Source: Escherichia phage E26. From it: 64,000 nucleotides of DNA. The position numbers were made by a program, and so were the translations under genes. Every line of letters begins with the position of its first letter. Within the stretch, counting starts at the first letter, position 1. This document shows positions 1 to 64,000 of the stretch, piece after piece. The stretch lies in sequence record MN655998.1; one strand, written 5' to 3'. The notes beneath the pieces were generated by a model. It was not told the origin of the DNA and did not search any database. It saw only the letters and a list, made by a program, of their open reading frames with translations.

Positions 1-2109
1 TTAAAATTTAACATTCTTAACCAGTTTCATAAAGTCTTGTGCGCGTTTGTCGTTATGCAGAATACGATACCAGTTATCTACAATATCATACAGTAACGGG
101 CTATTCTCTTTAAACTTCGCACAAACTGCTTTAATTCGTTCGTTTGCTGTCGTGAATTTTTCATCACAGATCTTTTTAGTTTCTTCGTCCATAATCCAAC
201 GAGTACGAAGGAGTAACTTGGAAACCTCTTTATTATAATGACGACCGTACAGTCTGTCAATAAATTCTGGAACACAGCGTTCTAGTTCATCGTCATGAAA
301 CAACATAGTGATCACACCCAGATATTCGCCATACCCCAGATGATTGGTCTTAACCTTCTTAGCCAGACCAGCCAGCTTACCGCGAACAAATTCTAGCGCA
401 CATTCCAATTGTTCGTCAACGAGATATTTTTGTGTCTCGTTTCGAGTAATAATATACTTTGTTACCCCGAAGTAGTCAAGCGCCGTGTGTAATGTATTTT
501 CACTATGGATCGATTTACGACTACGGCTTTCGAATGCATCACCTACGCGGAACATGTGCAAGCCTGATAACTCGCGAATCTCTGCCGCTTTCATGTGATG
601 GCTGGTTTTATGCCAACTGTCACCAATCTTTTCCATAATATACACGTTAGGCAGCTTAGGAGTAGCTTCACGTTGTGTACGCTCGGTCTTCTCCGGTTTA
701 ACTGCTTTAGCACGCAGATCATCGGCCTCAGACACTTTAATCACGGTCATTTCAGAATCATCATAATACTGTTTGATGTACTCGAAAGTCTCCATATGTT
801 TTTCGTTGCGCTGACGGAACACCAGTACCTTTTTATTGATTCCGTATTCCTGGAACATGCCGTTAAGAGTCAGTGCACGCAGTTTCGGTTTATCGGTATC
901 ATCAATAAGACACGTAATATCTTCTTTATGCATCCATACAAAATGCGTAATGTTGTATTGACTGCTAACGAAAGCAGGGCGCAATTTACTGATTGTGTGA
1001 CGAGTACGATACAGAGTATACACCTGACCTTCTACGTCATTTGGCGAATCTTTACCCGCATTCACAAACTTATTATAGATTGCTACCGGATCATCCCACT
1101 GCCCGATCTTACCCATCTTGCTAATAATATTGCGTTGAGTCGATGAATACTCGCTCATAAATTGCGCAAGTTTACGCTCTGTTTTAATGTTGGCGATCTT
1201 CTCTTTAACCTTTTCCAACATCATTTCATTGATTTCTGCAATGCGTTTTTCGATGTTCGCTTTAGTCTCAATTGACAAGTGAACTTCTTCACGCGATGGC
1301 ATCAGGTCCAGATCACCCAACTCAAAATTAATGTAAATGGTCTGGTGCTGGCGGTTTACAGCTTCTAACCACGTTCCGCGAACATATTCATACGGGATCG
1401 GATACTGGATCTTACCCATGATTGCATATACTACATAGGAATCGTTATCACGCCCATTGCAAACATAATAATTATCAAAGCTAGGGAAATAATTAATTTC
1501 GATTGCATTGATATTAGGTTTGTGTTCCCCAAAATGACGAAGTACAAATTGTGCTTCTCGATGCCATGTCTGAATGTCTTTTTCTTTCACCGGAATAGTG
1601 ATTTTCAGACCATTGTCTTCATAGGTCGGTTCGTCGAAAATCTGCACCATTTTCGGCATAGAGTTTTGCACAAATGCCGTAAAGCCATAAGCGCGACCAT
1701 TGTAATAGTTTACGATTGTAAAGGTGTCAGTGTAGCTATAAGCAGATTTCGCACCTAAACCAAAAGATCCGATATAATCATTAGTCTGGTCTTTTGTTGA
1801 TTCAAAGTAAACCGTAAACAGTTGTTCTAATTCTTTCTTAGACGGAATACCAGTACCATAATCACGCACAGAAAAATACGGTTCGATTGCAGTCGGTAAA
1901 TGAATATCAAACGGACGATCTAAGGTTCCGGCTTCTTTGTGAGTGTCGGTAGCATTGCACGAATACTCACGGACGCAAGCACGTTCACAATATTGATAAG
2001 TGTTCTTAGAAAGCACCATAAAAGCCTTGCTACTTGCTTTCAGTGAAAAATCAACCGCACCGCTCAAGTCACTGCCAAATACTTCTTCATTATCAATATG
2101 CATTTTCAT
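1..2109 (-). CDS. rIIA: rIIA membrane-associated protein (complete, stop at 1-3)
   Basis: 702 aa; HATPase-like N-terminus (DYGTGIP...FGLGAKSAYSYTDTF) as in T4 rIIA; first gene of T4-convention genome. Confidence 0.85.
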   Translation of the reverse strand: MKMHIDNEEVFGSDLSGAVDFSLKASSKAFMVLSKNTYQYCERACVREYSCNATDTHKEAGTLDRPFDIHLPTAIEPYFSVRDYGTGIPSKKELEQLFTVYFESTKDQTNDYIGSFGLGAKSAYSYTDTFTIVNYYNGRAYGFTAFVQNSMPKMVQIFDEPTYEDNGLKITIPVKEKDIQTWHREAQFVLRHFGEHKPNINAIEINYFPSFDNYYVCNGRDNDSYVVYAIMGKIQYPIPYEYVRGTWLEAVNRQHQTIYINFELGDLDLMPSREEVHLSIETKANIEKRIAEINEMMLEKVKEKIANIKTERKLAQFMSEYSSTQRNIISKMGKIGQWDDPVAIYNKFVNAGKDSPNDVEGQVYTLYRTRHTISKLRPAFVSSQYNITHFVWMHKEDITCLIDDTDKPKLRALTLNGMFQEYGINKKVLVFRQRNEKHMETFEYIKQYYDDSEMTVIKVSEADDLRAKAVKPEKTERTQREATPKLPNVYIMEKIGDSWHKTSHHMKAAEIRELSGLHMFRVGDAFESRSRKSIHSENTLHTALDYFGVTKYIITRNETQKYLVDEQLECALEFVRGKLAGLAKKVKTNHLGYGEYLGVITMLFHDDELERCVPEFIDRLYGRHYNKEVSKLLLRTRWIMDEETKKICDEKFTTANERIKAVCAKFKENSPLLYDIVDNWYRILHNDKRAQDFMKLVKNVKF

Positions 2110-2123
2110 AATATAATCCTCAC

Positions 2124-2381
2124 TTAATTAAAATCTTCTTTGTCCATCTCTGCGTAGATTACATCCCACGCCCATAAATCAATAAACGCATTATATGTCA
2201 CGGTGCAATCGTTGTCAATCACTTCTTTCGCATATTTCTTGATGTTTTCGTAGGAAACTTGCGGATCAATTTTGTGTTTACGAAGATGCGCATATTCATA
2301 CCTCAAACACTCCATAAACAGGTCCATCGATTTCTTTTCTCGATGACACTTGGCGATCAGAAAATCAAAACTTCGACTCAT
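2124..2381 (-). CDS. hypothetical protein (rIIA.1 position)
   Basis: ORF tiling on minus strand; no recognisable motif. Confidence 0.5.
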   Translation of the reverse strand: MSRSFDFLIAKCHREKKSMDLFMECLRYEYAHLRKHKIDPQVSYENIKKYAKEVIDNDCTVTYNAFIDLWAWDVIYAEMDKEDFN

Positions 2382-2391
2382 TTTCTACTCC

Positions 2392-2586
2392 TTATACATT
2401 TTCAATCACCCATTGCAGATGGGCTTCTGCGTCAACCAGTTCAGCGCGGCTTTTCTCTAAGCACTTGCTGTATTCTTTACGTTCCCAATCAGCAATTTCG
2501 TTTTTCAAGACTTCTTCATAGTAAGCAATTACGCCTTTCAGATCGGAAACTCTACGGCTTGCCAGTTCGATGTAATGGTTACGCAT
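2392..2586 (-). CDS. hypothetical protein
   Basis: ORF tiling; no motif. Confidence 0.45.
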   Translation of the reverse strand: MRNHYIELASRRVSDLKGVIAYYEEVLKNEIADWERKEYSKCLEKSRAELVDAEAHLQWVIENV

Positions 2587-2782
2587 TTTGATTCTCCTTT
2601 GTTACTAGATAACGAATTTGGTCTTGCATTGCGATCAGTTCCCAGCGTGCTACTTTCATCATGGAAACCGACTCTTTGAACATAATATTAGCTTTTTCAT
2701 TATTCCCTGTCAAGTAGATTTCTGCAATTTTTTCACAAAATTTTTGAGTTTCTTCATTCTTAAACGGTTTCATATAAGTCAA
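2579..2782 (-). CDS. hypothetical protein
   Basis: ORF tiling; no motif. Confidence 0.45.
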   Translation of the reverse strand: MTYMKPFKNEETQKFCEKIAEIYLTGNNEKANIMFKESVSMMKVARWELIAMQDQIRYLVTKENQNA

Positions 2783-2839
2783 CCTTTTGTTTTCGATGGG
2801 GACATTATGATATATCCCCGATCCAGTGTCAACAGATTT

Positions 2840-3139
2840 TTAATCTTTTTTCAATGCATCCATTACTCGCTCTGCGATCAGTTCTCGTAAGCACTGATAA
2901 CCATGATATTTGATGGCAATGTCACGCAGATCATTAACCAGTTCCCGTACTTCATGGTCTTTCAGATCGTCTCTGTATTTCGATTTAACCGTGTCTTTAG
3001 GTGGATTGTGGATAACCTGAAAACCTTGTTCTGCAATCACTGCGGCTTCTCGCTGGCGTTCATGCTGTACTGTATTTTTGATCAGGTCTGCTTCCATGAA
3101 CTTTGCCATACTCATCATCATGTTATTCTTTTTGCTCAT
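2840..3139 (-). CDS. hypothetical protein (start placed at internal Met after promoter cassette)
   Basis: Track ORF 2840..3220 runs through promoter; GAGGA RBS 8 nt before ATG at 3139. Confidence 0.45.
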   Translation of the reverse strand: MSKKNNMMMSMAKFMEADLIKNTVQHERQREAAVIAEQGFQVIHNPPKDTVKSKYRDDLKDHEVRELVNDLRDIAIKYHGYQCLRELIAERVMDALKKD

Positions 3140-3173
3140 TATTAAATCCTCATAAAAGAAAAGGGAGACTCCC

Positions 3174-3201
3174 ATTATAGAGAATCTCCCTTGTATGTCA
3201 A
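3174..3201 (-). promoter_or_regulatory. early promoter cassette (TTGACA-N16-TATAAT)
   Basis: rc tgtcaa at 3196-3201, rc attata at 3174-3179; palindrome gggagactccc downstream. Confidence 0.5.
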
Positions 3202-3204
3202 GTG

Positions 3205-5028
3205 TTATGATTGCATCCAAATTTTGCGCTGATCTGCATCTTCACTATAGAGCAAATCGAATAGCTCTTTATAGTTTTCCGGTAACGTGATGATCTCCAT
3301 GACAGGATCGTTGATCACGCGATGATAGTCTGATTCTGTGAGCGATGCTAAACCTTTGATATATCGAATGTTGTAACCTTTGATATTATCTCGGTCGTTC
3401 TCGAAATCTTCTAGGTCATAATACCATCGAACATCATCACCTTTCTTTGGTTCAGCAATGATAATAGGTGTTTTGATAAACCGGATTCGTCCATCTTCGA
3501 ACAATTCAGGCCAACGTGCAAAGAAAGAGATCAGACTAGGTTTAATAGACCCGATCCCGTCGGTATCCGCGTCTGTCATAATCGCAATATTTTTGTATTG
3601 CATAACTTCCAATGCATCAACACCAAATTGCAAACCAGTGATCGCCATGATGTTAAAAATTTCGGCGTTCTTAACGATCTTTGCCTCCGGTTGTTCCCAC
3701 GTTGTAAGAGTTTTGCCTCGCAACGGGAAACCGCCATGTAAATCTTGATCACGTACAGAGATCAGATAGTTGATCGCGGAATCACCTTCCGTCAAAAACA
3801 GGGTAGTTTCTGCGTCAGTTCCAATAAGGTTAGCTTTAACATGTTTTGCTACCTTAGCCCGTTTCGCTGCCTTTGCTGCCTTAGTCGCTGCCGCTTTATC
3901 GGCTGCCTCTTTGCGTGCCAGGACTACAGCAATAATAGGCATGATAATGTTTTCTTTCTTCGCAATGACTTTAGCCAGCTTTTTAAAATCAAGATCAATA
4001 TGACGCTTGATATCACCAGTCGGGTTAGTCAAGCGTTCTTTTGTCTGTGAATCAAAACGAAGGTTAGGCAATTCACGAACAATAAGAATACAGGTCAATC
4101 CAGACTTAACCGCAGCTTTAGTAACATCAACCTTATATTCTTTCTTGATTCGTTTTACAATCTCTTCACAAAGATCATCTGTCACGTAGTCTACGTGTGT
4201 TCCCCCGTTTTTGGTAAACAGACCATTAGCAAAGGATACTGATTTAAAACCTTCTCCCTCGACCGCAGGAACTAGGGCAAGTGAGAAGTTTTTATCCTCG
4301 ATGACAAACGGATCATCATTGTATAGTTTAGCATAATCCTTAAACTTGCTGGTTATCTTTTTGCCATTAAACTTAAACGTGATCTTAGGAAAGATTACAC
4401 TTAAGGAATACATACGGTCACAAATTACATCTGAAATTTCTTGTGACATGATCATGCCTTCAAAATGATCGAAATCAGGGCAGAATGTAACCTTAGTCCC
4501 TTTCAGCTTTGATGGTTTAGATGACCAACTAATATTTTCAGCGCCATTGGTGCATTGTACGGTCAATTCATTCTCACCATCGCATGTCACACCAGTAAAC
4601 CACGATGAGAAAAATGATGTGAGCGCGCTTCCTATCCCATTCATCCCCATAGTGACACGATTTGTATCATCAAAGTTAGATCCTGCTTTAGCTCGTGTCC
4701 ATGCAGCCACTGGTTGGGGAATCTGTTTCCCTTCTGGTGTAGTGACTATATGTTGTGGAATGCCGCGACCGTTATCTGTTACCGACACAATGTTATCTTT
4801 GATATCTACGCTAATAACATTAGCGTATTCAAAATTAGTGCGGATCGCTTCGTCTACAGAGTTGTCGATAATCTCATCAATAATTTTAACTAGACCGGGA
4901 ACATATGATACTTTGGTCCATTTTCCAAAAAGGAAACGATTATGTGATTCATAAGTCGTTGACCCTATGTACATCGAAGGTCTTTTAAGACAGTGAGCGC
5001 GATCATCTAACAGCAAAAATTCAGACAT
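3205..5028 (-). CDS. 39: DNA topoisomerase II large subunit, GyrB-like ATPase + Toprim (gp39 and gp60 fused)
   Basis: 607 aa; PSMYIGST, DNGRGIP, MTDADTDG motifs; length matches fused 39+60 of non-T4 T-evens. Confidence 0.9.
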   Translation of the reverse strand: MSEFLLLDDRAHCLKRPSMYIGSTTYESHNRFLFGKWTKVSYVPGLVKIIDEIIDNSVDEAIRTNFEYANVISVDIKDNIVSVTDNGRGIPQHIVTTPEGKQIPQPVAAWTRAKAGSNFDDTNRVTMGMNGIGSALTSFFSSWFTGVTCDGENELTVQCTNGAENISWSSKPSKLKGTKVTFCPDFDHFEGMIMSQEISDVICDRMYSLSVIFPKITFKFNGKKITSKFKDYAKLYNDDPFVIEDKNFSLALVPAVEGEGFKSVSFANGLFTKNGGTHVDYVTDDLCEEIVKRIKKEYKVDVTKAAVKSGLTCILIVRELPNLRFDSQTKERLTNPTGDIKRHIDLDFKKLAKVIAKKENIIMPIIAVVLARKEAADKAAATKAAKAAKRAKVAKHVKANLIGTDAETTLFLTEGDSAINYLISVRDQDLHGGFPLRGKTLTTWEQPEAKIVKNAEIFNIMAITGLQFGVDALEVMQYKNIAIMTDADTDGIGSIKPSLISFFARWPELFEDGRIRFIKTPIIIAEPKKGDDVRWYYDLEDFENDRDNIKGYNIRYIKGLASLTESDYHRVINDPVMEIITLPENYKELFDLLYSEDADQRKIWMQS

Positions 5029-5034
5029 ATTATA

Positions 5035-5778
5035 TCATTCTCCGTCAGTTCGTTTCAGGTATTCCAACGCTGCATATAGTCTTTGCGGATCGTCTTTGAA
5101 CATTCCTAATCCGGCGTTACATTTTCCACAAAGAACACCTCTTATCTTACCAGTCTTATGATTATGGTCAAGATGTTTCCACTTTTGGCGTTTTCTCTCG
5201 CCGCATCGTTCATTTATGAATTTTACACCGCATATCTCGCAATTGTCAACTCTGTCTAAAATTTCTAGCGCTTCTCGTTTTGTTATTTTTATACCATCTT
5301 CGGCGTGGTGATATGGTCTATCTAGTTCTCGTTCTCGTTTCTCAAACAATCGACACTCATCAGAACAATACTTTTGAGATGCGTTTATTGCAACAAATGG
5401 TTTACCGCATTTAGCGCATTCTCGTTCAATCTTTATGTTTTGTGTCTGATCCAACGATGCGCAACGAGAACAGCAAAATTTATGATAGCCTCTAGAGTAT
5501 GTATGATAATTTACAGGATTTGGGCATCTTGCACATTTAACTATTCCTGTTATTCCGTGGCGCAATCTATAAACAGCCTCGTTATATGGTTGTTGATTTC
5601 TGAGACCTCCATTACAGAACTTAAACTCATTCCTTATAATCTGAAATTCCGCAGGATACAATTTTTCCATTTCTGGAATTTTATTTTCTTTAAAAAGATT
5701 TGAGTTTAGTCTATTTCCGCTTTTCGCCTCCAGAACATCAACAATAAACTTTTTGATGTTCACTTTTTCTCTCTCCAA
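5035..5778 (-). CDS. HNH (endonuclease VII-type) homing endonuclease-like protein with N-terminal Cys clusters
   Basis: C-terminal HLDHNHKTGKIRGVLCGKCN motif; several CxxC pairs; track start is TTG, true start may be GTG at 5763. Confidence 0.65.
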   Translation of the reverse strand: MEREKVNIKKFIVDVLEAKSGNRLNSNLFKENKIPEMEKLYPAEFQIIRNEFKFCNGGLRNQQPYNEAVYRLRHGITGIVKCARCPNPVNYHTYSRGYHKFCCSRCASLDQTQNIKIERECAKCGKPFVAINASQKYCSDECRLFEKRERELDRPYHHAEDGIKITKREALEILDRVDNCEICGVKFINERCGERKRQKWKHLDHNHKTGKIRGVLCGKCNAGLGMFKDDPQRLYAALEYLKRTDGE

Positions 5779-5870
5779 TACATAACATAACCATAACTTA
5801 CTGCAACCGCCACAAAGACGGCTGCAACAATCATATTAAAAATTGAGTGATTGTCAAGTATATGACTCAT
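5760..5870 (-). CDS. small membrane protein (36 aa, below track cutoff)
   Basis: Hand-translated MSHILDNHSIFNMIVAAVFVAVAVSYGYVMYWREKK; ATGA stop-start overlap with upstream gene. Confidence 0.35.
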   Translation of the reverse strand: MSHILDNHSIFNMIVAAVFVAVAVSYGYVMYWREKK

Positions 5871-6040
5871 GACACGCGCACATTTTTATCATAGTACCCG
5901 CCATTAATCCCGCGCGGGGCAGTCAATCCCTGTTTGCATTCTTTACCACATTCAGGGCATTCTGCCTTTTCACGCTCGGAAATTTTGCGGATTTTCTGAA
6001 ATTGACCGTGTTCTTCACAAGAATAATCGTATAATGGCAT
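5867..6040 (-). CDS. FmdB-like zinc-ribbon protein
   Basis: MPLYDYSCEEHG...CPECGKEC; start at internal Met of track ORF 5867..6121. Confidence 0.5.
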   Translation of the reverse strand: MPLYDYSCEEHGQFQKIRKISEREKAECPECGKECKQGLTAPRGINGGYYDKNVRVS

Positions 6041-6041
6041 A

Positions 6042-6710
6042 TTATCCCCTTTGTTTCTTAACTGAATTTGGATCTGGATTTTCTGGTAGGTCTTCCAGAC
6101 CCATAGCATAACGTTGTGCATAGATTAGCATAAGAATATCGCGAGCGCAATCATGAATTGCATCATGTGCGATAAAACCATCTAGCGTACCCATTGGTAA
6201 CGGACACTCACACATCCCGCGATGCATCAATGTACGCTCAATGGCGGTGCGAACATCTCGGATATTCCAGAATCGCACAGGTTCAAGGCTGAACGTCTCT
6301 CGTGTATTGTGTGCACGGCGGATCATATCAACTAGCAACGGAATATCAAACGCATTACCGCGTGACCACATTACTGATTTAACCGGATCTACTCCTACGG
6401 CTTCACAGAATGCGTTAAAACGAGCTAAACCTTCTTTAGTTGATACTTCCGTACCATTTGTGATTAATTGCTTTCTCATGCCTTCTGAGGCGGTATTCTT
6501 CCACCATTCAACCACACCATGATCAAACACTCTTACACCTTTCTGGGAAGGAATATCAAATTTTACCAGAAAGGAATTGTCAACCAGTTCTTTAAATGTA
6601 GGTGGATTGTGCGGATCTTCTTTAAATCCGATTGCCGCCATATTGATAACCGCCCCATCAGGCGGATAACCTAAACTTTCAAAGTCAATCATTAAATCCA
6701 CTGGAAGCAT
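6042..6710 (-). CDS. dexA: exonuclease A (DEDD 3'-5' exonuclease)
   Basis: DFESLG...H motifs; T4 synteny upstream of topo II; start at MLPVDL internal Met. Confidence 0.8.
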   Translation of the reverse strand: MLPVDLMIDFESLGYPPDGAVINMAAIGFKEDPHNPPTFKELVDNSFLVKFDIPSQKGVRVFDHGVVEWWKNTASEGMRKQLITNGTEVSTKEGLARFNAFCEAVGVDPVKSVMWSRGNAFDIPLLVDMIRRAHNTRETFSLEPVRFWNIRDVRTAIERTLMHRGMCECPLPMGTLDGFIAHDAIHDCARDILMLIYAQRYAMGLEDLPENPDPNSVKKQRG

Positions 6711-6711
6711 T

Positions 6712-6954
6712 TTAAATATCCTCCGCGATATGCCGGAACAACTCCAGATCGTTTTTATCCAGAATGAAACCGCTACAATCAATAATCCCGTTACCGTAAT
6801 TATCGGTTAACAGTCGTTCCGTTGCCATGTATGCGCGTACTTTGTTGTTAAAATTCATTACATGTTGTGCATAGTCACAATGAATCTTTTGACGGTTCCA
6901 CGCGACAATTGATTGTAGATGTATTACATTAGCCATATCATTAATAACAACCAT
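6712..6954 (-). CDS. hypothetical protein
   Basis: ORF tiling; no motif. Confidence 0.45.
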   Translation of the reverse strand: MVVINDMANVIHLQSIVAWNRQKIHCDYAQHVMNFNNKVRAYMATERLLTDNYGNGIIDCSGFILDKNDLELFRHIAEDI

Positions 6955-6955
6955 A

Positions 6956-7123
6956 TCAAAAACCTCTCTTAGTGAAATGCTCGATCATTTTATTGATACA
7001 TGCAGCTTCACTATCGCCGGACACGTTCCAGCCGTATAGACCCCATCTAAAGCACATGGTAACAGTTCCATTGTGACGGCTTACCGTCACATCATTAAAT
7101 TCTGGGATACTTCGCATAATCAT
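6956..7123 (-). CDS. small hypothetical protein (55 aa, below track cutoff)
   Basis: Hand-translated ORF with GAGGAA RBS; fills gap between dda and downstream gene. Confidence 0.35.
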   Translation of the reverse strand: MIMRSIPEFNDVTVSRHNGTVTMCFRWGLYGWNVSGDSEAACINKMIEHFTKRGF

Positions 7124-7133
7124 AATAATTTCC

Positions 7134-8525
7134 TCAAATATAGTCTACTCGATACCTCGCACGGGTAACACCCACATATAATAACTGCATTGCCAATTCA
7201 AAGTCAACATTGTCTGTACACATGCAAGGAGTATACAGGAACACGCGGTCTACGCTGATCCCTTGTGACTTATGAATGGTGCAAGCTGGTAATGCTTTTA
7301 CATTCAAGAACATACGCTTCATCGTCCAGAATGAATCCCAATCTGGTTTAAATTTTGGATTCTCTTTCTTCATTTCGCGATATTGTCCGGCGACCGTATT
7401 CAGATAGATAGAGAAAATGTTCTTCTGACGTTGTTCTGTCAGAATGTTGATTTCTACTAAATCCGGTTTATCTGTAGTGATTCCGACTGCATCTAAACCG
7501 ACTTTCTGATTTAGGATTTCTTTGTCTTCGTCATCATCGACGCTTTCCACTTTCAGAGTATAGCCTAAAACTGGTTGCGGATCTACCCCCGTGCAACGTA
7601 ATGTAAATTCACGCGGTATAACCTCTTTAACCCGGATCATCTCACCATTGTTAAAAATAACATTGGGAATTTTCTTCCCGCGTTCATCTCGCAGATATTC
7701 GATCAACGGTTCCTGAGTAACCAGAATTTCATCTACAATCACTGGTTCATCGGTGTTATAAACGCGCTTGCGCACAATTTCATTGAGTTTTTCGACGCTC
7801 TTGTTAGTGTAAGCCAGAATACGGTTTTCTAGAAGGTCTTCCGGCGTTTTAACGGTTTCGAAATAATGCTTCATAAACTCCGGCAGAGTTGAGCTATGGA
7901 ATACACCCTCGTTACCGCACTGCTTTTCGAATACCCATTTACCGTTACGGACAGCGGTCGCCACATCAATGATCGGTGCATTAGATCGTTTAATTTCTGT
8001 CAACTCCACGTTTTGAAAATTTTCATCCGTGAAGAAAGGAGAAATTGACGTTGCACCGCTCGGATCAACTGGTCGTAACTGGTGCGGATCGCCAACTGCA
8101 ATAACAACAATTCGACCGTTGATACTCTTCATGAGAATATCAAATAGTTTCTTATCGACCATACTCGCTTCATCAACAATGATGATCTGAACATCATCTA
8201 GCTTAGGAGTATCTTTTTGCTCAAATACTTGAGTATCTTCATAGTTGGTCGGGTTTAGTCGCAGTAGTGCATGTAAAGTAAATGCTTGACGACCTACCGC
8301 TTTACTCAAAACTTTTTTAGCCTGGTGGGTAGGCGTTGCCAAAACCACACCAGTTACACCACGGCGGACCATTTCCTGAACAATGAATTTCATCATTGCG
8401 GTTTTACCAGTACCAGCCGCACCCCGGACAGTTGTATGCTTCTTTTGTTCAATGCGTTTCATTAGAACATCAAAAGCATGTTTTTGCCCGTCTGTTAACA
8501 TATCGAAAGTTAATACTCTGCTCAT
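7134..8525 (-). CDS. dda: Dda DNA helicase (SF1)
   Basis: Walker A GAAGTGKT; KRSNAPIIDVATAVRNGKW; LYVGVTRARY C-terminus as in T4 Dda. Confidence 0.9.
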   Translation of the reverse strand: MSRVLTFDMLTDGQKHAFDVLMKRIEQKKHTTVRGAAGTGKTAMMKFIVQEMVRRGVTGVVLATPTHQAKKVLSKAVGRQAFTLHALLRLNPTNYEDTQVFEQKDTPKLDDVQIIIVDEASMVDKKLFDILMKSINGRIVVIAVGDPHQLRPVDPSGATSISPFFTDENFQNVELTEIKRSNAPIIDVATAVRNGKWVFEKQCGNEGVFHSSTLPEFMKHYFETVKTPEDLLENRILAYTNKSVEKLNEIVRKRVYNTDEPVIVDEILVTQEPLIEYLRDERGKKIPNVIFNNGEMIRVKEVIPREFTLRCTGVDPQPVLGYTLKVESVDDDEDKEILNQKVGLDAVGITTDKPDLVEINILTEQRQKNIFSIYLNTVAGQYREMKKENPKFKPDWDSFWTMKRMFLNVKALPACTIHKSQGISVDRVFLYTPCMCTDNVDFELAMQLLYVGVTRARYRVDYI

Positions 8526-8839
8526 TATCCTAAAATCCTCACCTTGCGAACACAGATAGTATTGAGTTCTCGCCGTACCCGTTCTTTTTCATATTCAGGA
8601 ATTTTATATTCGATACCATCCCGAACAATTTCAGAAGACCGGATTATGCCAAATTTTCGTTTAGGTACAACCTTGTATTTCGGTTCACCTGCCAATAGAC
8701 TCTCACAATAATCTATCTGATCACACATTGACGCTAACGCAGCATCATGTGTTTCGCAAGTTAGGACGCGACCCTTCGCGTCCACTGAGTATTGAAAGAA
8801 TCCGTCTTTATCACGATAACATACAGCAAATACATGCAT
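8525..8839 (-). CDS. hypothetical protein (dda.1 position)
   Basis: ORF tiling. Confidence 0.45.
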   Translation of the reverse strand: MHVFAVCYRDKDGFFQYSVDAKGRVLTCETHDAALASMCDQIDYCESLLAGEPKYKVVPKRKFGIIRSSEIVRDGIEYKIPEYEKERVRRELNTICVRKVRILG

Positions 8840-9594
8840 TATAAACCTACCTTCGCTTTCATCAATTCAATCCACGACGCATCAATCGGAAGCCCGTATT
8901 TCACGCGTTCTTTTTGTGCTGGCGTTAAGTTCTCATACTTAGAAAGAGATTCAATCAAAACGCTGGTATATTTTAGCACGACTTCGGTATTGTTTGCAAT
9001 AGCCTTAAGTTTTTCTTCTTTCTTGTTGATTTCGCTAAGGGCTTGCTTGAGATCTGCAATTTTCTGATAACGTTCTTCCATACGGAAGAGAGTATTTTTA
9101 ATCGCTCGCTCGGCTGCCTCTGCTTTCTCCGGTTCGTTGTGCTTTTTGTGGCGCTCGATTGCTAATTTCTTTTCTTCGATTGCTATTTCCTGATTTTTGA
9201 TGCGATTCTCGTTAAGTTCGATCCACTCGATGTACTTCGCACGTAGGGCAATTTCATCATCAGAAAGTTTACCGTTAGTTCCTAGTTCCTGGATCTCTTT
9301 AAGAGATTCGATAGTGTGATTGCCACGGAAAGAATTGTATTTCAGTTTAACCGGAATTACATTGCCATCAACATATCCCAGATTGCAATCAATGCGCTCT
9401 AAGGAGAGTCCATCATCACCTTCACCGAAAGCCTCACCGGAATAGGCGCAATGAGTCTGTCGGTAAATGTTACGCACAGTGACTAAGCTCATAGAGAAGT
9501 CTTTGTTGCGACGTGAAGCACCAGCCATGATAGAGTTCAGCCGGAAAACAACCAGCGCCAATTCTTCGTTAGATTTAAAAGCAAACAGTTTCAT
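8839..9594 (-). CDS. hypothetical protein with degenerate HNH-like motif and long C-terminal coiled coil
   Basis: LSLERIDCNLGYVDGNVIPV...FRGNH then K/E-rich heptads; AGGAGAATCAA RBS. Confidence 0.45.
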   Translation of the reverse strand: MKLFAFKSNEELALVVFRLNSIMAGASRRNKDFSMSLVTVRNIYRQTHCAYSGEAFGEGDDGLSLERIDCNLGYVDGNVIPVKLKYNSFRGNHTIESLKEIQELGTNGKLSDDEIALRAKYIEWIELNENRIKNQEIAIEEKKLAIERHKKHNEPEKAEAAERAIKNTLFRMEERYQKIADLKQALSEINKKEEKLKAIANNTEVVLKYTSVLIESLSKYENLTPAQKERVKYGLPIDASWIELMKAKVGL

Positions 9595-9622
9595 AATTGA
9601 TTCTCCTTAGTTGGTATGTGTG

Positions 9623-9652
9623 TATTATTGTCTATCTGGTTTGTGCTGTCAA
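9623..9652 (-). promoter_or_regulatory. early promoter cassette
   Basis: TTGACA at 9647-9652 (rc); A/T-rich -10; conserved leader to AGGAGAATCAA-ATG. Confidence 0.45.
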
Positions 9653-9655
9653 CAC

Positions 9656-10159
9656 TTAAATTAAAGAAAATTTGTAAATCTCTATCAGATCGCCGTTACA
9701 CGCGTAAACTTCCTCGATCTCGTCAAGGATCATGGTCGTCCCTGTCTTGTATATGCACTCGCGCTCATCTGCCAACATAGCATACAAAGACAGTCGAGTA
9801 GTCGGATTGTCATACTCTTTAGACACCACTCGGTCAATAGCATGTTCGTAATAATTCATGCAAGGCTTGGTAGGTTTTATTGCAATAATCTTTCCTGTTG
9901 CATAAACATCGGTTGCAAAGTCCTCTGCTGTTGATTGCAGTGGCGTAAAGCTCATAGGACGCTCTACAACGAAAGAATCACCTACAATTAAGGTATCCAG
10001 CTTACGGCCTTCTCTTTTGCTCACACCGCGATACAAGGCTTCGTGATGCACTAACCGCTCGGTCTTTTCGATCAATCCATTAAGGATCGACATATCGATA
10101 TTTTCTTTAGAGTTCATCACTTCATCAATGATGTTAAGTTCTTCTGGTGTAAATTGCAT
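9656..10159 (-). CDS. putative ADP-ribosyltransferase (ModA/ModB-like)
   Basis: Ordered R (LYRGV), S-T (LQSTAEDF), E-x-E (ADEREC) triad; T4 mod position. Confidence 0.5.
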   Translation of the reverse strand: MQFTPEELNIIDEVMNSKENIDMSILNGLIEKTERLVHHEALYRGVSKREGRKLDTLIVGDSFVVERPMSFTPLQSTAEDFATDVYATGKIIAIKPTKPCMNYYEHAIDRVVSKEYDNPTTRLSLYAMLADERECIYKTGTTMILDEIEEVYACNGDLIEIYKFSLI

Positions 10160-10162
10160 AAT

Positions 10163-10192
10163 AAAAAAGCCTCCAATCTTTCGACGGGAGGC
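10163..10192 (-). promoter_or_regulatory. hairpin sequestering the GGAGG Shine-Dalgarno of the ADP-ribosyltransferase gene
   Basis: GCCTCC-N12-GGAGGC stem plus U-run; ATG at 10159. Confidence 0.4.
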
Positions 10193-10221
10193 ATAATAAA
10201 ACCATTATAGAGTAGTGTCAA
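10193..10221 (-). promoter_or_regulatory. early promoter (TTGACA-N17-TATTAT) initiating inside RBS-sequestering hairpin
   Basis: rc tgtcaa 10216-10221; -10 at 10193-10198. Confidence 0.4.
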
Positions 10222-10228
10222 CTAATTT

Positions 10229-10753
10229 TTAGTAGCCGCGTTCTTGACGGGCGAAGTTTTCAGCATTTTTCAGATAGTACAGAATAAAGAGTTCTTGAGC
10301 GTCAATACCCAGCGGGATCATCTTTGACAGAATGAAGTGGATCGCGTCCACAAATTCAAATTTCACTTCAAGCTGATCTTCAGGTGACAGTTCAGAGAAT
10401 TTACGCGATCGCGCTTCTCCGTGGTTCTTTTTCCACATTTTCCAGATTGCACTTGCATCTTTACCATTGGACATTCCACCCAGCGATGTGTAAAGCTCTC
10501 GTGTTTCGTCTGCGATAGCGTCATCCATCCGCTGCATCCAATCCAGCATTTCACCGCAAGTCTCTAGCTTAGTTGGATTTGGGACCCAATCAAATTTTTC
10601 GGATAATGCAACCTGCAAACCAGTTTGCATTTCGAGCATCACCTGAAACGGATCTTTACCTTCTGCAATCGCGTGATGATATGCGGCGATTGCCGCGTTA
10701 ATATCTTTTTCGTTAACCAGACCAGCACAAGAATTAAATTCTGACATATTCAC
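10229..10753 (-). CDS. 56: dCTP pyrophosphatase (MazG-like dCTPase gp56)
   Basis: DPFQVMLEMQ...KLET...SPEDQLEVKFEFVD...YYLKNAENFARQERGY matches T4 gp56. Confidence 0.85.
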   Translation of the reverse strand: MNMSEFNSCAGLVNEKDINAAIAAYHHAIAEGKDPFQVMLEMQTGLQVALSEKFDWVPNPTKLETCGEMLDWMQRMDDAIADETRELYTSLGGMSNGKDASAIWKMWKKNHGEARSRKFSELSPEDQLEVKFEFVDAIHFILSKMIPLGIDAQELFILYYLKNAENFARQERGY

Positions 10754-10761
10754 CTCATTAA

Positions 10762-11790
10762 TTAAAATTTACAATATTTCATAAACCGCATTTTAGCCAT
10801 CAGACCTTGTACGGTGTTCTCTTTGATGTATTCCATGATCTGGTCGCGTGTAGCGCCCTCGTCCTGAATCATGGCGTTAACGTCTTTAGAATGCCACGGG
10901 CAGCGATCCCACAAAACAATCTTTTCCCCTGCATTGATAAACTTTTCCAGTCGGTGCATTGTATCGGCAGACCGTGGTTCCGCATCAAGTACAAACACTC
11001 GCTGGTCTGGGAAAGGGATTTCATCTAATCCCAAAGTACCGCCAGTAATTGCACACCCGTTATCAATAAACAATGAATCGATCGGACCTTCTAAGAAATA
11101 CACCGGTTTACTCGGATCGGCGCGTTCAAGACCATAGACCTTACTCGCTAACTCATGAGTTTTAATCGTCATATATTTGGTCTTTCCGTAATCCTTTCTC
11201 AATGCTCGCCCCTGAATGGATTCTATCTTGTTCTCGCGGTTAAAGATAGGAATCACTAAACGCGGTTCCGGTTGCGGATTCTTGAAGGTATCCGCTTTAA
11301 TGTGATTTGCTACCTTTTGCCATTCTCTCGTGAAATACAGAAGATCCCATTTATCATGAGGGATGCAACGATCACTGACATACTTTATTATAGGATGATT
11401 AGCCGGAAGAGTATCTAATCTATCGCAGAAAGGCAATGTTTGCACTTTCTTAATCCCCGGCTTTTCTACCTTTTTCAGTGGCTTGAACGTAGTGTTCTTG
11501 TGATCGCCTTGTTCCTTCCGTCGTTCCATAAGCCATTCCCTGAATAGGTCCGGCTTATACTGTTTGAGAAATTCACCTAACGGCTGATTGTAGTTACAGT
11601 TGAAACATCCTGCTCGCAAACTATCCTTATAGGTATAGATACGGAATCGCGCTTGAGTATGATTTTTCTTTGAGTCACCGCAGATCGGACAACTACAGAC
11701 CAGCGTAAATGAGCTAGTATGCAACCGTTTAAAATTTCGTTCGCCGTATATGGCTTTTTCCGCTATTTCATAATCTGCGTAGTAAATCAT
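10762..11790 (-). CDS. 61: DNA primase gp61
   Basis: 342 aa; N-terminal zinc ribbon CSCPICGDS...CFNC; Toprim region; T4 gp61 length. Confidence 0.9.
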   Translation of the reverse strand: MIYYADYEIAEKAIYGERNFKRLHTSSFTLVCSCPICGDSKKNHTQARFRIYTYKDSLRAGCFNCNYNQPLGEFLKQYKPDLFREWLMERRKEQGDHKNTTFKPLKKVEKPGIKKVQTLPFCDRLDTLPANHPIIKYVSDRCIPHDKWDLLYFTREWQKVANHIKADTFKNPQPEPRLVIPIFNRENKIESIQGRALRKDYGKTKYMTIKTHELASKVYGLERADPSKPVYFLEGPIDSLFIDNGCAITGGTLGLDEIPFPDQRVFVLDAEPRSADTMHRLEKFINAGEKIVLWDRCPWHSKDVNAMIQDEGATRDQIMEYIKENTVQGLMAKMRFMKYCKF

Positions 11791-11799
11791 AATAACCTC

Positions 11800-12003
11800 T
11801 TATAGCTCAAATTTCATGAAAGTTCCTACACTTTCATTTTCATTCTCTCCGTTTTCATCTAAGCCAAATTTGTAGACACTACCATCTGGCGATGTGTAAG
11901 AGAATACACGAAAACGGCCTACCGAATCAAGTTCTGTAAATTCATATTCTTTTCCGGCTTCAAAAAGTGCATATGTGCTTTTAAGACATTTCATCGTAAT
12001 CAT
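11800..12003 (-). CDS. hypothetical protein
   Basis: ORF tiling; start overlaps upstream stop (ATGA). Confidence 0.45.
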   Translation of the reverse strand: MITMKCLKSTYALFEAGKEYEFTELDSVGRFRVFSYTSPDGSVYKFGLDENGENENESVGTFMKFEL

Positions 12004-12143
12004 TTAAGCGCCACCGACAACAGAATGAGAACTACACCAACATACATTGTGATCTCGGATAACTTTTCTGTTTTTGTTTTGTGTCCAGATAATCCGAAAA
12101 CAACAACACCGATAATAGCGGACAGCAAGCCAACGATAAACAT
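12000..12143 (-). CDS. small two-helix membrane protein (47 aa, below track cutoff)
   Basis: Hand-translated MFIVGLLSAIIGVVVFGLSGHKTKTEKLSEITMYVGVVLILLSVALK; TGA overlaps next ATG. Confidence 0.4.
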   Translation of the reverse strand: MFIVGLLSAIIGVVVFGLSGHKTKTEKLSEITMYVGVVLILLSVALK

Positions 12144-12310
12144 GATGATACTAAGCACCGTCTTTCTTTACCCGCTACACTAGGTCCACGATTGGTGATA
12201 GATCCGCTCGTTTCACCTGCTGCGATCTTCTCAGGATTGCCGCCAGCATCGCCAGCGGTCATATCTTCTTTGAGTTTATTTTCTTCAACAAACTGTTTAA
12301 AGCCAATCAT
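12032..12310 (-). CDS. uncertain ORF; N-terminal 44 codons protein-like, remainder overlaps the 12000..12143 frame
   Basis: C-terminal half Cys/Leu/Ser-rich as for out-of-frame translation. Confidence 0.25.
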   Translation of the reverse strand: MIGFKQFVEENKLKEDMTAGDAGGNPEKIAAGETSGSITNRGPSVAGKERRCLVSSCLSLACCPLLSVLLFSDYLDTKQKQKSYPRSQCMLV

Positions 12311-12684
12311 AGAATAATCTCTTTCAGTAAGTCAACAATCTGGTCTTTCGTCAGTTTATCCTGATTCTCTACAATCTTGATAACACAAGCGTTAACATCT
12401 TTTCGAGTCACGCGGGAGATCGTTTTAATGCGGTTAAATGGTTCGTAGAAATATACTGCTTCATTATAGAGAGCGGATACTTTACGACGCATTTGATCTT
12501 TATCTGACAAGAAAACAAGTGCTGTTTTATGACCTTCTACACCCGCCACGTTATATAGTTCAGCAACACCCCAGCGACCTTCCGGTTCAATCATTCCGGC
12601 GTGTTTACCGTCGATAAAAATAAGAATATCTCCGTTGAATGCGGTTTTGAATGCTACATCTTCCGGCTTAATCATATTTTTCAT
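12307..12684 (-). CDS. hypothetical protein
   Basis: ORF tiling. Confidence 0.5.
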   Translation of the reverse strand: MKNMIKPEDVAFKTAFNGDILIFIDGKHAGMIEPEGRWGVAELYNVAGVEGHKTALVFLSDKDQMRRKVSALYNEAVYFYEPFNRIKTISRVTRKDVNACVIKIVENQDKLTKDQIVDLLKEIIL

Positions 12685-12714
12685 AATATAGTCTCCTTAG
12701 AGTTTCATTATAGA

Positions 12715-13350
12715 TCAATCGAATGTAGAAAGCAACTGTTTTGTTTCTTTCAGTTGTCGTTCAAGATTTTTGCGTTTCTCTTTAAGTTGCATTTTAGCAT
12801 TATTTCGCTCTCTTGTAACCTCTTTATCAATGCTCTTATTCCAGTTATCAATATCAGAATAAGTTGGCATACCCAATTCTAAACCTAATGCGGTTGGATG
12901 CAGGGTAACAGTCCATAAACCGCTAATCTTCTTAAATAGGTCTGGGTGTAGTGTACTATCTACATCTTCCGGTGTCAACTCTTTTTCTTCTTTCAGTGGT
13001 GGGTTCTCGTCATATGGTTCCAGTGCATTTACTTTAATATCAGATACCTCATCAAAGAATCCGCGTACATCCGCAGGAAATACACAAGCAATTTCCCAAC
13101 CGTGTTCACGCAGAGAAGTAATATTTTTCACTTCCCCACCATGTGCGATAATTGACGTAACATTACCATCAAGATCCACAGAATTTACAAGAAACGGCTT
13201 ATCGTCTGTCAGATCATTATAAAATTGTGCTTCGGCGGTAGTCATCTCCAGAAAAAGGTCACGAATAGGTCGACCATCTGGTGCATTGCCTTCCTTGAGA
13301 GTGTAGATTCGACTTACGATCCATTTTGGCGGTAAAGTATTAGCGATCAT
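12715..13350 (-). CDS. hypothetical protein
   Basis: ORF tiling; AGGAG RBS. Confidence 0.5.
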   Translation of the reverse strand: MIANTLPPKWIVSRIYTLKEGNAPDGRPIRDLFLEMTTAEAQFYNDLTDDKPFLVNSVDLDGNVTSIIAHGGEVKNITSLREHGWEIACVFPADVRGFFDEVSDIKVNALEPYDENPPLKEEKELTPEDVDSTLHPDLFKKISGLWTVTLHPTALGLELGMPTYSDIDNWNKSIDKEVTRERNNAKMQLKEKRKNLERQLKETKQLLSTFD

Positions 13351-13378
13351 GTTATATCTCCTATCAAATCATTCACCA

Positions 13379-13394
13379 GCGCCCCGCAGGGCGC
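13379..13394 (-). promoter_or_regulatory. intercistronic GC-rich stem-loop after gene 41
   Basis: GCGCCC-cgca-GGGCGC; no U-tract on minus strand. Confidence 0.3.
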
Positions 13395-13400
13395 ATTTTA

Positions 13401-14813
13401 TTAGAAAGTCATATTATTTGCTAGCTCGTCGAGTTTTTCGCGTTTCTCGGCTTGCTGTGCGCTTTGTGGTTTAACTTGTGCATTCTCCTGATCTGCGATC
13501 TGGTTTGGAACTTCATACCAACGCTGATTTCCTTTTTTCACACCAACGTTAAACCGTGAATAATAGTTCTTATCACCGTAACGAGACTTGATCTGCTTCA
13601 TGAGTTGGACGCCCATTTTAGCCAGGTCTTCGGTTTCGATAACACCCAACATAAAGTCGGCTGTAGCCGGAAGACCTGCTGATTCAGCGGTATCACTCAT
13701 GTTAAGGTCGGAAGCATCCCAACCCGCGCGGGTAGTCTGTGCCGCAGTCCAACCAACAACATCCCACTTAACAAAAAATCCGCGAAGTTCTTCCGCAATC
13801 GCTTTAACGAGAGTGTAGCTATTCTCAGAGTATACACGCAAGCGAGACGATGCGCAAATCCCCAGATAATCAACAATCACAACATCAGGTTTAAACTGTT
13901 TCTTGAGTCGCAATTCATTCATTAACGCCTCAAAGTGATTGGAGTTTGCGCCACCAGTCGGATATTGCTTGATCATCAATTTTCCAACCGGACGATCTCC
14001 GATCTTCTTATTCTTAACACGCTTCATACGTGCGGAATATTCCGCAAAAGAAACATTACCATTATCCAATTCATCTAAGGTAATGTCAAGTAAGTTTGCA
14101 TCAATACGTTTGGCTACGACATGCTCTGCCATCTCCATTGAGATATACAATACATCATAACCACATTCCATATAATCCGCAGCAAGAGAACACAATCCAA
14201 GCGATTTGCCAACGTTTACACCAGCAAGCAACACATTTAGAGTTTTTCTTTCCGCCCCTCCTTTCGTGATTTTATTCAACATAGGCAGTTTAAACGGGAT
14301 CTTATTCGCTTTAGTCTGATATAGCAAGAATCGTTTTTCAAAGTCATTAAACCAGTCATGACCTACATCAGAATCAAACGTAATGGATAGTGCTTCCTGC
14401 ATGATCTCAGGAATAGCTCCCTCACTCGGCAATTTCTTATTCTGTTTCTCTTTTGGTAGTTGTGCGTTCGCCTGAATCTCTAGCGCCCGTGACATTGCAT
14501 TATACATGGCACGGTCACGAATAAATTTTTCGGTTTCCTTCATTAACCAATCAAGGTCTTCCGGTGTATTCTCCAGCGAATCGAGAAGAGTTTTAGCCCC
14601 TTCATATGTTGTCTGATTGCCTCTCTCCTTGTCCAAAGCAATCTGTAATGCAGTTGGCGTAGGAATATTGGAATATTCGTCTACGTGCTTTTTAATCAGC
14701 TTATAAATCAGTTTTTCTTCGTCTTCGGTGAAGTAGTCCGCTTTAAGGTGAGGCCATACATTCGTAAAGAATGCGCCATTGTAAATCAACTGTGAAAAGA
14801 TAGTTTTAATCAT
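13401..14813 (-). CDS. 41: replicative DNA helicase gp41 (DnaB-like)
   Basis: Walker A GVNVGKS; DnaB-family C-terminal domain; 470 aa; synteny 61-41-uvsX. Confidence 0.9.
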   Translation of the reverse strand: MIKTIFSQLIYNGAFFTNVWPHLKADYFTEDEEKLIYKLIKKHVDEYSNIPTPTALQIALDKERGNQTTYEGAKTLLDSLENTPEDLDWLMKETEKFIRDRAMYNAMSRALEIQANAQLPKEKQNKKLPSEGAIPEIMQEALSITFDSDVGHDWFNDFEKRFLLYQTKANKIPFKLPMLNKITKGGAERKTLNVLLAGVNVGKSLGLCSLAADYMECGYDVLYISMEMAEHVVAKRIDANLLDITLDELDNGNVSFAEYSARMKRVKNKKIGDRPVGKLMIKQYPTGGANSNHFEALMNELRLKKQFKPDVVIVDYLGICASSRLRVYSENSYTLVKAIAEELRGFFVKWDVVGWTAAQTTRAGWDASDLNMSDTAESAGLPATADFMLGVIETEDLAKMGVQLMKQIKSRYGDKNYYSRFNVGVKKGNQRWYEVPNQIADQENAQVKPQSAQQAEKREKLDELANNMTF

Positions 14814-15127
14814 ACATAGCCCCCAACTACACGCATAACAAAGGTCTTGAGTTTATACCAGAAAGTTTCTTTTTTCAACTTTTCTTCTGCTTCTTTGATC
14901 TGCGCGGTTAACGCCTTAATGACGTGTGGATATACCACATCACGATCTGACGGCGTGGAGTAGTCGACCACAATACCTTTAGTGTCTGGATCGTATTCAA
15001 CATTATGAATATAGACAATATGATGTTCTCCCTCTTCATCAACAATTATCATTTCCTGAATAACTGTCTTCATTGCTTCTTGAATCAAGCCGTGTGCTTC
15101 TTCTAAACTTGTTGGCTTATTATCCAT
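14810..15127 (-). CDS. hypothetical protein (T4 gene 40 position)
   Basis: ORF tiling; synteny only. Confidence 0.45.
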   Translation of the reverse strand: MDNKPTSLEEAHGLIQEAMKTVIQEMIIVDEEGEHHIVYIHNVEYDPDTKGIVVDYSTPSDRDVVYPHVIKALTAQIKEAEEKLKKETFWYKLKTFVMRVVGGYV

Positions 15128-15150
15128 AATATAATCCTCTCTAGATATGA

Positions 15151-15169
15151 AAAAGGGGCACGTAGCCCC
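15151..15169 (-). terminator. rho-independent terminator after uvsX
   Basis: GGGGC-tacgt-GCCCC followed by UUUU on minus strand. Confidence 0.45.
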
Positions 15170-15182
15170 TTTACTACCATTG

Positions 15183-16253
15183 TTATGCTAACATATCTTC
15201 GATTTCTTTGTCAACTGCTTCGTCGCTGATCACTTGCCCCAGCTTATAATGATCGTTGATTGCTTCGTTAAACTTATCGTTTGTCAGAAGTGGTTTCCAG
15301 AACTCAATGCTATTGGTTTCTTTAGCACGGAACTTGCGTTCTTCGGTTTCCATCTCTCCGGTCTCAGTATTCAGGATTGAACGAGAATACCAGCCGTTTG
15401 ACGGTTTCACTACCCAGCCTAACTCTACAGCCAACTCCAACAAACCGGAATAAGGATCGATGCCACCGCTAAATGTTACGCTAATCGGGAACTTAGATTT
15501 TTCTTTAACGGTTCGTGATTTTTCCGCATTCAGGATAAAATCATAACCAGTAATTTCGGTTCCTTCTTTCTGCTGACGACGACCAATAATGAAAACTTCA
15601 TTGGCTGAATACATCGCTCCAGTACCGCCGGACATAACGGTCTTACTAAACATTTCTTGCGTTTCGTAAGTGTGGTTAATAGCGATGCACGGGATATCAT
15701 TCATAGTCAGATACGGCGTAACCATACGGAACAAGCCTTTAAGTGCTTTCGCTCGCGTCATATCCTGTGCGGATTTCTCATTAATCGCGTCTTCAACTTC
15801 TTTTTTACTTGCTAAGTTACCGATTGAGTCAATAAAGATGATCACTTTATCTTCACGGGTAATTTGCTCAAGCTGGTTCATGATTTCAAATTTAAGTTCT
15901 TCGATGTTCTTGATTGGAACATGCACTACGCGATCAGGATCTACGCCCATAGATTCCAGATAAGCGGGCGTAATACCGAACTCAGAATCAAAGAACAAAC
16001 AAGCCGCATCGGGATTCTGTTTCATGTATGCACTAACACAAGTTAATCCCATGTTTGATTTAAAGTGCTTAGACGGACCAGCAAAGAAAATCAGACCAGA
16101 TTGAAAGCCTTTTTTAAGATCACCGGAAAACGCAATATTCAGCATCGGGATCTTAGTGCGAGTATTTGTTTTTTCGTTAAAGAAGCTGGATTTAGACAGT
16201 ACCGCAGTAGTTTTCAGGGTAGAGTTCTTTTTCAGTTTTTCCAGTACAGACAT
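15183..16253 (-). CDS. uvsX: UvsX RecA-like recombinase
   Basis: RecA-fold motifs (FFAGPSKHFKS Walker A-like, FFDSEFG); 356 aa. Confidence 0.9.
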   Translation of the reverse strand: MSVLEKLKKNSTLKTTAVLSKSSFFNEKTNTRTKIPMLNIAFSGDLKKGFQSGLIFFAGPSKHFKSNMGLTCVSAYMKQNPDAACLFFDSEFGITPAYLESMGVDPDRVVHVPIKNIEELKFEIMNQLEQITREDKVIIFIDSIGNLASKKEVEDAINEKSAQDMTRAKALKGLFRMVTPYLTMNDIPCIAINHTYETQEMFSKTVMSGGTGAMYSANEVFIIGRRQQKEGTEITGYDFILNAEKSRTVKEKSKFPISVTFSGGIDPYSGLLELAVELGWVVKPSNGWYSRSILNTETGEMETEERKFRAKETNSIEFWKPLLTNDKFNEAINDHYKLGQVISDEAVDKEIEDMLA

Positions 16254-16264
16254 TATTAATACCT

Positions 16265-16492
16265 CTATTCAGTTAATCCGTAATACTTTAATTGCTTCAT
16301 TGTTATTCGATCTTTGTAGTGCTCTTGAATTAACTTTTTCATCGCATCAACATCGATCGTCACAAATACTTCGTTGCTGTGATTTCCGTGAACTTTCTTG
16401 AAATGCTCTATGCCTTCCTCACGTTCACGTTTAATCTTTTCAATGTCTCTCATAGTATATTTCTCACGTTGGCGGGTATCGTCACCCAACAC
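16265..16492 (-). CDS. hypothetical protein
   Basis: Only ORF between uvsX and 43. Confidence 0.45.
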   Translation of the reverse strand: MLGDDTRQREKYTMRDIEKIKREREEGIEHFKKVHGNHSNEVFVTIDVDAMKKLIQEHYKDRITMKQLKYYGLTE

Positions 16493-16514
16493 CCGCCATT
16501 ATACACACATTATC

Positions 16515-19193
16515 TTAAATGTCAAACAGGTCCGTAAGCGATGCCACCTTTTCATATTGCAGCTTTGCAGCCGTGGTAATGTTCTCAAGCGGTTTGACGA
16601 AAGTCTTATTAAACAACAAAGGCCAGTCTAACCACTTCAACACTTCTGATTCAATTTCTGGCGGAATACGAGTACCAGACAACCAACCAAAACAGATTTC
16701 TCCAAACGGATTTCGATCTTTAAGCGGTACAATCATAACCTTCTCGCCTTCACGAATCGGATCTAGTCCGAATTTTCTGGCATTACGATTATAACACAAT
16801 ACACTCTTAACCGCATACGGACAACCCTTAATCGGATACCCGTTTGAATCGCTGTATTTCTGTAGGTTGTTTGCCGATGATACCGCAGCAACCTCAAGAT
16901 AATCAAGTCTTCTAAATTCTTGCTCAAAAATACCGTAGTATTCCTGTAATGACTCTTCCCCTTCCTGCAACATACGGCGAATACATTCTTTCAGTGATTT
17001 CTGACATGCTTTAGGTGTAGAACTACGTTGTGTTTCCAAGCCCATGATTTTTAGCTTAGGTTCAGCAAAGCGCGTTCCTTCCATATCCCAAACATTAAGA
17101 GCATAACGCTTTTTACCAGTCCAGAATCCACCGATACCCGCAGATTTCAATGGAGGACCAGCAATTGCCTCACGGTCCATAAACATCAAGTGCTCATAGT
17201 TGTTCATGTACTCGCATAACTCGCGATATCCCTTGTCGATAATAGGTTCCATTCGATGTTTACCGAAATTATCAAGGAAGTCAACAAGTTTTTCGGTATC
17301 GTCGAAACGGTCTTCCCCGCCAACCTTATCAACAACATTGTTAACCAGCACATAAACGGAGTCAGTATCACAATAACGAACATATGCAAAATCAGTTGTT
17401 CCGCAAAGCTCGTTTAAGTATTCGTTAATCTTACGCTCAATCCACTGAATTGCAAGCTGACCGAACAGTGTGATCGCACTAGCGTTACGGAGATCATAAA
17501 AACGGAATTTAGGATTCCCCAACGCACCATAAAGGGAGTTGATCAAAACTTTTCGGGAAAGCTGGTTTGTATTGCACAAGATCGACTCGTCTTTACATTC
17601 TTCCAGCAATTTTTCTAGGGTATCTTTGCTTAATTCCAAAAGCATAGATTTAAACGCTTCATCGAAGTCATGACGCACTTCAACGCTATAGCTAATGGTT
17701 CCCCCATAAACATGATTTTCATCGTGTAGAATCGCTTTACAGAGTTCAGCATTGCGATCACATGCCAACATCATGTTTTTGTACTGCTTACGCTGATCGA
17801 ATACCTTTTTAATCTCAATCGGTACGATACCATGAATATCTTTTCGATACATCCATCCGTTAGGCGAGCAAGAATACTCATCACTCGGACGCGGGGCAGT
17901 TTTATTGATATACTCGTGCATCGGTGCAGCATCAAAAGATCCAGCGATAGTTTCGGGTGAAATATTTACCTGCCTAATTATTGAAGGATACAAACTCGTG
18001 AGATCGAAGCTCATCATCCAACGGTAAGCATTCGGCACAGGTTCTTTTACAAATGCGCCTGGATACGTCTGCTTAGGCTGTATCTTATTTTCCGGTACTA
18101 CTTTACCCTCTGCTTTCAGAGATCCGAAGATAATAGCATCCCATACTTTCATCGGATTATAAACATGGTTAAATTTAATCTTTGCATAGAAACATAGGCT
18201 ATACACCAGATCAATAAAACCACGCTTTTTATCAATCGCCAGCACACGGTCAACGTCGCCGATGTTATAATCGATGTAAAGTTGATGGTTGTCATCACGC
18301 AATTTCTTTAATGGACCATCATAATCAACCTTACCGATTCCTGTCTCATATTCAGCAACATAATCTAATGCATATGTTGGTTGAGTCGTAAAGCTAAATT
18401 TCTTGTACAGGTCAATATAATCAAGGCTTTCGATCCCCATGATCGTAAATGCTTCACGCTCGTTGCCAAAATCATCCTGTGAGATTCGGGATTTAATCTT
18501 ACCGCACGGGCTTAATCGGTTTGCCGTTCGACTTCCAAACTTATTACTGATACGCTTAATGATATATGGAATATCGAATGTTTCTGTGTTCCAGCCAGTG
18601 AAGCCAACTGGTCGGTTTTCCTCAAAGAATCGGATGTATTCTAATAGCAATTCATCTTCTGTATCATAGACGTTATAAACAACGCGCTCTACAATATCAG
18701 GTCGAAGAATAGATTTGCTTGCTTCCCAGATTTCACCGTTCTTTCCTTTCAAATCAAATACAAAGAAACGATCATGTACGGAATCATAATGCGTAATTGC
18801 ATCGATAGGATATTTCGCTTCTTCTGGTTTAGGAAATTCAGGTGCAGTGACCTCAATATCAACCCATGCTACACGGATTTTATTTCGGTCATATCGAATC
18901 TCTCCTTTATACGTATCGGACAGATAGGAGATGATAAAATCATCCATCCCTAGTGCCTCTTGCCCCATCTCCCCCATCTTTTTACGCCATTTGTTGGCCT
19001 CGTTCATAGATGGGAATTTTTTAGCAATGCAAGGCTTGCCATAGATATCTTTATAATTCGTAACCATACCAGGCGCGGCATGATGAAATAAAGTTGGCGT
19101 ATATTCAACGTAACGCTCTTGCTCTTGTCCAGCATCATCAATATAACGCTCGTAGATCTTATCACCTACTCGCTCACATGACAGAAAATACAT
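16515..19193 (-). CDS. 43: DNA polymerase gp43 (family B)
   Basis: SLYPSII, YGDTDS-like YCDTDSVY, exonuclease motifs; start at Met 11 after AAGGAG RBS. Confidence 0.95.
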   Translation of the reverse strand: MYFLSCERVGDKIYERYIDDAGQEQERYVEYTPTLFHHAAPGMVTNYKDIYGKPCIAKKFPSMNEANKWRKKMGEMGQEALGMDDFIISYLSDTYKGEIRYDRNKIRVAWVDIEVTAPEFPKPEEAKYPIDAITHYDSVHDRFFVFDLKGKNGEIWEASKSILRPDIVERVVYNVYDTEDELLLEYIRFFEENRPVGFTGWNTETFDIPYIIKRISNKFGSRTANRLSPCGKIKSRISQDDFGNEREAFTIMGIESLDYIDLYKKFSFTTQPTYALDYVAEYETGIGKVDYDGPLKKLRDDNHQLYIDYNIGDVDRVLAIDKKRGFIDLVYSLCFYAKIKFNHVYNPMKVWDAIIFGSLKAEGKVVPENKIQPKQTYPGAFVKEPVPNAYRWMMSFDLTSLYPSIIRQVNISPETIAGSFDAAPMHEYINKTAPRPSDEYSCSPNGWMYRKDIHGIVPIEIKKVFDQRKQYKNMMLACDRNAELCKAILHDENHVYGGTISYSVEVRHDFDEAFKSMLLELSKDTLEKLLEECKDESILCNTNQLSRKVLINSLYGALGNPKFRFYDLRNASAITLFGQLAIQWIERKINEYLNELCGTTDFAYVRYCDTDSVYVLVNNVVDKVGGEDRFDDTEKLVDFLDNFGKHRMEPIIDKGYRELCEYMNNYEHLMFMDREAIAGPPLKSAGIGGFWTGKKRYALNVWDMEGTRFAEPKLKIMGLETQRSSTPKACQKSLKECIRRMLQEGEESLQEYYGIFEQEFRRLDYLEVAAVSSANNLQKYSDSNGYPIKGCPYAVKSVLCYNRNARKFGLDPIREGEKVMIVPLKDRNPFGEICFGWLSGTRIPPEIESEVLKWLDWPLLFNKTFVKPLENITTAAKLQYEKVASLTDLFDI

Positions 19194-19225
19194 AATATAA
19201 ACTCCTTCACTTACGAAAGACACTC

Positions 19226-19254
19226 ATTATAGGGGAATCGACCTAGTTTGTCAA
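19226..19254 (-). promoter_or_regulatory. early promoter of gene 43 (TTGACA-N17-TATAAT)
   Basis: rc tgtcaa 19249-19254; rc attata 19226-19231; inverted repeat ATAGGGG/CCCCTAT. Confidence 0.55.
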
Positions 19255-19275
19255 TACCCCTATCCCATCAGTATC

Positions 19276-19638
19276 TTAGCGTCCGATCTGATATTTCTCG
19301 ATCAGCGTCCACTCTTCTTTCTGTTTAAAAGACAGTACACGGAAATTATTAACTTCGGTAGTTTCAAAATCACTATCAATCAGGGTACACAGATTCCACT
19401 GCGCCAGAAGTTTTGCAATGTTATTGCGGCGTAATTCATCTTCCCACGTCATTTTAACACTACGACCATCTAATTTCAACAACTCCTTGAAATGAACGAT
19501 GTAATAGCGCCCTTTCTTCTGGAGAATATGACAAGACTGATACAGTGTCTTGTCTCGATTGTTGGCAATGCCGCAGCGGGTTAAAGTCTCCTTAATTTTA
19601 AGGAAGTTTTCAGGACTAATCAAATTAATTTCAATCAT
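19276..19638 (-). CDS. regA: RegA translational repressor
   Basis: MIEINL...KETLTRCGIANN...LYQSCHILQKKG...NNFRVLSFKQK matches T4 RegA. Confidence 0.9.
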   Translation of the reverse strand: MIEINLISPENFLKIKETLTRCGIANNRDKTLYQSCHILQKKGRYYIVHFKELLKLDGRSVKMTWEDELRRNNIAKLLAQWNLCTLIDSDFETTEVNNFRVLSFKQKEEWTLIEKYQIGR

Positions 19639-19639
19639 T

Positions 19640-20218
19640 TTACCACCTTTCTATAATCTTTTTAAGTCGTTTCCTTTCTGTCTGATTCTTAGTAACACCC
19701 GCCAAAAGTTCATCGGTCGCATACGGTTTAATGTGCTTCAATAACTTGTCCATATATCCCTTTTCATTAGCCAAATCGAGATAAAACCGGGCGTCATCCA
19801 TATTTACACAATATGCTTTCGCCACTGCCGTTAAAACCAATTTTTGGTCCAATTCTTCTGTTAGTTTAGCCCATTTACCGTATCGTTTCCCCTTAGAAAT
19901 ACTCTGTAAGAGATAATCAAAATGCATTTGATCTGGGAGGCCATGACCGATTAAATTCATCACATACGCGCTATATAGGCAATCTGCGTGCTGGGAAAGA
20001 GCGGTGTTAATCCATCTCTGGTTATATGCAGAATTGTTTCCCACATTAACGCGCTGTTTATCTAAGGTGATATGATCCATCAGAGCAAATAATGCATTGT
20101 CGGTTTTCTCGGTGAATGTATCCGCTAATTCAGACACCTTTTCCCAATCACGAGAACGCCATGCAATTTCATGCTCGTTTAATTGTGTATCATCTTCACC
20201 GAAAAATTGACCTAACAT
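19640..20218 (-). CDS. 62: clamp loader small subunit gp62
   Basis: QLNEHEIAW...KRYGKWAKL as in T4 gp62. Confidence 0.8.
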   Translation of the reverse strand: MLGQFFGEDDTQLNEHEIAWRSRDWEKVSELADTFTEKTDNALFALMDHITLDKQRVNVGNNSAYNQRWINTALSQHADCLYSAYVMNLIGHGLPDQMHFDYLLQSISKGKRYGKWAKLTEELDQKLVLTAVAKAYCVNMDDARFYLDLANEKGYMDKLLKHIKPYATDELLAGVTKNQTERKRLKKIIERW

Positions 20219-21207
20219 TATACGAACTCCAATTCAACCATTAATTGCATTAACAAAAAGACAATGTGAATCTCTTTATCAGCCGCGTGCGCAAACATCT
20301 GATTATTTTCACCGATAATCTCAGTGAGACGAATAATAGAAGCTGGCTTAACTTGAGTATACAACTCATTATAAAGTTTCTTGACAAATTGAGCGTATGT
20401 ATTGGTATATCGTGGCGCAAGTTTACGCACATTAGCAAACTGTTTAGTTTTAAGTGCTTCCACCACATCGGTTACTTCGGTATTGCTACTTTCGATAACC
20501 ATGCTCAATACGCCAGCATCAATTTTACCGTGTTTTGCGTAACGGTCCAAGAGTTTCATTACGCGCCGGAAATCTGGGAAGTTCTGCTTAACCAGTTCCG
20601 CCAATACGCGCATTTCTTCTACTGGAACACCTTCTTTATCAAGAATTGCTTTACACCGGACGATCATTTCTTTCATCATGCGAAGCTGATCATCTTTAGT
20701 CGGAGATCCAAACGTGATTGGATCAAATCGAGATCTCAACGCTGGGATAATACCTTCTAGATCGTTTGCTGTGATAATGAAGGTCACATTGTTTGAGTAT
20801 GCCTCAGAGAAACTACGCAAGTGTCTTTGAGCATCAGCCAGCCCCGCTCGGTCATACTCATCGATAATAACAACTTTGCCTTTTTCTCGTTTTTCTTCAT
20901 CGAGTGATACACTCTGCGCAAAGCGTGTAATCTCATCGCGGATAAAATCAATCTTACAATCTGCGCCGTTAACAAACAGATAATCAACACCCACATCTTC
21001 ACAAAGCGCCTTAGCAACGGTTGTTTTACCAGTACCCGGCGATGGGCTATGCAGAATCATTGAAGGGATTCGGCCTTGTTTCACGATCTGCGCGAAGATC
21101 TTTTTATCTGCTTCCGGCAGAATACATTCAGAAATTGATTTAGGACGGTATTTCTGTTCCCACTGAAACTCATTTTCATTAACACTCAGCATATAATCAC
21201 CTCTCAC
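20218..21207 (-). CDS. 44: clamp loader ATPase gp44 (AAA+)
   Basis: Walker A SPSPGTGKTT; Walker B IIDEYD; SRF-like SRC motif. Confidence 0.9.
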   Translation of the reverse strand: MRGDYMLSVNENEFQWEQKYRPKSISECILPEADKKIFAQIVKQGRIPSMILHSPSPGTGKTTVAKALCEDVGVDYLFVNGADCKIDFIRDEITRFAQSVSLDEEKREKGKVVIIDEYDRAGLADAQRHLRSFSEAYSNNVTFIITANDLEGIIPALRSRFDPITFGSPTKDDQLRMMKEMIVRCKAILDKEGVPVEEMRVLAELVKQNFPDFRRVMKLLDRYAKHGKIDAGVLSMVIESSNTEVTDVVEALKTKQFANVRKLAPRYTNTYAQFVKKLYNELYTQVKPASIIRLTEIIGENNQMFAHAADKEIHIVFLLMQLMVELEFV

Positions 21208-21220
21208 AAGTTACATCATT

Positions 21221-21244
21221 AAAAAGGGGAGTTTTATACTCCCC
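21221..21244 (-). terminator. rho-independent terminator after gene 45
   Basis: GGGGAGT-loop-ACTCCCC followed by UUUUU. Confidence 0.5.
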
Positions 21245-21256
21245 ATAATCATTATA

Positions 21257-21946
21257 TTAGTCGGTGTAGCTGGAGTCAAGGTCACACGCGATCATGTAAG
21301 ACACGGTTTCACTTGCCAACCATACAGCCTTACGGCGAGTGAAGCTCAATTTATAATCGCCGAAGTCAGTAGCAACCAGTTTCATGTTATCTTTACGAAT
21401 AAAGAAATGGAAGTCGGCGGTTCCGGTATATTCGCCCATATCAAGACAAAACATCTCATTCGGATTGTTTTTGTCAATCTCTTCCCAGCCTTTGATCATC
21501 AGACGACCATCAATCGGAAGAAATTCAAGGCGATCCACTTTAAGCTGATTGCTCATTTTCATAAGCTGTTTCAGATCGTCGTTGCTCAGTTCGTAATCTA
21601 CATCGCTTGCAGGTGGAGTAACTCGGCCTTTCGGTGATACGATAGCAGCAGCACTAGCACCAGGATAATTAATTTTCAGACGATCATTAGACACACGAAT
21701 GTTTCCGGTGCGGTTATCAACCGTAATATCTGCTTCATCGCCTACCAGATTCAGAATACCCAAGAAAGAGTTAAGATCATAGATCCCAATTTCGTGTTCC
21801 AGTTCTTGATTCAGAGTCGCTTCACCATATACAACGTTTGTCATGTTTTTGGTGATCAGGACGTTTCCTTTTTTCAGGATGATACCTGGGTTAATAGCGG
21901 AAAAGTTTTTCAGGGTAGCAATGGTTTCTTTAGTCAGTTTCATCAA
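21257..21946 (-). CDS. 45: sliding clamp gp45
   Basis: 229 aa; LKNFSAINPGI..., IYDLNSFLGIL as in T4 gp45. Confidence 0.9.
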   Translation of the reverse strand: MMKLTKETIATLKNFSAINPGIILKKGNVLITKNMTNVVYGEATLNQELEHEIGIYDLNSFLGILNLVGDEADITVDNRTGNIRVSNDRLKINYPGASAAAIVSPKGRVTPPASDVDYELSNDDLKQLMKMSNQLKVDRLEFLPIDGRLMIKGWEEIDKNNPNEMFCLDMGEYTGTADFHFFIRKDNMKLVATDFGDYKLSFTRRKAVWLASETVSYMIACDLDSSYTD

Positions 21947-21973
21947 ATCACCTTTATCATGTTAATCAATTAA

Positions 21974-22372
21974 TTACGGGTTTACTTCGTGTTCGTTACG
22001 AATCTTGAGCATTTTGTTTTGGAAGTTTTCCGCAGCTTGCTCATCAATAGCATGAGTATACTTAAATCCAATGTATGCTGTCAAGTATTGTTGCAGAGCA
22101 TAGACAGTAACAGGATTCTTTGCGGTCTTCTTGGCTTCGAGATATATCAGATCACCACGAACATCAAACGCAAGTTTACGACGAATCACATTATCAACAA
22201 ACTCATCAACAACAAAATGCCAAATGTTGCTATCGGTTCCAATATCAAAATTAACCACACAGCCTTGTTTGACATAATCAAACGGTATCGGGAATAGTTT
22301 ATAGTCAAGATCGATAAACATTAATTGTTCTTTTAAGCTCATACGTTTCATTCTATCACTTCCCATCAGCAA
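21974..22372 (-). CDS. hypothetical protein (rpbA position by synteny)
   Basis: Synteny only. Confidence 0.4.
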   Translation of the reverse strand: MLMGSDRMKRMSLKEQLMFIDLDYKLFPIPFDYVKQGCVVNFDIGTDSNIWHFVVDEFVDNVIRRKLAFDVRGDLIYLEAKKTAKNPVTVYALQQYLTAYIGFKYTHAIDEQAAENFQNKMLKIRNEHEVNP

Positions 22373-22748
22373 TTGCGATCAGACGAGTTACTACTACGCT
22401 AGCGGCTTCAATCAGCAGTTCATCGGTGTCAATCTGATAACCTTTTTCGAGAATATCTTTACCTCGAATGGTTTTAGCTCCTTTAGCAATGGAATCATCG
22501 TAATACTTGCGCATTGCCGCGATCCATTCTTTTTGCACCATATCATCAATATGCGCGTACAGTTCAAAGCGTGCTTGCTGCGGGATAACCTTCATTTTAG
22601 CTTTCTCGCTTTCCGGCATTTGCAGTACCCACGCTTTACGGATCTTGTTCATTGCTCGGTCAAATTCGAGACTGGTTTTCTTGTTCTGAATGTCTGCTAC
22701 AGTAATTTTAGCCAGGTTTGCGGAAGTAGTCATAATATTAATCTCCAA
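22356..22748 (-). CDS. hypothetical protein
   Basis: ORF tiling. Confidence 0.45.
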   Translation of the reverse strand: MEINIMTTSANLAKITVADIQNKKTSLEFDRAMNKIRKAWVLQMPESEKAKMKVIPQQARFELYAHIDDMVQKEWIAAMRKYYDDSIAKGAKTIRGKDILEKGYQIDTDELLIEAASVVVTRLIAIADGK

Positions 22749-22763
22749 AATAAAATCAGTATA

Positions 22764-22994
22764 TCACGTTCTAAAGTTTGTTGCAACCCCAGCATCAGGG
22801 TAATCAAGTTTATCAAAGTTGGGGACCAACATAAACTCATGATGACGACAAGACAACATTTTTGTTATGTCTTCATCGCTGTATATGCTGTTTTTCATAT
22901 CCCCCATACTAACTACATATTCTTCACCGGAATATAGATTGATTAATGTATACAATTCTAACTCCGGCTGCGTTACTCTGTCAAATGTTAACAT
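22764..22994 (-). CDS. hypothetical protein
   Basis: ORF tiling. Confidence 0.4.
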   Translation of the reverse strand: MLTFDRVTQPELELYTLINLYSGEEYVVSMGDMKNSIYSDEDITKMLSCRHHEFMLVPNFDKLDYPDAGVATNFRT

Positions 22995-24678
22995 TCATTT
23001 CAGTGAATCGCCCACGTTTAACCATCTTGAGATGACGGCTAAAATCATCAGGGTTATGGTCACGATGGCTGATAATATACACGTTATCATCTAACTTGTC
23101 AATGATGGAATCAAGTGCTTTTACGCCCTGAACGTCCGTAGCCCCATCATAAATTTCGTCGAGTACCAACAAAGAAATATTAGTACCAGATACTTTACCA
23201 GCAACATCACGCCATGTAAAGAGCATCGCAAGATCAATACGTGCTTTTTCGCCTTGACTGAATGATGTATACGAAAACGATTCACGCCCCCGTGATTTGA
23301 TTGTTTCGTTAAACTCTTCATCTAGCGTAAAGATATAATCCGCTTCCATGATATCAAGATAATACGCAATCCGATCATTGAAATATGGAATATATTTCTT
23401 GACGATAGACGCCTTAACACCGGAATCCTTCAACATTTCTGTTACAAATCCGCGATGATATTTTTCAAGAACTAGTTTTGATTTTTCATTGGTAATCTCT
23501 ACCAGTTCGTGTTCCAGTTTAGCAAGTTCTTCGGAATTGTCAACCCTTTCTTTTTGCAATTCTTGCATTGCTTTCTGGATCTGTTTAGCCCGACCTACAG
23601 ATGCCGTTAAATTCGCTCTCTGTGACTCTATAGCGCGTTTAATTTCCAAGACCTTAGTTTGTGCTGTCTGGAAAGAATTGGCCTTCTCCGCGTATTCTAC
23701 GCGTTTCTCGTCAATCAGAGACAGTTTATGTTCGGCTTGTGCTTTTTGTTCGCGTACAGCCTGATCATTACCCTGAATGATCGGTTGTGTACACGTAGGA
23801 CAGACACCGCCTTTCTCGTGCATATGGATAACACGATCAAAGTTCTGGATCTGTGCCCCAATCTGTGCGATAGCCGTATTAATTTTAGCCAATGCCGCGC
23901 TGGGATCTTCCGGCATAACAACAGCCAATAGCTCATCGGTCAAGCGAGTTTCTTCGGCTTTAAATGCTTTAGCCGATTCCACCTCTTTATCATACATATT
24001 CTGTAAACGCTGGAGATTCTCGGCACTCGCCTTGCTAGCGTCTTCTATGTACTTTTTATGAGTGTTGATTTGTTGCTGAACGTGATTAGCTTTCATTTCC
24101 TGCATTTGGATATTCTGGGTAATCTCGCGCACATACGCTTTATTCAGTTTATCCATTTCGCCTAGCGTAGCAATATCAAGCAAATCCTCGACCAGCTTAC
24201 GGCGACCCGCTGCCGGAAGACTCATAAACGGAACATAACCCGCAGTGCCTAAAACAACAATCTGCTTAAAGCTGGCTAGGTTCATGCCTATGATACCTTC
24301 AAAATATTCCTGAAAGTCTTTGGTGCTTGCGCTCTCATCGATCTTTTGACCGTCGCGATGCACTTCGAATACTTCCGGCTTTTGTCCACGTTTAATATAA
24401 AATTCTTTCCCGTCCAGTTCAAACCAGACTTCGACTAACAGTTTCTTTTTGTTGACGCTGTTAATCAATTGGCCTTTCTTGATACTACGAAACGGTTTAC
24501 CAAACAATACAAAGCAAAGCGCCTCGATCATTGTTGATTTACCAGCACCGTTAACACCAGTGATCAGTGTCTTTTTGAATCCGTCTAGCTGAATCTCAAC
24601 AGGTTCAGCACCCACGCTCATTATATTTTGATAGCGCAAGGTTTTAAAATTTAACTTTGCCATTAAGCCACTCCGCAA
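22981..24678 (-). CDS. 46: recombination endonuclease subunit gp46 (Rad50/SbcC-like)
   Basis: Walker A GVNGAGKST; long coiled coil with CPTC zinc hook; C-terminal signature and D-loop LLVLDE. Confidence 0.9.
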   Translation of the reverse strand: MRSGLMAKLNFKTLRYQNIMSVGAEPVEIQLDGFKKTLITGVNGAGKSTMIEALCFVLFGKPFRSIKKGQLINSVNKKKLLVEVWFELDGKEFYIKRGQKPEVFEVHRDGQKIDESASTKDFQEYFEGIIGMNLASFKQIVVLGTAGYVPFMSLPAAGRRKLVEDLLDIATLGEMDKLNKAYVREITQNIQMQEMKANHVQQQINTHKKYIEDASKASAENLQRLQNMYDKEVESAKAFKAEETRLTDELLAVVMPEDPSAALAKINTAIAQIGAQIQNFDRVIHMHEKGGVCPTCTQPIIQGNDQAVREQKAQAEHKLSLIDEKRVEYAEKANSFQTAQTKVLEIKRAIESQRANLTASVGRAKQIQKAMQELQKERVDNSEELAKLEHELVEITNEKSKLVLEKYHRGFVTEMLKDSGVKASIVKKYIPYFNDRIAYYLDIMEADYIFTLDEEFNETIKSRGRESFSYTSFSQGEKARIDLAMLFTWRDVAGKVSGTNISLLVLDEIYDGATDVQGVKALDSIIDKLDDNVYIISHRDHNPDDFSRHLKMVKRGRFTEMNVNI

Positions 24679-24907
24679 TCACACATTCCATAATATTAAA
24701 TGCTAACACATCTTCATCAATGTTGTAAACACTTGCAGCCTTCACTTTAACTAGTGTGTCTCTGCGATCTGGCAACATGATCACATAATCCAGTGTCGCC
24801 GGATCATATGTCATAAAGGGATCAATGTAAATCCCTTTATTCAATGCCAGATATTCGCGAAGACCTTCTATAACCCTGTGTCTAAGGTAGGCCATCGATA
24901 GAATCAT
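24644..24907 (-). CDS. hypothetical protein
   Basis: ORF tiling. Confidence 0.4.
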   Translation of the reverse strand: MILSMAYLRHRVIEGLREYLALNKGIYIDPFMTYDPATLDYVIMLPDRRDTLVKVKAASVYNIDEDVLAFNIMECVIAEWLNGKVKF

Positions 24908-25500
24908 TTTAGTTTATGTTCCTCTAAAAATTCTTCAATTTCACCTTGCAGGTCTTCCGCTTGCTGTTCCAGAATATCGCGAAATTCACCTACAGTCAAG
25001 CGGTGATCACATTTCACCAGTCTATGCGGGAGAATATACCCCTTGTACATTGTCTCTGACGCTTCCAGGAATACCCCGCTATGCATGACAGAGATCCAAC
25101 CTGTTAGAGTCAATGGAGTATTCGGAAAATAATATTTGCTGGATTGTTTCCACTGGACGAAAGCACCATATACAATCGGATTATATTCACCAACCACACT
25201 CTTAATAATAGCTTCTACTTTGTCTTTTACAAATACGCCCATATCCATATTGATCATCAATTCTTGTGGATGTATCACTTTAAGATAACGATGATAACCA
25301 TCATCATAATACAGCTTAACCACTGGCTGACCCCACGTAGATGAAATATTCGCTTTCAGATAACCATAAATCGGATTCTTGTAATGTGATTGTTTTATCG
25401 TGTAGTTATGCAACAGCGTAATAAAATGTTGCATTACCAATTTATCTGGATCAGCCGCGACCATAGTCGTATTCATAATATGTTCCCCATTCAATCTCAT
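24904..25500 (-). CDS. hypothetical protein
   Basis: ORF tiling. Confidence 0.45.
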   Translation of the reverse strand: MRLNGEHIMNTTMVAADPDKLVMQHFITLLHNYTIKQSHYKNPIYGYLKANISSTWGQPVVKLYYDDGYHRYLKVIHPQELMINMDMGVFVKDKVEAIIKSVVGEYNPIVYGAFVQWKQSSKYYFPNTPLTLTGWISVMHSGVFLEASETMYKGYILPHRLVKCDHRLTVGEFRDILEQQAEDLQGEIEEFLEEHKLK

Positions 25501-25768
25501 ATTGTTTCAGGTCTTCTAAAAGTTCATCCATTGCTTGTTTCAGCACATGACGCAGCGTAAAGTAATAGCTTTCATCAAATTCTATTTCATCGCGAGGAAT
25601 AGAGCGAAACTTACACTTAACGGTAGTGTCAGTGAGTCGCTTTTCGAGCATCATCCGAACTTCTTCATGCTCTTTGGAATACCATACATCAACGGAGATC
25701 CCCTTACGGCGAGCAAACATAGGCAACGCTGCATTAAATTCCATTACTTTTTGTGCAAGTGTTTTCAT
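25451..25768 (-). CDS. hypothetical protein
   Basis: ORF tiling. Confidence 0.4.
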   Translation of the reverse strand: MKTLAQKVMEFNAALPMFARRKGISVDVWYSKEHEEVRMMLEKRLTDTTVKCKFRSIPRDEIEFDESYYFTLRHVLKQAMDELLEDLKQYEIEWGTYYEYDYGRG

Positions 25769-26016
25769 CGTACAGACTCCATAGACCCACGAGCAATAAC
25801 ATTCTGGGTAATATCAGCAACCTTACGGGATACGATGGTTGCTAGTTCCAGTCTAGTGATATTGTCTCGGTCGAAAGGAATTTCATCATGTGTCCACATC
25901 CCGTAATTAGAACGGAAGGATAGCATATGTTGACCATTCCGAACAACCTCAAAAACTCGGATCTTAGTAAACTTCTCTAAACTTGCGTTAAATTCTTTCA
26001 GTGTGTCAGTAATCAT
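25765..26016 (-). CDS. hypothetical protein
   Basis: ORF tiling. Confidence 0.4.
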   Translation of the reverse strand: MITDTLKEFNASLEKFTKIRVFEVVRNGQHMLSFRSNYGMWTHDEIPFDRDNITRLELATIVSRKVADITQNVIARGSMESVR

Positions 26017-26071
26017 AATAACCTCCCATCAATTTTTTAGAGAGTATAACGGGGATTTCTCCCCGCGTCAA

Positions 26072-27097
26072 CTAACTTTTTGCGCTATTTACTTCGGCTA
26101 AAAGCTCATCGGAGATACGCTTAACTGCCGCAAGTTCTTCCGGTTCTAGGTTTTGTTCTTCCAGATATTCATAGACCATCTGAATAGTGCTTTTAACTTC
26201 AATAACACCTGTTTCCTGTGATGCGCTACTCTCCAGCTTATGGACCACTTTTAGCTTGTGTACAACGGCCTCTAACGCGCTTTCTAACTTAGTTAACCCA
26301 TTATCAGCGACCGTTGCAATTAGGCGCACACTAAGCCCTTTAAAGCGTTCTACATCGATTTTATCATCTGACGGGTAAGTGATACGCACATGATAAGTTT
26401 TGTCATTCTGGATAAACTCCTTTTTGTGTGTATCTGTATCGAATACCCAAAAACCACGCGGATCATTTTCGTCGCCAGCCGTTAGTGTGTATGGTGTGCC
26501 AATATACGTTACGTTACCGCCATCACTGATAGTATGAAAGTGACCGGAAAACACTTCACGGTATTTCTTGAGGAAGTCCGCGCTATAACCTTCGGATTTT
26601 AACCCTTTATAGAAATAGTAGCCGGACAATTCCCAATGGCCTACACAATATTCGCTGAATGAATTTTGAATAAACTCTAAAACCTCGGATTTATTGTCAT
26701 CACAAAACCACGGGAACAGGTCGAATGATACCCCATCAAAGGTAACTGTTTCTGGCTTATCAATAACCTTAATGCAATCATACTGGCTTAACACTTCACG
26801 CGGCGCGTTAGGCTGGATCTTATTGCGTTTAAACATATCATGATTCCCGACCGTGATATAACAGGTGATTCCTGCCTCTTCCAGTAATGGGATGACCTTA
26901 GTACGGTTAAATTTCATGGTTTCATGTGTGATAGCCTTGCGACAATCAAACCAATCCCCTGTTTGAATCCATATCTTAATACCATTTTCTTTAGAATAAT
27001 CAACAGCTTTCTTGATCGTGTCTAAAATATACTCATGCACCCACGGATCATCGCCACCGATACCAGTATGCAGATCACCCAAAAGCAAAATTTTCAT
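26072..27097 (-). CDS. 47: recombination endonuclease subunit gp47 (Mre11/SbcD-like)
   Basis: Calcineurin-like phosphoesterase motifs (GDLH, GDWFD, GNHD, GHxH). Confidence 0.9.
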   Translation of the reverse strand: MKILLLGDLHTGIGGDDPWVHEYILDTIKKAVDYSKENGIKIWIQTGDWFDCRKAITHETMKFNRTKVIPLLEEAGITCYITVGNHDMFKRNKIQPNAPREVLSQYDCIKVIDKPETVTFDGVSFDLFPWFCDDNKSEVLEFIQNSFSEYCVGHWELSGYYFYKGLKSEGYSADFLKKYREVFSGHFHTISDGGNVTYIGTPYTLTAGDENDPRGFWVFDTDTHKKEFIQNDKTYHVRITYPSDDKIDVERFKGLSVRLIATVADNGLTKLESALEAVVHKLKVVHKLESSASQETGVIEVKSTIQMVYEYLEEQNLEPEELAAVKRISDELLAEVNSAKS

Positions 27098-27187
27098 AGT
27101 CTCTTCCTCTCTTCGTTTTCGATGCTCTCACTATATCATAGAAAAATAAAAAGGGAAACCCCTTTCGGAGTCTCCCTTATAAAGCCA

Positions 27188-27475
27188 TTACAGCATACTT
27201 AATACCGTTTGCCGTGTACTAATCCACATAGCAGAAAGCAGTTCTGGCGTGTGTGGCTGTTTGTAGATATCACGTAACTTTCCGATAGCGTAGATATACG
27301 CATCACGGTTATCATCGATGATAGCTTGTTCAGCCCACCGCTTAAGGCGTGCAATCTCTCGCGAGTTCTTACGCAAGATCTTTTCCGCTTTCTTAGCGGC
27401 TTTAGCCTCTAGTTCTGCTTGTACTTTGTCTACTTCATTCACTGCAATCTTGTCATGCTGTTCATCGTAAGTCAT
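27188..27475 (-). CDS. hypothetical protein
   Basis: ORF tiling. Confidence 0.45.
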   Translation of the reverse strand: MTYDEQHDKIAVNEVDKVQAELEAKAAKKAEKILRKNSREIARLKRWAEQAIIDDNRDAYIYAIGKLRDIYKQPHTPELLSAMWISTRQTVLSML

Positions 27476-27476
27476 G

Positions 27477-27704
27477 TTATTTTACCTCTGGGATATAATC
27501 AATTATTAAAGAAAATTCATCTTCTGATACATTATAGCTATGTGAGATTGTACCCGTCAAGACCTCAAGATCCGGTGATTTGATATTGCACGGATCGATA
27601 ATCACCGGAACGCCGCAATCTCTCAAAAATAATTTGGCGAAATACGGCACGAGGTCAGTTTCAAACTCTGCTTCTTCCAGCAAACGGGAAATGTTAATTT
27701 TCAA
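27477..27704 (-). CDS. hypothetical protein
   Basis: ORF tiling. Confidence 0.4.
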
Positions 27705-28227
27705 TCACATAAAATTGGTCCAGGCTAGGCAATTCCTCAGTCAATACATCTTCAACCTTTGGCGCTTTCGGTTTATTGACCGATTCCTCGTAGTTGTTGA
27801 TTTTATCGTAAATGTCCTGTATGAATGCCTCATCAGCAATCTGGCACATATCAGCGTCGCGTTCGTCATATACATGATGCACAAAATATTTGTATTTTGC
27901 GGCTGTCGCTGTTCTCTCTTTTTTAATGCGCTGTACAAAAGCATTAAAGCACGCTTGCGTGATGTAAGCATGAGGATTTTTATACTTTGTCTCGTCAAAA
28001 TTAATCAAACCCTTGACCGCCGCTTCGATTCCGTCGTCGATCATTTCTTCGCGCCATGTTTGACTATAACCAGAAAAGTTAAAACGACGTGATAGATTTT
28101 TAGAGATTTGCATAATTGCTAGGCCGATTTGATCGCTCATTGGAACTTGCCGACCTTCTGCTGCAATTTGTTGTTTCCAACGGCAAATTTCTTCGTAAAG
28201 CTCTTTATTGTTTACATAATCAGACAC
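27694..28227 (-). CDS. 55: late transcription sigma factor gp55
   Basis: [23 protein letters not shown]...[22 protein letters not shown] matches T4 gp55. Confidence 0.85.
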
Positions 28228-28267
28228 TTCGCACCCTCGCTATTATTTAGGAAATAACCCTTTCGGG

Positions 28268-29737
28268 CTATTCCCCATTACCATTATACTTTCTTTGCTT
28301 AGTTATCCACACTCTAACCATCTCTACTGATTCACCATCAGACGGATCAAGAGTTTTTCCTTTTTTCTTCATGCGATACTTAAATCCGTTAAATCTTGCA
28401 TTCTCTTGCTCGTTAAAGTCGAACATCTTTTTAAATGATTTTCTCCCTTTACGCTCACCACATTCTAGCGGAATCATTCGGTCTGTTATTACATTGGCAT
28501 TAGGTAGAAACGTTTTTAGATAATCCACCAACGCCCAATCAGGAACATATAGATTAACATTCTCCTTGCTCTCGTTGTCTCTCAGGTTACAACGCAAACA
28601 TAATTGAAATGCTGGTTCCAGATAATCAGACACATGACGCGCTTTCAAAAACTCGTTTGTCGGGAGATCACAACTATTAGCAAGACCTTTTAAAATATCA
28701 ATCTCCCATCGTTGAGGGTTAAAGCTGAACATCACAGCAACATTTTTATGATGAATGTAAGAGTTAAGACCATAAGATCCGTAAGGTATCCGCTCACCAA
28801 TACCATTTGTGCACGCTTCACGGTCCCGATTCACGGTATAAATGAAGTCATCGCCACATTCATTTTTAACCATATCAACAAGACGTTCAAAGGTATTGTT
28901 TGTTTCTGACTGGTGACGCGACCAGCGTTCGGAGTCAGTCATAAGGATGATGTTAACTCTATCTGTATTTTTATACTCTTTGAAATATAGTCTGGATTCT
29001 AGCGCACTCGGAACAAAATCGCAATTTGCATAGTATCGTAGATACTTCCCACTATATGTATCAAAGAGATTTGCACATGCTATCGTAACCTTTTTAAAGT
29101 CTCCCCACGTACCGTGTTTGTTATCGTTCAAGAAAACAATTTTCGACCCATTCTTCCGGTGTCCTTCGTTATGTTTTACCATAACGTTGATTTTCTTCTC
29201 TAATAACGCCTCATAAAGCCCTCTAAGAGAAGAATCGATCATATCAGTACCATCCTTTGCACTTTCTATCTTTTCTTTGATAGCGGCCTTCTCAGAGTCT
29301 TTTAGAACTAAGTTCTGTAGGCATTCCGATTCGTCGGCGATTGGTTCGCAATGCTTCGTGATAAGTTCAAGATTAGACTTAAACGGATACTCATTAAATT
29401 CAACCAGTTGAGGAACTTCATCAATGTAAAGAGCATATTCACCAAACATTTTTGAACGTTCCATATTAGATAACGCTGTATGTGTAATGAATATCACATC
29501 AGCACCGTCTTTAACTGATTGCATTATCGACGCTTGCACTGTCTTAAGGCTTCTTAGTCTTGTGCTATCGATCAAGACAGCACGACCGCCCATTCTTTTA
29601 AACTTATTGTAAGATTGTTCACTTAAAACACGAGATGGCGAAGCAATAACCGCTTTTTCTTTTGTCTCTAGGACGTGGGAAAGTATAGCATCAGTTTTCC
29701 CCGCCGCTGGCAATGCGATTAATGTTTCAATCTTCAT
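28268..29737 (-). CDS. P-loop NTPase of unknown function with Cys/Lys-rich C-terminus
   Basis: Walker A-like ALPAAGKTD, Walker B-like LYIDEVPQ about 95 aa later; not recognised as a T4 core gene. Confidence 0.5.
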   Translation of the reverse strand: MKIETLIALPAAGKTDAILSHVLETKEKAVIASPSRVLSEQSYNKFKRMGGRAVLIDSTRLRSLKTVQASIMQSVKDGADVIFITHTALSNMERSKMFGEYALYIDEVPQLVEFNEYPFKSNLELITKHCEPIADESECLQNLVLKDSEKAAIKEKIESAKDGTDMIDSSLRGLYEALLEKKINVMVKHNEGHRKNGSKIVFLNDNKHGTWGDFKKVTIACANLFDTYSGKYLRYYANCDFVPSALESRLYFKEYKNTDRVNIILMTDSERWSRHQSETNNTFERLVDMVKNECGDDFIYTVNRDREACTNGIGERIPYGSYGLNSYIHHKNVAVMFSFNPQRWEIDILKGLANSCDLPTNEFLKARHVSDYLEPAFQLCLRCNLRDNESKENVNLYVPDWALVDYLKTFLPNANVITDRMIPLECGERKGRKSFKKMFDFNEQENARFNGFKYRMKKKGKTLDPSDGESVEMVRVWITKQRKYNGNGE

Positions 29738-30042
29738 TAGAAACCCTTACGTCGTGCTTTCTGGCATTTCTTGATCATTTTATCAGAAATTTCGCGCTTA
29801 GGTGCAAGCTCTTTCACACCGAAAGCACTAATGCCAAATTCAGAGAGAATATATTCAACCAACAATTCACGCACACGCGCTTTACCGATATTCACGCCGT
29901 TATTTTTCAGATATGTCTGGCCTTCGACTTGCATCAGATCTAAATCTGCGTCGGTAATATTGATTTCTTCCCTGCGCCCAAATCGAGAATAAACCATGTG
30001 TGCGATTGCATTGTGTACTAACATAATATATTCCTCACTCAA
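29737..30042 (-). CDS. hypothetical protein
   Basis: ORF tiling; track start is TTG. Confidence 0.4.
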   Translation of the reverse strand: MSEEYIMLVHNAIAHMVYSRFGRREEINITDADLDLMQVEGQTYLKNNGVNIGKARVRELLVEYILSEFGISAFGVKELAPKREISDKMIKKCQKARRKGF

Positions 30043-30045
30043 GAA

Positions 30046-30204
30046 TTACTTAATGATACTTACTTTACCAGATCCATGACAATGAGCGCAACACCCATCA
30101 CCGCGCAATCCTGTCCCGTTACAGTGTTTACACGTCTTCAACGGTAAAGCCATTATAGCAAATAAAGCAATAATGAACACCGAAACTAAATTCTCAATAA
30201 TCAT
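30046..30204 (-). CDS. membrane-anchored DnaJ-type zinc-finger microprotein (52 aa, below track cutoff)
   Basis: Hand-translated MIIENLVSVFIIALFAIMALPLKTCKHCNGTGLRGDGCCAHCHGSGKVSIIK; GAGGG RBS. Confidence 0.35.
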   Translation of the reverse strand: MIIENLVSVFIIALFAIMALPLKTCKHCNGTGLRGDGCCAHCHGSGKVSIIK

Positions 30205-30463
30205 AAATCGCCCTCAGTTCTTTATAGCCTCCAATGTGCTCGTTGTCAATGAATATCTGGGGGTATACAAACCGGAGGCTCTTTGAGTTTAGCCTCCCCG
30301 CCAGCTCTTCAATCATATCACGGTCGGGAATAATGTCAACCCCGACCTGCTTGAATACTGGTTTAAGTGTATACGGAATACCCAGATCATCCAGTAGCTT
30401 CATTGCACCAATACAACCATAACAATGATAAGCCTCTTTCGGTATACCGTATATCTCGATCAT
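30194..30463 (-). CDS. nrdH: glutaredoxin-like protein (NrdH-like)
   Basis: CYGC active site, 89 aa, glutaredoxin fold pattern; adjacent to nrd genes. Confidence 0.65.
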   Translation of the reverse strand: MIEIYGIPKEAYHCYGCIGAMKLLDDLGIPYTLKPVFKQVGVDIIPDRDMIEELAGRLNSKSLRFVYPQIFIDNEHIGGYKELRAIYDY

Positions 30464-30966
30464 TTCTCAGCCTTTAATCTTTCTAGTTCTTCTTCCAGTT
30501 CCTTAATGCGCTTCTCGCGTTCAATATCACGTTGGATCTTAGTGGCGAATACTCGTTTAAACTGATTATAGTCATCAATTTTAAATACTTCCTCTTCACC
30601 ATATCGACGTACAGAAACTTCGTAGTTGTTGAAAAATTGTTCCAACATTGCATCAGTGGTCAGTTCTGCCGATACCACTTTAAAATGACGTTCTTCTGAT
30701 TGCAAAAACCAGTTGTGCGCGTATTCCCGTACATCATCAACATTGCGGCAGGTGTATACCGTGCCATCAATTTCAATCACAGAAACATAATTCACATCCG
30801 ATGCATGGTGATCAAATGCGATAACTTTAAATGGACGGTCGCCTATAAACTCTGCTATTGCATCATTTGCAACGCTAAAGTTTGCAAAATCTTCTCTCGT
30901 TTTCTTATCTTTCCACTGATAGGTCACGCCAGCAACAAACATATTACCATCCTCGCTCTTTACCAA
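30460..30966 (-). CDS. paralog family A member 1
   Basis: GVTYQWKDKKTREDF N-motif, C-terminal coiled coil; similar to neighbours. Confidence 0.55.
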   Translation of the reverse strand: MVKSEDGNMFVAGVTYQWKDKKTREDFANFSVANDAIAEFIGDRPFKVIAFDHHASDVNYVSVIEIDGTVYTCRNVDDVREYAHNWFLQSEERHFKVVSAELTTDAMLEQFFNNYEVSVRRYGEEEVFKIDDYNQFKRVFATKIQRDIEREKRIKELEEELERLKAEK

Positions 30967-31480
30967 TCAAAAATTCAACTTCACGACGTTTAATGTCTTC
31001 TTGAAGGTCTTTAATCTTCTGTCGATCTTGCATGATTTCGTCCATCTTGTCAAGTGCTGTAATGAAGTCATCGAAACGTTCAAAGGTTTTACCTTCATTT
31101 GCTTCGCCAAATTTAACCATTGTCAGGCCGTAACGACTACTAAACAGACGTTTCAACTGTCCAACGATTTTAGAATCAGTGGTTATAACTTCCAATTCTT
31201 CTACTTCACGAAAGAATTTTCTATCGAATGGACTAAAGAAATATGTTGACGTCCAAATGTCTTTTCCTGTAGCAGTTTTCGTCGTATGCTCGACCCCATC
31301 GAGTTCTATTACATTAATCCAACCATTATCATCGATCTCGATGATGGTAAATGGCTTGTCACCAATAGCTGCACTAATATCGCTGTTAAGTGGAGAAAGA
31401 ACACCTTCTCCGTTAGTAATAAACTCAGTTTTAGCGTTTTCGTCTTTCCAGGTGTAAGTTTTACCAATTTCCCATTTCAT
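30944..31480 (-). CDS. paralog family A member 2
   Basis: GKTYTWKDENAKTEF; C-terminal FITALDKM + coiled coil. Confidence 0.55.
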   Translation of the reverse strand: MKWEIGKTYTWKDENAKTEFITNGEGVLSPLNSDISAAIGDKPFTIIEIDDNGWINVIELDGVEHTTKTATGKDIWTSTYFFSPFDRKFFREVEELEVITTDSKIVGQLKRLFSSRYGLTMVKFGEANEGKTFERFDDFITALDKMDEIMQDRQKIKDLQEDIKRREVEFLIGKERGW

Positions 31481-31492
31481 AATATAGTCCCC

Positions 31493-31993
31493 TTAACCGA
31501 TTTTATCAAGTTCGTTTAATGCTTTCTCTGCTTCCTGTATAGCTTGCACCCTTTCCGGCATTTTGTCAAGAAAATCTTTCAACTCTTCAAAACTGGAGAT
31601 ATGACGCAAGGCGTTAGCACCGATAGCCGCATGTGATTTGCATTCAAAGCGGATTTTATAATTATCCATCGCCAATTTGAGAAGGTCTATTAGATCATAT
31701 TCATGACCAGGCAATAAAACTTCTTTGAAGCACGCTCGGTCGCCATCGGAAAACCATATATTATCACCAACATCGATAGAACTAATATAATCCCCTTCGT
31801 GATTATAGATTGAACGTACATTACCCCAACGGTCTACCGTAGCGACAGTAAATGGTTTATCTAGATATGTAAACACACCATCAATATTAGGTTTTTGTTC
31901 GTAACGCCAACCATCACGCAAAATACGCTTTTCGTCCTCACCAACCAACTTATATGTCTTCCCTTCTTCCCATTTCATAATATCATCTCTCAT
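31493..31993 (-). CDS. paralog family A member 3
   Basis: GKTYKLVGEDEK; C-terminal LKDFLDKMP + coiled coil. Confidence 0.55.
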   Translation of the reverse strand: MRDDIMKWEEGKTYKLVGEDEKRILRDGWRYEQKPNIDGVFTYLDKPFTVATVDRWGNVRSIYNHEGDYISSIDVGDNIWFSDGDRACFKEVLLPGHEYDLIDLLKLAMDNYKIRFECKSHAAIGANALRHISSFEELKDFLDKMPERVQAIQEAEKALNELDKIG

Positions 31994-32519
31994 TTTTGAT
32001 ACGTGATTCTAATTGGATCATACGGTCGCGCGTTTGCTTATATTCGCGGATAGCACCGATTCGGCTAGGCATACCATCCAGTACGCTCTTAATACCTTCT
32101 AGGGTAGTGATTTTAGCAATGCTATTATGCAATCCTGTCTTATCGATCAACTGAATGTCGTAGGCTTCCATAAGCAGACCCAGACGTTCTAAAGTTAGGT
32201 CTTCTTCTTTTTCTTCCGATTCTGGAATCTTAGGTTCAATAGTAACTTCGGTAAAGAAACGACGCTCAGCAGCCCAAAACCACACACCGGAACAGCCAAT
32301 AGGGGATTCTTTTAACGTCATAGAGTCGAAATCACTACCAATAATAGTAATTTCTCTAACATCACCATCATCGTCAATGTCTTCTACCATAAACGGGCGA
32401 CCAGCCAACAAGTCCACAATACATCTGTTAATAGACGACGAAAATTTAGTCAGTTCGGCTTTCGACGCTTCGCATTCAATCTTGTAAGTTTTACCAACTT
32501 CCCATTCCATAATAATCAC
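31983..32519 (-). CDS. paralog family A member 4
   Basis: GKTYKIECEASKAEL; C-terminal IKSVLDGMP + coiled coil. Confidence 0.55.
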   Translation of the reverse strand: MIIMEWEVGKTYKIECEASKAELTKFSSSINRCIVDLLAGRPFMVEDIDDDGDVREITIIGSDFDSMTLKESPIGCSGVWFWAAERRFFTEVTIEPKIPESEEKEEDLTLERLGLLMEAYDIQLIDKTGLHNSIAKITTLEGIKSVLDGMPSRIGAIREYKQTRDRMIQLESRIKNER

Positions 32520-32520
32520 C

Positions 32521-33030
32521 TCAAATAATTTTCACTGGAATACTATTAACAATCTTGTATTGTACTTGATTGTCAGACCCCCGCCACGGCTTCTTCGTTG
32601 GCATATCTTTAATATAACGACCATCTATGAACATGTCAACTGATTCTACAATTTTTCTTTGCTCATCATTCAATTGGTCAAGGGTATAACCGGACCATAG
32701 CCAAATATCTTTATTTGGCATCCATGATTTTACTTCATCGATGATCCGCTGTACACCCTTTAAATTGCGTTTATACAGCGGATCACCACCTAAGAATGTT
32801 AACCCCTGAATAAAATCAGGTCTAAGCAGATCCAGAATCAATCCCATTGTATCATCGGTGAATGGTTCCCCGTTCTTAGGATTGAGTAGGCTAGCATTAA
32901 AGCAACCATCACATGCGTGTGAACATCCGGTAACGTAAAGGGAGACTCTCACTCCCTCACCGTTAACCATATCACAATCTTTAATATCGGCATAGCGTAG
33001 TTTGCCGTATGTATCAGAACTCATATTCAA
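32521..33030 (-). CDS. nrdG: anaerobic ribonucleotide reductase activating protein (radical SAM)
   Basis: CxxxCxxC cluster CSHACDGC; 169 aa; adjacent to nrdD. Confidence 0.85.
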   Translation of the reverse strand: MNMSSDTYGKLRYADIKDCDMVNGEGVRVSLYVTGCSHACDGCFNASLLNPKNGEPFTDDTMGLILDLLRPDFIQGLTFLGGDPLYKRNLKGVQRIIDEVKSWMPNKDIWLWSGYTLDQLNDEQRKIVESVDMFIDGRYIKDMPTKKPWRGSDNQVQYKIVNSIPVKII

Positions 33031-33166
33031 TTACCCCGAACTCGTTTACAATCTGCGCTTTATAGTAACCACCGCGAGATGCTAATAGATAAGCTGGGCT
33101 TAGGTATTCGTATTCACGGATTTCTACTTGTGCGTTTTCAGTTTCCCAAATCAGTAAAGTCCACAT
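33014..33166 (-). CDS. small hypothetical protein (start after promoter cassette)
   Basis: Track ORF 33014..33241 includes promoter; ATG at 33166 follows AGGAGAATCAAAT. Confidence 0.4.
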   Translation of the reverse strand: MWTLLIWETENAQVEIREYEYLSPAYLLASRGGYYKAQIVNEFGVIEYEF

Positions 33167-33208
33167 ATTTGATTCTCCTGTAAAGTTGTATCTCGTCTTG
33201 ATGAATAT

Positions 33209-33237
33209 AGTATAGGGGATCGCGAGATCCCCGTCAA
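33209..33237 (-). promoter_or_regulatory. early promoter cassette (TTGACG-N17-TATACT)
   Basis: Palindrome GGGGATCGCGAGATCCCC in spacer. Confidence 0.45.
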
Positions 33238-33241
33238 GCAT

Positions 33242-33775
33242 TTATTTTAAATTTTTTCGAATGTATTCAGACCATTCCTTCCCTGTCAGTTCGGTCCCAT
33301 TCTGGAAACTGAAATATTCATACGGCATCGAGTCAAGATAAAACAGGATCATACATCGCGCCATATAATACCAATCACGATTAAAGTAAACTACGTTATC
33401 TCCAGTACCATCAGCACCTTTATCATAACCATCGCGGGTACGGGCGACCCATTGAATGGTATCATTTTTCTCACGGATAGTAACAGGTTCCCAATATCCA
33501 GCACACCCAGCATGACCACACGAACAAGTAAGGAAATATTGACCTTTTGCTTTGTTGTCATCCCATTCACGATGGATTGGTTTGATCTCGTGAAACAGTG
33601 CCAAACAATCATGATTATGCAACACTGGCTTACCATCAATCAATGCATGGAATGTATACAAACGACCCGTAGACAAATAGCTATCCTCACGCTCAACCAG
33701 TTCAATAGCAATCTTTTTAGCTCGTTCTTTGTGTCGTTGTGCTTTACGTTTACGGTTTAATGATTTCATAGTCAC
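33242..33775 (-). CDS. hypothetical protein with Cys/His cluster
   Basis: CSCGHAGCAGYWE; no family recognised. Confidence 0.45.
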   Translation of the reverse strand: MTMKSLNRKRKAQRHKERAKKIAIELVEREDSYLSTGRLYTFHALIDGKPVLHNHDCLALFHEIKPIHREWDDNKAKGQYFLTCSCGHAGCAGYWEPVTIREKNDTIQWVARTRDGYDKGADGTGDNVVYFNRDWYYMARCMILFYLDSMPYEYFSFQNGTELTGKEWSEYIRKNLK

Positions 33776-33786
33776 CTCACATTATT

Positions 33787-34326
33787 TCAAAGATCGCGAT
33801 ATTGTACATTATGAAAATGAGAACTTGCATTACCAATATTGTAGATAACAAATTCTTCATCCGGCGCTTGCGCTACAAATTGAGTATGAGCAACCGCCAC
33901 AACCTTAAAAATACGATCCGTGATCTTGTGTTTAATTTCTGCCCCTACTTCCATAGGAACATATTCATTTGTTTCTGTTTCAGTCGCAAAACAGCCATCT
34001 TCTTCATAAGCACGAACAAATCGGTCGCAATCAGTACGCTTAACAAATTCAAGAGTATATAATTCTCGTGAATTGTCGGTATAGACCAATACAGAATTAT
34101 TATGATAGCGAATCACATACAGGTTATTATCATCGTCAATTACACAAAAGCTACGGATTCCTTCGCCTTGACTCCAGCAGACATTAACCACCGTTCCTCT
34201 AATAAAAAAACTTTCCTTTAAATTAAAACTAGTCAATGTGCTAGCGTGCATTTTAACAACAACACCATCGCCAATTTCCAGTTTACGAAGTTTAACTTCT
34301 TTGCTCAGTACACAAAACATCATCAT
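33787..34326 (-). CDS. hypothetical protein
   Basis: ORF tiling; preceded by promoter cassette. Confidence 0.45.
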   Translation of the reverse strand: MMMFCVLSKEVKLRKLEIGDGVVVKMHASTLTSFNLKESFFIRGTVVNVCWSQGEGIRSFCVIDDDNNLYVIRYHNNSVLVYTDNSRELYTLEFVKRTDCDRFVRAYEEDGCFATETETNEYVPMEVGAEIKHKITDRIFKVVAVAHTQFVAQAPDEEFVIYNIGNASSHFHNVQYRDL

Positions 34327-34355
34327 GTTGTCCTCTCGTTGTTTTCGATGTGAGC

Positions 34356-34383
34356 ATTATACATTAGCTAATCAGGTTGTCAA
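34356..34383 (-). promoter_or_regulatory. early promoter cassette (TTGACA-N16-TATAAT)
   Basis: Immediately downstream of nrdD terminator. Confidence 0.5.
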
Positions 34384-34395
34384 CACCCAAAAACG

Positions 34396-34420
34396 AAAAA
34401 GCCGACCCTTTCGGATCGGC
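34396..34420 (-). terminator. rho-independent terminator after nrdD
   Basis: GCCGATCCGAAAGGGTCGGC + UUUUU. Confidence 0.55.
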
Positions 34421-34426
34421 TGAAAA

Positions 34427-36289
34427 TTACATGTGCTTAACGCGGTTTACCATCTCGGAGTGTTTCCCGTGGTTGAATGGACGCAGATCAACAGATCCAA
34501 GATATCCACTAACGCGACGGATAACATTCATCTTTTCCAGATTGTCGTTGCCGCAATCAGGACAAACAAAACCAGACTCGGTCGCTCTCATTTCCTTATT
34601 AGATCCGCATACATGACATACATCAGAAGGAGTATTAACACCGAAGTAGTGCAATTTATCCATTGCATAGTCTACTACAGTTTCAAGACCTTTCAGGTTG
34701 TTTTTCATGTCTGGGAACTCAACATAAGAGATCATGCCACCGGACGCCAGCCAGTGATAATCTTTCTCAAAGTCGATTTTCTCAAATGGTGTGACTTTCC
34801 GGTCTACGTCAAGGTGGAATGAGTTGGTGTACCAGTCTTTATCGGTAGCACCCTTAACAATACCAAATTGCTCTCGATCCAGTCGATTAAATCGATAGCA
34901 AAGGCTCTCGGCTGGCGTACCGTAAAGACTAAACCCAAGTCCGGTTTCATCCTTCCATTTTTCAGTATAATGACGCAAGATCTTAAGAATATGTTTACCG
35001 TATCGCTGCGCATCTTCCGAATCAAACGGATGAACACCAAACAGGACGCTCAATACCTCATGTAAACCAATATATCCAAGAGAGATACTAGCGCGACCAT
35101 CTTTCAACACTTCCAAAATTTCATCGTTTTGATGAATACGGAAAAATGCACCTTCTGTATACAGCACCGGAGCAACATTGGCTTTAGCGCCTTTTAAAGC
35201 GTCTACGCGACTCATGAGCGCATCAAAGCAAATAGGCATACGATTGGCTAGCTCTTGTTCGAATAGCTCAATTCTGCGCATTACAGACGCTTTACCAGCA
35301 CGAAGCGCGGCAATAAGGGCAATACGCGGAAGATTCAGAGTCACAACACCTAAGTTATTACGTCCGTCTAATACTTCTTCGCCTTTCTCATTATGCCACA
35401 CACCCAGGAAGCTACGACAACCCATCGGGCTAACCGGAACACTAGATCCAGTGATGCTACGGTTATTCTTCGCAGAGATATAATCAGGGTAAAGACGCTT
35501 ACTAGAACATTCCAATGCAAGTTGCTTAATGTCGTAGTTCGGATCTTCCGGTTTAAGGTTTAATCCTTCTTCTAAGAACATCACCAGCTTAGGAAACACC
35601 GGAGTTATACCATCTTTACCTAAACCTTTAGTTCGAACTTTCAGGATCGCTTTCTGAATCAGTTTTTCTTCCCAGCTAGTACCCATACCAAAGGTTAAAG
35701 TCACAAAAGGCGTTTGACCGTTGGTGGAGAACAAAGTGTTGATTTCATATTCCAACGCTTGATACCCGTCTAAAGTTTCTTTTTCTGTCTTCTCTTGTGC
35801 ATAGAGAGTATCAGCTTTGATTCCGTAGGTTTCGGCATCAGCAAGGTGTTTATGATATGTTTTCTCAACGTATGGCGCTAAAACCTGATCGATGTTTGCA
35901 ATTGTGGTCCCGCCATATTGATGACTTGCCACCTGTGCGATAATTTGAGCGGTTACAGCACAAGCAACGCCGATTGATTTCGGACTTTCGATTTGTGCGC
36001 TACCCAATTTAAAACCATTCTCTAACATGTCTTTGAGATTAACAAGACAGCAGTTAGTAAACGGCATAGCGGGTGCATAATCCATATCATGATAATGAAT
36101 ATCACCGTCTACATGCGCTTTATAGATGTGCTCAGGTAACACGGTTTTAGCAATCTGTTTAGACACAGCACCAGCAATCAGATCTCGACGTGTCGGGAAT
36201 GTTCGCGCGTCTTTGTTCGCGTTCTCTTTGCTTACTTCGTTTTCTTTACCCGTTGCGATCTCTGTAATGTCTTTGATTAGTTTTTCCAT
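34427..36289 (-). CDS. nrdD: anaerobic ribonucleoside-triphosphate reductase (glycyl radical enzyme)
   Basis: 620 aa; C-terminal glycyl radical motif RVSGYLG and zinc ribbon CHVCGS...CPDCG. Confidence 0.95.
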   Translation of the reverse strand: MEKLIKDITEIATGKENEVSKENANKDARTFPTRRDLIAGAVSKQIAKTVLPEHIYKAHVDGDIHYHDMDYAPAMPFTNCCLVNLKDMLENGFKLGSAQIESPKSIGVACAVTAQIIAQVASHQYGGTTIANIDQVLAPYVEKTYHKHLADAETYGIKADTLYAQEKTEKETLDGYQALEYEINTLFSTNGQTPFVTLTFGMGTSWEEKLIQKAILKVRTKGLGKDGITPVFPKLVMFLEEGLNLKPEDPNYDIKQLALECSSKRLYPDYISAKNNRSITGSSVPVSPMGCRSFLGVWHNEKGEEVLDGRNNLGVVTLNLPRIALIAALRAGKASVMRRIELFEQELANRMPICFDALMSRVDALKGAKANVAPVLYTEGAFFRIHQNDEILEVLKDGRASISLGYIGLHEVLSVLFGVHPFDSEDAQRYGKHILKILRHYTEKWKDETGLGFSLYGTPAESLCYRFNRLDREQFGIVKGATDKDWYTNSFHLDVDRKVTPFEKIDFEKDYHWLASGGMISYVEFPDMKNNLKGLETVVDYAMDKLHYFGVNTPSDVCHVCGSNKEMRATESGFVCPDCGNDNLEKMNVIRRVSGYLGSVDLRPFNHGKHSEMVNRVKHM

Positions 36290-36333
36290 TGTATCACCTA
36301 TGAAAAAGCGGGATTTCTCCCGCTCGTTGATAG

Positions 36334-36828
36334 TTATTTTACCAGTTCTGCTAATTCTTTTTCCGCCGCTTCCAGTTCAGCTTTAAGCTGTTTAATCTCT
36401 TGTCGCTTCTTATTAGCGGCTTCCTGCTTACTATTTCGGATAACCTGATCTAGATACAACTCCCAATCCTGAATATTTTTGATAATGTAGCCGTCAACAT
36501 TAATTGGTCGTAGATTCAGTACAGCTTCCAGTTTAGTCGCAAAAACTTTAATTGCTGGTGTGAAGTATTCATATTCGTTATCTTCAAACCAATAACCTAG
36601 ACTTGCATTATCAATACGAAGACGAAGTTCAAGATCAAGGTCTTTATCTTCGGTGTAAAGATCTTTCACCTGACCCAGCGAACTAACAACAACTTTAAAA
36701 CGAATTTTATCTACACCACCAAACACATCAGTAAGTATACCAGCAATTGAGCTATTAGCGCAAGATTGGTCGCTGAATGCGTCAAGGTTTTCTTTAGTTA
36801 CAGTATACCAAACATCTTGTACCCACAT
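36334..36828 (-). CDS. paralog family A member 5
   Basis: C-terminal coiled coil KQLKAELEAAEKELAELVK; family-like N-domain. Confidence 0.5.
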   Translation of the reverse strand: MWVQDVWYTVTKENLDAFSDQSCANSSIAGILTDVFGGVDKIRFKVVVSSLGQVKDLYTEDKDLDLELRLRIDNASLGYWFEDNEYEYFTPAIKVFATKLEAVLNLRPINVDGYIIKNIQDWELYLDQVIRNSKQEAANKKRQEIKQLKAELEAAEKELAELVK

Positions 36829-36858
36829 AATATAATCCTCTCGTTGTTAAGTGGGAGT

Positions 36859-36886
36859 ATTATAGCATACTCCCTTCGCATGTCAA
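36859..36886 (-). promoter_or_regulatory. early promoter cassette (TTGACA-N16-TATAAT)
   Basis: Stem GGGAGTAT/ATACTCCC spans -10. Confidence 0.5.
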
Positions 36887-38061
36887 GCACTAACTTTTTT
36901 CTTTACTGCTTTCACCTTCTGGCGAATTGCTCGAATCTCTTCGATCTCTTTTTCAGTATCTTTAACAATTTCTTTGCGATTCTGAATATCTTTATCGAGA
37001 TTATCATCAAGTTTAGGCAGCATGTCAATCAAGAACTTTTTAAGGTCTTTCAGGTTGCGAATAACAGTACCTTCACCCATTACCGCCACACCTACACCGT
37101 CCGGCAGATCACCAAACAGTTTAACCAGTTCAGACAGATGATCATGATCTTCTAGTGCTTCTTCCGGTTCAGATGGCAGTTCAACAAAGTTATAACGTTC
37201 ATCATTGCTGATCAAGTGATACCAGCAAAGCCCGAAAGATTTCGGTGTATATTCTACACCATCAATTTCAACCGCGTCAACACTTCCATAATCATCTACT
37301 TTAGTTACCTTAAATCCTTGTCCCAGCTTTTGAACAATTTCAACAACATGACTTGATACAGTTTCAGCGGTAAACCAATATGGCAAATTATGCTGATTTG
37401 GCTTGTAGCGTTCACCTACTTTAAATCTCTGACCATCCGCTTGCATAGAATGAAATTGTTGTTTCGTGATTTCCGCGAAGTATTCAAATTCGCTACCGTC
37501 AAACAAGCAATTCCATTGATCACAAAAACGATCCGCCTTAACAGTTTCACCTTTCGCGGTGATCATGGTAGCTGATCCGTGCAATTCTTCTTCAACTAAA
37601 AAGCCATATTCGACAAAATCAACAAGTTTCATAGCTTCTTTGTGATCTGGATCATGCTCTCCCCAGAATCGCTTAAATTCTTGCAAACCTTCTGGTGTAA
37701 ACGAATAACATTTACCTTTTTCAAAGTAAGTCGGCATTGCATCCTCTTTCTTGTTCATCGCTTCGTATGCCTCTTTTGAGATGCGTTTAAAGTATTTACG
37801 CTCATCGTGCATAATCATAGTAGCCCAATAATAAACGATATCCTCAGCGGAATAAACTACATCTCCAGCTTCAATAGTAATAACATGACCGTTGTCATCT
37901 TTTTCTAATACTTTAAAGCCCTTTTCGACGATTTCAGCAACCCGAATATGACCACGGCGCGAAGCATCGGTCAGAATAATTGAATAGCGAGAAAAGTCTA
38001 GAAACTCATCTTTACCACCTTCACGGAATGCATAGTAATGACCTTCAAAGAATTTAGCCAT
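36883..38061 (-). CDS. paralog family A member 6 (three tandem family domains in one protein)
   Basis: Repeats GHYYAFREGGKDEF / GKCYSFTPEGLQEF / GERYKPNQ; ERKYFKRISK; C-terminal LKKFLIDMLP + coiled coil. Confidence 0.55.
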   Translation of the reverse strand: MAKFFEGHYYAFREGGKDEFLDFSRYSIILTDASRRGHIRVAEIVEKGFKVLEKDDNGHVITIEAGDVVYSAEDIVYYWATMIMHDERKYFKRISKEAYEAMNKKEDAMPTYFEKGKCYSFTPEGLQEFKRFWGEHDPDHKEAMKLVDFVEYGFLVEEELHGSATMITAKGETVKADRFCDQWNCLFDGSEFEYFAEITKQQFHSMQADGQRFKVGERYKPNQHNLPYWFTAETVSSHVVEIVQKLGQGFKVTKVDDYGSVDAVEIDGVEYTPKSFGLCWYHLISNDERYNFVELPSEPEEALEDHDHLSELVKLFGDLPDGVGVAVMGEGTVIRNLKDLKKFLIDMLPKLDDNLDKDIQNRKEIVKDTEKEIEEIRAIRQKVKAVKKKVSA

Positions 38062-38092
38062 AATATAATCCTCTAGTTGTTTAAATGGGAGT

Positions 38093-38121
38093 ATCTTACT
38101 ACTCCCGTTTCATCATGTCAA
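38093..38121 (-). promoter_or_regulatory. early promoter cassette (TTGACA-N17-TAAGAT)
   Basis: Stem GGGAGTA/TACTCCC. Confidence 0.45.
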
Positions 38122-38124
38122 GTG

Positions 38125-38703
38125 TTAAAGTGACTTTTGGATCTCTTTCAGTTCAGCTACTTTATCGGCGCTGAATTTAGCGTAGGTATCATGTCGAATA
38201 ATTTCACTTTCAAGAAAGGTTTCCAGCCGAGATCTATTTTCAATAAGGAACTCTTTCAGGTCTTCCGCGTTCTTGATAAAGATTTTATTGTCAGTAATGT
38301 CATCTTCAATCGCAAAGGAGATAGAGCGAACTTTACCAAACAAGTTAATCAGATCTTCCAGAGATTCTTCTTTCTTAACTGGTTTCATTTCTTCAAACTG
38401 CTTTTTAGTGATGCGTTTAAAGTATTTGCGCTCGCTTGCATCAATCATGATTGACGCACCCTCATAATCATGAGTTTCTACCAAATACACTTTACCCATA
38501 ACATTAACCGTAAGAACTTTAAAGCCCCTGTGAAGCACACCATACAGGAACTTGTTATGTTGTGGATAGCGTTTAACAAATTCCTCTGCGGACTCAGCAT
38601 TACGGAAAGTGTAATAACGACCTCGTTCAAAAACAGCATCATTTGAAGACTTAGCTGGATACAATTTATACGTTTTCTGTACCATAATACAATCCTCTAT
38701 CAT
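38125..38703 (-). CDS. paralog family A member 7
   Basis: GRYYTFRNAESAEEF; ERKYFKRITK; C-terminal LKEFLIENR + coiled coil. Confidence 0.55.
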   Translation of the reverse strand: MIEDCIMVQKTYKLYPAKSSNDAVFERGRYYTFRNAESAEEFVKRYPQHNKFLYGVLHRGFKVLTVNVMGKVYLVETHDYEGASIMIDASERKYFKRITKKQFEEMKPVKKEESLEDLINLFGKVRSISFAIEDDITDNKIFIKNAEDLKEFLIENRSRLETFLESEIIRHDTYAKFSADKVAELKEIQKSL

Positions 38704-38972
38704 TTCACTAATTGAACAGCACGAAACAGAATGCGGTCACACGGAAGAAGCATAAATTCCCAACGCGGATCAAAGTCTTTAGCGGTATATGTTTTCCCAT
38801 CAACCGAGATTTCACTTACATAACCAATAGGTGACACTTTAAGAACAGTAAATCCATTCTTGATGACTTCGTAGGTATCTTTCAAACCTTCGTAGTCATC
38901 CTCTAAGAAGTCTTTACGTGCTTGCTCAGATTTAAAAACATAGGCAACACCGGATTTAAACATCTTACGCAT
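38700..38972 (-). CDS. paralog family A member 8 (single domain)
   Basis: GVAYVFKSEQARKDF...DGKTYTAKDF. Confidence 0.5.
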   Translation of the reverse strand: MRKMFKSGVAYVFKSEQARKDFLEDDYEGLKDTYEVIKNGFTVLKVSPIGYVSEISVDGKTYTAKDFDPRWEFMLLPCDRILFRAVQLVK

Positions 38973-39003
38973 TGTTGATTCTCCTTCTTGATTAGATGGG
39001 AGT

Positions 39004-39032
39004 ATTTTACTACTCCCATTTCATGCTGTCAA
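39004..39032 (-). promoter_or_regulatory. early promoter cassette (TTGACA-N17-TAAAAT)
   Basis: Stem GGGAGTA/TACTCCC. Confidence 0.45.
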
Positions 39033-39035
39033 CTA

Positions 39036-39524
39036 CTATCTTAATCTTTGTATAAATTGTTTCTTATACTTCTTCGTGATCTCTTCTCTTGTATCAGCGT
39101 CACAATAATCGAAACCTTCTGCGTCCATAATAGCAACCATCTCCGCGCGTGTCAAGCGTGAAAATCGTTTTACTTTATCAACAGCATATTGAGGATGTAA
39201 ATGATTGTTGGTGTAGTCTCCTTTGATGTAATTAACATAGTTTGTCGCCCAAACAACGAAATCAGCACCTAAAGCACCAACACCAAACCGTTTAAAGTCT
39301 CCGGTCAACGATCCTTCTAGGCGGTTGCAACACGAATGAAGCAATCCCCTTACGCGGCCTTGCCCTTTACCATCTAGATCGTGGTCGTGGTCAAGATGGT
39401 TTTTGCTCATATCCTCAAAAAGTGGCAATTGACAAAGGGGGCAAATGCCCCCCTGTTTTTCGAATAGTTCTTGTTTGTACTCTTTAGCACTCTTAGCAGT
39501 CAGTAACATAAATTCACCCTCCAA
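39036..39524 (-). CDS. 49: recombination endonuclease VII (Holliday junction resolvase gp49)
   Basis: CPLCQ...HLDHDHDLDG...RVRGLLHSCCN matches T4 endo VII. Confidence 0.9.
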   Translation of the reverse strand: MEGEFMLLTAKSAKEYKQELFEKQGGICPLCQLPLFEDMSKNHLDHDHDLDGKGQGRVRGLLHSCCNRLEGSLTGDFKRFGVGALGADFVVWATNYVNYIKGDYTNNHLHPQYAVDKVKRFSRLTRAEMVAIMDAEGFDYCDADTREEITKKYKKQFIQRLR

Positions 39525-39533
39525 AGAAGGTAT

Positions 39534-39827
39534 TTAACCATGAATCTTGTTTTTGACTACAAAGGATCGGAACTCATCAAAGCCACCAATATAATCACCA
39601 TCATAGAAAATCTGCGGCATGGTGGCAATAACTTCTACCCCTGCGCGATCCTGAATATCGGCAATGATAGAATCAATCTTTACGGGGCGACCGTTTTCGT
39701 CAACACCATCATTAACCGGAATGTAGATGTAAGGGATCTTACGCGATTCACAAAGGCGCTTTGCATTCTGGCAATACTTACAGTTGTAACCTTCAAAACC
39801 AAAAATTTCTACCATATTATACCTCAA
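39534..39827 (-). CDS. nrdC: glutaredoxin/thioredoxin-like protein (NrdC-like)
   Basis: CKYCQNAKRL active site; PQIFYDGDYIGGFDEF; 97 aa. Confidence 0.8.
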   Translation of the reverse strand: MRYNMVEIFGFEGYNCKYCQNAKRLCESRKIPYIYIPVNDGVDENGRPVKIDSIIADIQDRAGVEVIATMPQIFYDGDYIGGFDEFRSFVVKNKIHG

Positions 39828-40636
39828 TCTACGTTAGTTACATAAACTTCTTGCGTATCAGAAGACTTGCCACCTGAACGGTCTAGGCAATAGGTCTTAT
39901 TCAACAGGACGCAGTTTAAATCATTCCGCTTGATAAAGTCAAGAAGATGATCGTTTACCTTTCCCTTATGATGCGTGACATTACTGATACCAAACTGAAA
40001 ACCACGCGCCATAATAGATTCCACCCACCGATAGAATTTAATCTCTTCCTCGTCACTCCAGAACTTATTATATTCCGCAGAAGTGATAAGGTACGGCGGG
40101 TCCAAATAAACGAAATCACCTGGCAAGATCTCGATCTCGTCATAACGACCAGACGTAAAACTGATTCGACCGTCTTTGTTTTCTTCCTTAAAATTCAGGA
40201 CACGCTCTACCGCGTTTTCGTTAAAAGTCCGGCGACCAAAATTAGCATTAAATTCGCCCTTTCGGTTATGGCGGTTAATGTTGCTAAAACTGTGCTGAAT
40301 CAACACAAACAGCGATAGCGGATCTGGATTCTCGTTATACTTCTTACGGAATGCCATGTAAGCGTCTTTATCATCACGAGACAAACCATTTTCGGAAATA
40401 ATCCGATTGATTGTAGAAACCGGATCAGGACACGCATCAATGGCCTTGTAAGCGTCAATTAAACGATGGTCATAGTCATTAGCCAACACATCACCTTCGA
40501 CGTACAGAGACACGCTCAAACCGCCACAAAAGGCATCAACAAAGCGGTTATAGTGCTTAGGGAAATACTTACTAACACCTGGCAATAGCTTTTCCTTATT
40601 GCCAGTATAGGGAATTAAACCTAATGCTTTCTTCAT
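39824..40636 (-). CDS. dam: DNA adenine methyltransferase (Dam, N6-adenine)
   Basis: FVDAFCGGLSV (SAM binding) and DPPY catalytic motif. Confidence 0.9.
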   Translation of the reverse strand: MKKALGLIPYTGNKEKLLPGVSKYFPKHYNRFVDAFCGGLSVSLYVEGDVLANDYDHRLIDAYKAIDACPDPVSTINRIISENGLSRDDKDAYMAFRKKYNENPDPLSLFVLIQHSFSNINRHNRKGEFNANFGRRTFNENAVERVLNFKEENKDGRISFTSGRYDEIEILPGDFVYLDPPYLITSAEYNKFWSDEEEIKFYRWVESIMARGFQFGISNVTHHKGKVNDHLLDFIKRNDLNCVLLNKTYCLDRSGGKSSDTQEVYVTNVD

Positions 40637-41067
40637 TATCCCTTCCTCAAATAAGTTCGCTCAATCTCTACCAGTTCGAAAAAATCTTGCCAGTCGCAAG
40701 GAAAATTGCAGTTTCCGAAATGATCCTCTTTGTAAAGTTCTTTACCGGATGGCAGCTTAATATCTGTTACGCTGTAGTATCCGCAACAATCGCAATCACC
40801 CTCTGTATATTCTGTTTTGGTAGGAATATCCATCATTGCCAGATACAAAGGCACATCGTCTTGCTCAAAGTTCATGTAACCTTCATGGTCGAATGAAACA
40901 AAGTTATCATCACCACCGAAAGGGATATAATGGTCATAATCTGTTACAGGTTGACCGTGTAATTCCCATTCTACAATTTTAACATTACCGCTAAACTTGA
41001 TACCCATAATTTCAACAATAAAATGAGTATCGTCAATGTAAATCTTACCAGGAGTTGGATAAACCAT
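40636..41067 (-). CDS. hypothetical protein
   Basis: ORF tiling. Confidence 0.45.
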   Translation of the reverse strand: MVYPTPGKIYIDDTHFIVEIMGIKFSGNVKIVEWELHGQPVTDYDHYIPFGGDDNFVSFDHEGYMNFEQDDVPLYLAMMDIPTKTEYTEGDCDCCGYYSVTDIKLPSGKELYKEDHFGNCNFPCDWQDFFELVEIERTYLRKG

Positions 41068-41077
41068 TATATAATCC

Positions 41078-41374
41078 TCATATCTCAGAGAATAGAATCT
41101 CTGTTAGCTTCACTGACTGCTCTCTGAATGTTAGCGTATACTCGAAAGGAAAGTCAACACCCAATTTCAAAAGAGAATAGCCTACCGCCTCTTTATGCTT
41201 ATCGGTTAGGGCGATCCTAACCAATTCCCGTTGAATCTCTTTAGGCGGTGAATGGATAGTAACACGGGTATCATGTAATGTCCAGTCACCATTACGAATC
41301 AGGATTAACGGTTTATCGTCATTAAAGATCACCGACCCCTTTCCGGTCGGTGAGTGTTTTATACTAATCATCAA
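41078..41374 (-). CDS. hypothetical protein
   Basis: ORF tiling. Confidence 0.4.
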   Translation of the reverse strand: MMISIKHSPTGKGSVIFNDDKPLILIRNGDWTLHDTRVTIHSPPKEIQRELVRIALTDKHKEAVGYSLLKLGVDFPFEYTLTFREQSVKLTEILFSEI

Positions 41375-41585
41375 ATTCTAAGAAATATTCTGGAACGATA
41401 TAACCGTTAAAGTCATTGCACTTATAAAAATGTGGTGCATTTAATGCTGGATGAGCGTTTGTAAAGAGTTTACCCTCTAGAAACAGAATGTAATTAATAG
41501 GTCTTATACCGACAGAATCAGGGTCTAATCCTTTTTCTCTCAGTTCAGCCAGCGTTAAAACTCGTCCAGATCGTAACTTAGCCAT
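41364..41585 (-). CDS. hypothetical protein
   Basis: ORF tiling. Confidence 0.4.
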   Translation of the reverse strand: MAKLRSGRVLTLAELREKGLDPDSVGIRPINYILFLEGKLFTNAHPALNAPHFYKCNDFNGYIVPEYFLEFDD

Positions 41586-41871
41586 GATTTACCCCCAATT
41601 CATCAAGATTGTGTCGCAGCATTTCAGAGTATTTTTCTACTTCCTTAATCTTAGTGTGGATCTCCACGATCTCATCTTCACTATCAGAAAGTTTAATGGC
41701 AATAGCGGTACTGCTTTTACCCGCTTTCATAGTCTCTTTCAGTTCAACCAACAGGTCCGCGTGTTTCAGTAGCAGTTCTTCACGTCGAACATAAGCGACG
41801 GTCAAAGCCTCATCAGCGATTTCTAAAGCATTTTCAGCGACACCAACAACCATTTTACGAGTAGACAGCAT
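41578..41871 (-). CDS. hypothetical protein
   Basis: ORF tiling. Confidence 0.4.
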   Translation of the reverse strand: MLSTRKMVVGVAENALEIADEALTVAYVRREELLLKHADLLVELKETMKAGKSSTAIAIKLSDSEDEIVEIHTKIKEVEKYSEMLRHNLDELGVNHG

Positions 41872-41885
41872 AAATTCACCTCACA

Positions 41886-42194
41886 TTATTTCACGTTAAC
41901 GCCGCCATCAATCCAGCCGACGCTATTTGGTTTAACAGTTTTACCATAGGATGCATACTTAATCAAGCATGGTTTAACATCATTATCAAATCTTCCTAAG
42001 CGTACTCCCAAATCAGGAATATCCATGTAAGCGGCTTTATATCCCCATGTACAATATTCAGCATCAATCTCAACCGGACGGCCTTTAAAAGCATACACTA
42101 CACCGTAACGGTCAACGATAACATAGCGATAGCCAGCCGGAAGATACACAGTTTCGCCGTAAACTTTAACTGGAGTAGCAGAAGAGATAAACAT
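41886..42194 (-). CDS. hypothetical protein
   Basis: ORF tiling. Confidence 0.45.
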   Translation of the reverse strand: MFISSATPVKVYGETVYLPAGYRYVIVDRYGVVYAFKGRPVEIDAEYCTWGYKAAYMDIPDLGVRLGRFDNDVKPCLIKYASYGKTVKPNSVGWIDGGVNVK

Positions 42195-42228
42195 AATATA
42201 TTCCTCACATCGTTCATTTGATGCGGCT

Positions 42229-42257
42229 ATTATAGGATAACCGCATTTTCATGTCAA
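42229..42257 (-). promoter_or_regulatory. early promoter cassette (TTGACA-N17-TATAAT)
   Basis: Inverted repeat GCGG/CCGC in spacer. Confidence 0.45.
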
Positions 42258-42263
42258 CAGTTT

Positions 42264-42638
42264 TTAAAAATCTTCTTCCGGTTTATATCGACCGTCGTCT
42301 TCTTGTTTTGGGCTGAATCCGGTATGTTTGCGCGGCTTCGCTTCCGGTTTACCCGCAATCATCAAACCAAAACATTTCAGCCCCTTATAACACATAACAA
42401 TATAAACTACTGTCCACGTTATAGGCCAGATGATTGCGGCAATACAAAATGCTCCTGTATCGACCTCTTTCGTGTCCTTATCGAATCTGGCATACAAGCA
42501 GAATATAAGATACGAGATCATTGCACCCGTAGGCCAGATATAAAGCACATTAACAATATCTTGTGTTGTCACATTGTCCTCCTTACATGTCTTGCAGTGC
42601 GTAGAAGCATTTTTCTTCATAGTCATAGAAAATGTCAA
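42264..42638 (-). CDS. hypothetical membrane protein
   Basis: Two hydrophobic segments. Confidence 0.4.
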   Translation of the reverse strand: MTFSMTMKKNASTHCKTCKEDNVTTQDIVNVLYIWPTGAMISYLIFCLYARFDKDTKEVDTGAFCIAAIIWPITWTVVYIVMCYKGLKCFGLMIAGKPEAKPRKHTGFSPKQEDDGRYKPEEDF

Positions 42639-42861
42639 AGTATGCTTTTTCTACATACTCGCCATTGATCCAAGCGGCAGTAACAATCAGGGTAGTCCAG
42701 TTAGATCCGCTCTCAACGGTAAAGGTTTTAATACCCAGCTTCACAGCAAGGTCACGCGCAAACTGGTCGCAACCACGGCAGGAAGTGATATTGGAAGTTT
42801 TGATTTTGATGCCACCGCGAGTTTTAGAAATTTCTACTTTAGCGAAAGACAGGTTGCTCAT
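42583..42861 (-). CDS. hypothetical protein (start after promoter cassette)
   Basis: ATG at 42861 follows AGGAGAATCAAA leader. Confidence 0.45.
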   Translation of the reverse strand: MSNLSFAKVEISKTRGGIKIKTSNITSCRGCDQFARDLAVKLGIKTFTVESGSNWTTLIVTAAWINGEYVEKAYFDIFYDYEEKCFYALQDM

Positions 42862-42904
42862 TTTGATTCTCCTTAAGAAAAGTGTGTTTCGTTTTGATGT
42901 GTGT

Positions 42905-42933
42905 AGTATAGGGGATACGCGATCCCCTGTCAA
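42905..42933 (-). promoter_or_regulatory. early promoter cassette (TTGACA-N17-TATACT)
   Basis: Palindrome GGGGATACGCGATCCCC in spacer; leader GTTTCGTTTTGA. Confidence 0.5.
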
Positions 42934-42948
42934 CAACTTTTTATGATT

Positions 42949-43269
42949 TTAGTGAATTAACTCTACACCAAAATGAGGCACAGAGAACGCCTTACGAAAC
43001 ACATATTCATCATGTTTAGGGATCGCCCCTAACCTCTCTATTTCGCTCGCCATAACGATAAACTGTTTATCTGGTGCATATGCCTTGTGTGCTTCAACAA
43101 CGCACGGAAAACGCGTTTTAGAGAGTTCTGGATAGTTTTCTGAATCCAGAAGGACGATGAATACCCTATTACATTGATTGTAGAATCCTGTTTTTGATTT
43201 CATCAAGTTTTTTTCTATGTACATTTCGTGCAATCTTCCTTTCATGATTTCGTTGGTTCTTGTCTTCAC
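42949..43269 (-). CDS. hypothetical protein
   Basis: ORF tiling; start uncertain. Confidence 0.4.
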   Translation of the reverse strand: MKTRTNEIMKGRLHEMYIEKNLMKSKTGFYNQCNRVFIVLLDSENYPELSKTRFPCVVEAHKAYAPDKQFIVMASEIERLGAIPKHDEYVFRKAFSVPHFGVELIH

Positions 43270-43510
43270 ACTTTACCCACTCAACAAGATCTTTACCTAA
43301 CTCGAAAGCCCATTCTCGGTCTTGCTTTACGTTTTGTAGGTATGGGCTTTCCGACACTCGACGAAGTGATCTTGTCGTAACAAGAATGATCCCAGGAATG
43401 GTCGGATGTTCTTTTCCATATACAATAGGACGCGAGTCACTATCAATACCTTGTAAGAAGGTGTATCCTGAATCACTTAGAATCATATACTTTTTCATTT
43501 CACACATCAC
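43169..43510 (-). CDS. hypothetical protein
   Basis: ORF tiling. Confidence 0.4.
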   Translation of the reverse strand: MMCEMKKYMILSDSGYTFLQGIDSDSRPIVYGKEHPTIPGIILVTTRSLRRVSESPYLQNVKQDREWAFELGKDLVEWVKCEDKNQRNHERKIARNVHRKKLDEIKNRILQSM

Positions 43511-43764
43511 AGATTCCTCAACCAGTTATTAAAGCGAGCAAACCATGATGCTTTTCGTGCTTCTTTTACTTTATGTGCACGAAAACCACTGAAACACCAT
43601 TCATAATCATCACCGAAACATGATTCAACAGGAACACCCGCATTTCGTAGTTCTCTGGTCTTTATCATGAATCCTTGACATAAGGGTCGACCTTCAACAA
43701 TGATAGGAAGTTTAACTTTTTCCATGAAAGTATACCCAGCACGGTCAATAATTTCAATCTTCAT
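43507..43764 (-). CDS. small paralog family B member
   Basis: MKIEIIDRAGYTFMEKVKLPIIVEGR; paralog of 43783..43980. Confidence 0.5.
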   Translation of the reverse strand: MKIEIIDRAGYTFMEKVKLPIIVEGRPLCQGFMIKTRELRNAGVPVESCFGDDYEWCFSGFRAHKVKEARKASWFARFNNWLRNL

Positions 43765-43782
43765 AATATAATCCTCAATTAG

Positions 43783-43980
43783 TTATACCGCCCAGGCTTC
43801 ATTTGCACGAAAACACCATTCATACTCAGGAAAATAACCTTTAATTGGCACGCCAGCTTTTTGTAGTTCCTGCGTTTCTACAAGATAATCAAGCCCATAA
43901 CGACGACCTTCCACGATGATAGGAAGTTTAACGCCATTCATGAAAGAAAATCCACCATCATCAATAATTTCAATTTTCAT
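43783..43980 (-). CDS. small paralog family B member
   Basis: MKIEIIDDGGFSFMNGVKLPIIVEGR. Confidence 0.5.
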   Translation of the reverse strand: MKIEIIDDGGFSFMNGVKLPIIVEGRRYGLDYLVETQELQKAGVPIKGYFPEYEWCFRANEAWAV

Positions 43981-44224
43981 TTACATTGTCTCCATAGATC
44001 TTTCCAGCAATATCAATTTCACCAGCGCGAACATCTAGGATAAGATGCGGTAGGTGTATGCAGTTTTCCCACCCTACGCGCTTCATTTCTTCTACGGTAA
44101 CGTAAGCCCACCCGTTCGCTGTAATAAAGTCTACTTCAACCTTGAGAGGAAAGCAAGACTTTTCTATGTCTTCGAATCCGACAATATGTTTTGTTGTTGA
44201 ATATGGAATATATCCGGTGATCAT
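43970..44224 (-). CDS. hypothetical protein
   Basis: ORF tiling. Confidence 0.4.
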   Translation of the reverse strand: MITGYIPYSTTKHIVGFEDIEKSCFPLKVEVDFITANGWAYVTVEEMKRVGWENCIHLPHLILDVRAGEIDIAGKIYGDNVNEN

Positions 44225-44655
44225 TTTGTGATCTCCTTATACTCAACACACCATAAGCGGGTAGCCCATGATAAACGCTCATAACGCTGGCAGAAATCGG
44301 ACCATAGATATTGTGTACCGTCTTGCATAGTTGAAATATGCGTTTTCTCTCCTACTTTCACGAAAGAAGTATTCGATTTTGTGATCTCGACAGGAGTATA
44401 TCCGAAAGCTGGTTCCAAGTCAACATCTGAACTAAATGCCAATTTAACAGAATTTGTTTTTCTGACCGCTGTCCGGTTTCCTTCTGGGTATAGCACAGCA
44501 GGTTTAGCGCCTAAGCGGATAAACTCAGTATTTTTAATGAACAGAATATCATGATAACCGTCATATTCCGACACTTCCATAGTAACAGGAAAATCGATAT
44601 GTGCTAAACCTGGTAGATCTCGCATGTCATGAAATGTAGCCATCAACTTTTTCAT
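44221..44655 (-). CDS. paralog family C member
   Basis: C-terminal ITKSNTSFVKVGEKTHISTM...YERLSWA shared with 44666..44911. Confidence 0.5.
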   Translation of the reverse strand: MKKLMATFHDMRDLPGLAHIDFPVTMEVSEYDGYHDILFIKNTEFIRLGAKPAVLYPEGNRTAVRKTNSVKLAFSSDVDLEPAFGYTPVEITKSNTSFVKVGEKTHISTMQDGTQYLWSDFCQRYERLSWATRLWCVEYKEITK

Positions 44656-44665
44656 TTTGTATTCC

Positions 44666-44911
44666 TCACTCTTCTGTAATTACTTCATATTCAATTTTCC
44701 ATACATCAATCGCCCAGCTTAAAAGCTCATACGATTTACAGAAAGATGACCAAATATACTGTTTTCCGTGCATCGTTGTTATGTGTGTACGCTCGCCAAC
44801 CTCAACGAAAGACATATTTGACTTTGTGATAACTATAGGAATGCGACCGAAAGCTGGCGGTATTACTGATTCGTTGGTCTTCATTCTATGTTCCTCACTC
44901 TTCTGTTTCAT
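44666..44911 (-). CDS. paralog family C member
   Basis: ITKSNMSFVEVGERTHITTM...YELLSWA. Confidence 0.5.
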   Translation of the reverse strand: MKQKSEEHRMKTNESVIPPAFGRIPIVITKSNMSFVEVGERTHITTMHGKQYIWSSFCKSYELLSWAIDVWKIEYEVITEE

Positions 44912-45131
44912 TTCTTTTATATGGTACTATAACAGGATTAATACAGTAAGCACCAATTACGTTATGAGCACCACAATTTAAGCATTTATAATCATGGAAC
45001 TTATTAAGGAATCGCCCGAACTCATAACCGACTAGCGCCGCATGTACTTGAGTCTCGATCTCATCCATATCAGCCAATGTTTTAACCCTCATATTATAAT
45101 CCTCAAATGGTAGTTTTGCGAAGATGGTCAT
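44895..45131 (-). CDS. hypothetical protein
   Basis: ORF tiling. Confidence 0.4.
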   Translation of the reverse strand: MTIFAKLPFEDYNMRVKTLADMDEIETQVHAALVGYEFGRFLNKFHDYKCLNCGAHNVIGAYCINPVIVPYKRNETEE

Positions 45132-45393
45132 TACATGCTTTTAATGCATCAGTCGCGGTGTCATAGCGAGTATTATCATAGCACCAGTAACCATCTGTCA
45201 ACTGATAAATTAATCCATCCTTTTTAGCTTCGATGAAAGATAACTCTTTGAAAGTTTCTACTTTCTTTACGGATACTCCACGGTCACGGCGCTCATAGAG
45301 TTTAGCTAAAATGCGTTCAGCTTGTTCCTCTTTATCACCAGACAGATCCCAAATAATGTTGCGGATATGTTTGATTAATTGTTCAGCGGTCAT
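45103..45393 (-). CDS. hypothetical protein
   Basis: ATG follows cassette leader. Confidence 0.45.
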   Translation of the reverse strand: MTAEQLIKHIRNIIWDLSGDKEEQAERILAKLYERRDRGVSVKKVETFKELSFIEAKKDGLIYQLTDGYWCYDNTRYDTATDALKACNDHLRKTTI

Positions 45394-45422
45394 CTTTGAT
45401 TCTCCTTAGTTGGTATGTGTGC

Positions 45423-45450
45423 ATTATAGCACTATGATTTTCATTGTCAA
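45423..45450 (-). promoter_or_regulatory. early promoter cassette (TTGACA-N16-TATAAT)
   Basis: Follows terminator after gp38-like gene. Confidence 0.5.
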
Positions 45451-45460
45451 CACCCAAAAA

Positions 45461-45487
45461 ACAAAAAGGCTATCCCGAAGGATAGCC
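45461..45487 (-). terminator. rho-independent terminator after gp38-like gene
   Basis: GGCTATCC-ttcg-GGATAGCC + U-run. Confidence 0.5.
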
Positions 45488-45494
45488 CATAAAA

Positions 45495-46274
45495 TTACAC
45501 GCGAGCACCGTAGATCGTGCCTACTTTATCCCAGCGAGGGGCATTGCCAGTAACAGCCTTACCAGCCGCACCGCCATTATATTCCGATCCCTGTCCACGG
45601 ATATTACATTTACCACCAGCACCGCCAGCATCACCACCGTTACCGCCATTATATACACCGTTGACAGACCCTTTACCTGGCGCGGAAATAGTACCAGCAG
45701 TAGCACCCCGTTCCATATTAGCAGACCCACCGGCAGCACCAAACGGACGCCCACCACCACCGCCAAAGGTTAATCTCATTTGTGAAAAAGGAGAATAATA
45801 CCCACCGCCGCCACCACCACCGCCACCACAAATAGCGCCGTTATTTGTGATGCGTAAGCGTGTGCCTATACCGTTGTTAATTGCATTACCACCAGCACCA
45901 CCAGCGGAGTTATTGCCACCATTACCACCACGCCCCCAAACATGAACACCGGGGTTAATGATCAATGTTACATATTCGTTTGTTAACGAGCTAGGGAAGT
46001 CAAGACAAGGAACGCCAGTAGATTGGGAAACAATATTACCCGTGATAGTAATTACTACAGGAGTAGACCCTTGTGCTTTCATCCAGTTAATAAGAGTGTC
46101 TTTATTGTAAGAGTTACTAGCACCAATGCTATAATGAATCTCTTTAGAGCGTCCGACCATTGCCGACATATACGCCGGACGACCTAAGCGTACAGCTTGC
46201 ATTGCGGCGCTCATCCACCGTTGACCAGTCTCGGACACCGCAGATGATCCTACCCATCCAGAAGATATTGCCAT
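45495..46274 (-). CDS. glycine-rich gp38-adhesin-like protein (tail-fibre receptor-binding protein homolog)
   Basis: 259 aa; conserved-looking N-domain then poly-Gly motifs (GRGGNGGNNSAGGAGG, GGGGGGGGG, GGGGGRPFGAAGGSA) separated by short variable segments. Confidence 0.55.
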   Translation of the reverse strand: MAISSGWVGSSAVSETGQRWMSAAMQAVRLGRPAYMSAMVGRSKEIHYSIGASNSYNKDTLINWMKAQGSTPVVITITGNIVSQSTGVPCLDFPSSLTNEYVTLIINPGVHVWGRGGNGGNNSAGGAGGNAINNGIGTRLRITNNGAICGGGGGGGGGYYSPFSQMRLTFGGGGGRPFGAAGGSANMERGATAGTISAPGKGSVNGVYNGGNGGDAGGAGGKCNIRGQGSEYNGGAAGKAVTGNAPRWDKVGTIYGARV

Positions 46275-46287
46275 AAAATTTCCTCAC

Positions 46288-46310
46288 AAGAAAAGCCCCA
46301 ATTAAGGGGC
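46288..46310 (-). terminator. terminator-like hairpin just upstream of gp38-like RBS
   Basis: GCCCC-ttaatt-GGGGC + UUUUCUU. Confidence 0.35.
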
Positions 46311-46328
46311 ATTGATTGATAATATTAC

Positions 46329-46550
46329 TTAGATGACCTCGGCTTCACCATCCAGGAAGAAAGACCATGTTTTGTTAGGATAGCGAAGCGCCCAAGATTC
46401 GGCAGTCTTAACACCAGCTTCGAACAATTGACGGCTGGTTACTTTAGCCATACCATCTTCGATGGCAACGTTTTCAATAATCATCGGGTACTTAGCGCCA
46501 CGCATGAAACCGAAACCAGCGGAAGATTTGATAATTTTAACAGTTGCCAT
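46329..46550 (-). CDS. small paralog family B-like member
   Basis: KIIKSSAGFGFMRGAKYPMIIE...QLFEAGV resembles 43507 and 43783 ORFs. Confidence 0.45.
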   Translation of the reverse strand: MATVKIIKSSAGFGFMRGAKYPMIIENVAIEDGMAKVTSRQLFEAGVKTAESWALRYPNKTWSFFLDGEAEVI

Positions 46551-46593
46551 TTTTTTGATTCTCCTAGAAAGTGTATCTCGTTTCGATGGATGT

Positions 46594-46622
46594 ATTATGC
46601 ATTAACACCGGATCGCTGTCAA
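46594..46622 (-). promoter_or_regulatory. early promoter cassette (TTGACA-N17-CATAAT)
   Basis: Conserved leader CATCGAAACGAGA...AGGAGAATCAAA. Confidence 0.5.
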
Positions 46623-46640
46623 CACTTTCTAAGAAAAATT

Positions 46641-46925
46641 TTAAATTAATCGAATATATCCCAGAATTTCAGCACCTTTAGCCAGTCCTAAAACCTCCCA
46701 TTCAAGGTCGCCGTAGTCATAATTTGCAACCATCAGTTCACCATTTTTCATGCAGCAATCATGAGAGAAAATTTGCCCCGCATAAACTACGATAGTAATA
46801 AACTTTCCTGATTCTGGCGGTGTGGAAGACAAAGCGACCATATGACCATTCAGCTTAGTCACCAGTGATGGAACAATAAAATTCGGGCTTACCTGAATGC
46901 AGTTAAATTCGTTTGTGTCTTTCAT
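46641..46925 (-). CDS. hypothetical protein
   Basis: ORF tiling. Confidence 0.45.
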   Translation of the reverse strand: MKDTNEFNCIQVSPNFIVPSLVTKLNGHMVALSSTPPESGKFITIVVYAGQIFSHDCCMKNGELMVANYDYGDLEWEVLGLAKGAEILGYIRLI

Positions 46926-47272
46926 GCCATACCTCGCAAAACACTAATAGCATAATCATGCTGGTTATTCATAATATCAATTGCATTGTGATAACGAGCT
47001 AAACCATCAAGGATAAATTCTTGTTTATCCTGTTTCAGTTTGGTATCACGCGCAGCCATAAGAGCATCAAGAACAGGTCCAAAGTGATTATCTAATTCAT
47101 CTTCGGTTGCAATGTTTCCTATTGCCTCGTCGATCCGTGATTCTAATGCTTGCTTTTCGTTGATCACTTGCTGGGTATATTCCAACACATCAAGAATATC
47201 GCGGGTAACGTCGCCATGATAAGGTATTCCCGCATGAAGATGATCAATTAATCGTTGAATGTCAATGTTCAT
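46922..47272 (-). CDS. hypothetical protein
   Basis: ORF tiling. Confidence 0.45.
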   Translation of the reverse strand: MNIDIQRLIDHLHAGIPYHGDVTRDILDVLEYTQQVINEKQALESRIDEAIGNIATEDELDNHFGPVLDALMAARDTKLKQDKQEFILDGLARYHNAIDIMNNQHDYAISVLRGMA

Positions 47273-47607
47273 TTGTAACCCTCCTCTGAAAGCACATCCC
47301 AGATAATCGGATCAAGGTGCATTAAATTCCACATAATAGAGTCATAACTACCGAAGCCAGAAGTAAAAATTACATCACACTGGCGATATGTCTTATGAAA
47401 ATCGGTGGCTGTCTCTGCATCAATCGGCATATCGTCACCGGAAAGCACCAGACATTTAAGAATCATAACCCTGTTAGCCGTTGGCGCTTGCTTAGTCTTT
47501 TCAGCATATTTTTCGATGATCCGTTTTGCCTTTTCTTCTTTGATACGTCCAGACCAAATCCGGTTTCGGTATTGATTCATAATAATTTCAATCACATCAT
47601 TTTGCAT
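47269..47607 (-). CDS. hypothetical protein
   Basis: ORF tiling. Confidence 0.45.
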   Translation of the reverse strand: MQNDVIEIIMNQYRNRIWSGRIKEEKAKRIIEKYAEKTKQAPTANRVMILKCLVLSGDDMPIDAETATDFHKTYRQCDVIFTSGFGSYDSIMWNLMHLDPIIWDVLSEEGYK

Positions 47608-47806
47608 TCTTCACGGTCTCCATAATTGTTTTGTAAGCCAGTTTAAGATGATCACCGAAAAACTTTGCAGTGTTACCATTCGGATCGCGGAGCATGGTTT
47701 CTACGATCTCATCGGCAGTAACAATTTCTCCTTTCTTTGCTGCATGTTCTACCATATACTTCAAAGTTTCTTCGGAAGCAAGTGCTGCGGCTACTGGATT
47801 AATCAT
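47597..47806 (-). CDS. hypothetical protein
   Basis: ATG follows cassette leader. Confidence 0.45.
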   Translation of the reverse strand: MINPVAAALASEETLKYMVEHAAKKGEIVTADEIVETMLRDPNGNTAKFFGDHLKLAYKTIMETVKNAK

Positions 47807-47835
47807 TTTGATTCTCCTTTGTTGTCGATGTGTGC

Positions 47836-47864
47836 ATTATGCTATACCCTATTCCGGTTGTCAA
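47836..47864 (-). promoter_or_regulatory. early promoter cassette (TTGACA-N17-CATAAT)
   Basis: Conserved leader; follows terminator. Confidence 0.5.
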
Positions 47865-47875
47865 CACCTAAAAAC

Positions 47876-47900
47876 AAAAAAGCCACCCTTTCGGATGGCT
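47876..47900 (-). terminator. rho-independent terminator
   Basis: AGCCATCCGAAAGGGTGGCT + UUUUU. Confidence 0.5.
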
Positions 47901-48133
47901 TTTGATTATATTTTATTCACGTCCATTTGTATAGTAGTGTTTGAATCGACCTTTGCTAAACTAGTTAAACATAGTAACCAATTCACCATCCCTTTCCAAT
48001 GATAACCCTTCCTCGTCTTAGACGGGTCTTCCGATTCGGCAGTAATTGAACACGCGAAAGTATGAGGAAACCAAATAGTTGTGTTAATGCTAGTATTCTT
48101 TTACTTATGGTATGCATCCCACGGTGACTAACA

Positions 48134-48532
48134 TTAAGCCAGTCGAGTGAGTTTATAAATTGTTTTAAAGCATAGAGCTTTGATATCGTCTAAAACACTC
48201 TGTAACGAGCTATCAACATCATTATAAATCTCACTAGCCATTTGCGTTAACTCTTGCAAATAGGCAATTTCGCTAATCTCCTTGCGGACGACCAACTTTG
48301 GCTGATAACGACCAGTGATCCCAATATTGGTTTCAGTGAAATTATCAACCAATTCTTGCATTTCAAGATAGAACTCTTCTAGAGCCTTATGTTTTGCATA
48401 AGATCCAGGACCAGTTACCCCAAAATGCGCAGAATGCATATAAGTAACACTCATCAGACATTCACCGATAAAGCGGTCAACTTTATTAGCCTTTCCCTCT
48501 TCGGAAGTCTTTAGAAAATCACTGAATTTCAT
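48134..48532 (-). CDS. hypothetical protein (start at internal Met)
   Basis: Track ORF 48134..48631; N-terminal 33 codons overlap neighbour. Confidence 0.4.
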   Translation of the reverse strand: MKFSDFLKTSEEGKANKVDRFIGECLMSVTYMHSAHFGVTGPGSYAKHKALEEFYLEMQELVDNFTETNIGITGRYQPKLVVRKEISEIAYLQELTQMASEIYNDVDSSLQSVLDDIKALCFKTIYKLTRLA

Positions 48533-48821
48533 GTTCTCGATTCTCCATATTATGCAACAGAACAAATTGTTGTGCGGCATATCCCCCCATAATAAAACAC
48601 TGCCTAGAATCCATACATTTACTACGAGCATACATCTTCATAATATGGGCATGAAATTTCTGGCTGGTTTCAATGGAAGGAGATATTTTGTTTACATATA
48701 CTATCATTGCGCCGTCGAAATAATCAGTAAAGTCACCAGTTGGATCATATTGATCAGCACTGACACTTCCGACCGCAGTCAAGCATATTGCCGCTGTTAG
48801 AGTTTTACGAATAAATGACAT
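48519..48821 (-). CDS. putative secreted protein
   Basis: N-terminal signal peptide MSFIRKTLTAAICLTAVGSVSA; TATAAATA late-promoter motif upstream. Confidence 0.4.
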   Translation of the reverse strand: MSFIRKTLTAAICLTAVGSVSADQYDPTGDFTDYFDGAMIVYVNKISPSIETSQKFHAHIMKMYARSKCMDSRQCFIMGGYAAQQFVLLHNMENREHEIQ

Positions 48822-48854
48822 AAGTCATTCCCCCAGATTGAAAATATTCAGTTA

Positions 48855-48862
48855 TATTTATA
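48855..48862 (-). promoter_or_regulatory. late-promoter-like motif TATAAATA
   Basis: About 35 nt upstream of secreted-protein ORF 48519..48821. Confidence 0.35.
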
Positions 48863-48889
48863 ATCCGGGGCTTTATTTATGATTAACTC

Positions 48890-49486
48890 TTATTTGGTAG
48901 TACCATCAATAAAATGTTTACGACACACAGAAACATATTTATCCTCTGCACCAACTTCTATTTGAGCACCATCGCGAATAACATTACCATCTTTATCTAC
49001 GCGAAGGACCATAGTCGCTTTCTTGCCACAATGACAAATACCCTTCATTTCGACCAGTTTATCAGCAAATGCCATTAATGCCGCAGATCCTTCAAATAGA
49101 TTGCCCTGAAAGTCAGTGCGAAGGCCATAGCACAGTACAGGGATATTAGCATCATCAACAAGCGCACACAAGCCTAAAACATGCTCTTTAGTCATAAATT
49201 GGGCTTCGTCTACAAAAACTGCATCTGGACGCCATCGATCCGGTCTACGCTTACCTAACGATTCACGATAAACCAAATCGAAAAGATCATCCGATTTAGT
49301 GAAGGTGATCGCTGGGGCACTTAGGCCAATTCGGGAAACGACTTCACTTTCTGAATCTCGATTATCAATCGCTGGCTTAAGAATTAATACTCGCATATCA
49401 CGTTCGGTATAGTTATAAGCACTTTGTAACAGAGAAGTTGATTTGCCAGCGTTCATAGATGCATAGTAGAAATATAATTGCGCCAT
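48890..49486 (-). CDS. tk: thymidine kinase
   Basis: Walker A MNAGKST; CHCGKKA zinc site; matches T4 Tk. Confidence 0.9.
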   Translation of the reverse strand: MAQLYFYYASMNAGKSTSLLQSAYNYTERDMRVLILKPAIDNRDSESEVVSRIGLSAPAITFTKSDDLFDLVYRESLGKRRPDRWRPDAVFVDEAQFMTKEHVLGLCALVDDANIPVLCYGLRTDFQGNLFEGSAALMAFADKLVEMKGICHCGKKATMVLRVDKDGNVIRDGAQIEVGAEDKYVSVCRKHFIDGTTK

Positions 49487-49779
49487 TAATTAATCTCCAA
49501 AAATCCAGCAAGACCTAAACCGATATAAGTCCAGATACCAATAAAAAAGATGTTAATGCTCATGGCAAGGATAAACCATTTCAGCGTTTTGGGATACCCA
49601 ACCCAATATTCCCGACCATCTTCTAACCGGATCAACTTATTGCCTTGCGAGTCCATATCAACGACAACATGTTTATTTCGAGATTGCAATAGATATTGTT
49701 TTACAATCTCTACACCCGCCATAATAACAATAACGAAAATAAAAGTCCACACAACAAGATTAATGATAGTCTCAAGCAT
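49486..49779 (-). CDS. hypothetical membrane protein
   Basis: Two hydrophobic segments. Confidence 0.45.
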   Translation of the reverse strand: MLETIINLVVWTFIFVIVIMAGVEIVKQYLLQSRNKHVVVDMDSQGNKLIRLEDGREYWVGYPKTLKWFILAMSINIFFIGIWTYIGLGLAGFLEIN

Positions 49780-50014
49780 TTTCTATCACCTCCACCCAAT
49801 CAGGTGTTTCCTGAAAGACTCCTTCACCTTCATGATGGTCGCAACCTTTATTGCTACAATACATCCACCAATCCCACATTCCCCACGGTAAACGCTGCAT
49901 ATCGTCGTTACAGCAAGTGAATATAATAGGCCAACCACATCTAACACATCGGCAGTTTTCTTTCATGTGAGCGGTATTAGGCTTCTTCATAGATGACTCC
50001 AATATAATCGACAT
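49772..50014 (-). CDS. hypothetical Cys-rich protein
   Basis: CRCVRCGW...CCNDD...CSNKGCDHH. Confidence 0.4.
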   Translation of the reverse strand: MSIILESSMKKPNTAHMKENCRCVRCGWPIIFTCCNDDMQRLPWGMWDWWMYCSNKGCDHHEGEGVFQETPDWVEVIENA

Positions 50015-50217
50015 TTACATTTAGGGCAATGCGGTTCTTTAATATAATACCCGTCTGTCTTTGGAACACTAACAGGAGCGGTTTTTATATTGTATTCAGT
50101 GAAACAACGAAAACAAGTTACGTTTTCTACAGACTGACGTTTCACCCAATCACCGGAATATAGATCATTTTTATTTGTCATATTCAACCACCACAATGTT
50201 AATGTCTGGAGTAGCAA
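49987..50217 (-). CDS. hypothetical zinc-ribbon protein
   Basis: CFRCF...CPKCKC. Confidence 0.4.
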   Translation of the reverse strand: MLLQTLTLWWLNMTNKNDLYSGDWVKRQSVENVTCFRCFTEYNIKTAPVSVPKTDGYYIKEPHCPKCKCRLYWSHL

Positions 50218-50626
50218 TATTAATGATCTCTTCTACACATTCCCACTCAAGGCCACCGATACCGCAACCGATTTTAGGAATATAGAAAGGCTGTATAGCA
50301 CCTTCAAAAACATCATTGATAGTCTCAAATCCTTTCAGGATAGCACCATATTCAGCATTTGGACCCGGTCGGAATTGGGTATAGAGATTCACCCCGCACC
50401 AGTTATAACCATTAACTTGATGCGTCCAGACACTAAACCCACCCAGCTTTTCTACCTTACCGCGAGAAGTTTGCTTGTCAATCTCTAACGCTTGCGGGAA
50501 CTCTTTCGCGATCTTTGCAGCAATACCAGCGCCCATAGTATGAAAACAATTACAACCATGAATTAAATGACCGTTTCCTTGTTTAAACAGGGCGATGAGA
50601 TCGTCCTTTACAGTATCAATAATCAT
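50171..50626 (-). CDS. putative macro-domain (ADP-ribose binding/processing) protein
   Basis: HGCNCFHTMGAGIAAKIA glycine-rich loop and about 150 aa size. Confidence 0.45.
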   Translation of the reverse strand: MIIDTVKDDLIALFKQGNGHLIHGCNCFHTMGAGIAAKIAKEFPQALEIDKQTSRGKVEKLGGFSVWTHQVNGYNWCGVNLYTQFRPGPNAEYGAILKGFETINDVFEGAIQPFYIPKIGCGIGGLEWECVEEIINIATPDINIVVVEYDK

Positions 50627-50641
50627 AATATAAACCTCTCA

Positions 50642-51001
50642 TTAGTCACGGGACGACAACCCAGCCATAAAACGGCTTAACAGTGTGTCGCGATAAGCAA
50701 AGCATAATTGCTTATCAGGGGCAGTATCACAAAGGTTGCGTTTTGTTTTAGCAAAGCTGGCAATACTCAGATCCCACGCTCGATTTTTTCGTTTTTCGTC
50801 TCGACCTTGTTTGTATGCTTCGTCGAGTTCGAGCGCGATAAAATCACTACACATGTTATCATCATCACAGAAAGTTTTAATGATCTTTTTGTTGATCTCA
50901 AATCCTTTGTATTCAAACTTTGGATAAGGGCGCTCATTACTAGCAAGCGCACCAGCCGAGAACATCATAGCAATCATAGCAATTATTGTCAACTTTTTCA
51001 T
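50642..51001 (-). CDS. putative secreted Cys-containing protein
   Basis: Signal peptide MKKLTIIAMIAMMFSAGALA; four Cys. Confidence 0.45.
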   Translation of the reverse strand: MKKLTIIAMIAMMFSAGALASNERPYPKFEYKGFEINKKIIKTFCDDDNMCSDFIALELDEAYKQGRDEKRKNRAWDLSIASFAKTKRNLCDTAPDKQLCFAYRDTLLSRFMAGLSSRD

Positions 51002-51008
51002 ATATTCC

Positions 51009-51599
51009 TCAATAGCGTTTAGTCTTAAGAATGCCTTTACTCTTTAGATGGTTAGCCTTTTTTAGTACGTCATCAGCATAACCTAATCCGGCTTTATAGT
51101 TCCATCCAGCATTGTAAGAAGCTAGCGCGAGTCGGATATTACCGTTTCTAACATCCAGCCAGTATGCTAACTCATCCATCGCGTAGAATGCAGAAACCTC
51201 GCGATTCATGATAAAGTTGATAGTCTGGCGATCACTCATTTTAACACCGCGCTTTGCATTTTTCGCTTTCACCGTTTTAAGGTAATTTTGAAATAATCCA
51301 TAAGCATGATGATTTTTCTTTGGTGCTAAGTTTGCACCCGCGCTTGATTCTTGCCATGCGATACCCGCCAGGATGTGGCCTAAACCCTTTCCGTTATAGC
51401 GAATATTCGGATGGTACTTTTTCAACTTACCGCTTTTCTCGAATTGCTCGCCGTATTGATAGGCGAAATGTAAATTATCTAGTTGGTGTGCTGTAAAGTT
51501 GTCTATCGGCGCTTTTTTGATCGGTGCGCTAGTCGATGCGTGTGTAGCACCAACGGCTAGTGACAGACTCAATACTATCGCTTTTAGAACTTTTAACAT
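51009..51599 (-). CDS. putative secreted lytic transglycosylase (SLT domain)
   Basis: Signal peptide; AWQESS...GLFQ...YNAG SLT motifs. Confidence 0.6.
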   Translation of the reverse strand: MLKVLKAIVLSLSLAVGATHASTSAPIKKAPIDNFTAHQLDNLHFAYQYGEQFEKSGKLKKYHPNIRYNGKGLGHILAGIAWQESSAGANLAPKKNHHAYGLFQNYLKTVKAKNAKRGVKMSDRQTINFIMNREVSAFYAMDELAYWLDVRNGNIRLALASYNAGWNYKAGLGYADDVLKKANHLKSKGILKTKRY

Positions 51600-51684
51600 T
51601 AATTTCTCCTGTTTGGCTTAACTTTCTGATTCCATAATATAGCCCTATCACCAGAAAGTCAAGCATTAATTTAACCAATTTCCA

Positions 51685-52149
51685 TTATTGGTCCACTTTC
51701 AAAACAACCGCCGACATTTTACCCGCCAGTCGTTTTGGATTCTCTATAATCATTCGGCAGCATAGACCGTGATACGGCTTACCATCTTCAATTAGGTCTA
51801 CTGTCATCCCGATCCACATGTTACCGTCAGTAATTTCTAATCGATTAGGTCGGTTTTCCATTTTCAGGAAGTCGAAGATCTCCGGCAAACGAGTTTCTAT
51901 CTTATTGAATAGTTCCATTGTCTTATGTTCATCGATATGACGATCTGTTAGACGGTCGATCATATGCGGACTAAAGCGAATGAAAATATACTCACCATAA
52001 CCATCATTCAAGCACTTTTCTTTGATCTGCGCATTGGTTTTGCGCATTTCGGTTTCGAAGAATCTACGCAGCTTACTACGGCGAACATGTACGTTAATTG
52101 TTTCCATTTTATTATCCTTTCTTAAACAAATTGCGAAGCCAGTATACAA
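51685..52149 (-). CDS. hypothetical protein
   Basis: ORF tiling. Confidence 0.45.
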   Translation of the reverse strand: MYTGFAICLRKDNKMETINVHVRRSKLRRFFETEMRKTNAQIKEKCLNDGYGEYIFIRFSPHMIDRLTDRHIDEHKTMELFNKIETRLPEIFDFLKMENRPNRLEITDGNMWIGMTVDLIEDGKPYHGLCCRMIIENPKRLAGKMSAVVLKVDQ

Positions 52150-52447
52150 ACGGGATTTCTTTAAACTTGAATTTCTCTATAGTTAATTCTTTAGTAGCAA
52201 GATGAATACCATAAGCATCATGTGTCACGATATGCCATTTTCTATAGTCCAAATGTGAACAACCGTCTGGATCTAGATTAATAAGAGTTTCTCGCTCACT
52301 AGGATTATTTTTCCACAATTTTGTAATCGGATCGCACATAATTCGACCTAGCGTACCATGAATAATCTCACAACGGTAAAGTTTTCCAGCAGTGAGATAG
52401 GCGCACCCGTCATAGTCGGTATAAACAAACACTTCTTTAACACTCAT
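52112..52447 (-). CDS. paralog family D member (start after cassette)
   Basis: GKLYRCEI...CSHLDYRKW. Confidence 0.45.
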   Translation of the reverse strand: MSVKEVFVYTDYDGCAYLTAGKLYRCEIIHGTLGRIMCDPITKLWKNNPSERETLINLDPDGCSHLDYRKWHIVTHDAYGIHLATKELTIEKFKFKEIPFVYWLRNLFKKG

Positions 52448-52478
52448 TTTAATACTCCTTTGTTGTTTCGATGGGGGT

Positions 52479-52507
52479 ATATTACTACCCCCGTTTTGTT
52501 GTGTCAA
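52479..52507 (-). promoter_or_regulatory. early promoter cassette (TTGACA-N17-TAATAT)
   Basis: Stem GGGGGTA/TACCCCC. Confidence 0.45.
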
Positions 52508-52768
52508 CTACTTTTTCAAGATTTTTTTGAGTGCATTCCAAAGACCTTTATTCTCAGGTTGTTTTGGTTCTTCGATCAGTGTCCACGGACGGTCGTCTAA
52601 GTATGCACAGCTTTTCAGAGAAATAAAAAGTTTATATCCTTTATCATCTTTGATGTAACCGTAGGTAGACATTCTTTCATCTGGCGTAAACTTATACAGT
52701 TTATTTGGGGTGATGTAAGATCTACTACTATAAGGTGTCATTACATATTTCATGGTACTAACTCCCAT
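52508..52768 (-). CDS. paralog family D member
   Basis: TPNKLYKFTPDER...CAYLDDRPW. Confidence 0.45.
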   Translation of the reverse strand: MGVSTMKYVMTPYSSRSYITPNKLYKFTPDERMSTYGYIKDDKGYKLFISLKSCAYLDDRPWTLIEEPKQPENKGLWNALKKILKK

Positions 52769-52944
52769 TTATCACCGCGAAGATGAGAACATCTACCATC
52801 AATAAGTATAGTAATACGAAACCCCGCATCATCTTCAATATACCCGATAGTCGGTGGATGTTCGTCTTCTCGTGCCGGAGTAAAATCATACATCTTACCA
52901 GGCGTAATATCTTGTCCTTTATTGCTATTGGTATAAACTTGCAT
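52750..52944 (-). CDS. paralog family D member
   Basis: TPGKMYDFTPARED...CSHLRGDKW. Confidence 0.45.
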   Translation of the reverse strand: MQVYTNSNKGQDITPGKMYDFTPAREDEHPPTIGYIEDDAGFRITILIDGRCSHLRGDKWELVP

Positions 52945-52965
52945 TTTCTTAATCTCCTATATTAA

Positions 52966-53664
52966 CTAACCACGGGTATAGTGTTCCAGAACAACTGTCA
53001 GATGGATATATTCTAATAGATCTTTCCAAAAGTCAACATCTGGTTCTTCCGGCATACCGTTTTTCTTTGCCTCTTCACTCGCGAGTTTAACACGCTCGTA
53101 GAGATCTTTCAATTCTTCCCGCACATTATCAAAGGTTCTTTCTCCTAACTTACACGCTAAAATAGAAGAACATCGCGCGAGCGGGAATTGTAGATCACCA
53201 GTCTGATAGATTTCAAGTAGCTGATAACCAACACGCAGAGCATGAGAAAGGTCTTTCCAGTTACTGAAATACTTTTCAGATTTGGCTACCTGCTTTTTGA
53301 GATAGCCAGACAAACCCCACATACCAACATGATAGAATTTATCACGATGTGTTCGGATGTATTCCCATTCTCTGGAGGATTCAATCAACATGTCACTAGG
53401 CGCGTGTACCATGTCAATAGCGCCAATATCGCCTTTACATGCCAGATTGATAAACCGTTTCAGACTAAACATATTAACGTCAATATCGTCTTTGGTGTTC
53501 TTGATACCTTGACCGCTAGTGCTTTGGTCATAGTGTTCTTTCATCGATCCTAAGATAATTTCTTTCGCAGTCGGAACAAAGATACCACGATAATCTTTAT
53601 CGGAGTTTTCAGTATCAAGGCCGTATAAGTGAGATCCGAAAACCATTTTAACCATTGTATGCAT
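52966..53664 (-). CDS. putative nucleotidyltransferase (Pol-beta superfamily fold)
   Basis: N-terminal FGSHLYGLDTENSDKDYRGIF (GS...D-x-D) motif. Confidence 0.5.
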   Translation of the reverse strand: MHTMVKMVFGSHLYGLDTENSDKDYRGIFVPTAKEIILGSMKEHYDQSTSGQGIKNTKDDIDVNMFSLKRFINLACKGDIGAIDMVHAPSDMLIESSREWEYIRTHRDKFYHVGMWGLSGYLKKQVAKSEKYFSNWKDLSHALRVGYQLLEIYQTGDLQFPLARCSSILACKLGERTFDNVREELKDLYERVKLASEEAKKNGMPEEPDVDFWKDLLEYIHLTVVLEHYTRG

Positions 53665-53710
53665 AATTAAACCCTCAGTTGATTAAGAGATTGCATCATA
53701 TCATCATAAA

Positions 53711-53737
53711 ACGAAAAAGCCAACCCTTTTTGGATTG
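53711..53737 (-). terminator. rho-independent terminator after grcA
   Basis: Imperfect stem AGCCAATCC/GGGTTGGCT + U-run. Confidence 0.4.
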
Positions 53738-53750
53738 GCTTGATGAAAAA

Positions 53751-61610: not shown

Positions 61611-62267
61611 TTAAATGTTCGCGAGAATCGCGCTTTCAAATTCTTCTAATGTACCATTATTTATGATAATGGTTTCACCGTCAATAGGCAAAATTCCTTT
61701 TTCGGTGGAGTGAGTCGATACAATACCAGTATCACGCTGAATATGCAACACCTTAGCACCCATAGCACGCATAAGAGCAATTTCAATAGGCTGACGCACA
61801 TCAACCACTACAAAATACCCTTCTTCATTTTTGCGCTTCATAAACTCATTCACGAAGAGATTACACCAATAAAGCGGATTGATCAAGTTAACCATTATAT
61901 CAGTACCGAGAGTGGTTAACATGAGACGAATAGACCAGACGTTATTATGTTTTTCGCCGATCTCATTAACGACCTTGTAAATCTCAGCCAGACTATCACA
62001 AGTAAAGGAACTACCGCCATACTTCGAATCTAGCATAAGCAGACACTGAATAAACCACTTATGCGCGGTATAGGTATCAATACCTAGATCGGCTTCTCTG
62101 TCACGCCCTAACCCGTCAAAGTCAAGATAAGTCAGACCTAAGTCTGGTTGACATTCGCATAAGATTTCTTTGATCGGTGCTGCCAGTTGATAACTGTGTC
62201 CATCAATGATTAACGCGGCAGTGTCTTTTCCTACTCGCTTTTTACCACAAAGTGCAATCAATTTCAT
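61611..62267 (-). CDS. 1: dNMP kinase gp1
   Basis: Walker A GKKRVGKDT; AAPIKE; RLMLTTLGTDIMVN...VVDVRQPIE match T4 gp1. Confidence 0.85.
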   Translation of the reverse strand: MKLIALCGKKRVGKDTAALIIDGHSYQLAAPIKEILCECQPDLGLTYLDFDGLGRDREADLGIDTYTAHKWFIQCLLMLDSKYGGSSFTCDSLAEIYKVVNEIGEKHNNVWSIRLMLTTLGTDIMVNLINPLYWCNLFVNEFMKRKNEEGYFVVVDVRQPIEIALMRAMGAKVLHIQRDTGIVSTHSTEKGILPIDGETIIINNGTLEEFESAILANI

Positions 62268-62282
62268 AATATAAGCCTCTTA

Positions 62283-62873
62283 TTACTTTCTAAAAGCAGG
62301 ATGCATAGCTTTAATTCCTTCCACTCGCTGACGATCCGCCGCCTGAATTGCAGGGCGAGGAACGATCAGCTGACCATCACGTTCAATGCTCATCGTTTTA
62401 AATGGAAGAATTGCAGTACACACCAGAGATTCATGCATATCATCGGTGTATGTTAACTCAAGTTCCCCCAATTGTGAACACCAACAACCATAAAAGTTAA
62501 AAGTGCACACAATGTTACGGCGTTCGTTGTCCATCATGTGAACTTGAACGGCTTCCGGCATTGAATCCTTCCACGCTGTGGAGTTACCGTTATTGTAGTC
62601 TACTATAGAAAGCATCCATGTGTAAAGGTTTAGATAGCTTTCCAAATGCTCATCGACAATAAACCGGACTACCAACGGGTCAAACTCTACATGACTAGAC
62701 GGATAATCAGCTACTGCCAAACCATATTGACCAGCAACTTGTTTAGTCGGTGGAATGGTTATAGCCGGAAGTGTAACACCTTGACAGTTTAAAGTAAAGC
62801 CTTTTGTTAGTTGACCATCTGGAATGGCAATCTGCCAGTTGCTGGGGTTAGCATAGTTAAAGAGATTAGACAT
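62283..62873 (-). CDS. hypothetical late protein (gp3-like by synteny)
   Basis: Position after gene 1 as in T4; sequence not recognised. Confidence 0.45.
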   Translation of the reverse strand: MSNLFNYANPSNWQIAIPDGQLTKGFTLNCQGVTLPAITIPPTKQVAGQYGLAVADYPSSHVEFDPLVVRFIVDEHLESYLNLYTWMLSIVDYNNGNSTAWKDSMPEAVQVHMMDNERRNIVCTFNFYGCWCSQLGELELTYTDDMHESLVCTAILPFKTMSIERDGQLIVPRPAIQAADRQRVEGIKAMHPAFRK

Positions 62874-62895
62874 TACTGATTCCTCAAATGAAAAT

Positions 62896-62903
62896 ATTTA
62901 TTA
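62896..62903 (-). promoter_or_regulatory. late-promoter-like motif AATAAATA upstream of gp3-like gene
   Basis: One mismatch to TATAAATA; 22 nt before ATG; GAGGA RBS. Confidence 0.3.
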
Positions 62904-63028
62904 ACAATTGTCGCTTTGCGACGTGCCGGAGGCACTGACTACTTTTTAACCGAAACAAATTTTTATTATTCTAAAGATCTTTCTTCGTTTTGGTTATGTT
63001 TTAACCAATAACTATATTTTTATACAGT

Positions 63029-63036
63029 AATAAATA
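63029..63036 (+). promoter_or_regulatory. late-promoter-like motif AATAAATA upstream of plus-strand ORF
   Basis: Same variant box; 26 nt before ATG at 63063. Confidence 0.3.
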
Positions 63037-63062
63037 AAACGGGTACTATACGAGGACTTCTT

Positions 63063-63317
63063 ATGACAGAAGACATTTTGTTAAAACTCTATGATCGTTT
63101 GGATAACGAATTGGCAACATTGCGGGGTGAAGTTCTCTATTTGTCTAAATGCAATACAGATCTGCTTAAGCAGATTGCAGAAAGGGATGATCAAATAAAA
63201 TCCCTTTCAGGTGCATTACGTGATCGCGACAAGGCATTAGAGATTTTACAGCGTGTTACCAATAAGGAAGAATTAAAAGACTTCTTACATGGTTATGCTC
63301 ATGCCATCGATCTATAA
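63063..63317 (+). CDS. hypothetical coiled-coil protein (only plus-strand gene in window)
   Basis: GAGGA RBS 7 nt before ATG; followed by hairpin terminator. Confidence 0.5.
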   Translation: MTEDILLKLYDRLDNELATLRGEVLYLSKCNTDLLKQIAERDDQIKSLSGALRDRDKALEILQRVTNKEELKDFLHGYAHAIDL

Positions 63318-63319
63318 TA

Positions 63320-63343
63320 AAAAAGCCCGTCAATGACGGGCTT
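63320..63343. terminator. bidirectional terminator between converging genes
   Basis: AAAAAGCCCGTCA-ttg-ACGGGCTT. Confidence 0.5.
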
Positions 63344-63347
63344 AATC

Positions 63348-64000
63348 TTATGCATCCTTCCAAACTTTCCTTGCGTCGTATTTCTTGCCTTTTGACATAA
63401 ACTGATATGTAGGCATATAGATAATATTGCTCCAGTCTTTCGGGCTAATCTCAACAAGTTTTGTTTTAATGTGTCCCGGTAGATATGCTTTGATCATGTG
63501 GTCACTACCACGCATACCTTTTACATCGCTCCATTTGATTTTTAAGCGTGTTTTATTGCTCAAGGTAGGAGTAGATGCATATTGCTTTAAAAGTGCCTCT
63601 AAAAACTGCTGACGGGCTTTAGGAGTTACATAGTGTAAGTTAAGACCCAGCATCACAGTATTACCCGCCTTTGTCTTAGAATCACCCAGACAAATGATCA
63701 GCGGGAAAACATCCCAATATGGCAAAGTGTCTTTATACTTAGCATCATACATAAAGGTATAGATTCGCCCTACTTGCGGTTTTACAATCTGGTGTCCCTT
63801 TATTCCAGCTTTTATTGTTTTAGTAAACCACTCCTGTGATTTTTCTTTAGGACGACTCTTTGATACAGCACGCATAGACGCACGAAAATCATTAATCATC
63901 ATCATTGCGCGTTGCTGCTTATTGAGACCCTTTGCGCCTTTCCCTTTTAGTTTTTCAACTTCTATTGCTGTTTTAATTTCGCTGGCATAACGAGACATAC
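63348..64000 (-). CDS. hypothetical late protein (gp2-like by synteny; probably 5'-partial at window edge)
   Basis: ORF open to window end; position after gp3 as in T4. Confidence 0.4.

Follow-up and report, generated by a model that had tools for sequence, protein, structure and literature searches.

The window, the whole stretch of 64,000 nucleotides analysed here, comes from a Krischvirus (an RB49-like, T4-type coliphage), and the region around its endonuclease ORF is matched at 94–99% identity by 58 Krischvirus records. The genes of this region are arranged on the minus strand in the order dda, two small ORFs, dexA, the gp39.2 zinc-ribbon gene, a micro-ORF, the endonuclease ORF, and gene 39, which is the neighbour and the presumed target of the endonuclease (Table 1).

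Table 1. Coordinates of genes, domains, and exchanged segments in the window, with the evidence for each assignment
Feature	Coordinates	Strand	Evidence
Gene 39, fused 39+60 type topoisomerase II large subunit, 607 aa	3205..5028	-	Pfam DNA_gyraseB, HATPase_c, Toprim; phrog_543 E=1.3e-248
W haplotype 5' tract of gene 39, first ~720 nt (GHKL ATPase part)	4309..5028	-	sliding/per-bin identity, protein comparison, segment distances
Carrier block replacing 19 nt AAGAGGTTTAATAATGAGT of empty sites, net +739 nt	5023..5780	-	alignments to empty sites
Endonuclease CDS, GTG start, 242 aa	5035..5763	-	ORF list, Pfam, PHROG, start by homolog alignment
Catalytic beta-beta-alpha-metal (DHHRN / Endo VII) core, aa 175-216	5116..5241	-	residue positions, 9-sequence alignment
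Two tandem treble-clef zinc fingers, CxxC...[FY]C[CS]xxC, aa 77-101 and 116-137	5353..5535	-	homolog alignment
36-aa hydrophobic micro-ORF (RB49p006.1 homolog)	5760..5870	-	phrog_25974 E=4.9e-23
gp39.2 zinc-ribbon gene	5867..6040	-	
dexA	6042..6710	-	
dda	7134..8525	-	
gp49 resolvase ortholog	39039..39509	-	157-aa full-length match to T4 gp49

Reading frames, insertion junction, and expression

The initial annotation described a product of 247 amino acids, which corresponds to an ORF at 5035..5778 (minus strand) read from a TTG. This ORF is present in the sequence, but its product is more likely to be 242 amino acids long, with the TTG placed five codons too early. The longer reading is also incompatible with the GTGA coupling proposed in the same annotation, because a start within the GTGA yields 242 residues. 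The GTG at 5763 is the likely start based on the alignment of homologs, the spacing of a GGAG, and most of the GenBank annotations examined. It lines up with ATG or GTG starts in all of the homologs, with the consensus M-[ND]-[IL]-K-[KQ]-F, follows the GGAG at a distance of 9 nt, and is the annotated start in most of the records examined, the exception being MIZ4, in which a fused ORF of 834 nt is annotated. The stop codon is a TGA at 5037..5035 (minus strand).

The overlaps originally reported for the micro-ORF are present: an ATGA is shared with the stop of the zinc-ribbon gene (5870..5867), and a GTGA combines the GTG at 5763 with the TGA of the micro-ORF (5762..5760). The assignment of the micro-ORF to the inserted element is refuted by RB49p006.1/phi1p006.1 homologs in endonuclease-free phages. 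It is a resident rather than a mobile gene, because it has a PHROG family of its own and is annotated in the empty-site phages RB49, Phi1, GEC-3S, and G37-3, in which it overlaps the start of gene 39 by 8 nt. The last six codons of the micro-ORF are rewritten in carriers, which changes the end of its product from YVMKRFNNE to YVMYWREKK.

The endonuclease gene does not occupy this site in all relatives: 12 of the 58 Krischvirus records carry it, 45 have an exact, clean empty site, and one (phiS) has another endonuclease. Both flanks are matched in the empty-site records and the span between them is exactly 739 nt shorter, while the phiS span measures 1925 nt. The original proposal of an Endo VII-type, free-standing, homing-endonuclease-like gene inserted upstream of topoisomerase II is supported by its domain, by this polymorphism, and by the published account of the family (PMC6083498). 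The window and JEP8 were aligned with the empty sites of G37-3 and RB49, and 10 carriers with seven empty sites; the junctions are identical throughout. The event at the junction is a substitution, not a clean insertion, and the incoming block brings a ribosome-binding site for the endonuclease (GGAG, 5777..5774), its gene, and a new ribosome-binding site for gene 39 (GGAG, 5043..5040). Codon 2 of gene 39 is AGT in empty sites and TCT in carriers, both encoding serine.

For T4, free-standing endonucleases that are promoter-less, translationally coupled, and GUG-started have been described, as have distant cleavage sites (PMC2988022). The present gene likewise has no evident promoter of its own. 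Matches to sigma-70-like promoters are no commoner here than background (21 compared with 17.9 in shuffles), and the T4-type late promoter TATAAATA is absent near the gene, with only two occurrences in the whole window, both far away. Co-transcription with the upstream early 39.2/micro-ORF/39 unit is the most economical arrangement and probably applies, and translation from the GTG is probably low and coupled to the stop of the micro-ORF, by analogy with T4 mobA and mobE. A junction run, GGAGAGAGAAAAAGTG, has natural deletions of 1 nt and 2 nt in Skers/JK32 and MIZ4/5 that alter the coupling. The RNA spanning 5735..5840 (minus strand) folds into a strong hairpin (-27.6 kcal/mol, z=-3.9); a role in hiding the ribosome-binding site, as for mobE, was considered and rejected, as the hairpin lies wholly inside the micro-ORF and leaves the GGAG and the GTG unpaired. 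The start region of gene 39 folds no better than shuffles.

Domain architecture and family placement

The endonuclease ORF matches Pfam Endonuclease_7 (PF02945; E=1.4e-16) at 60.6 bits against a cut-off of 23.6, far above chance, and its PHROG matches are endonuclease VII and HNH families; no HNH, HNH_3, or AP2 Pfam domain was found in it, which sets it apart from the canonical HNH and HNH_3-AP2 (Mob-like, I-HmuI-like) endonucleases. As first reported, the product contains several CxxC pairs, five in all, at residues 77, 98, 116, 175, and 212 (242-residue numbering), and a HLDHNH...GKIRGVLCGKCN motif in its C-terminal part. The AlphaFold model is of good confidence, with a mean pLDDT of 84.7. 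Residues 1–70 form a largely helical N-terminal region, which is followed by the two zinc fingers, a linker helix, and the nuclease core. Seven of the eight finger cysteines (C77, C80, C97, C116, C119, C133, and C137) do not vary among nine homologs, the most distant of which is 37% identical, and the finger pair is presumed to be a DNA-binding module. The core contains C175-x2-C178, D199-H200-N201-H202, R208, C212-x2-C215, and N216; all of its catalytic and zinc residues are intact and invariant in the nine-sequence alignment. Only sub-threshold Pfam matches (Zn_ribbon_recom, YacG, NinG, and DUF2116) were obtained for the zinc fingers and the N-terminal 75 residues, and a Foldseek search of the PDB returned, besides Hpy99I, only non-significant zinc-finger matches.

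The DHHRN family of homing endonucleases was defined by Fang et al. in 2018 from F-CphI, its founding member (PMC6083498), which is the one homing endonuclease of the family that is characterised. The superfamily signature consists of an N-terminal CX2-4C, a central DH(D/N)H, a conserved arginine, and a C-terminal CX2C followed by asparagine (PMC6083498), and all of these family-defining residues are found in the endonuclease ORF. The Endo VII motif is C-terminal in the homing-endonuclease clade, whereas resolvases have an N-terminal core and a dimerisation domain (PMC6083498). The ORF follows the pattern of the homing-endonuclease clade, with its motif at residues 175–216 of 242 and with pairwise E-values that place F-CphI and Hpy99I closer to it than gp49. 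F-CphI is 49% identical over the 47-residue core (E=6e-12), and Hpy99I is the best solved relative (phmmer E=1.6e-9; top Foldseek match, probability 1.00). The phage's own gp49 is 37% identical over 38 residues (E=4e-4), and T4 Endo VII aligns only over residues 195–225 (E=5e-3). Judged from sequence, the ORF displays every feature of the DHHRN family that can be examined in this way, together with the population-genetic signs expected of a homing endonuclease gene that is free-standing. It is a new member of a known family: the homologous VR7 gp6 had been placed in the endonuclease clade and predicted to be a probable free-standing DHHRN homing endonuclease (PMC6083498).

Comparison with characterised proteins highlights what is shared and what is particular to this ORF. 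F-CphI of cyanophage S-PM2 is likewise a free-standing gene of a T4-like phage, lies directly beside a conserved gene thought to be its target, and has the same C-terminal CxxC/DHxH/R/CxxCN core. In contrast, F-CphI has 142 residues and lacks the ~170-residue N-terminal region with two zinc fingers, so that the two can be aligned over the catalytic core and the following helix only; moreover, it targets psbA and acts with a group I intron, and there is no intron at the present locus. T4 MobA and MobE resemble the ORF in being promoter-less cassettes transcribed as part of neighbouring units, in overlapping or being coupled to an upstream ORF, and in being inherited with flanking markers, and mobA additionally in its predicted GUG start and its association with a topoisomerase large-subunit gene (PMC2988022). 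However, the mob genes belong to another nuclease family, with an N-terminal HNH and a C-terminal DNA-binding region, and mobA lies between 39 and 60 and splits the gene, whereas the ORF lies upstream of gene 39. Hpy99I (PDB 3fc3) has the same active site and is a sequence-specific duplex cutter, but as a type II restriction enzyme of bacteria it is paired with a methylase, has another N-terminal domain, and is not mobile. T4 endonuclease VII (gp49) shares the zinc-bound beta-beta-alpha-metal catalytic motif; unlike the ORF, it is a structure-specific resolvase, and its core is N-terminal and accompanied by a dimerisation domain.

Distribution of homologs and the linked gene 39 tract

At least four further T4-like lineages have full-length homologs (37–77% identity) directly upstream of gene 39, with -4 to +6 nt between the homolog stop and the gene 39 start. 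They include the homologs of Gaprivervirus VR7, VR26, RZ, and TH15 (40–45% identity) and those of three metagenomic contigs: L021, a 169-kb T4-like contig (62%), L022, a short contig (77%), and L023, which has different upstream genes (39%). In an exhaustive, profile-free scan, 1.84 billion representatives yielded ~68,000 Endo VII-domain proteins, among which ~7 clusters (at 50% identity) align with the query over almost all of its length. The full-length subfamily is therefore small, and every member whose context was examined adjoins gene 39. The second finger is also combined with the Endo VII core in some phages that lack a topoisomerase (PHROGs 2914 and 2633).

The homologs of VR7 (gp6, VR7ORF006c), VR26, RZ, and TH15 have the same domain order as the ORF, the same site upstream of gene 39, and the same optional distribution within their genus, with VR7 occupied and VR20, VR25, and several others empty. 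They differ in belonging to another genus and subfamily (Tevenvirinae) and in their upstream surroundings, which consist of 39.1 with an intergenic terminator and promoter, and no coupled micro-ORF. VR7 and the empty VR25 differ mainly within the initial ~60 nt of gene 39, compared with ~720 nt in Krischvirus, and the changes are largely synonymous, including two TCN-to-AGY serine switches. In phiS, an unrelated HNH_3-AP2 endonuclease of 179 residues lies at the same micro-ORF/gene 39 junction, and gene 39 begins with a foreign tract of its own (~120 nt). The junction is thus a hot spot for two unrelated endonuclease families, and a co-inherited tract of the neighbouring gene accompanies the insert in VR7 (~60 nt) and phiS (~120 nt) as well as in the window. 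Another HNH_3(-AP2) gene lies just downstream of gene 39 in G5211, G37-3, and JSE.

The foreign tract at the beginning of gene 39, ~700 nt long, was not noted in the initial annotation. In 100-nt bins, the window is 96–100% identical to RB49 on both sides of the locus and 64–87% identical in the part of gene 39 that borders the insert, its first ~700 nt. Across the 17 genomes compared, this W haplotype is found in all 10 carriers examined, and the alternative R haplotype in the empty-site phages except G37-3. W and R differ by ~24% of nucleotides (23–24%) and by 18% of amino acids over the first 240 residues; past nt ~720 of gene 39, all 17 genomes are 95–100% identical. In the flanks, differences amount to 1–3% with or without the gene, and the genomes group otherwise than they do for the block; the window, for instance, groups with JEP8 for the block and with JEP8 for neither flank. 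Because the flank and block relationships disagree, the block must have moved among Krischvirus backgrounds.

Three findings complicate a view in which every homing event brings the tract along. The W/R boundary (~nt 720) is the same in all carriers and in the empty G37-3, which has the W form and differs from the occupied W alleles only at the replaced junction and at three positions among the initial 21 nt of gene 39; the changes in the carrier are AGT to TCT, TTA to TTG at L5 and L7, and the replaced ribosome-binding site. The two carrier sub-haplotypes show a synonymous divergence of 0.49 in the gene 39 tract (dN=0) and of 0.12 in the endonuclease; the tract and the endonuclease therefore do not have one shared history. 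A scenario in which the W alleles are older than the spread of the endonuclease among them fits at least as well as conversion from R to W. Under either history, the endonuclease gene is tightly linked to one specific form of the 5' end of gene 39. The W tract is presumed to be a co-converted or immune tract and likely holds the target. The sequence TTAATAATGA is found at the gene 39 start in both empty alleles (Krischvirus and VR25) and is altered in both occupied alleles; its role as the target is put forward as a hypothesis on weak evidence, as it is an AT-rich 10-mer in AT-rich DNA. Gaprivervirus and the metagenomic contigs L021 and L022 were considered as sources of the W tract and rejected, with no donor found among their gene 39 sequences: W is no closer to them than R, with the modest exception of L022, to which W is 87% and R 80% identical in amino acids.

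Proposed homing and alternative explanations

The ORF is probably a free-standing, selfish, and optional gene for a homing endonuclease with the Endo VII motif (DHHRN family). During mixed infection, its product would nick or cut the allele that lacks the gene, within the beginning of gene 39 or close to it, and the break would be resected and then repaired from the carrier genome. Along with the endonuclease gene, repair would copy the 5' part of gene 39 next to it, which amounts to intronless homing with co-conversion; sequence changes at the junction and downstream of it would shield the carrier allele. The position of the same family beside gene 39 across lineages that share 37–45% identity is hard to explain without target specificity. 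Cleavage activity, a target site, and homing are predictions for this protein and its close homologs, and F-CphI, the one characterised relative, has no more than the catalytic core of ~50 residues in common with it.

General homologous recombination is rampant in T4-like phages and could spread the block without endonuclease activity, and the W tract may be older than the endonuclease or trace back to one event instead of recurrent homing. On a rival reading, the gene is an inactive or passive passenger without present drive, and both its presence or absence and the linked gene 39 haplotype result only from deletion and ordinary homologous recombination when Krischvirus phages co-infect a cell. 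The mosaic boundary that every carrier shares with the empty G37-3 fits such a history, as do the unequal synonymous divergences of the endonuclease and the adjacent tract and the deletions in Skers/JK32 and MIZ4/5 that disturb coupling. A passenger is nonetheless unlikely given the state of the gene. The 12 copies examined, 10 from Krischvirus and two metagenomic, are all full length, have no stops, and keep the catalytic residues, and a dN/dS of 0.08–0.25 (about 0.1) between haplotypes points to purifying selection on the endonuclease, that is, to a maintained function. The conserved position next to gene 39 in divergent lineages and the second, unrelated endonuclease at the same junction also argue against it.

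A maintained function could instead benefit the carrier, if the enzyme were a domesticated competition or exclusion nuclease that cuts the gene 39 region of co-infecting relatives and thereby excludes their markers or cripples their topoisomerase. Marker exclusion by free-standing endonucleases of T4 is documented (PMC2988022); in addition, the carriers have a distinct, presumably immune, gene 39 allele, and the association with one essential gene is old. With present sequence data, this process is mechanistically indistinguishable from homing. However, the gene has a frequency of only ~20% in the genus and shows no sign of fixation in any flank clade, and domestication is accordingly regarded as rather improbable.

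Several GenBank records name the product 'endonuclease VII' or 'recombination endonuclease', and the Pfam domain, the 'endonuclease VII' PHROG families, and catalytic residues identical to those of T4 gp49 are compatible with a second recombination endonuclease VII, a paralog of the Holliday-junction or branched-DNA resolvase that would serve replication, repair, or packaging. The ORF is not the phage's resolvase, because a separate, full-length gp49 ortholog is encoded at the other locus given in Table 1, with 44.6% identity to T4 gp49. The traits expected of a resolvase (an N-terminal core, a C-terminal dimerisation domain, alignment to gp49 over the whole length, and universal presence) are absent from the ORF; its core is C-terminal and preceded by zinc fingers, unlike that of resolvases (PMC6083498), and it is nearer to Hpy99I and F-CphI than to Endo VII. 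Moreover, ~80% of otherwise near-identical phages lack the gene, which is therefore dispensable. A resolvase paralog is thus very improbable.

YacG is a zinc-finger inhibitor that binds GyrB. The fingers of the ORF bear a weak resemblance to it (Foldseek 4tma_K, probability 0.89; a Pfam YacG match that stays below the cut-off, E=0.0017), and it is barely conceivable that they contact the GyrB-like gp39 in addition to DNA or instead of it, in which case the subfamily would be an old partner specific to gene 39 and not just a passing parasite; generic treble-clef DNA-binding fingers are far more likely. If true, such a contact would couple the activity of the endonuclease, or the regulation of the topoisomerase, to the product of the neighbouring gene.

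As a homing endonuclease gene, the ORF provides a tractable coliphage model of the DHHRN family and a clean endonuclease-linked allele of an essential topoisomerase gene. The catalytic family, whose F-CphI cyanophage is marine and awkward to work with, is now available in easily grown Escherichia coli phages. A sequenced natural set comprises occupied sites (the window, JEP8, and G2248), an empty site with the same allele (G37-3), and an empty site with the other allele (RB49). With this system, the cleavage site, the changes that confer immunity, and how far co-conversion tracts extend into an essential topoisomerase gene become testable. Beyond the hot spot and a correction of annotation, in which the ORF is no longer a 'recombination endonuclease VII' and the micro-ORF becomes a resident gene, no new biology is implied; the locus is a tidy example of a little-studied family that was already known.

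A further point of annotation concerns gene 39 itself, which is recorded as 1770 nt long in FL04, G5211, MIZ2, and G2248. The shorter length is a choice of the gene caller and not a mutation; in G2248, the one checked by translation, the reading frame of gene 39 continues unbroken from the ATG that the window also uses.

Endonuclease genes around gene 39 in Krischvirus

The junction between the micro-ORF (a resident 36-aa hydrophobic ORF) and gene 39, which encodes the large subunit of topoisomerase II, is filled in the Krischvirus relative phiS by an HNH_3 + AP2 endonuclease unrelated to the Endo VII-type endonuclease of the window. This unrelated gene occupies exactly the same junction, which makes the site a hot spot where endonucleases of two families insert. 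The start of phiS gene 39 bears a foreign tract of its own, of ∼120 nt. Directly downstream of gene 39, G5211, G37-3, and JSE each have a JSE ORF5-like HNH_3(-AP2) ORF that is missing from the window and RB49. Gene 39 of G5211 has endonuclease genes on both flanks.

Features of the gene 39 region, related loci, and the phage's own endonuclease VII
Feature	Location	Strand	Remarks
HNH_3 + AP2 endonuclease of phiS, 179 aa	L004 (phiS sequence):1546-2085 (PP449093.1)		Corresponds to window junction 5029/5781
HNH_3(-AP2) ORF, 187 aa, JSE ORF5-like	L011 (G5211 sequence):340-903		Directly downstream of gene 39; corresponds to window ~3200
Hairpin in micro-ORF	window 5798-5830	(-)	14 pairs; strong, conserved
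Run GGAGAGAGAAAAAGTG	window 5764-5777	(-)	Micro-ORF/endonuclease junction; natural length variants
Two zinc fingers of endonuclease	window 5353-5535	(-)	aa 77-137
gp49 ortholog (recombination endonuclease VII), 157 aa	window 39039-39509	(-)	Full-length match to T4 gp49

Among phages carrying the window's endonuclease gene, the first 720 nt of gene 39 (window 4309-5028(-)) differ by 8% at the nucleotide level between window/JEP8 and the other carriers, with zero amino-acid changes. In this tract, synonymous divergence between these two carrier haplotypes (dS=0.49, with dN=0) is several times that of the neighbouring endonuclease gene (dS=0.12).

The micro-ORF and its junction with the endonuclease

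The micro-ORF hairpin, whose 106-nt context folds at -27.6 kcal/mol (z=-3.9), is preceded closely by a promoter-like TTGACA-16-TATGAT at window 5857-5830. The hairpin lies in resident sequence, and in the aligned genomes carriers match empty sites exactly here. The run at the micro-ORF/endonuclease junction is shorter by 2 nt in MIZ4/MIZ5, where a single fused 277-aa ORF is annotated, and by 1 nt in Skers and JK32, where the micro-ORF is lengthened to 43 aa. Such length variants may tune or break translational coupling between the two genes.

Zinc fingers and the phage's own gp49

The endonuclease zinc fingers resemble YacG at a sub-threshold level, both in Pfam (E=0.0017; 18.5 bits, below the cut-off of 25.5) and in Foldseek (4tma_K, probability 0.89 over 35 residues). 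YacG is a GyrB-binding gyrase inhibitor, and the window's endonuclease adjoins the gene for a GyrB-like protein, gene 39; the likeness is probably a generic treble-clef similarity. The phage's genuine gp49 ortholog lies elsewhere in the window and aligns end to end with T4 gp49 at about 45% identity.

Variation upstream of dexA

A further small presence/absence polymorphism is an additional 177-nt ORF, phi1p009.1, which lies between two small ORFs upstream of dexA (window ~6954/6956) in Phi1, GEC-3S, G37-3, Skers, and Delraymugoa and is missing at this position in the window and RB49. The dda-proximal segment of FL04 matching window 6700-7850 looks like a separate mosaic block, as judged by sequence divergence of about 14% from all other Krischvirus within the segment and 1-3% outside it.

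Follow-up and report, generated by a model that had tools for sequence, protein, structure and literature searches.

Two separate, known T4-type functions very probably lie behind the two genes described here, a Mod ADP-ribosyltransferase and a Tk.4/AdfM macrodomain, which have ADP-ribose chemistry in common and do not form a coupled module. The window, by which we mean the whole stretch of 64,000 nucleotides that was analysed, holds one copy of each, as found by running both profile HMMs against all 632 ORF segments. The region of both genes is 98–99.8% identical to many published Krischvirus genomes, with Phage ELT4 as the best match. Krischvirus comprises the RB49/Phi1/JSE-like Straboviridae, with E. 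coli as hosts. Near-identical genomes already carry annotations for both genes, whose T4 orthologs have assigned roles, and the main value of this work lies in a better annotation of standard T4-type phage genes.

The two open reading frames were recovered exactly where the preliminary description had placed them (Table 1). The strings that it quoted were also found, namely LYRGV (residues 42–46), QSTAEDF (75–81) and ADEREC (130–135) in the 167-aa protein and HGCNCFHTMGAGIA (23–36) in the 151-aa protein. Both are real genes: for each, dozens of phage genomes carry an annotated CDS with 99–100% identity, and the diverged homologs keep a conserved core.

Table 1. Features of the transferase and macrodomain genes; positions are those of the window, and functional names are predictions.
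Feature	Position	Strand	Detail
Mod-family (ModA/ModB-like) R-S-ExE mono-ADP-ribosyltransferase gene	9656..10159	minus	167 aa ORF
Predicted catalytic codon, R44	10028-10030	minus	
Predicted catalytic codon, S70	9950-9952	minus	
Predicted catalytic codon, E132	9764-9766	minus	
Predicted catalytic codon, E134	9758-9760	minus	
Hairpin	10169..10192	minus	GCCUCC...GGAGGC then U6; RNA fold -15 kcal/mol
Sigma-70-like promoter match	10193..10221	minus	TTGACA, 17-nt spacer, TATTAT; 11/12 in consensus scan
tk.4/AdfM-type stand-alone macrodomain gene	50171..50626	minus	151 aa ORF
Macrodomain key codon, N26	50549-50551	minus	
Macrodomain key codon, Q84	50375-50377	minus	
Macrodomain glycine loops			residues 31-36 and 120-125

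Judged by its sequence and its modelled fold, the 167-aa protein is a genuine Mod-family R-S-ExE ADP-ribosyltransferase, presumably an active one, and it is the single Mod-family transferase of Krischvirus. It matched PHROG 832, 'RNA polymerase ADP-ribosylase', with E=1e-20, and BLASTP aligned it with T4 ModB (33% identity over 113 aa, E=8e-11) and T4 ModA (23% over 159 aa, E=2e-6). The gene order srd-mod-56-61 is common to Phi1 and T4, and the locus is that of modA/modB in T4. Counterparts in Krischvirus records are labelled modB (in Phi1), 'RNA polymerase ADP-ribosylase' or 'ModA or ModB ADP-ribosyltransferase'. Scans of the protein against Pfam, NCBIfam and PADLOC gave no significant family; its homologs carry the precomputed tag PF26816, for which the local Pfam scan of the transferase returned no match. 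Searching the PDB with the single sequence gave no match, and the PDB profile search gave non-significant matches only. As Pfam, NCBIfam and the PDB sequence search were without a match, the identification rests on PHROGs, on the homology to T4 and on the fold search.

The AlphaFold2 model of the transferase has a pLDDT of 95.1. Foldseek found 103 PDB matches for it at E<=0.001, and the leading ones, with TM 0.5–0.6, are the R-S-E toxins Certhrax, CDTa, Iota Ia, VIP2, C3 and ExoT. Phage ModA/ModB models in BFVD superpose on it with TM 0.84–0.93. The preliminary description had proposed an ADP-ribosyltransferase like ModA/ModB, and the PHROG, T4 and fold matches all agree with that proposal. 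The family itself is small and phage-restricted, as far as sequence searches tell: an exhaustive HMMER profile search of 1.84 billion representative proteins recovered 25 relatives, and a word-indexed homolog search only three.

In the alignment of 25 sequences, which includes T4 ModA and ModB, residues R44, G45, S70, E132 and E134 are invariant (25/25), the other invariant positions being M1 and K18. The aromatic-Arg element of the R-S-E class is present as Y43-R44-G45, the serine motif as S70-F71-T72 (within PMSFTP; S70 in 25/25) and the ExE element as E132-R-E134, with Glu at both positions in 25/25. An ExE motif predicts arginine specificity in ADP-ribosyltransferases. R44, E132 and E134 align with R72/E163/E165 of ModA and with R73/E171/E173 of ModB. 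The R and ExE parts of the R / S-T / ExE triad read earlier from the three quoted motifs are right, since these residues are invariant and aligned in this way; the S-T part, placed at S76/T77, had to be moved. These two positions vary (ITT and IAI in the closest homologs, and other residues family-wide), and the invariant serine is S70, six residues upstream of S76. In the AlphaFold2 model S70 sits on a predicted strand (69–72) that is followed by a helix (75–85), and a strand followed by a helix is the usual position of the STS motif. The S70 motif is also in register with the TSTS/STS motif of the Vis toxin, in a weak alignment (E=0.075). We regard the corrected catalytic serine of the Mod family as a modestly new point, and in the annotation of the Mod protein the predicted catalytic serine should be placed at S70. 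For the T4 proteins, R73 of ModB is catalytically required, the R73A variant being inactive (PMC10468400), and R72/E165 of ModA are given as catalytic (PMC8120803).

An early-type promoter of its own probably drives the transferase gene. The sigma-70-like site lies within the 69 bp that separate the gene from gene 56, and, by analogy with T4 early promoters, this consensus match would fit early expression. The hairpin that separates the site from the gene has a z-score of -3.6 against shuffles, and its 3' arm includes GGAGG, the Shine-Dalgarno sequence of the transferase gene; it may act as a read-through terminator, mask the ribosome-binding site, or do both.

T4 has modA and modB as a tandem pair, whereas Krischvirus has one mod gene. 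The product, at 167 aa against 200 and 207 aa for ModA and ModB, is shorter because the N-terminal ~30 residues of the T4 proteins are absent. In the full alignment the transferase is about equally distant from the two, with 23% identity to ModA and 27% to ModB; its placement as ModA-type or ModB-type was tried and rejected, the two values being too close. Given this near-equal distance and the absent N-terminal extension, a ModA-type specificity (RNA polymerase alpha R265) and a ModB-type specificity (S1, EF-Tu, RNAylation) are not assignable. Krischviruses, with their one shortened Mod, might represent a further, third lineage of the family that modifies targets of its own.

Whereas the fold, the R44/S70/E132-x-E134 site and the homology are established by the comparisons above, activity and targets can be proposed by analogy. 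The transferase most likely uses NAD+ to mono-ADP-ribosylate arginines of host proteins early in infection, which would serve host takeover or anti-defence. For ModA and ModB, the proteins known to be modified are RNA polymerase alpha, S1, EF-Tu and ribosomal proteins (PMC10468400, PMC8120803), and by the same analogy likely targets here would be the alpha subunit of RNA polymerase, translation factors or both. The known targets of ModA and ModB argue against a protein that acts mainly as an anti-defence effector, inactivating a host immune or toxin protein, and not as a modifier of transcription or translation. We consider such an effector unlikely, although it retains some weight: MazF is modified by T4 Alt (PMC8120803), and in the passages of a 2025 preprint that deal with Mokosh type I, T4 Alt is needed to evade this system and the Bas37 ModA ortholog is labelled in the screen (bioRxiv 10.1101/2025.11.20.689424). 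Moreover, the two roles can coexist in one transferase, and its sequence does not discriminate between them.

The 151-aa protein is, on sequence and model, a macrodomain and the ortholog of T4 Tk.4/AdfM. It scored 28.7 bits against Pfam Macro PF01661 (gathering cut-off 22; E=1.3e-6), covering profile positions 1–118 of 118, and matched PHROG 335 with E=1e-60. T4 Tk.4 aligned with it over the full length (153 columns) at 43% identity, with E=9e-44, and the order tk...tk.4-vs-vs.1-regB is common to T4 and Phi1; the orthology follows from this full-length identity together with the shared gene order. The AlphaFold2 model has a pLDDT of 96.4 and gave 155 Foldseek matches in the PDB at E<=0.001. 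All the leading ones are macrodomains, among them TARG1, DarG (T. aquaticus and M. tuberculosis) and Poa1p. By sequence, the best PDB relatives are the M. tuberculosis DarG macrodomain, BT1257, SCO6735, TARG1 and Poa1p, and DarG was the only family that it matched in NCBIfam and PADLOC.

Residues N26, M31, G34, A36, G120, G122 and G125 are invariant in all 62 macrodomain sequences aligned. The glycine loop noticed in the preliminary description is therefore a genuine macrodomain loop, given the invariance of M31, G34 and A36, and its assignment of the 151-aa protein to the macrodomains is upheld by the Pfam score above the cut-off and by the sequence and fold matches to DarG and TARG1. Indeed, the Foldseek PDB searches kept both proteins within the families named for them, ART and macro. 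In Krischvirus records the counterparts are labelled tk.4, 'phosphatase', 'macro domain protein' or 'hypothetical protein'. The label 'phosphatase' stems in databases from ADP-ribose-1''-phosphate / O-acetyl-ADP-ribose (Poa1p-type) activity. We suggest that 'phosphatase' and 'hypothetical protein' be replaced, for the Krischvirus tk.4, by AdfM-type macrodomain, probable anti-DarTG2 DNA de-ADP-ribosylase.

The active site differs from those of the best-known relatives at one telling position. In profile alignments both K84 of TARG1 and the catalytic Lys of DarG align with Q84, which lies within NLYTQF, and D125 of TARG1 aligns with G124. Neither the DarG catalytic Lys (K80 in T. aquaticus) nor the Lys84/Asp125 dyad of TARG1, as defined in PMC9411070, is present in the phage macrodomain at the aligned positions. 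The residue is Gln in 61 of the 62 family members, and in T4 Tk.4 too. It also aligns with residue 105 of chain 5E3B_A, which corresponds to Q85 of SCO6735 if a 20-residue tag is assumed. SCO6735 hydrolyses ADP-ribose linked to thymidine in DNA and gives protection against DarT; its Q85A/E variants are inactive (PMC9411070). The essential Gln of SCO6735-type DNA thymidine-ADP-ribose hydrolases is thus present here as Q84, and of the active sites compared, that of SCO6735 appears closest. As the DarG Lys and the TARG1 Lys/Asp dyad are both absent, DarG-like chemistry in this protein rests on the SCO6735 precedent, and Gln84 would serve where DarG uses its catalytic Lys. The passages of the preprint on T4 AdfM make no mention of catalytic residues (bioRxiv 10.1101/2025.11.20.689424). 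The near-invariant Gln at the position of the DarG catalytic Lys in the T-even/Krischvirus AdfM clade is, in our view, modestly new.

A role against DarTG2 is suggested by work on other phages. As described in the relevant parts of the 2025 preprint, growth of a T4 transposon library on a DarTG2 host singled out tk.4 as the one significant gene, a clean knockout of tk.4 made T4 sensitive to DarTG2, and the gene received the name AdfM, for anti-DarT factor Macrodomain; the evidence for T4 AdfM given there is genetic, consisting of the knockout phenotype together with structural similarity (bioRxiv 10.1101/2025.11.20.689424). Similarly, the AdfM of PhiKZ strips the thymidine-ADP-ribose made by DarT2 from DNA oligonucleotides, rescues DarT2 toxicity and protects the phage, and its N23A variant has reduced activity (PMC13309987, a 2026 Cell Reports paper). 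A literature search for a link between Krischvirus and DarTG found no paper. With orthology, fold and residue equivalence established here, we infer an enzymatic activity and an anti-DarTG2 phenotype from T4, PhiKZ and SCO6735. By this analogy the macrodomain most likely removes the ADP-ribose that host DarT2 sets on thymidines of single-stranded phage DNA, and replication could then continue in DarTG2-carrying E. coli. The preliminary description had offered, as one of two suggestions, a countering of host ADP-ribosylation defences. This fits the DarTG2-sensitive tk.4 knockout of the T4 ortholog; in view of the T4 knockout and the PhiKZ AdfM results it is the supported suggestion of the two, and it is already published for T4, as those parts of the preprint show.

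The specificity could differ from that of T4 Tk.4, the identity being only 43%. Even so, we find it improbable that its main substrate is anything but DarT2-modified DNA; the alternatives considered are ADP-ribose-1''-phosphate, O-acetyl-ADP-ribose, ADP-ribosylated RNA (in defences such as CmdTAC) and ester-linked protein ADP-ribose. Poa1p, a phosphatase of yeast that acts on ADP-ribose-1''-phosphate, ranks with the best matches by fold and by sequence (E=1.5e-12 with the profile), but its fit is poorer (TM 0.70, rmsd 4.7) than that of TARG1 and DarG (TM 0.75–0.78). The top fold match, TARG1, is a protein Glu/Asp-ADP-ribose hydrolase, but its catalytic dyad is the one that is absent here. A broader role would fit the very wide spread of the family in phages, and RNA ADP-ribosylating defences have been raised as possible targets of phage counter-defences (PMC11825919); against this stand DarG as the only NCBIfam/PADLOC match and the screen on the DarTG2 host, from which, in the preprint's account of it, the T4 ortholog emerged as the single significant gene (bioRxiv 10.1101/2025.11.20.689424).

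The macrodomain might instead counter DarT2 mainly as an antitoxin mimic, by binding and inhibiting the toxin and not by hydrolysing the DNA adduct. We judge this very improbable. Near-perfect conservation of N26, Q84 and the loops that bind ADP-ribose suggests that selection acts on catalysis, and PhiKZ AdfM is catalytic, with reduced activity in N23A (PMC13309987). The C-terminal DarT-binding domain of DarG is absent too, the 151-aa protein matching positions 9–141 of the 338-position DarG model. Nevertheless, the DarG catalytic Lys is missing, SCO6735 Q85A, though catalytically dead, retains an inhibition of DarT that exceeds that of DarG and TARG1 mutants (PMC9411070), and ICP1 AdfB counters DarT through direct binding (PMC11481870). 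Along with hydrolysis of the DNA adduct, which remains the preferred activity, the AdfM clade might add toxin binding, as the dead SCO6735 does. By analogy the clade would work like DarG and yet is not DarG, having neither the Lys nor the C-terminal toxin-binding domain.

The other suggestion of the preliminary description was a linked writer and eraser, or regulated ADP-ribosylation. The two genes are on the same strand and 40 kb apart; the macrodomain gene begins 15 bp after vs, and the transferase gene has its own promoter-like site. By tblastn, the macrodomain family was found in ~2,800 phage records, of Escherichia, Klebsiella, Salmonella, Pseudomonas, Vibrio, Acinetobacter and Aeromonas phages, and the Mod-type transferase in 490 T4-like phage records. 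The names among the listed matches for the transferase are all enterobacterial, Pseudomonas, Vibrio and Acinetobacter being absent among the top organism names listed. No homolog of T4 Alt, 30.3/AdfN or 61.2/AdfA was found in the 64,000-nt window by tblastn; the reference genome Phi1 carries alt, a second transferase gene (ORF183) and the NADAR gene 30.3 elsewhere. The ADP-ribose that ExE transferases attach is linked N-glycosidically to arginine; enzymes of the ARH1/DraG type reverse this linkage, and macrodomains are not known to cleave it. ADP-ribose hydrolases including ARH1 were cloned in the study of ModB (PMC10468400).

That the macrodomain reverses the ADP-ribosylation made by the phage's own Mod (or Alt), so regulating the modification of host proteins in time, is extremely improbable, and we rejected it in view of the distribution of the genes, their layout and the chemistry of the linkage: writer and macrodomain do share one genome, one strand and the early/middle region, and T4-type phages generally carry both, but the genes stand in different transcription contexts 40 kb from each other, their distributions are uncoupled, the ExE site predicts a linkage removed by ARH1/DraG-type enzymes and not known to be cleaved by macrodomains, and the tk.4 phenotype of T4 arose specifically with DarTG2 in what the preprint reports of it (bioRxiv 10.1101/2025.11.20.689424).

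Taken together with two separate T4-type functions, a more specific proposal can be made tentatively, which we hold to be plausible while a little short of probable: that the T-even/Krischvirus AdfM proteins form a distinct, Gln-based SCO6735-type anti-DarT2 class (without Lys/Asp), possibly with toxin binding in addition, and that the Krischvirus Mod is a third lineage. Q84 offers a concrete mutagenesis target for the reversal of DNA ADP-ribosylation by a phage macrodomain. In addition, Krischviruses are used in phage therapy collections, and a probable DarTG2 resistance has some relevance to host range.

Compared with the named systems, the macrodomain shares with T4 Tk.4 the motifs HGCNCFHTMG, NLYTQF and IG(C/A)GIG, including the Gln of YTQF, whereas 57% of the residues differ. 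Its closest relatives outside Krischvirus are Vequintavirus proteins (67–68% identity) and not T4 Tk.4. The DarG macrodomain of DarTG2 (PDB 5M31/5M3E/5M3I) is the best PDB relative by sequence (E=7.6e-8 with the single sequence and 9.5e-14 with the profile) and also a top fold match (TM 0.75–0.78). However, the phage protein scores 46.5 bits against the DarG equivalog model NCBIfam NF048014, for which the cut-off is 250 bits, it is without the DarT-binding C-terminal domain of DarG, and its gene, unlike that of DarG, has no adjacent DarT. Human TARG1/OARD1 (PDB 4J5S) is the top Foldseek match (E=3.5e-9, TM 0.78, 27% identity), with Q84/G124 here in place of its K84/D125 dyad. The AdfM of PhiKZ (gp104) is likewise a stand-alone, DarG2-like macrodomain of a phage and is needed on DarTG2 hosts, but it keeps the DarG-type Lys (K78) where the present protein has Q84, belongs to an unrelated phage family, is expressed late and is imported into the phage nucleus (PMC13309987). 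Finally, SCO6735 (PDB 5E3B), encoded on the chromosome of the bacterium Streptomyces coelicolor and connected with DNA damage and antibiotic production, shows low sequence similarity (E=1.9e-5) and has NMIGQH in place of NLYTQF; it is, all the same, likewise a stand-alone macrodomain, of one class with the phage protein, and has Gln (Q85) at the Lys position.

The Krischvirus macro protein, the ortholog of T4 Tk.4 (AdfM), is 67-68% identical to macro proteins of Vequintavirus (Bas59 EduardKellenberger and EPFV3), but only 43% identical to the syntenic T4 Tk.4. This comparison suggests that the macro gene was exchanged or replaced in place across unrelated E. coli phage lineages.

Other ADP-ribose genes of Krischvirus were mapped on the reference genome Phi1, where alt, ORF183 and a 30.3 homolog lie outside the window. 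ORF183, which adjoins alt, is a second 'ADP-ribosyltransferase' of 274 aa, and the 30.3 homolog is a NADAR protein. T4 30.3, also NADAR, is the anti-DarTG1 factor AdfN (PMC11825919). Together with the two genes in the window, these bring the whole phage to three transferases plus two distinct domains that remove ADP-ribose. No homolog of the T4 anti-DarTG1 factor 61.2 (AdfA) was found in the window by tblastn (E<=1); genes 61 and 61.1 are both present there. A hypothetical ORF of 211 aa is located one gene past 61.1, roughly at the place expected for 61.2.

Database homologs of the transferase carry the precomputed Pfam tag PF26816, which was not returned for the transferase itself by a local Pfam scan. 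The serine shared by all 25 sequences of the family alignment is S96 in ModA, S99 in ModB and S70 in the window protein, whereas ModA S109 pairs with T83 of the window protein. The triad serine of ModA is given as S109 in a review table (PMC8120803), and judging from the alignment the published numbering may need another look.

Coordinates of the features discussed
Feature	Sequence	Position	Strand	Remark
Transferase gene	window	9656-10159	-	Mod family
S70 codon	window	9950-9952	-	invariant serine
Near-consensus promoter, hairpin and U6 run	window	10169-10221	-	gap separating gene 56 and the transferase gene
Phi1 ORF021 position	window	~12700-13400		
Macro gene	window	50171-50626	-	compared locus L007, 2501-2959
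alt, ORF183, 30.3 homolog	Phi1 NC_009821 (L006)	112891-115845 and 125616-126095		outside the window

Upstream of the transferase gene, we identified a near-consensus promoter match (TTGACA, 17-nt spacer, TATTAT), directly followed on its 3' side by a stable hairpin, GCCUCC...GGAGGC, with a folding energy of -15 kcal/mol and a z-score of -3.6; the U6 run comes next. The Shine-Dalgarno sequence of the gene, GGAGG, lies inside the 3' arm of this hairpin. Initiation about 7 nt past the -10 element would yield a transcript without the 5' arm, so that termination at the hairpin, or masking of the ribosome-binding site, would be limited to read-through transcripts. This arrangement of promoter and hairpin recalls the regulation of the T4 genes e and soc.

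Follow-up and report, generated by a model that had tools for sequence, protein, structure and literature searches.

Introduction

Several phage genes are known in which the ribosome-binding site (RBS) is sequestered in a hairpin that harbors an internal promoter, namely T4 e, soc, 49, I-TevI and segB and Aeh1 mobE (PMC3014915, PMC2988022). In T4 e, soc and related cases, the genes are late genes and a gp55-type late promoter (TATAAATA) is located inside the RBS-masking hairpin, resulting in a late-on switch (PMC3014915, PMC2988022).

A second class of compact regulatory element, the promoter-early stem-loop (PeSL), has been described in RB49 and phi1 (Arbiol et al. 2010, PMC2839356; Comeau et al. 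2014, PMC4122927). According to the text of Arbiol et al. (PMC2839356), RB49 contains about 51 PeSLs, each combining a strong sigma70-like promoter with a stem-loop, which can occupy five positions relative to the promoter, one subclass having it downstream of the -10. The same text reports that these cassettes carry strong promoters, that PeSLs 211/210 and 206/205 were studied experimentally, and that PeSL211/210, the single stem-loop tested, cut lacZ expression about as much as a strong terminator. It further reports recombination between PeSLs and their main association with ORFans, hyperplastic regions and indels (PMC2839356).

For the region between gene 56 and modB of RB49, two predictions have been published, the early promoter Pe:9496 (9446-9496) and the TransTerm terminator "modB<--56" (9430-9453, score 100, 10-bp stem) (Nolan et al. 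2006, PMC1524935, Additional files 3 and 6). The early promoters of these phages also have an A-rich region at -40 to -44 (Nolan et al. 2006, PMC1524935). Here, we analyze the corresponding locus of Escherichia phage E26 and compare it to both classes.

Results

Anatomy of the 56-modB region

We analyzed a 64,000-nt stretch of the E26 genome (MN655998.1), hereafter the window. The 1.5 kb around the cassette share 99.9% identity with phage ELT4 and 98.7% with RB49, and all close DNA matches of this region are Krischvirus, the T4-related "pseudo-T-even", RB49-like phages. The features of the locus, in the direction of transcription, are the following.

11790-10762, minus strand: primase gene 61
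10229-10753, minus strand: gene 56 (dCTPase/NTP pyrophosphohydrolase), final gene of the unit proposed to end at the hairpin
10231-10229, minus strand: TAA stop codon of gene 56
10228-10160, minus strand: 56-modB intergenic region, 69 nt
10222-10228, minus strand: A-rich, UP-element-like stretch AAATTAG, after the gene 56 TAA and abutting the -35
10193-10221, minus strand: early sigma70-type promoter, with -35 TTGACA (10221-10216), 17-nt spacer and -10 TATTAT (10198-10193)
10169-10192, minus strand: hairpin, GCCUCC / C.U mismatch / GUC-GAAA-GAU / GGAGGC
10192-10187, minus strand: 5' arm of the hairpin, GCCTCC, starting at the first base after the -10
10186-10175, minus strand: 12-nt hairpin interior (C.U mismatch, then 3 bp, GUC/GAU, and GAAA tetraloop)
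10186 (C, 7 nt after the -10) or 10185 (G, 8 nt after), minus strand: predicted transcription start, from promoter geometry and the numbering of the Nolan model
10174-10169, minus strand: 3' arm of the hairpin, GGAGGC, containing the Shine-Dalgarno sequence (SD)
10170-10174, minus strand: SD GGAGG of the modB-like gene, annotated as RBS in Makalu_001 and _002
10160-10168, minus strand: U-tract T6 (10168-10163) plus ATT, being both terminator tail and SD-to-ATG spacer
10159, minus strand: ATG of modB
9656-10159, minus strand: modB-like gene (167-aa ModA/ModB-like ADP-ribosyltransferase), the regulated gene
Next genes after modB, in minus-strand order: srd, Y01A and dda

The gene downstream of the hairpin had been described in a first-pass annotation of this DNA as ADP-ribosyltransferase-like. 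This is in agreement with our searches, in which its product matched phrog_832 ("RNA polymerase ADP-ribosylase") with an E value of 1e-20 and was ~30% identical to annotated ModA/ModB proteins of T4-like phages. Since the Pfam search of this product gave zero matches, PHROGs and tblastn were needed for the assignment. Alignments with the homologues begin at residue 2, in favor of the ATG at 10159 as start codon. In the neighboring srd locus, the Srd-like protein (8839-9594, minus) matched phrog_1400 (Srd anti-sigma factor; E = 1.7e-73). In addition, its N-terminal half matched PHROG families of HNH endonucleases and of endonuclease VII (E = 1e-10 to 1e-12), a hint that the protein may derive from a nuclease fold.

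The hairpin has the features of an intrinsic terminator

The GGAGG SD reported to lie in the 3' arm of a GCCUCC-N12-GGAGGC hairpin followed by a U-run is indeed present. The hairpin folds at -15 kcal/mol with an ensemble frequency of 84% and a z-score of -4.29, and none of 200 dinucleotide shuffles folded as well. Its stem comprises six outer base pairs, five of them G-C, and three inner base pairs closed by the GAAA loop, and is followed by U6AUU. Starting 36 nt after the stop codon of gene 56, it thus has the features of a rho-independent terminator, i.e., a GC-rich stem-loop directly before a U-tract and downstream of a gene. A terminator is annotated at the hairpin by the depositors of Ec_Makalu_001, _002 and _003, and one is also among the features under the match of vB_Eco_TB34 to the cassette region. 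Our simple terminator scan missed the hairpin only because of its loop rule (3-8 nt). Since the reverse strand has no T-tail, the terminator would be unidirectional. No convincing minus-strand terminator was found in the scan between the promoters at ~12.8-13.0 kb and the hairpin, and an Rfam scan of 9500-10900 at E <= 1 gave zero matches.

The SD of modB is separated from the ATG by 10 nt, which is 2-3 nt above the stereotyped spacing of the other genes of the window. Two stereotyped translation-initiation regions (TIRs) recur among the minus-strand genes of the window: most early cassettes are followed by AAGGAGAAUCAAAAUG, while a different group of genes has GAGGAUUAUAUUAUG. The TIR of modB (GGAGGCUUUUUUAUUAUG) conforms to neither.

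A near-consensus early promoter abuts the 5' arm

The modB promoter agrees with the consensus at 11 of 12 positions and reached the joint top score in a scan of 7-13 kb. In the model of Nolan et al., its HMMer score is 11.3, which is mid to low in the range of the family. The depositors of the GEC-3S record also annotate a promoter at this cassette. Applying an offset of +739, Pe:9496 corresponds to 10185-10235 of the window and the "modB<--56" terminator to 10169-10192, so that the two overlap by 8 nt. The RB49 tables of Nolan et al. list both parts separately, and the portion of that paper's text available to us discusses neither the overlap nor the location of the SD within the stem. A literature search on Krischvirus transcriptomics returned nothing relevant.

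In the Nolan numbering, -7 is the last T of the -10; position 0 then falls on C 10186, and G 10185 comes next. In the paralogous cassettes, the base equivalent to the start is an A, within ...CCCATCGAAAC. From the sequence, we infer a start at 10186/10185, i.e., just 3' of the 5' arm, and the whole 5' arm would thus be excluded from RNA initiated at this promoter. The first-pass annotation had reported a TTGACA-N17-TATTAT promoter with a start past the 5' arm of the hairpin. Promoter and location are as described there, and so is the predicted exclusion of the 5' arm; the promoter directly abuts this arm, however, which places the expected start just 3' of it and not in the middle of the hairpin. 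The TATAAT at 10208-10203 was also considered as a functional -10 and rejected; it is without a usable -35 and is destroyed in phage JSE, though the cassette is kept.

Exclusion of the 5' arm is predicted to unmask the SD

Unmasking was measured as the cost of opening the ribosome landing pad (-19 to +13) in the read-through RNA versus the promoter-initiated RNA. In every folded leader containing the 5' arm, the probability of the modB SD being unpaired was ~0 and the opening of the ribosome site cost ~15 kcal/mol. In the leader starting at 10186/10185, the SD was partly open (mean unpaired probability of ~0.43) and the cost was ~4.4-4.5 kcal/mol. These computations support two earlier proposals: that read-through RNA is terminated or untranslatable, its SD being fully paired and the U-run after the stem making a canonical intrinsic terminator, and that RNA started at the promoter is devoid of the 5' arm and exposes the RBS.

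We then compared this effect to that of other units. The modB unmasking of 10.1 kcal/mol ranked first among the 34 sigma70-type units of the window (median 2.2, sd 2.7) and exceeded all 33 further units found in RB49 62-162 kb, where the maximum was 5.8. It is thus the largest among the 67 sigma70-type promoter-to-gene units of the RB49-type genome, and modB alone among the 67 has its G-rich arm on the 3' side, where it doubles as the SD. By the opening energy of its TIR in the read-through context, modB ranked only 9th among 116 genes. A rule that all cassettes unmask their SD was discarded, the median effect being only 2.2 kcal/mol within the window and 0.5 kcal/mol for the remaining genome. 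By this modeling, the SD-in-stem arrangement is real and unique among the early cassettes of the genome, and is not a general property of PeSLs.

Two other arrangements were observed in the window. At 16453-16525 (minus), a 62-aa ORF is preceded by a consensus promoter (TTGACA-16-TATAAT) and, directly after this promoter, a hairpin of -21.5 kcal/mol (GGCGGGUGUUGG...CGAUACCCGCC) with no U-tract; the predicted start of this cassette is located inside the 5' arm, and its unmasking (7.6 kcal/mol) is the third in the window. In five minus-strand units, with the -35 at 60807, 47864, 46622, 45450 and 34383, a canonical terminator lies upstream of the -35, and a long-range pairing is predicted between its U-rich tail (UUUUUGUUUUU) and the purine-rich leader and SD (AAGGAGAAUCAAAA). 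Such a pairing between tail and leader would be predicted to mask the SD in the read-through RNA only; the effect is small (3-5 kcal/mol) and may reflect base composition alone.

The locus could also be read as a plain terminator and a plain promoter packed tightly together. The hairpin would then serve only as terminator and 3'-end stabilizer of the 61-56 mRNA, the SD in its arm would be a coincidental compaction, and masking would be unselected as almost nothing reads through. The TransTerm score of 100 and the canonical U6 tail are consistent with this, as are the long SD spacing of modB, which varies from 9 to 11 nt with the length of the T-run, and the fact that the other PeSL terminators of the window have their SD outside the stem. 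Moreover, the C-rich stretch after the -10 in this family (ACnCCC) is naturally complementary to GGAG, and a CCUCC/GGAGG stem therefore easily arises by chance. This reading leaves aside, however, that modB is the sole unit of 67 with a G-rich 3' arm as SD and with the largest unmasking in the genome, and that in effect size it equals two bona fide RBS-masking switches of this genome, described below. Plain termination and masking predict an identical sequence and are thus inseparable by computation; on balance, we find the former rather unlikely to be the whole explanation, while giving it real weight.

Comparison with soc/e-type late switches

The modB cassette resembles the T4 soc/e class in that, by computation, its SD is enclosed in a helix in RNA initiated upstream, and in that RNA from the internal promoter, with a predicted start at 10186/10185, would be devoid of the 5' strand and translatable. 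The window also contains two candidates with which it can be compared directly. The first is the homologue of rI (lysis inhibition), at 48821-48880 (minus), where a 5' arm (CCCCGGAUU) lies directly 5' of a late motif TATAAATA (48862-48855). The late motif is thus located between the two hairpin arms, the 5' arm sharing only its first T, while the SD is covered by the 3' arm (AAUCUGGGG) and the AUG by a second, small hairpin. The opening energy of the rI TIR is the highest of the 116 genes and falls from 24 to 10 kcal/mol for RNA from the predicted late start. The second is the homologue of gene 49 (endonuclease VII), at 39509-39540 (minus), whose SD is contained in an ACCUUC-UUUG-GAGGGU hairpin directly downstream of a late-promoter-like TTAAATA (at 39537); here, the opening energy is 16.6 kcal/mol and, in the predicted late transcript, 4.5 kcal/mol. 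The gene 49 homologue appears to conserve the classical T4 gene 49 arrangement and, by these predictions, rI and gene 49 are genuine soc/e-type late switches within the same window. The computed unmasking is comparable in the three cases (rI, 14.3 kcal/mol; gene 49, 12.1 kcal/mol; modB, 10.1-10.3 kcal/mol).

According to the first-pass annotation, the modB locus follows the same logic as T4 soc and e. This would imply a temporal switch: early RNA reading through from upstream could not be translated, and the gene would stay off until the internal promoter fired at another time. The geometry does speak for such a switch, since it is that of soc/e, gene 49 and I-TevI, i.e., an SD in a helix and a promoter that removes the 5' strand. 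However, the soc/e class has late (gp55, TATAAATA) or middle promoters and, according to the reviews, consists of late genes, whereas the modB promoter is a near-consensus sigma70 promoter, listed among the RB49 early promoters, in front of a gene of early type, ModA and ModB being early host-takeover functions. No late motif TATAAATA was found on the minus strand within 38 kb upstream of the modB hairpin, the only two of this strand in the window being at 48862 and 59024. Similarly, the RB49 late-promoter list of Nolan et al. has 48756 as its first entry and, among the entries listed, includes no minus-strand late site near modB. Because the internal promoter is early, the cassette is not a T4 soc/e temporal switch; as read-through from upstream would also be early, the two RNA forms would not be separated in time. 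Finally, the long soc/e RNAs persist untranslated, whereas the modB hairpin, with U6 after it, is predicted to be a strong terminator, so that most long RNAs should end there. The claim of a shared logic is not supported, and we consider a temporal switch at modB very improbable. As judged from the sequence, the mechanism of the modB cassette would be like that of soc/e, but it differs in promoter class and temporal meaning and would not be a member of the class.

Conservation of the cassette across relatives

Fifty-nine phage records contain the intergenic region. Over the part that matched, identity in these Krischvirus records was 95.7-100%. A set of 15 distinct sequences was then compared: none differed in the two hexamers, the two 6-nt arms or the SD, and variation is confined to the spacer, the length of the T-run and two interior positions. 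Of the interior changes, C.U to C.C is neutral for the structure and G.U to A-U improves it. Among Krischvirus isolates, every substitution falls in the promoter spacer except one at 10185, where the G-to-A change of MIZ4 converts a G.U pair into A-U and keeps a purine at the predicted start. Because the outer stem is invariant, the structure is without covariation support. The T-run is T5 in Phi1, Makalu001, GoldenSnicker and OZ035808, T6 in the window and T7 in the contig L018 described below, and the SD-to-ATG spacing varies with it between 9 and 11 nt across relatives. This spacing is long and variable, and it may be the U-tract rather than the SD geometry that is constrained.

Outside Krischvirus, DNA similarity ends exactly at the stop codon of gene 56 and the protein identity of modB falls from at least 95% to less than 35%, indicating that the 56-modB junction is lineage-specific. 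The exact modB hairpin was found elsewhere only at the same locus in two Krischvirus contigs, which gives no evidence of a stem-loop that is mobile on its own.

The only intermediate found is the IMG/VR contig L018 (IMGVR_UViG_3300005711_000037), whose ModB is 75% identical. Compared to the window, its coding DNA is 72% identical in gene 56 and 71% in modB, the 56-modB intergenic region 94% and the next cassette (modB-srd) 97%. Within the 56-modB intergenic region, L018 differs in the spacer and the T-run and at the position that is mismatched anyway (C.U to C.C). The conserved island reaches ~50 nt into both flanking genes, synonymous and third codon positions included. More generally, over 9560-10753 of the window, both intergenic cassettes and ~50 nt of adjoining coding DNA are 94-100% identical in L018, and the first 40 nt of gene 56 are 100% identical as well. 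This suggests that such gene-boundary islands may act as recombination linkers.

In JSE (L004 524-1500) and G37-3 (L005 515-1500), a 0.9-kb insertion carrying a 306-aa HNH homing-endonuclease gene lies between gene 56 and the cassette. The HNH gene has a divergent orientation, its 3' end overlapping with the end of gene 56 on the other strand. A distance of 56 nt separates the end of the insert from the -35 downstream of it, and homology to the window resumes at the -35 itself; the A-rich, UP-like stretch is thereby replaced, and everything from the -35 to the ATG is intact.

Since the conserved island extends into flanking coding DNA, recombination at a cassette linker is possible instead of selection on the hairpin, and the L018 island is equally compatible with the PeSL recombination-linker model and with selection on RNA structure. 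Taken further, the cassette could be foremost a linker at the DNA level, conserved as a homology patch for swapping flanking genes, with secondary effects on RNA. Besides the L018 islands and the position of the JSE/G37-3 insertion, the recombination between PeSLs reported in the text of Arbiol et al. (PMC2839356) is in line with this. Such a linker leaves unexplained, however, why the substitutions in the island avoid the hexamers, the arms and the SD and yet strike the spacer, and modB and gene 56 are conserved genes rather than the ORFans of hyperplastic regions. It would, in any case, be compatible with a regulatory role. We consider it quite improbable that linkage is the foremost function.

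The cassette has the composition of a PeSL

We finally compared the locus to the PeSLs. The window contains ~34-40 similar units that share common -35/-10 hexamers and CCC(A/G)TCGAAA(C/G) after the -10, and all PeSL subclasses are seen in its catalogue of promoter-to-ATG units. The modB cassette belongs to the same phage lineage and has a near-consensus sigma70 promoter in the intergenic region between the gene 56 stop codon and the modB ATG. Like a PeSL, it runs from a stop codon in an A/T-rich stretch (the TAA, with CTAAAAATTAG directly before TTGACA) through the promoter and a stable stem-loop, for which a role as terminator/attenuator has been proposed in PeSLs, to an SD and start codon at the 3' end (GGAGG and ATG). 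Its sequence after the -10 (CCCGTCGAAAG) resembles the family motif CCCATCGAAAC, and its stem-loop fits the subclass downstream of the -10, although the 3' arm reaches past the predicted start. With regard to the preference of PeSLs for ORFans, hyperplastic regions and indels, the genes flanking the modB cassette are conserved, but JSE and G37-3 have the homing-endonuclease insertion at its upstream edge, and L018 displays mosaic conservation around it.

However, unlike in PeSLs, the 3' arm is the SD itself and the stem spans the start site instead of preceding the start. The stem is CCUCC/GGAGG, whereas typical PeSLs have GGGG...CCCC, and the cassette flanks conserved genes (56 and modB) and not ORFans in a hyperplastic region. 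In the parts of the PeSL papers' text at hand, the SD is placed only at the 3' end of the cassette and masking of the ribosome site is unmentioned. On these features, rather than by the authors' own count, the modB element would be better filed as a PeSL terminator/promoter cassette.

Discussion

We propose that the 56-modB region is a PeSL-type composite cassette, in which the intrinsic terminator of the upstream early unit is overlapped by a strong sigma70 early promoter for the modB-like gene. We estimate the probability of this reading at roughly 60%. It builds on the sequence anatomy, the folding energetics, the published predictions and the conservation of the region.

In this model, the early unit that starts from the promoters near 12.8-13.0 kb and runs through genes 61 and 56 would end at the hairpin. 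A polymerase arriving from upstream would transcribe both arms, the 10-bp hairpin with its U6 tail would form, and transcription would mostly terminate. In RNA escaping termination, the SD would be locked in the stem and poorly translated. A polymerase starting at 10186/10185, on the other hand, would synthesize an RNA that cannot form the hairpin, so that it would not terminate and its ribosome site would be open. The overlapping promoter would in this way restart transcription for modB and the downstream genes, and modB expression would depend only on its own early promoter. Start site, termination efficiency and translational effect are what we infer here from the sequence and its folding. 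The cassette would thus provide transcriptional and translational insulation rather than an early-to-late switch. Most likely, according to this model, the hairpin is first a terminator for the 61-56 unit and the burial of the SD a second lock or fail-safe. Since the terminator is located downstream of the promoter, the promoter would be unshielded from occlusion by incoming polymerase, which would make the cassette a weaker insulator than those with a terminator upstream of the -35.

A more elaborate possibility is an "inverted-polarity" soc/e switch, with an early promoter placed in a combined terminator and RBS mask. A potentially toxic ADP-ribosyltransferase would then be made only from its own UP-element-bearing promoter and never from read-through. 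If this enzyme or Alt shut off such promoters through modification of the RNA polymerase alpha subunit, as T4 ModA does, the cassette would be a self-limiting pulse generator, and the U-tract might enhance translation by binding S1, the protein that the T4 homologue modifies. We offer this as a speculation that is unlikely to be correct.

The composite cassette that we favor is not a new mechanism and opens no new question: each component as well as the composite PeSL class has already been published, and RBS masking, proposed here as a second lock, is an extra twist. Should the cassette function as predicted, the use of a promoter within an RBS-masking hairpin, well known from T4, would not be restricted to late promoters. 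The mask would be merged with an intrinsic terminator into a 69-nt insulator acting on both transcription and translation, which would reset expression between two early units. Such an element could be of use as a compact part for synthetic biology and for the annotation of T4-like phages. Overall, PeSL cassettes have so far been discussed mainly as recombination linkers, and the modB case would add a functional nuance to this view.

Follow-up and report, generated by a model that had tools for sequence, protein, structure and literature searches.

Escherichia phage E26, with a genome of 164,572 bp, is a T4-like phage of the RB49 group, genus Krischvirus. Between its helicase gene 41 and its primase gene 61, a 92-aa open reading frame (ORF) runs across a small hydrophobic ORF in a different frame of the same strand. 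This arrangement raises the question of whether E26 uses both frames, by recoding or as a fusion, whether one gene has lost its proper end, or whether the conflict exists in the database record alone. We addressed this question within a window of 64 kb, the whole stretch of E26 DNA that was analyzed, by comparing the locus with related phage genomes, protein family profiles and metagenome collections. Our preferred answer, to which we assign a probability of roughly 80%, is that 17 bp have been deleted from the 3′ end of the E26 homologue of gene 61.1 and that this deletion is real in the sequenced phage stock.

Gene arrangement and the overlapping frames

Every gene in the surveyed part of the window lies on the minus strand, and the features of the locus are collected in Table 1. 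A preliminary description made from the letters of the window alone, hereafter the sequence-only reading, had reported that the 92-aa ORF overlaps a small membrane-protein ORF in another frame, and both ORFs are indeed present on the minus strand. They share 112 nt if the membrane ORF starts at its ATG and 127 nt if it starts at the in-frame GTG further upstream. Since neighboring genes in the closely related phage G2248 overlap by at most 44 nt over 50 kb, the overlap in E26 is far beyond the local norm. The sequence-only reading had also placed the TGA of the membrane ORF over the ATG of the following gene, and the two codons do share the ATGA at 12003-12000.

A sigma-70-like match (TTGACT, 18 nt, TATGAT) at 12306-12335 on the minus strand covers the 61.1 start codon. 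The 1.9-kb stretch that includes this match contains nine promoter-like matches, compared with 4.4 +/- 2.3 in shuffled sequence, and the match at the start codon is probably due to chance.

Table 1. Features of the E26 locus between genes 41 and 61 (window coordinates).
Feature	Position	Strand	Remarks
Helicase gene 41	14813..13401	-	Most upstream in the listed order
211-aa gene ('Dc2' in RB49)	13350..12715	-	Downstream of gene 41
125-aa gene ('Dc1' in RB49)	12684..12307	-	Directly before the 92-aa ORF
92-aa ORF	12310..12032	-	ATG start; TAG stop at 12034-12032
Intact 61.1 part, codons 1-49 (MIGFKQFVEE...PSVAGKE)	12164..12310	-	Equals RB49/JSE Gp61.1 residues 1-49
Deletion junction, remaining AGAAA copy (TTTCT on the plus strand)	12163..12167	-	From alignments
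Out-of-frame tail, codons 50-92 (RRCLVSSCLSLACC...QCMLV), and TAG	12032..12163	-	Outside the gp61.1 profile
Two-helix hydrophobic ORF, end 12000	ATG 12143 (47 aa) or in-frame GTG 12158 (52 aa)	-	
52-aa membrane-protein gene, GTG start	12158..12000	-	phrog_18360 matched 1-52/52, E 2.7e-32
67-aa gene, phrog_9181	12003..11800	-	Annotated in RB49, ELT4, W115, JSE, G2248
Primase gene 61	11790..10762	-	Last in the listed order

A probable 17-bp deletion at the 3′ end of the 61.1 homologue

The 92-aa translation is 100% identical to QHB48619.1, a 'hypothetical protein' of Escherichia phage E26. Its ORF occupies the same position between genes 41 and 61 as in RB49, JSE and T4, and its residues 1-51 match positions 1-46 of the 54 in the gp61.1 profile phrog_1823 (E 1.3e-21); RB49 Gp61.1 matches positions 1-51 of the same profile. 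Past residue 51 the E26 ORF has no match to this profile. In the sequence-only reading the first 44 codons had been called protein-like, which holds for the start of the ORF, although the identity to residues 1-49 of RB49 and JSE Gp61.1 extends the protein-like part to 49 codons. The suggestion that the remainder is Cys/Leu/Ser-rich is borne out by the composition of the 43-residue tail, in which Leu (9), Ser (7) and Cys (5) together account for 49%, and the proposed comparison with the T4 61.x region proved apt, with the N-terminal part being a homologue of T4 gp61.1.

In RB49, ELT4, W115, G2248 and JSE, a 177-nt gene 61.1 encodes 58 aa. The protein in relatives ends in ...GKEKRKKEKDGA (DNG in JSE), and the next gene starts 8 nt ahead of the 61.1 stop. 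In every one of the 58 related Krischvirus phage records, the stretch matching a 1101-nt E26 query is 17 nt longer than in E26. With a 151-nt query, 53 records (all full-length relatives) span 168 nt, while the other five, of the JSE/GEC-3S type (JSE, GEC-3S and G2494), diverge downstream of the junction; the JSE sequence, read directly, has the undeleted form. The extra 17 bases in the relatives are AGAAAAACGCAAAAAGG. Alignments give the junction region as GGTAA-AGAAA-AACGCAAAAAGG-AGAAA-GACGGTG in the relatives and GGTAA-AGAAA-GACGGTG in E26; the 5-bp direct repeat AGAAA flanks the missing bases, and E26 retains one copy of it. A 17-bp loss between two AGAAA copies is what replication slippage or a microhomology-mediated deletion would be expected to leave. 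Short direct repeats are a known footprint of slippage deletions in T4-type phages.

The same gap is found by BLAST against G2248, which places 17 missing nucleotides at window position 12163. Over the first 30.6 kb, E26 and G2248 differ by four indels, and the 17-bp loss is the only one in a coding region, while the other three, each one base long, lie in terminators or intergenic sequence. The junction reads GGTAAAGAAAGACGG in E26 and GGTAAAGAAAAACGCAAAAAGGAGAAAGACGG where it is undeleted, and we also looked for the deleted and undeleted forms in wider collections. The E26 form was not found in IMG/VR, where the undeleted form occurs on one contig; both metagenome contigs matching the junction region carry the undeleted 39-nt form; and neither form was found in the representative collection of bacterial and archaeal genomes. 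Across a collection of 15 billion proteins, the 92-aa protein occurs on one contig and the exact 52-aa membrane protein on 320, and no independent contig with the 92-aa protein was present in the assembly collection.

The deletion shifts the frame past codon 49, removing the conserved Lys-rich KRKKEKDGA end together with the stop codon, and the ORF then continues in the wrong frame over the next gene for 43 codons, which makes up the 92-aa ORF. From codon 50 onward, E26 is read in the -1 frame relative to the original sequence; the TAG of 61.1 is missed in this frame, and the next stop is that at 12034-12032. In place of the Lys-rich end, the residues following ...GKE are RRCLVSS... (RRCLVSSCLSLACCPLLSVLLF...). 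The option of 'two genes with a missing stop' raised by the sequence-only reading was thus essentially right, in that the 61.1 stop is bypassed through the frame shift caused by the 17-bp deletion. We infer that the 92-aa product would be a damaged gp61.1 and not a new functional protein.

The small membrane-protein gene beneath the overlap

The protein encoded beneath the overlap has hydrophobic helices at residues 2-22 and 36-51, separated by the basic loop GHKTKTEK, and its hydropathy window exceeds 2.3 at residues 1-25 and 36-52. The JSE orthologue has an ATG exactly where E26 has GTG 12158, and a Val where E26 has its internal Met, while the PHROG 18360 profile, of 52 positions, is matched end to end. 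On the strength of these two observations we take the gene to be the 52-aa rather than the 47-aa form, with GTG 12158 the most likely start, judging from these comparisons, instead of ATG 12143. The two-helix gene proposed by the sequence-only reading therefore stands, but its start moves upstream by five codons from the 47-aa version.

Comparison with JSE over the 159 nt of the membrane gene (70% DNA identity, 48 differences) allows the two overlapping frames to be contrasted. By codon position, the differences fall 18/6/24 in the membrane frame, with the helices and the loop GxKTKTEK kept, and 6/24/17 in the frame of the 92-aa tail, which has a stop in JSE. The substitution pattern is coding-like in the membrane frame and not in the tail frame, as read from this pair of sequences. 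The membrane protein occurs in Krischvirus alone, in three 90% clusters.

In the relatives an AAGGAG ribosome-binding site lies 7 nt before the membrane-gene start. Most of this site lies within the 17 deleted bases: the deletion takes out AAGG of AAGGAG, and the predicted pairing with the 16S rRNA 3′ end weakens from -8.7 to -4.6 kcal/mol. E26 has also lost the 8-nt stop/start overlap between 61.1 and the membrane gene. Translation of the membrane protein would be much reduced because the ribosome-binding site and the stop/start coupling are lost and ribosomes would be crossing the gene in another frame, and the protein may be made poorly or not at all. Some weak initiation at GTG 12158 or ATG 12143 might nevertheless persist in E26. 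Downstream, the ATGA coupling between the membrane gene and the 67-aa gene would in turn be lost. For gp61.1 and the membrane protein alike, it is conservation among the relatives that suggests a loss of function.

The start of the membrane gene is annotated unevenly, with 47 aa in RB49, Phi1 and G2248 and 52 aa in JSE, ELT4 and W115. In UPWr_E1, an 88-aa ORF has been called in the membrane frame, which is open for about 36 codons upstream, and 61.1 has been omitted (692-958 in the extracted piece). The same locus thereby misleads gene callers in other genomes, with products of 47 or 52 aa and, in UPWr_E1, 88 aa.

Sequencing artefact, recoding or selected allele

The 17 bases could be present in the real E26 phage and have been lost in sequencing, assembly or consensus building, in which case the conflict would exist in the database record alone. 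One record alone contains the deletion allele, and the 3′ stretch of 61.1 is A-rich and of low complexity, both of which are compatible with such an artefact. A further, independent lesion comes from a Logan contig, SRR32346274_153210 (813-1139 in the extracted piece), in which a 1-nt loss from an A5 run eleven bases away (GAAAAAC to GAAAAC) generates a 108-aa in-frame fusion of 61.1 to the membrane protein. This loss, possibly also an error, may be a real mutation or an assembly fault, and it marks the A-rich 3′ part of 61.1 as liable either to indels or to assembly errors. Sequencing errors, however, usually involve one or two bases in homopolymers and not 17 bp between direct repeats, and a 5-bp repeat is far shorter than the k-mer of any assembler. 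The first 30 kb of E26 contain no other frame-breaking indel relative to G2248, which also rules out a generally poor quality of the E26 sequence. We consider an artefact unlikely.

A functional arrangement would require either a programmed frameshift, an option that the sequence-only reading had added and that would here be a -1 shift joining the 61.1 N-terminus to the membrane protein, or a 92-aa chimera with its hydrophobic tail kept by selection, as a new protein or as an escape allele that eliminates a host-defense trigger. In favor of this, the membrane protein is encoded in the -1 frame relative to the 92-aa tail, single-codon slippery tetramers occur at codons 58, 78 and 80 of the 92-aa ORF, and the Logan contig provides a natural in-frame fusion of the two genes. 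The T4 interval between genes 41 and 61 additionally contains counter-defense genes such as dmd. Against this, the 92-aa ORF is free of any canonical X_XXY_YYZ heptamer. The membrane frame, moreover, is open from 12167 only, which would confine a shift to a few codons or place it inside the membrane gene itself. The overlap arrangement was found in none of 58 phage records, nor on the one IMG/VR contig or either of two metagenome contigs; the 58 relatives all have two genes with an 8-nt overlap, and the tail frame is closed by a stop in JSE. The existence of the 108-aa Logan fusion is no evidence that such a product is made as a rule. We reject the programmed frameshift, and we allow a functional arrangement as a whole scarcely any chance. 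Overprinting, in which both overlapping genes would be real, was ruled out on the same lack of a heptamer and of conservation and on the closed frame in JSE, together with the tail having no homologue anywhere and the 92-aa form being limited to one contig. It is also conceivable that the deletion is a selected allele that in a single event disables gp61.1, as a capsid-targeted peptide copying the N-terminal arm of gp23, and the membrane protein translationally coupled to it; a defense system of the isolation host might, for instance, be triggered by one of the two. This we rate as improbable, at little better than one chance in twenty; if it were true, the gene pair would offer a handle on an unknown phage-host interaction. 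An ordinary deletion in the E26 stock is the explanation that we carry forward.

Resemblance of gp61.1 to gp23 and to the internal proteins

Gp61.1 is widespread, with tblastn finding 1,440 phage records among T4-like phages of Escherichia, Klebsiella, Aeromonas, Acinetobacter, Vibrio and others. For the comparisons below, T4 61.1 corresponds to 3467-3631 and RB49 gp23 to 5279-6865 in the extracted pieces. Residues 13-51 of RB49 gp61.1 align with residues 62-100 of RB49 gp23 at 49% identity (pairwise E 2e-10), and the same protein also aligns with T4 gp23 residues 64-101 in solved capsid structures (PDB 6uzc; E 0.001). The gp23 segment in question begins at the maturation cleavage site and takes in the first part of the mature protein, with mature gp23 chains aligning from their residue 4. 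Judged by these alignments, gp61.1 looks like the cleavage-site segment of gp23 duplicated as a protein of its own. This real similarity to gp23 explains why gp61.1 is labeled 'major capsid protein' in several records. No meaningful similarity was found between gp61.1 and the vertex protein gp24.

The N-terminus of gp61.1 points in a related direction. T4 gp61.1 begins with MKTFKEFIKE and the E26 protein with MIGFKQFVEE (12281-12310, minus strand), compared with MKTYQEFIAE, the 10-residue capsid targeting sequence of the T4 internal proteins IPII and IPIII, and MKTFKEF at the start of IPI. In the internal proteins, residues 4 and 7 are reported to be important in targeting and residues 8 and 10 in processing (PMC9026906; see also PMC3012670). 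These key positions are kept in gp61.1, including that of E26, as an aromatic residue at 4, Phe at 7, Ile or Val at 8 and Glu at 10. Within the 64-kb window, 61.1 is the only ORF with an N-terminus resembling those of the internal proteins.

Across 21 diverse small representatives of the family, the pattern is [L/I/V]-x-E, followed by MVAGDSGGNP..IA.G.TSG.IT..GP and then a Lys-rich tail, and the module either stands alone (about 50-60 aa) or forms the C-terminus of proteins of up to 164 aa. The Lys-rich tail is found in all 21, as well as in T4 gp61.1 and in RB49 and JSE Gp61.1, and is missing in E26. The representative search also returned giant repeat proteins of 2,000-3,600 aa, which we assume to be low-complexity, Gly/Ala-rich matches.

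From these sequence features, we infer that gp61.1 may be a small peptide that enters the capsid and is processed there by the gp21 protease, in which case the E26 allele would keep the targeting and gp23-like parts and swap the Lys-rich tail for a hydrophobic, Cys-rich stretch.

Function searches and local variation

Neither gp61.1 nor the membrane protein gave a significant match in Pfam and NCBIfam, and their PHROGs are both families of 'unknown function'. A literature search on gp61.1 or gene 61.1 and on phage E26 returned nothing on function or on the deletion allele. At 52-58 aa, the small proteins are probably either simple hairpins or disordered.

In-frame length variants occur in both genes: gp61.1 shows a duplication of GDA in one case and a loss of NRGP in another, and the membrane protein can have one more Val, encoded by a GTT repeat. 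To judge from these alleles, slippage is common at the two small genes, with the frame kept in the three in-frame variants. Elsewhere in the cluster, Dc1 (125 aa in the E26 window, 12307-12684) is split in the closest relative, ELT4, into ORFs at 1617-1742 and 1752-1994 of the extracted piece, which is a further lesion or error in the accessory cluster. The match to the 1.1-kb stretch at 11700-12800 spans 1691 nt in two pieces in ECD7, vB_Eco_TB34, vB_Eco_SAP and Cognac; an HNH homing endonuclease gene is annotated inside it in the first three and no HNH gene is annotated there in Cognac.

Discussion

In our reading, an ordinary, strain-specific 17-bp deletion accounts for the frame conflict in E26, and the 92-aa ORF represents a known gene in mutant form rather than a new one, without any recoding. 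The annotation can be adjusted to match: the 'hypothetical protein' QHB48619.1 is a frameshifted gp61.1, and the 52-aa gene from GTG 12158 deserves to be annotated. Because E26 still grows, both small genes would be dispensable, accessory functions under the conditions of isolation, and the deletion suggests that neither is required for the laboratory growth of Krischvirus. E26 can accordingly be regarded as a natural double mutant that is available for comparison with its intact relatives.

The similarities of gp61.1 to other proteins are more interesting than the deletion itself. The idea that the protein combines a targeting sequence of the internal-protein type, a copy of the gp23 cleavage-site region and a Lys-rich tail is a testable one for a family present in more than 1,400 T4-like phage genomes.

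Set beside known systems, the E26 locus shares a same-strand overlap with a second ORF in the -1 frame with the programmed frameshifting of E. coli dnaX and of the phage tail-assembly chaperones G/GT. Unlike these cases, the E26 overlap has neither a slippery heptamer nor conservation, and its relatives keep separate genes. Compared with T4 gp61.1 and RB49 Gp61.1 (PHROG 1823), the E26 copy is without the Lys-rich C-terminal tail and has 43 unrelated residues instead. With T4 IPI, IPII and IPIII, gp61.1 shares an N-terminal sequence of the targeting type, whereas the rest of the protein resembles the gp23 segment past the cleavage site and no internal protein. The coding sequence for the Krischvirus membrane protein of PHROG 18360 (RB49p018; 'putative membrane protein' W115_52) is intact in E26, but, in contrast to its relatives, the E26 gene is without the AAGGAG and the overlap with 61.1, and a longer ORF crosses it in another frame. 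Spontaneous deletions between short direct repeats were classically mapped in the rII genes of T4. Like those rII-type deletions of T4-type phages, the loss in E26 is bounded by a repeat of which one copy is kept, and E26 provides a further instance of this class in an accessory gene.

Follow-up and report, generated by a model that had tools for sequence, protein, structure and literature searches.

We examined the junction between uvsX and gene 43 in a stretch of 64,000 nucleotides from Escherichia phage E26 (MN655998.1), referred to here as the window. Positions 16254-16514 were found to make up the entire gap between the two genes (261 bp), since uvsX has its start codon at 16253 and gene 43 its stop codon at 16515-16517, within a region where coding is dense on the minus strand. 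The gene 41 helicase (13401-14813), gene 40 (14810-15127) and the 356-aa UvsX recombinase (15183-16253; 64% identity to T4 UvsX, E = 2e-152) lie on one side, all on the minus strand. On the other side lies gene 43 on the same strand (16515-19193; 55% identity to T4 gp43, E = 0), which encodes an 892-aa DNA polymerase when read from the ATG at 19193, with regA, 62, 44 and 45 beyond it. The names of both uvsX and gene 43 agree with the RB49 annotation. It was noted that the mechanically called ORF of gene 43 begins at a GTG at 19223. The gap itself contains a single small minus-strand ORF together with a strong early promoter that is followed by a hairpin. In the T4 reference record this gap is occupied by segA, b-gt, 42, imm and imm.1. 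A preliminary description of this DNA had stated that T4 carries beta-gt, gene 42 and imm at this place and that all three are missing here. The T4 record agrees with the first statement and adds segA and imm.1, and the second was borne out by tblastn, for which the best E value in the window was 0.22.

The same description had placed one 75-aa ORF between uvsX and gene 43, of which the single ORF was retained and the length was revised. The 75-aa reading (16265-16492) is obtained only when translation is taken from the GTG at 16492. Because the 62 positions of phrog_12120 (E = 7e-42) cover residues 14-75 of that reading and RB49 annotates a protein of 62 aa (RB49p025), the start is most likely the ATG at 16453, giving a genus-specific gene at 16265-16453 on the minus strand. 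This ATG is preceded by a weak Shine-Dalgarno-like GAG. No credible Pfam match was found for the small ORF; Arginase (E = 0.047) and DUF2115 (E = 0.076) were returned for the 75-aa reading and were dismissed as noise far under their gathering scores. The AlphaFold model of the 62-aa protein comprises three helices at low confidence (pLDDT 66, pTM 0.32). The product is strongly hydrophilic, with a GRAVY of -0.99, and contains no membrane segment; since Imm of T4 is a membrane protein, we rejected the product as an Imm analogue. We tentatively take it for a small early protein whose expression is driven by the promoter described below. Three plus-strand ORFs (16156-16401, 16379-16537 and 16398-16631) lie antisense to conserved genes, and we regarded them as spurious.

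The conservation of the junction was assessed with a 1001-bp query, which gave one full-span match in each of the 58 Krischvirus records of a phage collection, those of SAP and TB34 included. The junction length was equal in all 58 genomes, and the SAP and TB34 junctions were approximately 97% identical to that of the window, which stems from neither phage. The 62-aa protein is 98-100% identical at the amino acid level across Krischvirus genomes. Together, the single-piece matches and the near-identical protein mark the uvsX-43 junction, as judged by sequence, as a fixed character of the genus and not a peculiarity of a single isolate.

A promoter and stem-loop cassette at the junction

We found a sigma-70 early promoter (TTGACA-16 nt-TATAAT) at 16498-16525 on the minus strand that matches the consensus at 12 of 12 positions. 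Its -35 hexamer sits inside the final codons of gene 43, and an early promoter is annotated at the equivalent place in RB49. Directly after the -10 box follows a G/C-rich stem-loop on the same strand (16471-16497; GGCGGGTGTTGG-loop-ACCCGCC), which is present in both the minimum free energy and the centroid structures. The 81-nt context of the hairpin folds at -23.8 kcal/mol (z = -3.8), with none of 200 shuffles folding equally well, and the 45 nt downstream of the -10 box fold at -21.5 kcal/mol. Further elements composed of a promoter and a G/C hairpin were noted on the same strand near 5857, 10221, 21279 and 30339.

Promoter-early stem-loop (PeSL) cassettes have been described in RB49 and phi1 (Arbiol et al. 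2010, PMC2839356; Comeau et al. 2014, PMC4122927), and in both phages they border gene 43 on both sides (Arbiol et al. 2010, PMC2839356). The promoter and hairpin at the junction evidently match these cassettes, since a near-perfect sigma-70 promoter stands beside a stem-loop built from a G-run and a C-run, directly upstream of a small ORFan. Two differences from the described cassettes were noted. First, the junction ORF (phrog_12120) and the junction length are invariant in the 58 genomes and not variable, and the junction therefore gives no sign of recent shuffling. Second, the hairpin is placed in the 5' leader, after the -10 box. Without a T-run, its sequence gives no evident sign of a terminator function.

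The interval between genes 47 and 55

The second site considered was the interval that corresponds to the position of alpha-gt in T4. It is bordered on the left by gene 47, which encodes an SbcD-like nuclease subunit (26072-27097, minus strand; 56% identity to T4 gp47), and on the right by the gene for the late sigma factor gp55 (27694-28227, minus strand; 61% identity to T4 gp55). Two small minus-strand genes lie between them. The first (27188-27475) encodes a 95-aa homologue of a-gt.4, supported by Pfam DUF2654 (E = 1.3e-22), phrog_951 and a tblastn match at 44% identity (E = 1e-12). The second (27477-27704) encodes a homologue of a-gt.5 of approximately 75 aa with an uncertain start codon; it matches phrog_1169 (E = 1.4e-27), carries the name a-gt.5 in the RB49 annotation, and matches Pfam DUF5491 at E = 5.5e-4, under the gathering score. 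In T4, a-gt.4 and a-gt.5 sit between alpha-gt and gene 55, and the T4 genes missing here are 47.1, a-gt, mobB, a-gt.2 and a-gt.3. The preliminary description had stated that positions 27098-27693 lack alpha-gt and hold only two small unrelated ORFs. The absence of alpha-gt was upheld by tblastn, and the word unrelated has to be withdrawn, both ORFs being homologues of T4 genes from the same place.

Identity of the phage and collinearity with relatives

The window can be assigned with confidence to a Krischvirus, that is, an RB49-like "pseudo-T-even" coliphage, and it spans the arm from rIIA to gene 2. For a 4.5-kb region around the junction, megablast gave identities of 99.4% to ELT3 and 97.6% to RB49 and phi1; against MIZ4, the first 25 kb of the window reached 97.6%. 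The gene order of RB49 is that of the window from position 1 (rIIA) onward, with identities of about 96-98% depending on the segment. ARAGORN found no tRNA genes in the window, and its G+C content is 40.3%; the absence of tRNA genes and a G+C content of approximately 40% are traits of the genus (PMC7552041). When every T4 gene from 14-44 kb of the T4 genome was compared with the window by tblastn, the replication core was found to be collinear with that of T4 at 33-65% identity. T4 MotA had no tblastn match in complete RB49 or in the ELT3 segments that complement the window, and the lack of motA is a further trait of the genus (PMC7552041).

All differences seen between the window and RB49, phi1 and JSE were at the level of the isolate. 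Compared to RB49, it contains an extra ORF of 247 aa with an Endonuclease_7 domain (5035-5778), it is missing the HNH endonuclease RB49p040 that lies between gene 47 and a-gt.4 in RB49, and a segment at about 31.2-31.9 kb has been replaced. The gene content is otherwise that of RB49, phi1 and JSE, with genes 1 and 56, cd, td and, outside the span of the window, denA kept, with 42, alpha- and beta-gt, imm, alc, denB and arn missing, and with no tRNA genes and a G+C content of about 40%. The length of the uvsX-43 junction, its 62-aa ORF and its early promoter are likewise common to these phages and the window.

Search for modification and cytosine-discrimination genes

The preliminary description had asked for gene 42 and glucosyltransferase homologues to be sought beyond the window, and when this search was carried out in the relatives RB49 and ELT3, no such homologues were found. 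We queried the window, complete RB49 and the ELT3 segments complementary to the window by tblastn with T4 gp42, beta-gt, alpha-gt, imm, gp56, alc, cd, denA, denB, arn, ndd and motA. For the first run the database also contained T4 DNA, which served as a positive control and was matched at 100% by the T4 proteins searched. Matches in Krischvirus DNA were obtained for gp56 (49% identity), cd (56%), denA (49%) and a-gt.4 (44%). The denA matches were found in RB49 and ELT3, outside the span of the window, and the ELT3 denA is seemingly split over two reading frames.

In the window, RB49 and the ELT3 segments, the queries beta-gt, alpha-gt, imm, denB, ndd and motA gave no match at E < 1, save for one beta-gt match in the window (28050-27721, E = 0.22), which falls inside gene 55 and was dismissed as chance. 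Matches to arn (E = 0.03-0.06) were short and within a baseplate gene, those to alc (E = 0.5) comprised only 24 residues, and both were likewise attributed to chance. The gp42 query had no tblastn match in the window and in RB49 and ELT3 only grazed td (E = 4e-4 and 0.012). None of the hydroxymethylcytosine (hmC) or glucosylation genes is present in the curated RB49 annotation. Among the 20 larger unannotated ORFs of the window, searched against Pfam and PHROG, no glycosyltransferase, thymidylate synthase-like, deazapurine or cytosine-modifying domain was detected. The sole recognised DNA-modifying enzyme in the window is a Dam-type N6-adenine DNA methyltransferase (39824-40636, minus strand; Pfam MethyltransfD12, E = 1.5e-29; 47% identity to T4 Dam), and RB49 has two further methyltransferase-like genes outside the window's span.

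As the only gene of thymidylate synthase type that was found, td was examined as a possible disguised dCMP hydroxymethylase. Its product is unusually long (410 aa), and alignment with E. coli ThyA and T4 gp42 placed an in-frame insertion of approximately 130 aa within it. The identity of one residue in this family, Asn or Asp, sets the specificity for dUMP or dCMP. The td product keeps the catalytic Cys (CHPFVQFYV) and has Asn at this position (LGLPFN), where gp42 has Asp (FGFRND). With the Cys and Asn of the ThyA type, it is by sequence a thymidylate synthase and not a hidden hydroxymethylase, and the latter reading was rejected.

The comparison with the T4 system for hmC and glucosyl-hmC thus has two sides. 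Of its components, gp56, gp1, denA and cd have homologues, and the replication genes on the flanks stand in T4 order, whereas gp42, both glucosyltransferases, denB, alc and arn are missing from the Krischvirus genomes searched. The T4 hmC system as a whole is therefore not present in them. For the rest of the genome of this isolate, we infer the same absence from RB49 and ELT3, whose identity to the window is about 96-99%.

The gene 56 homologue and nucleotide metabolism

A gene 56 homologue lies at 10229-10747 on the minus strand and encodes, from its ATG, a 172-aa dCTPase/dUTPase of the all-alpha NTP pyrophosphohydrolases, in keeping with the dCTPase reported in the preliminary description. 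It aligns with T4 gp56 over its full length at 49% identity (E = 1e-60; tblastn 10232-10747, E = 5e-51). Profile searches likewise placed it in the family of dimeric dUTPases, MazG and T4 dCTPase, with Pfam dUTPase_2 (PF08761) at E = 3.9e-5 and 24.4 bits against a cutoff of 22.9, and phrog_173 at E = 4e-37. In the alignment with T4, the acidic motifs of the family are conserved (DETRELYTSLG, EVKFEFVDAIHF and YYLKNAENFARQ), with DE..RE and E..D patterns that we take to bind metal. Codon differences from RB49 were three synonymous and one non-synonymous, which are small counts. Because of the end-to-end alignment, the acidic motifs, the Pfam score above gathering and the mostly synonymous differences, gp56 of the window is very probably active. 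A sequence search of solved structures gave no match, and the literature search yielded no biochemical study of a gp56 from Krischvirus. The gene 1 dNMP kinase is also encoded in the window (61611-62267, minus strand; Pfam DNMK, E = 3.5e-68).

Gene 56 has been recorded in nearly all T4 relatives, where its role is given as "provides dUMP for dTMP synthesis" (PMC2993671, Table 4), and it is retained among them with or without gene 42 (PMC2993671, PMC12115623, PMC8056088). The preliminary description had read gp56 as a sign of an hmC-based lifestyle, and this reading does not survive the near-universal presence of the gene regardless of gene 42. The most likely function of gp56 here would be the supply of dUMP for dTMP synthesis.

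Gene pattern and cytosine chemistry in Krischvirus

The absence of the hmC genes is real and is ordinary for Krischvirus, and it was already known. Descriptions of the RB49-type pattern, in which the hmC genes are gone and 56 and denA are kept, go back to the RB49 genome work, and reviews of 2010, 2021 and 2025 tabulate it. Petrov et al. (2010) recorded 42, denB and alc only in the T-even phages, JS98, RB69, CC31, the Acinetobacter phages and some Aeromonas phages (PMC2993671, Table 4), with gene 42, alc and denB missing in the RB49 type (PMC2993671). An analysis from 2021 found the RB49 and RB43 groups without genes for non-canonical bases and with homologues of DenA and the dCTPase-dUTPase kept (PMC8056088). 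In a 2025 survey, the Krischvirus row reads dCTPase present, hmC absent, denB absent, denA present, ndd absent and alc absent (PMC12115623, Table 4), and the gene content computed here is identical to that row.

The chemistry of the DNA has been examined in several members of the genus. HpaII and NheI cut RB49 DNA and do not cut T4 or T4 gt DNA, and RB49 served as the unmodified T4-like control (PMC4041780); it is in routine use as a T4-like phage with unmodified cytosine. In TB34, HPLC-MS detected only canonical nucleosides (PMC13390438). In SAP, the same method detected 5-hmdC together with glucosyl- and alpha-gentiobiosyl-hmdC, and the DNA was cleaved by the modification-dependent enzyme BrxU (PMC13390438). 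SAP and TB34 are 99.96% identical, and SNP analysis gave no lead and no candidate gene; the authors left the pathway unexplained, noting that Krischvirus genomes have no hydroxymethylase or glucosyltransferase genes (PMC13390438). It was also noted that the modification profile of SAP is that of seven Tequatroviruses from the same collection (PMC13390438). Since the profile is the same as that of these co-isolated phages, contamination of the stock or an exchange of samples would, in our reading and not that of the authors, explain the SAP result no less well than a new pathway.

Interpretation of the retained and missing genes

The preliminary description had left three possibilities, namely modification genes elsewhere in the genome, unmodified cytosine, or cytosine modified in a different way. 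The second is favored by the genes missing in RB49 and ELT3, the RB49 digests and the HPLC-MS of TB34, and the first found no support in RB49 or ELT3. We consider it highly probable that this is a Krischvirus with canonical cytosine, with a fixed junction of PeSL and ORF, with the T4 hmC genes missing genome-wide, and with gp56 kept for nucleotide metabolism. The absence of the T4 cargo together with alc, denB and arn argues that the phage replicates and packages DNA with ordinary cytosine. The T4 cargo at the two sites (segA, beta-gt, 42, imm and imm.1 at one; 47.1, alpha-gt, mobB, a-gt.2 and a-gt.3 at the other) would belong to phages of the T-even type.

In such a phage, gp56 would be kept as part of a nucleotide set that is near-universal among T4 relatives and comprises nrdAB, cd, td, frd, tk, gene 1 and 56. 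As a dUTPase and dUDPase it would keep uracil out of DNA and give dUMP. Partial hydrolysis of dCTP and dCDP, followed by dCMP deaminase, could in addition direct deoxycytidylate into thymidylate synthesis, which would suit a genome of approximately 40% G+C that is built from the pool of a host with higher G+C. The enzyme may thus form, with Cd, Td, Frd and gene 1, a module for dTTP supply and uracil exclusion. It would not act here as an efficient excluder of dCTP, because dCTP is the phage's own substrate. We infer this enzymatic role and its kinetic balance for the Krischvirus gp56 by extrapolation from T4.

A different explanation is that some or all Krischviruses modify cytosine through a pathway that is not homologous to gp42 and the T4 glucosyltransferases, with gp56 still depleting dCTP. 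The hmdC derivatives and BrxU cleavage of SAP (PMC13390438) point in this direction, many Krischvirus ORFs have no assigned function, and gp56, denA and gene 1 have been kept. However, cytosine is canonical by experiment in RB49 and TB34 (PMC4041780, PMC13390438), SAP differs from TB34 by 0.04% and its authors named no candidate gene (PMC13390438), its profile equals that of the seven co-isolated Tequatroviruses (PMC13390438), and alc and denB, which give dC exclusion its meaning in T4, are missing. We therefore regard this explanation as very unlikely. The stronger form, in which Krischviruses and possibly this isolate replace cytosine by means of unrelated enzymes that gp56, gene 1 and denA serve, appears most improbable. 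It would agree with the lone 2026 description of a Krischvirus, SAP, as fully modified with no cause evident in its genome. If such a pathway were real, its enzymes would be among the many conserved Krischvirus ORFs without assigned function.

Alternatively, gene 56 could be a decaying and functionless relic of an ancestor that used hmC. Its T4 partners 42, alc and denB have been lost, and the apparent split of denA in ELT3 suggests that the old network may be partly dispensable. Against this, the gp56 ORF is complete, can be aligned with T4 gp56 from end to end and keeps its acidic motifs, the dUTPase_2 score is above the gathering threshold, three of the four codon differences from RB49 are synonymous, although these counts are small, and nearly all T4 relatives have kept gene 56, other lineages that lack gene 42 among them (PMC2993671, PMC12115623). 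We consider decay of gene 56 a most doubtful account of these data. That the hmC and glucosylation genes lie elsewhere, in the approximately 100 kb outside the window, is the least credible explanation and extremely improbable: the window is approximately 40% of a genome of about 164 kb, mosaicism is common to T4-like genomes and small indels separate the window itself from RB49, but the complement in complete RB49 and ELT3 lacks gp42, beta-gt, alpha-gt, alc, denB and arn at a T4 control of 100%, the curated RB49 annotation has none of these genes, and the genus surveys list hmC, denB and alc as absent (PMC12115623, PMC2993671).

The consequences of canonical cytosine in phages of this type are likewise known. 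Classical restriction and CRISPR can act on such phages, modification-dependent (type IV) enzymes do not target them, and generalized transduction by them is possible.

Modification and nucleotide metabolism genes in related genomes

The junction between uvsX and gene 43 seen in the window was also found to be carried by the genomes of both SAP and TB34. It has been reported that SAP (OZ034687) is fully cytosine-modified, whereas TB34 (OX001802), which is 99.96% identical to it, is canonical; this difference comes without a genetic explanation, and the co-isolated Tequatroviruses and SAP share an equal modification profile (PMC13390438). In RB49, two methyltransferase-like genes were identified in addition to Dam, both in parts of the genome that the window does not cover. 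RB49p143 (genome segment L003, 29465-30304) has an MTS/Eco57I-type, N6-adenine-like fold, while RB49p189 (segment L004, 20890-21606) was matched only by a PHROG "DNA methyltransferase" family and by no Pfam family.

Two further genes were located outside the window in its relatives. The td gene lies at 6870-8102 of RB49 segment L005 and at 20363-21586 of ELT3 segment L006, and the encoded thymidylate synthases of these Krischviruses are 407-410 aa long because of an in-frame insertion of approximately 130 aa between conserved thymidylate synthase segments; neither the catalytic Cys nor the Asn that specifies dUMP is disrupted. The denA gene of ELT3 occupies 27175-27599 of L006, where the alignment with T4 DenA is broken between two reading frames, its parts covering 27175-27333 and 27327-27599, and where only an 84-aa "endonuclease II" is annotated. 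This split denA in the closest relative of the window suggests either a frameshift or an error in the sequencing.

Endonuclease gene indels and promoter-hairpin elements

Comparison with RB49 showed that approximately 0.8 kb of the window in the gene 39/dexA interval (4974-5781) has no counterpart in that phage. Inside this segment falls a 247-aa ORF on the minus strand (5035-5778) that carries an Endonuclease_7 domain at its C-terminal end (Pfam E 1.4e-16); this ORF is probably a homing-endonuclease-type insertion. The same comparison showed that the HNH endonuclease gene RB49p040, which sits between gene 47 and a-gt.4 in RB49 (segment L001, 26365-26931), is missing from the window at approximately 27094-27190; this difference, at the former alpha-gt position, is an indel at the level of isolates.

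On the minus strand, a near-consensus sigma-70 promoter followed by a G/C-rich hairpin was noted at each of approximately 5857, 10221, 21279, and 30339. A T-run is present in some of them, such as the one at 10221, which lies just downstream of gene 56, and the one at 21279, which precedes gene 45 on its upstream side. These elements look like additional cassettes of the PeSL (promoter-early stem-loop) type.

Proteins encoded near gene 55 and nrdG

The gene 55/55.2 interval encodes, on the minus strand, a conserved 489-aa protein (28268-29737; phrog_2467, E 9e-175) that is annotated as hypothetical in RB49 and whose N-terminal part includes a region of DEAD/DEAH-like helicase motifs (Pfam E 3.3e-6). 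Four tandem paralogous minus-strand ORFs of 166-178 aa (30460-32519), none of which has a Pfam family, all gave matches to phrog_5347 (E 1e-54 to 3e-65) and represent an expanded gene family adjoining nrdG and nrdH. Weaker matches to phrog_5347 were also recorded for Dc2 (12715-13350) and for a 392-aa GoF-like protein (36883-38061).
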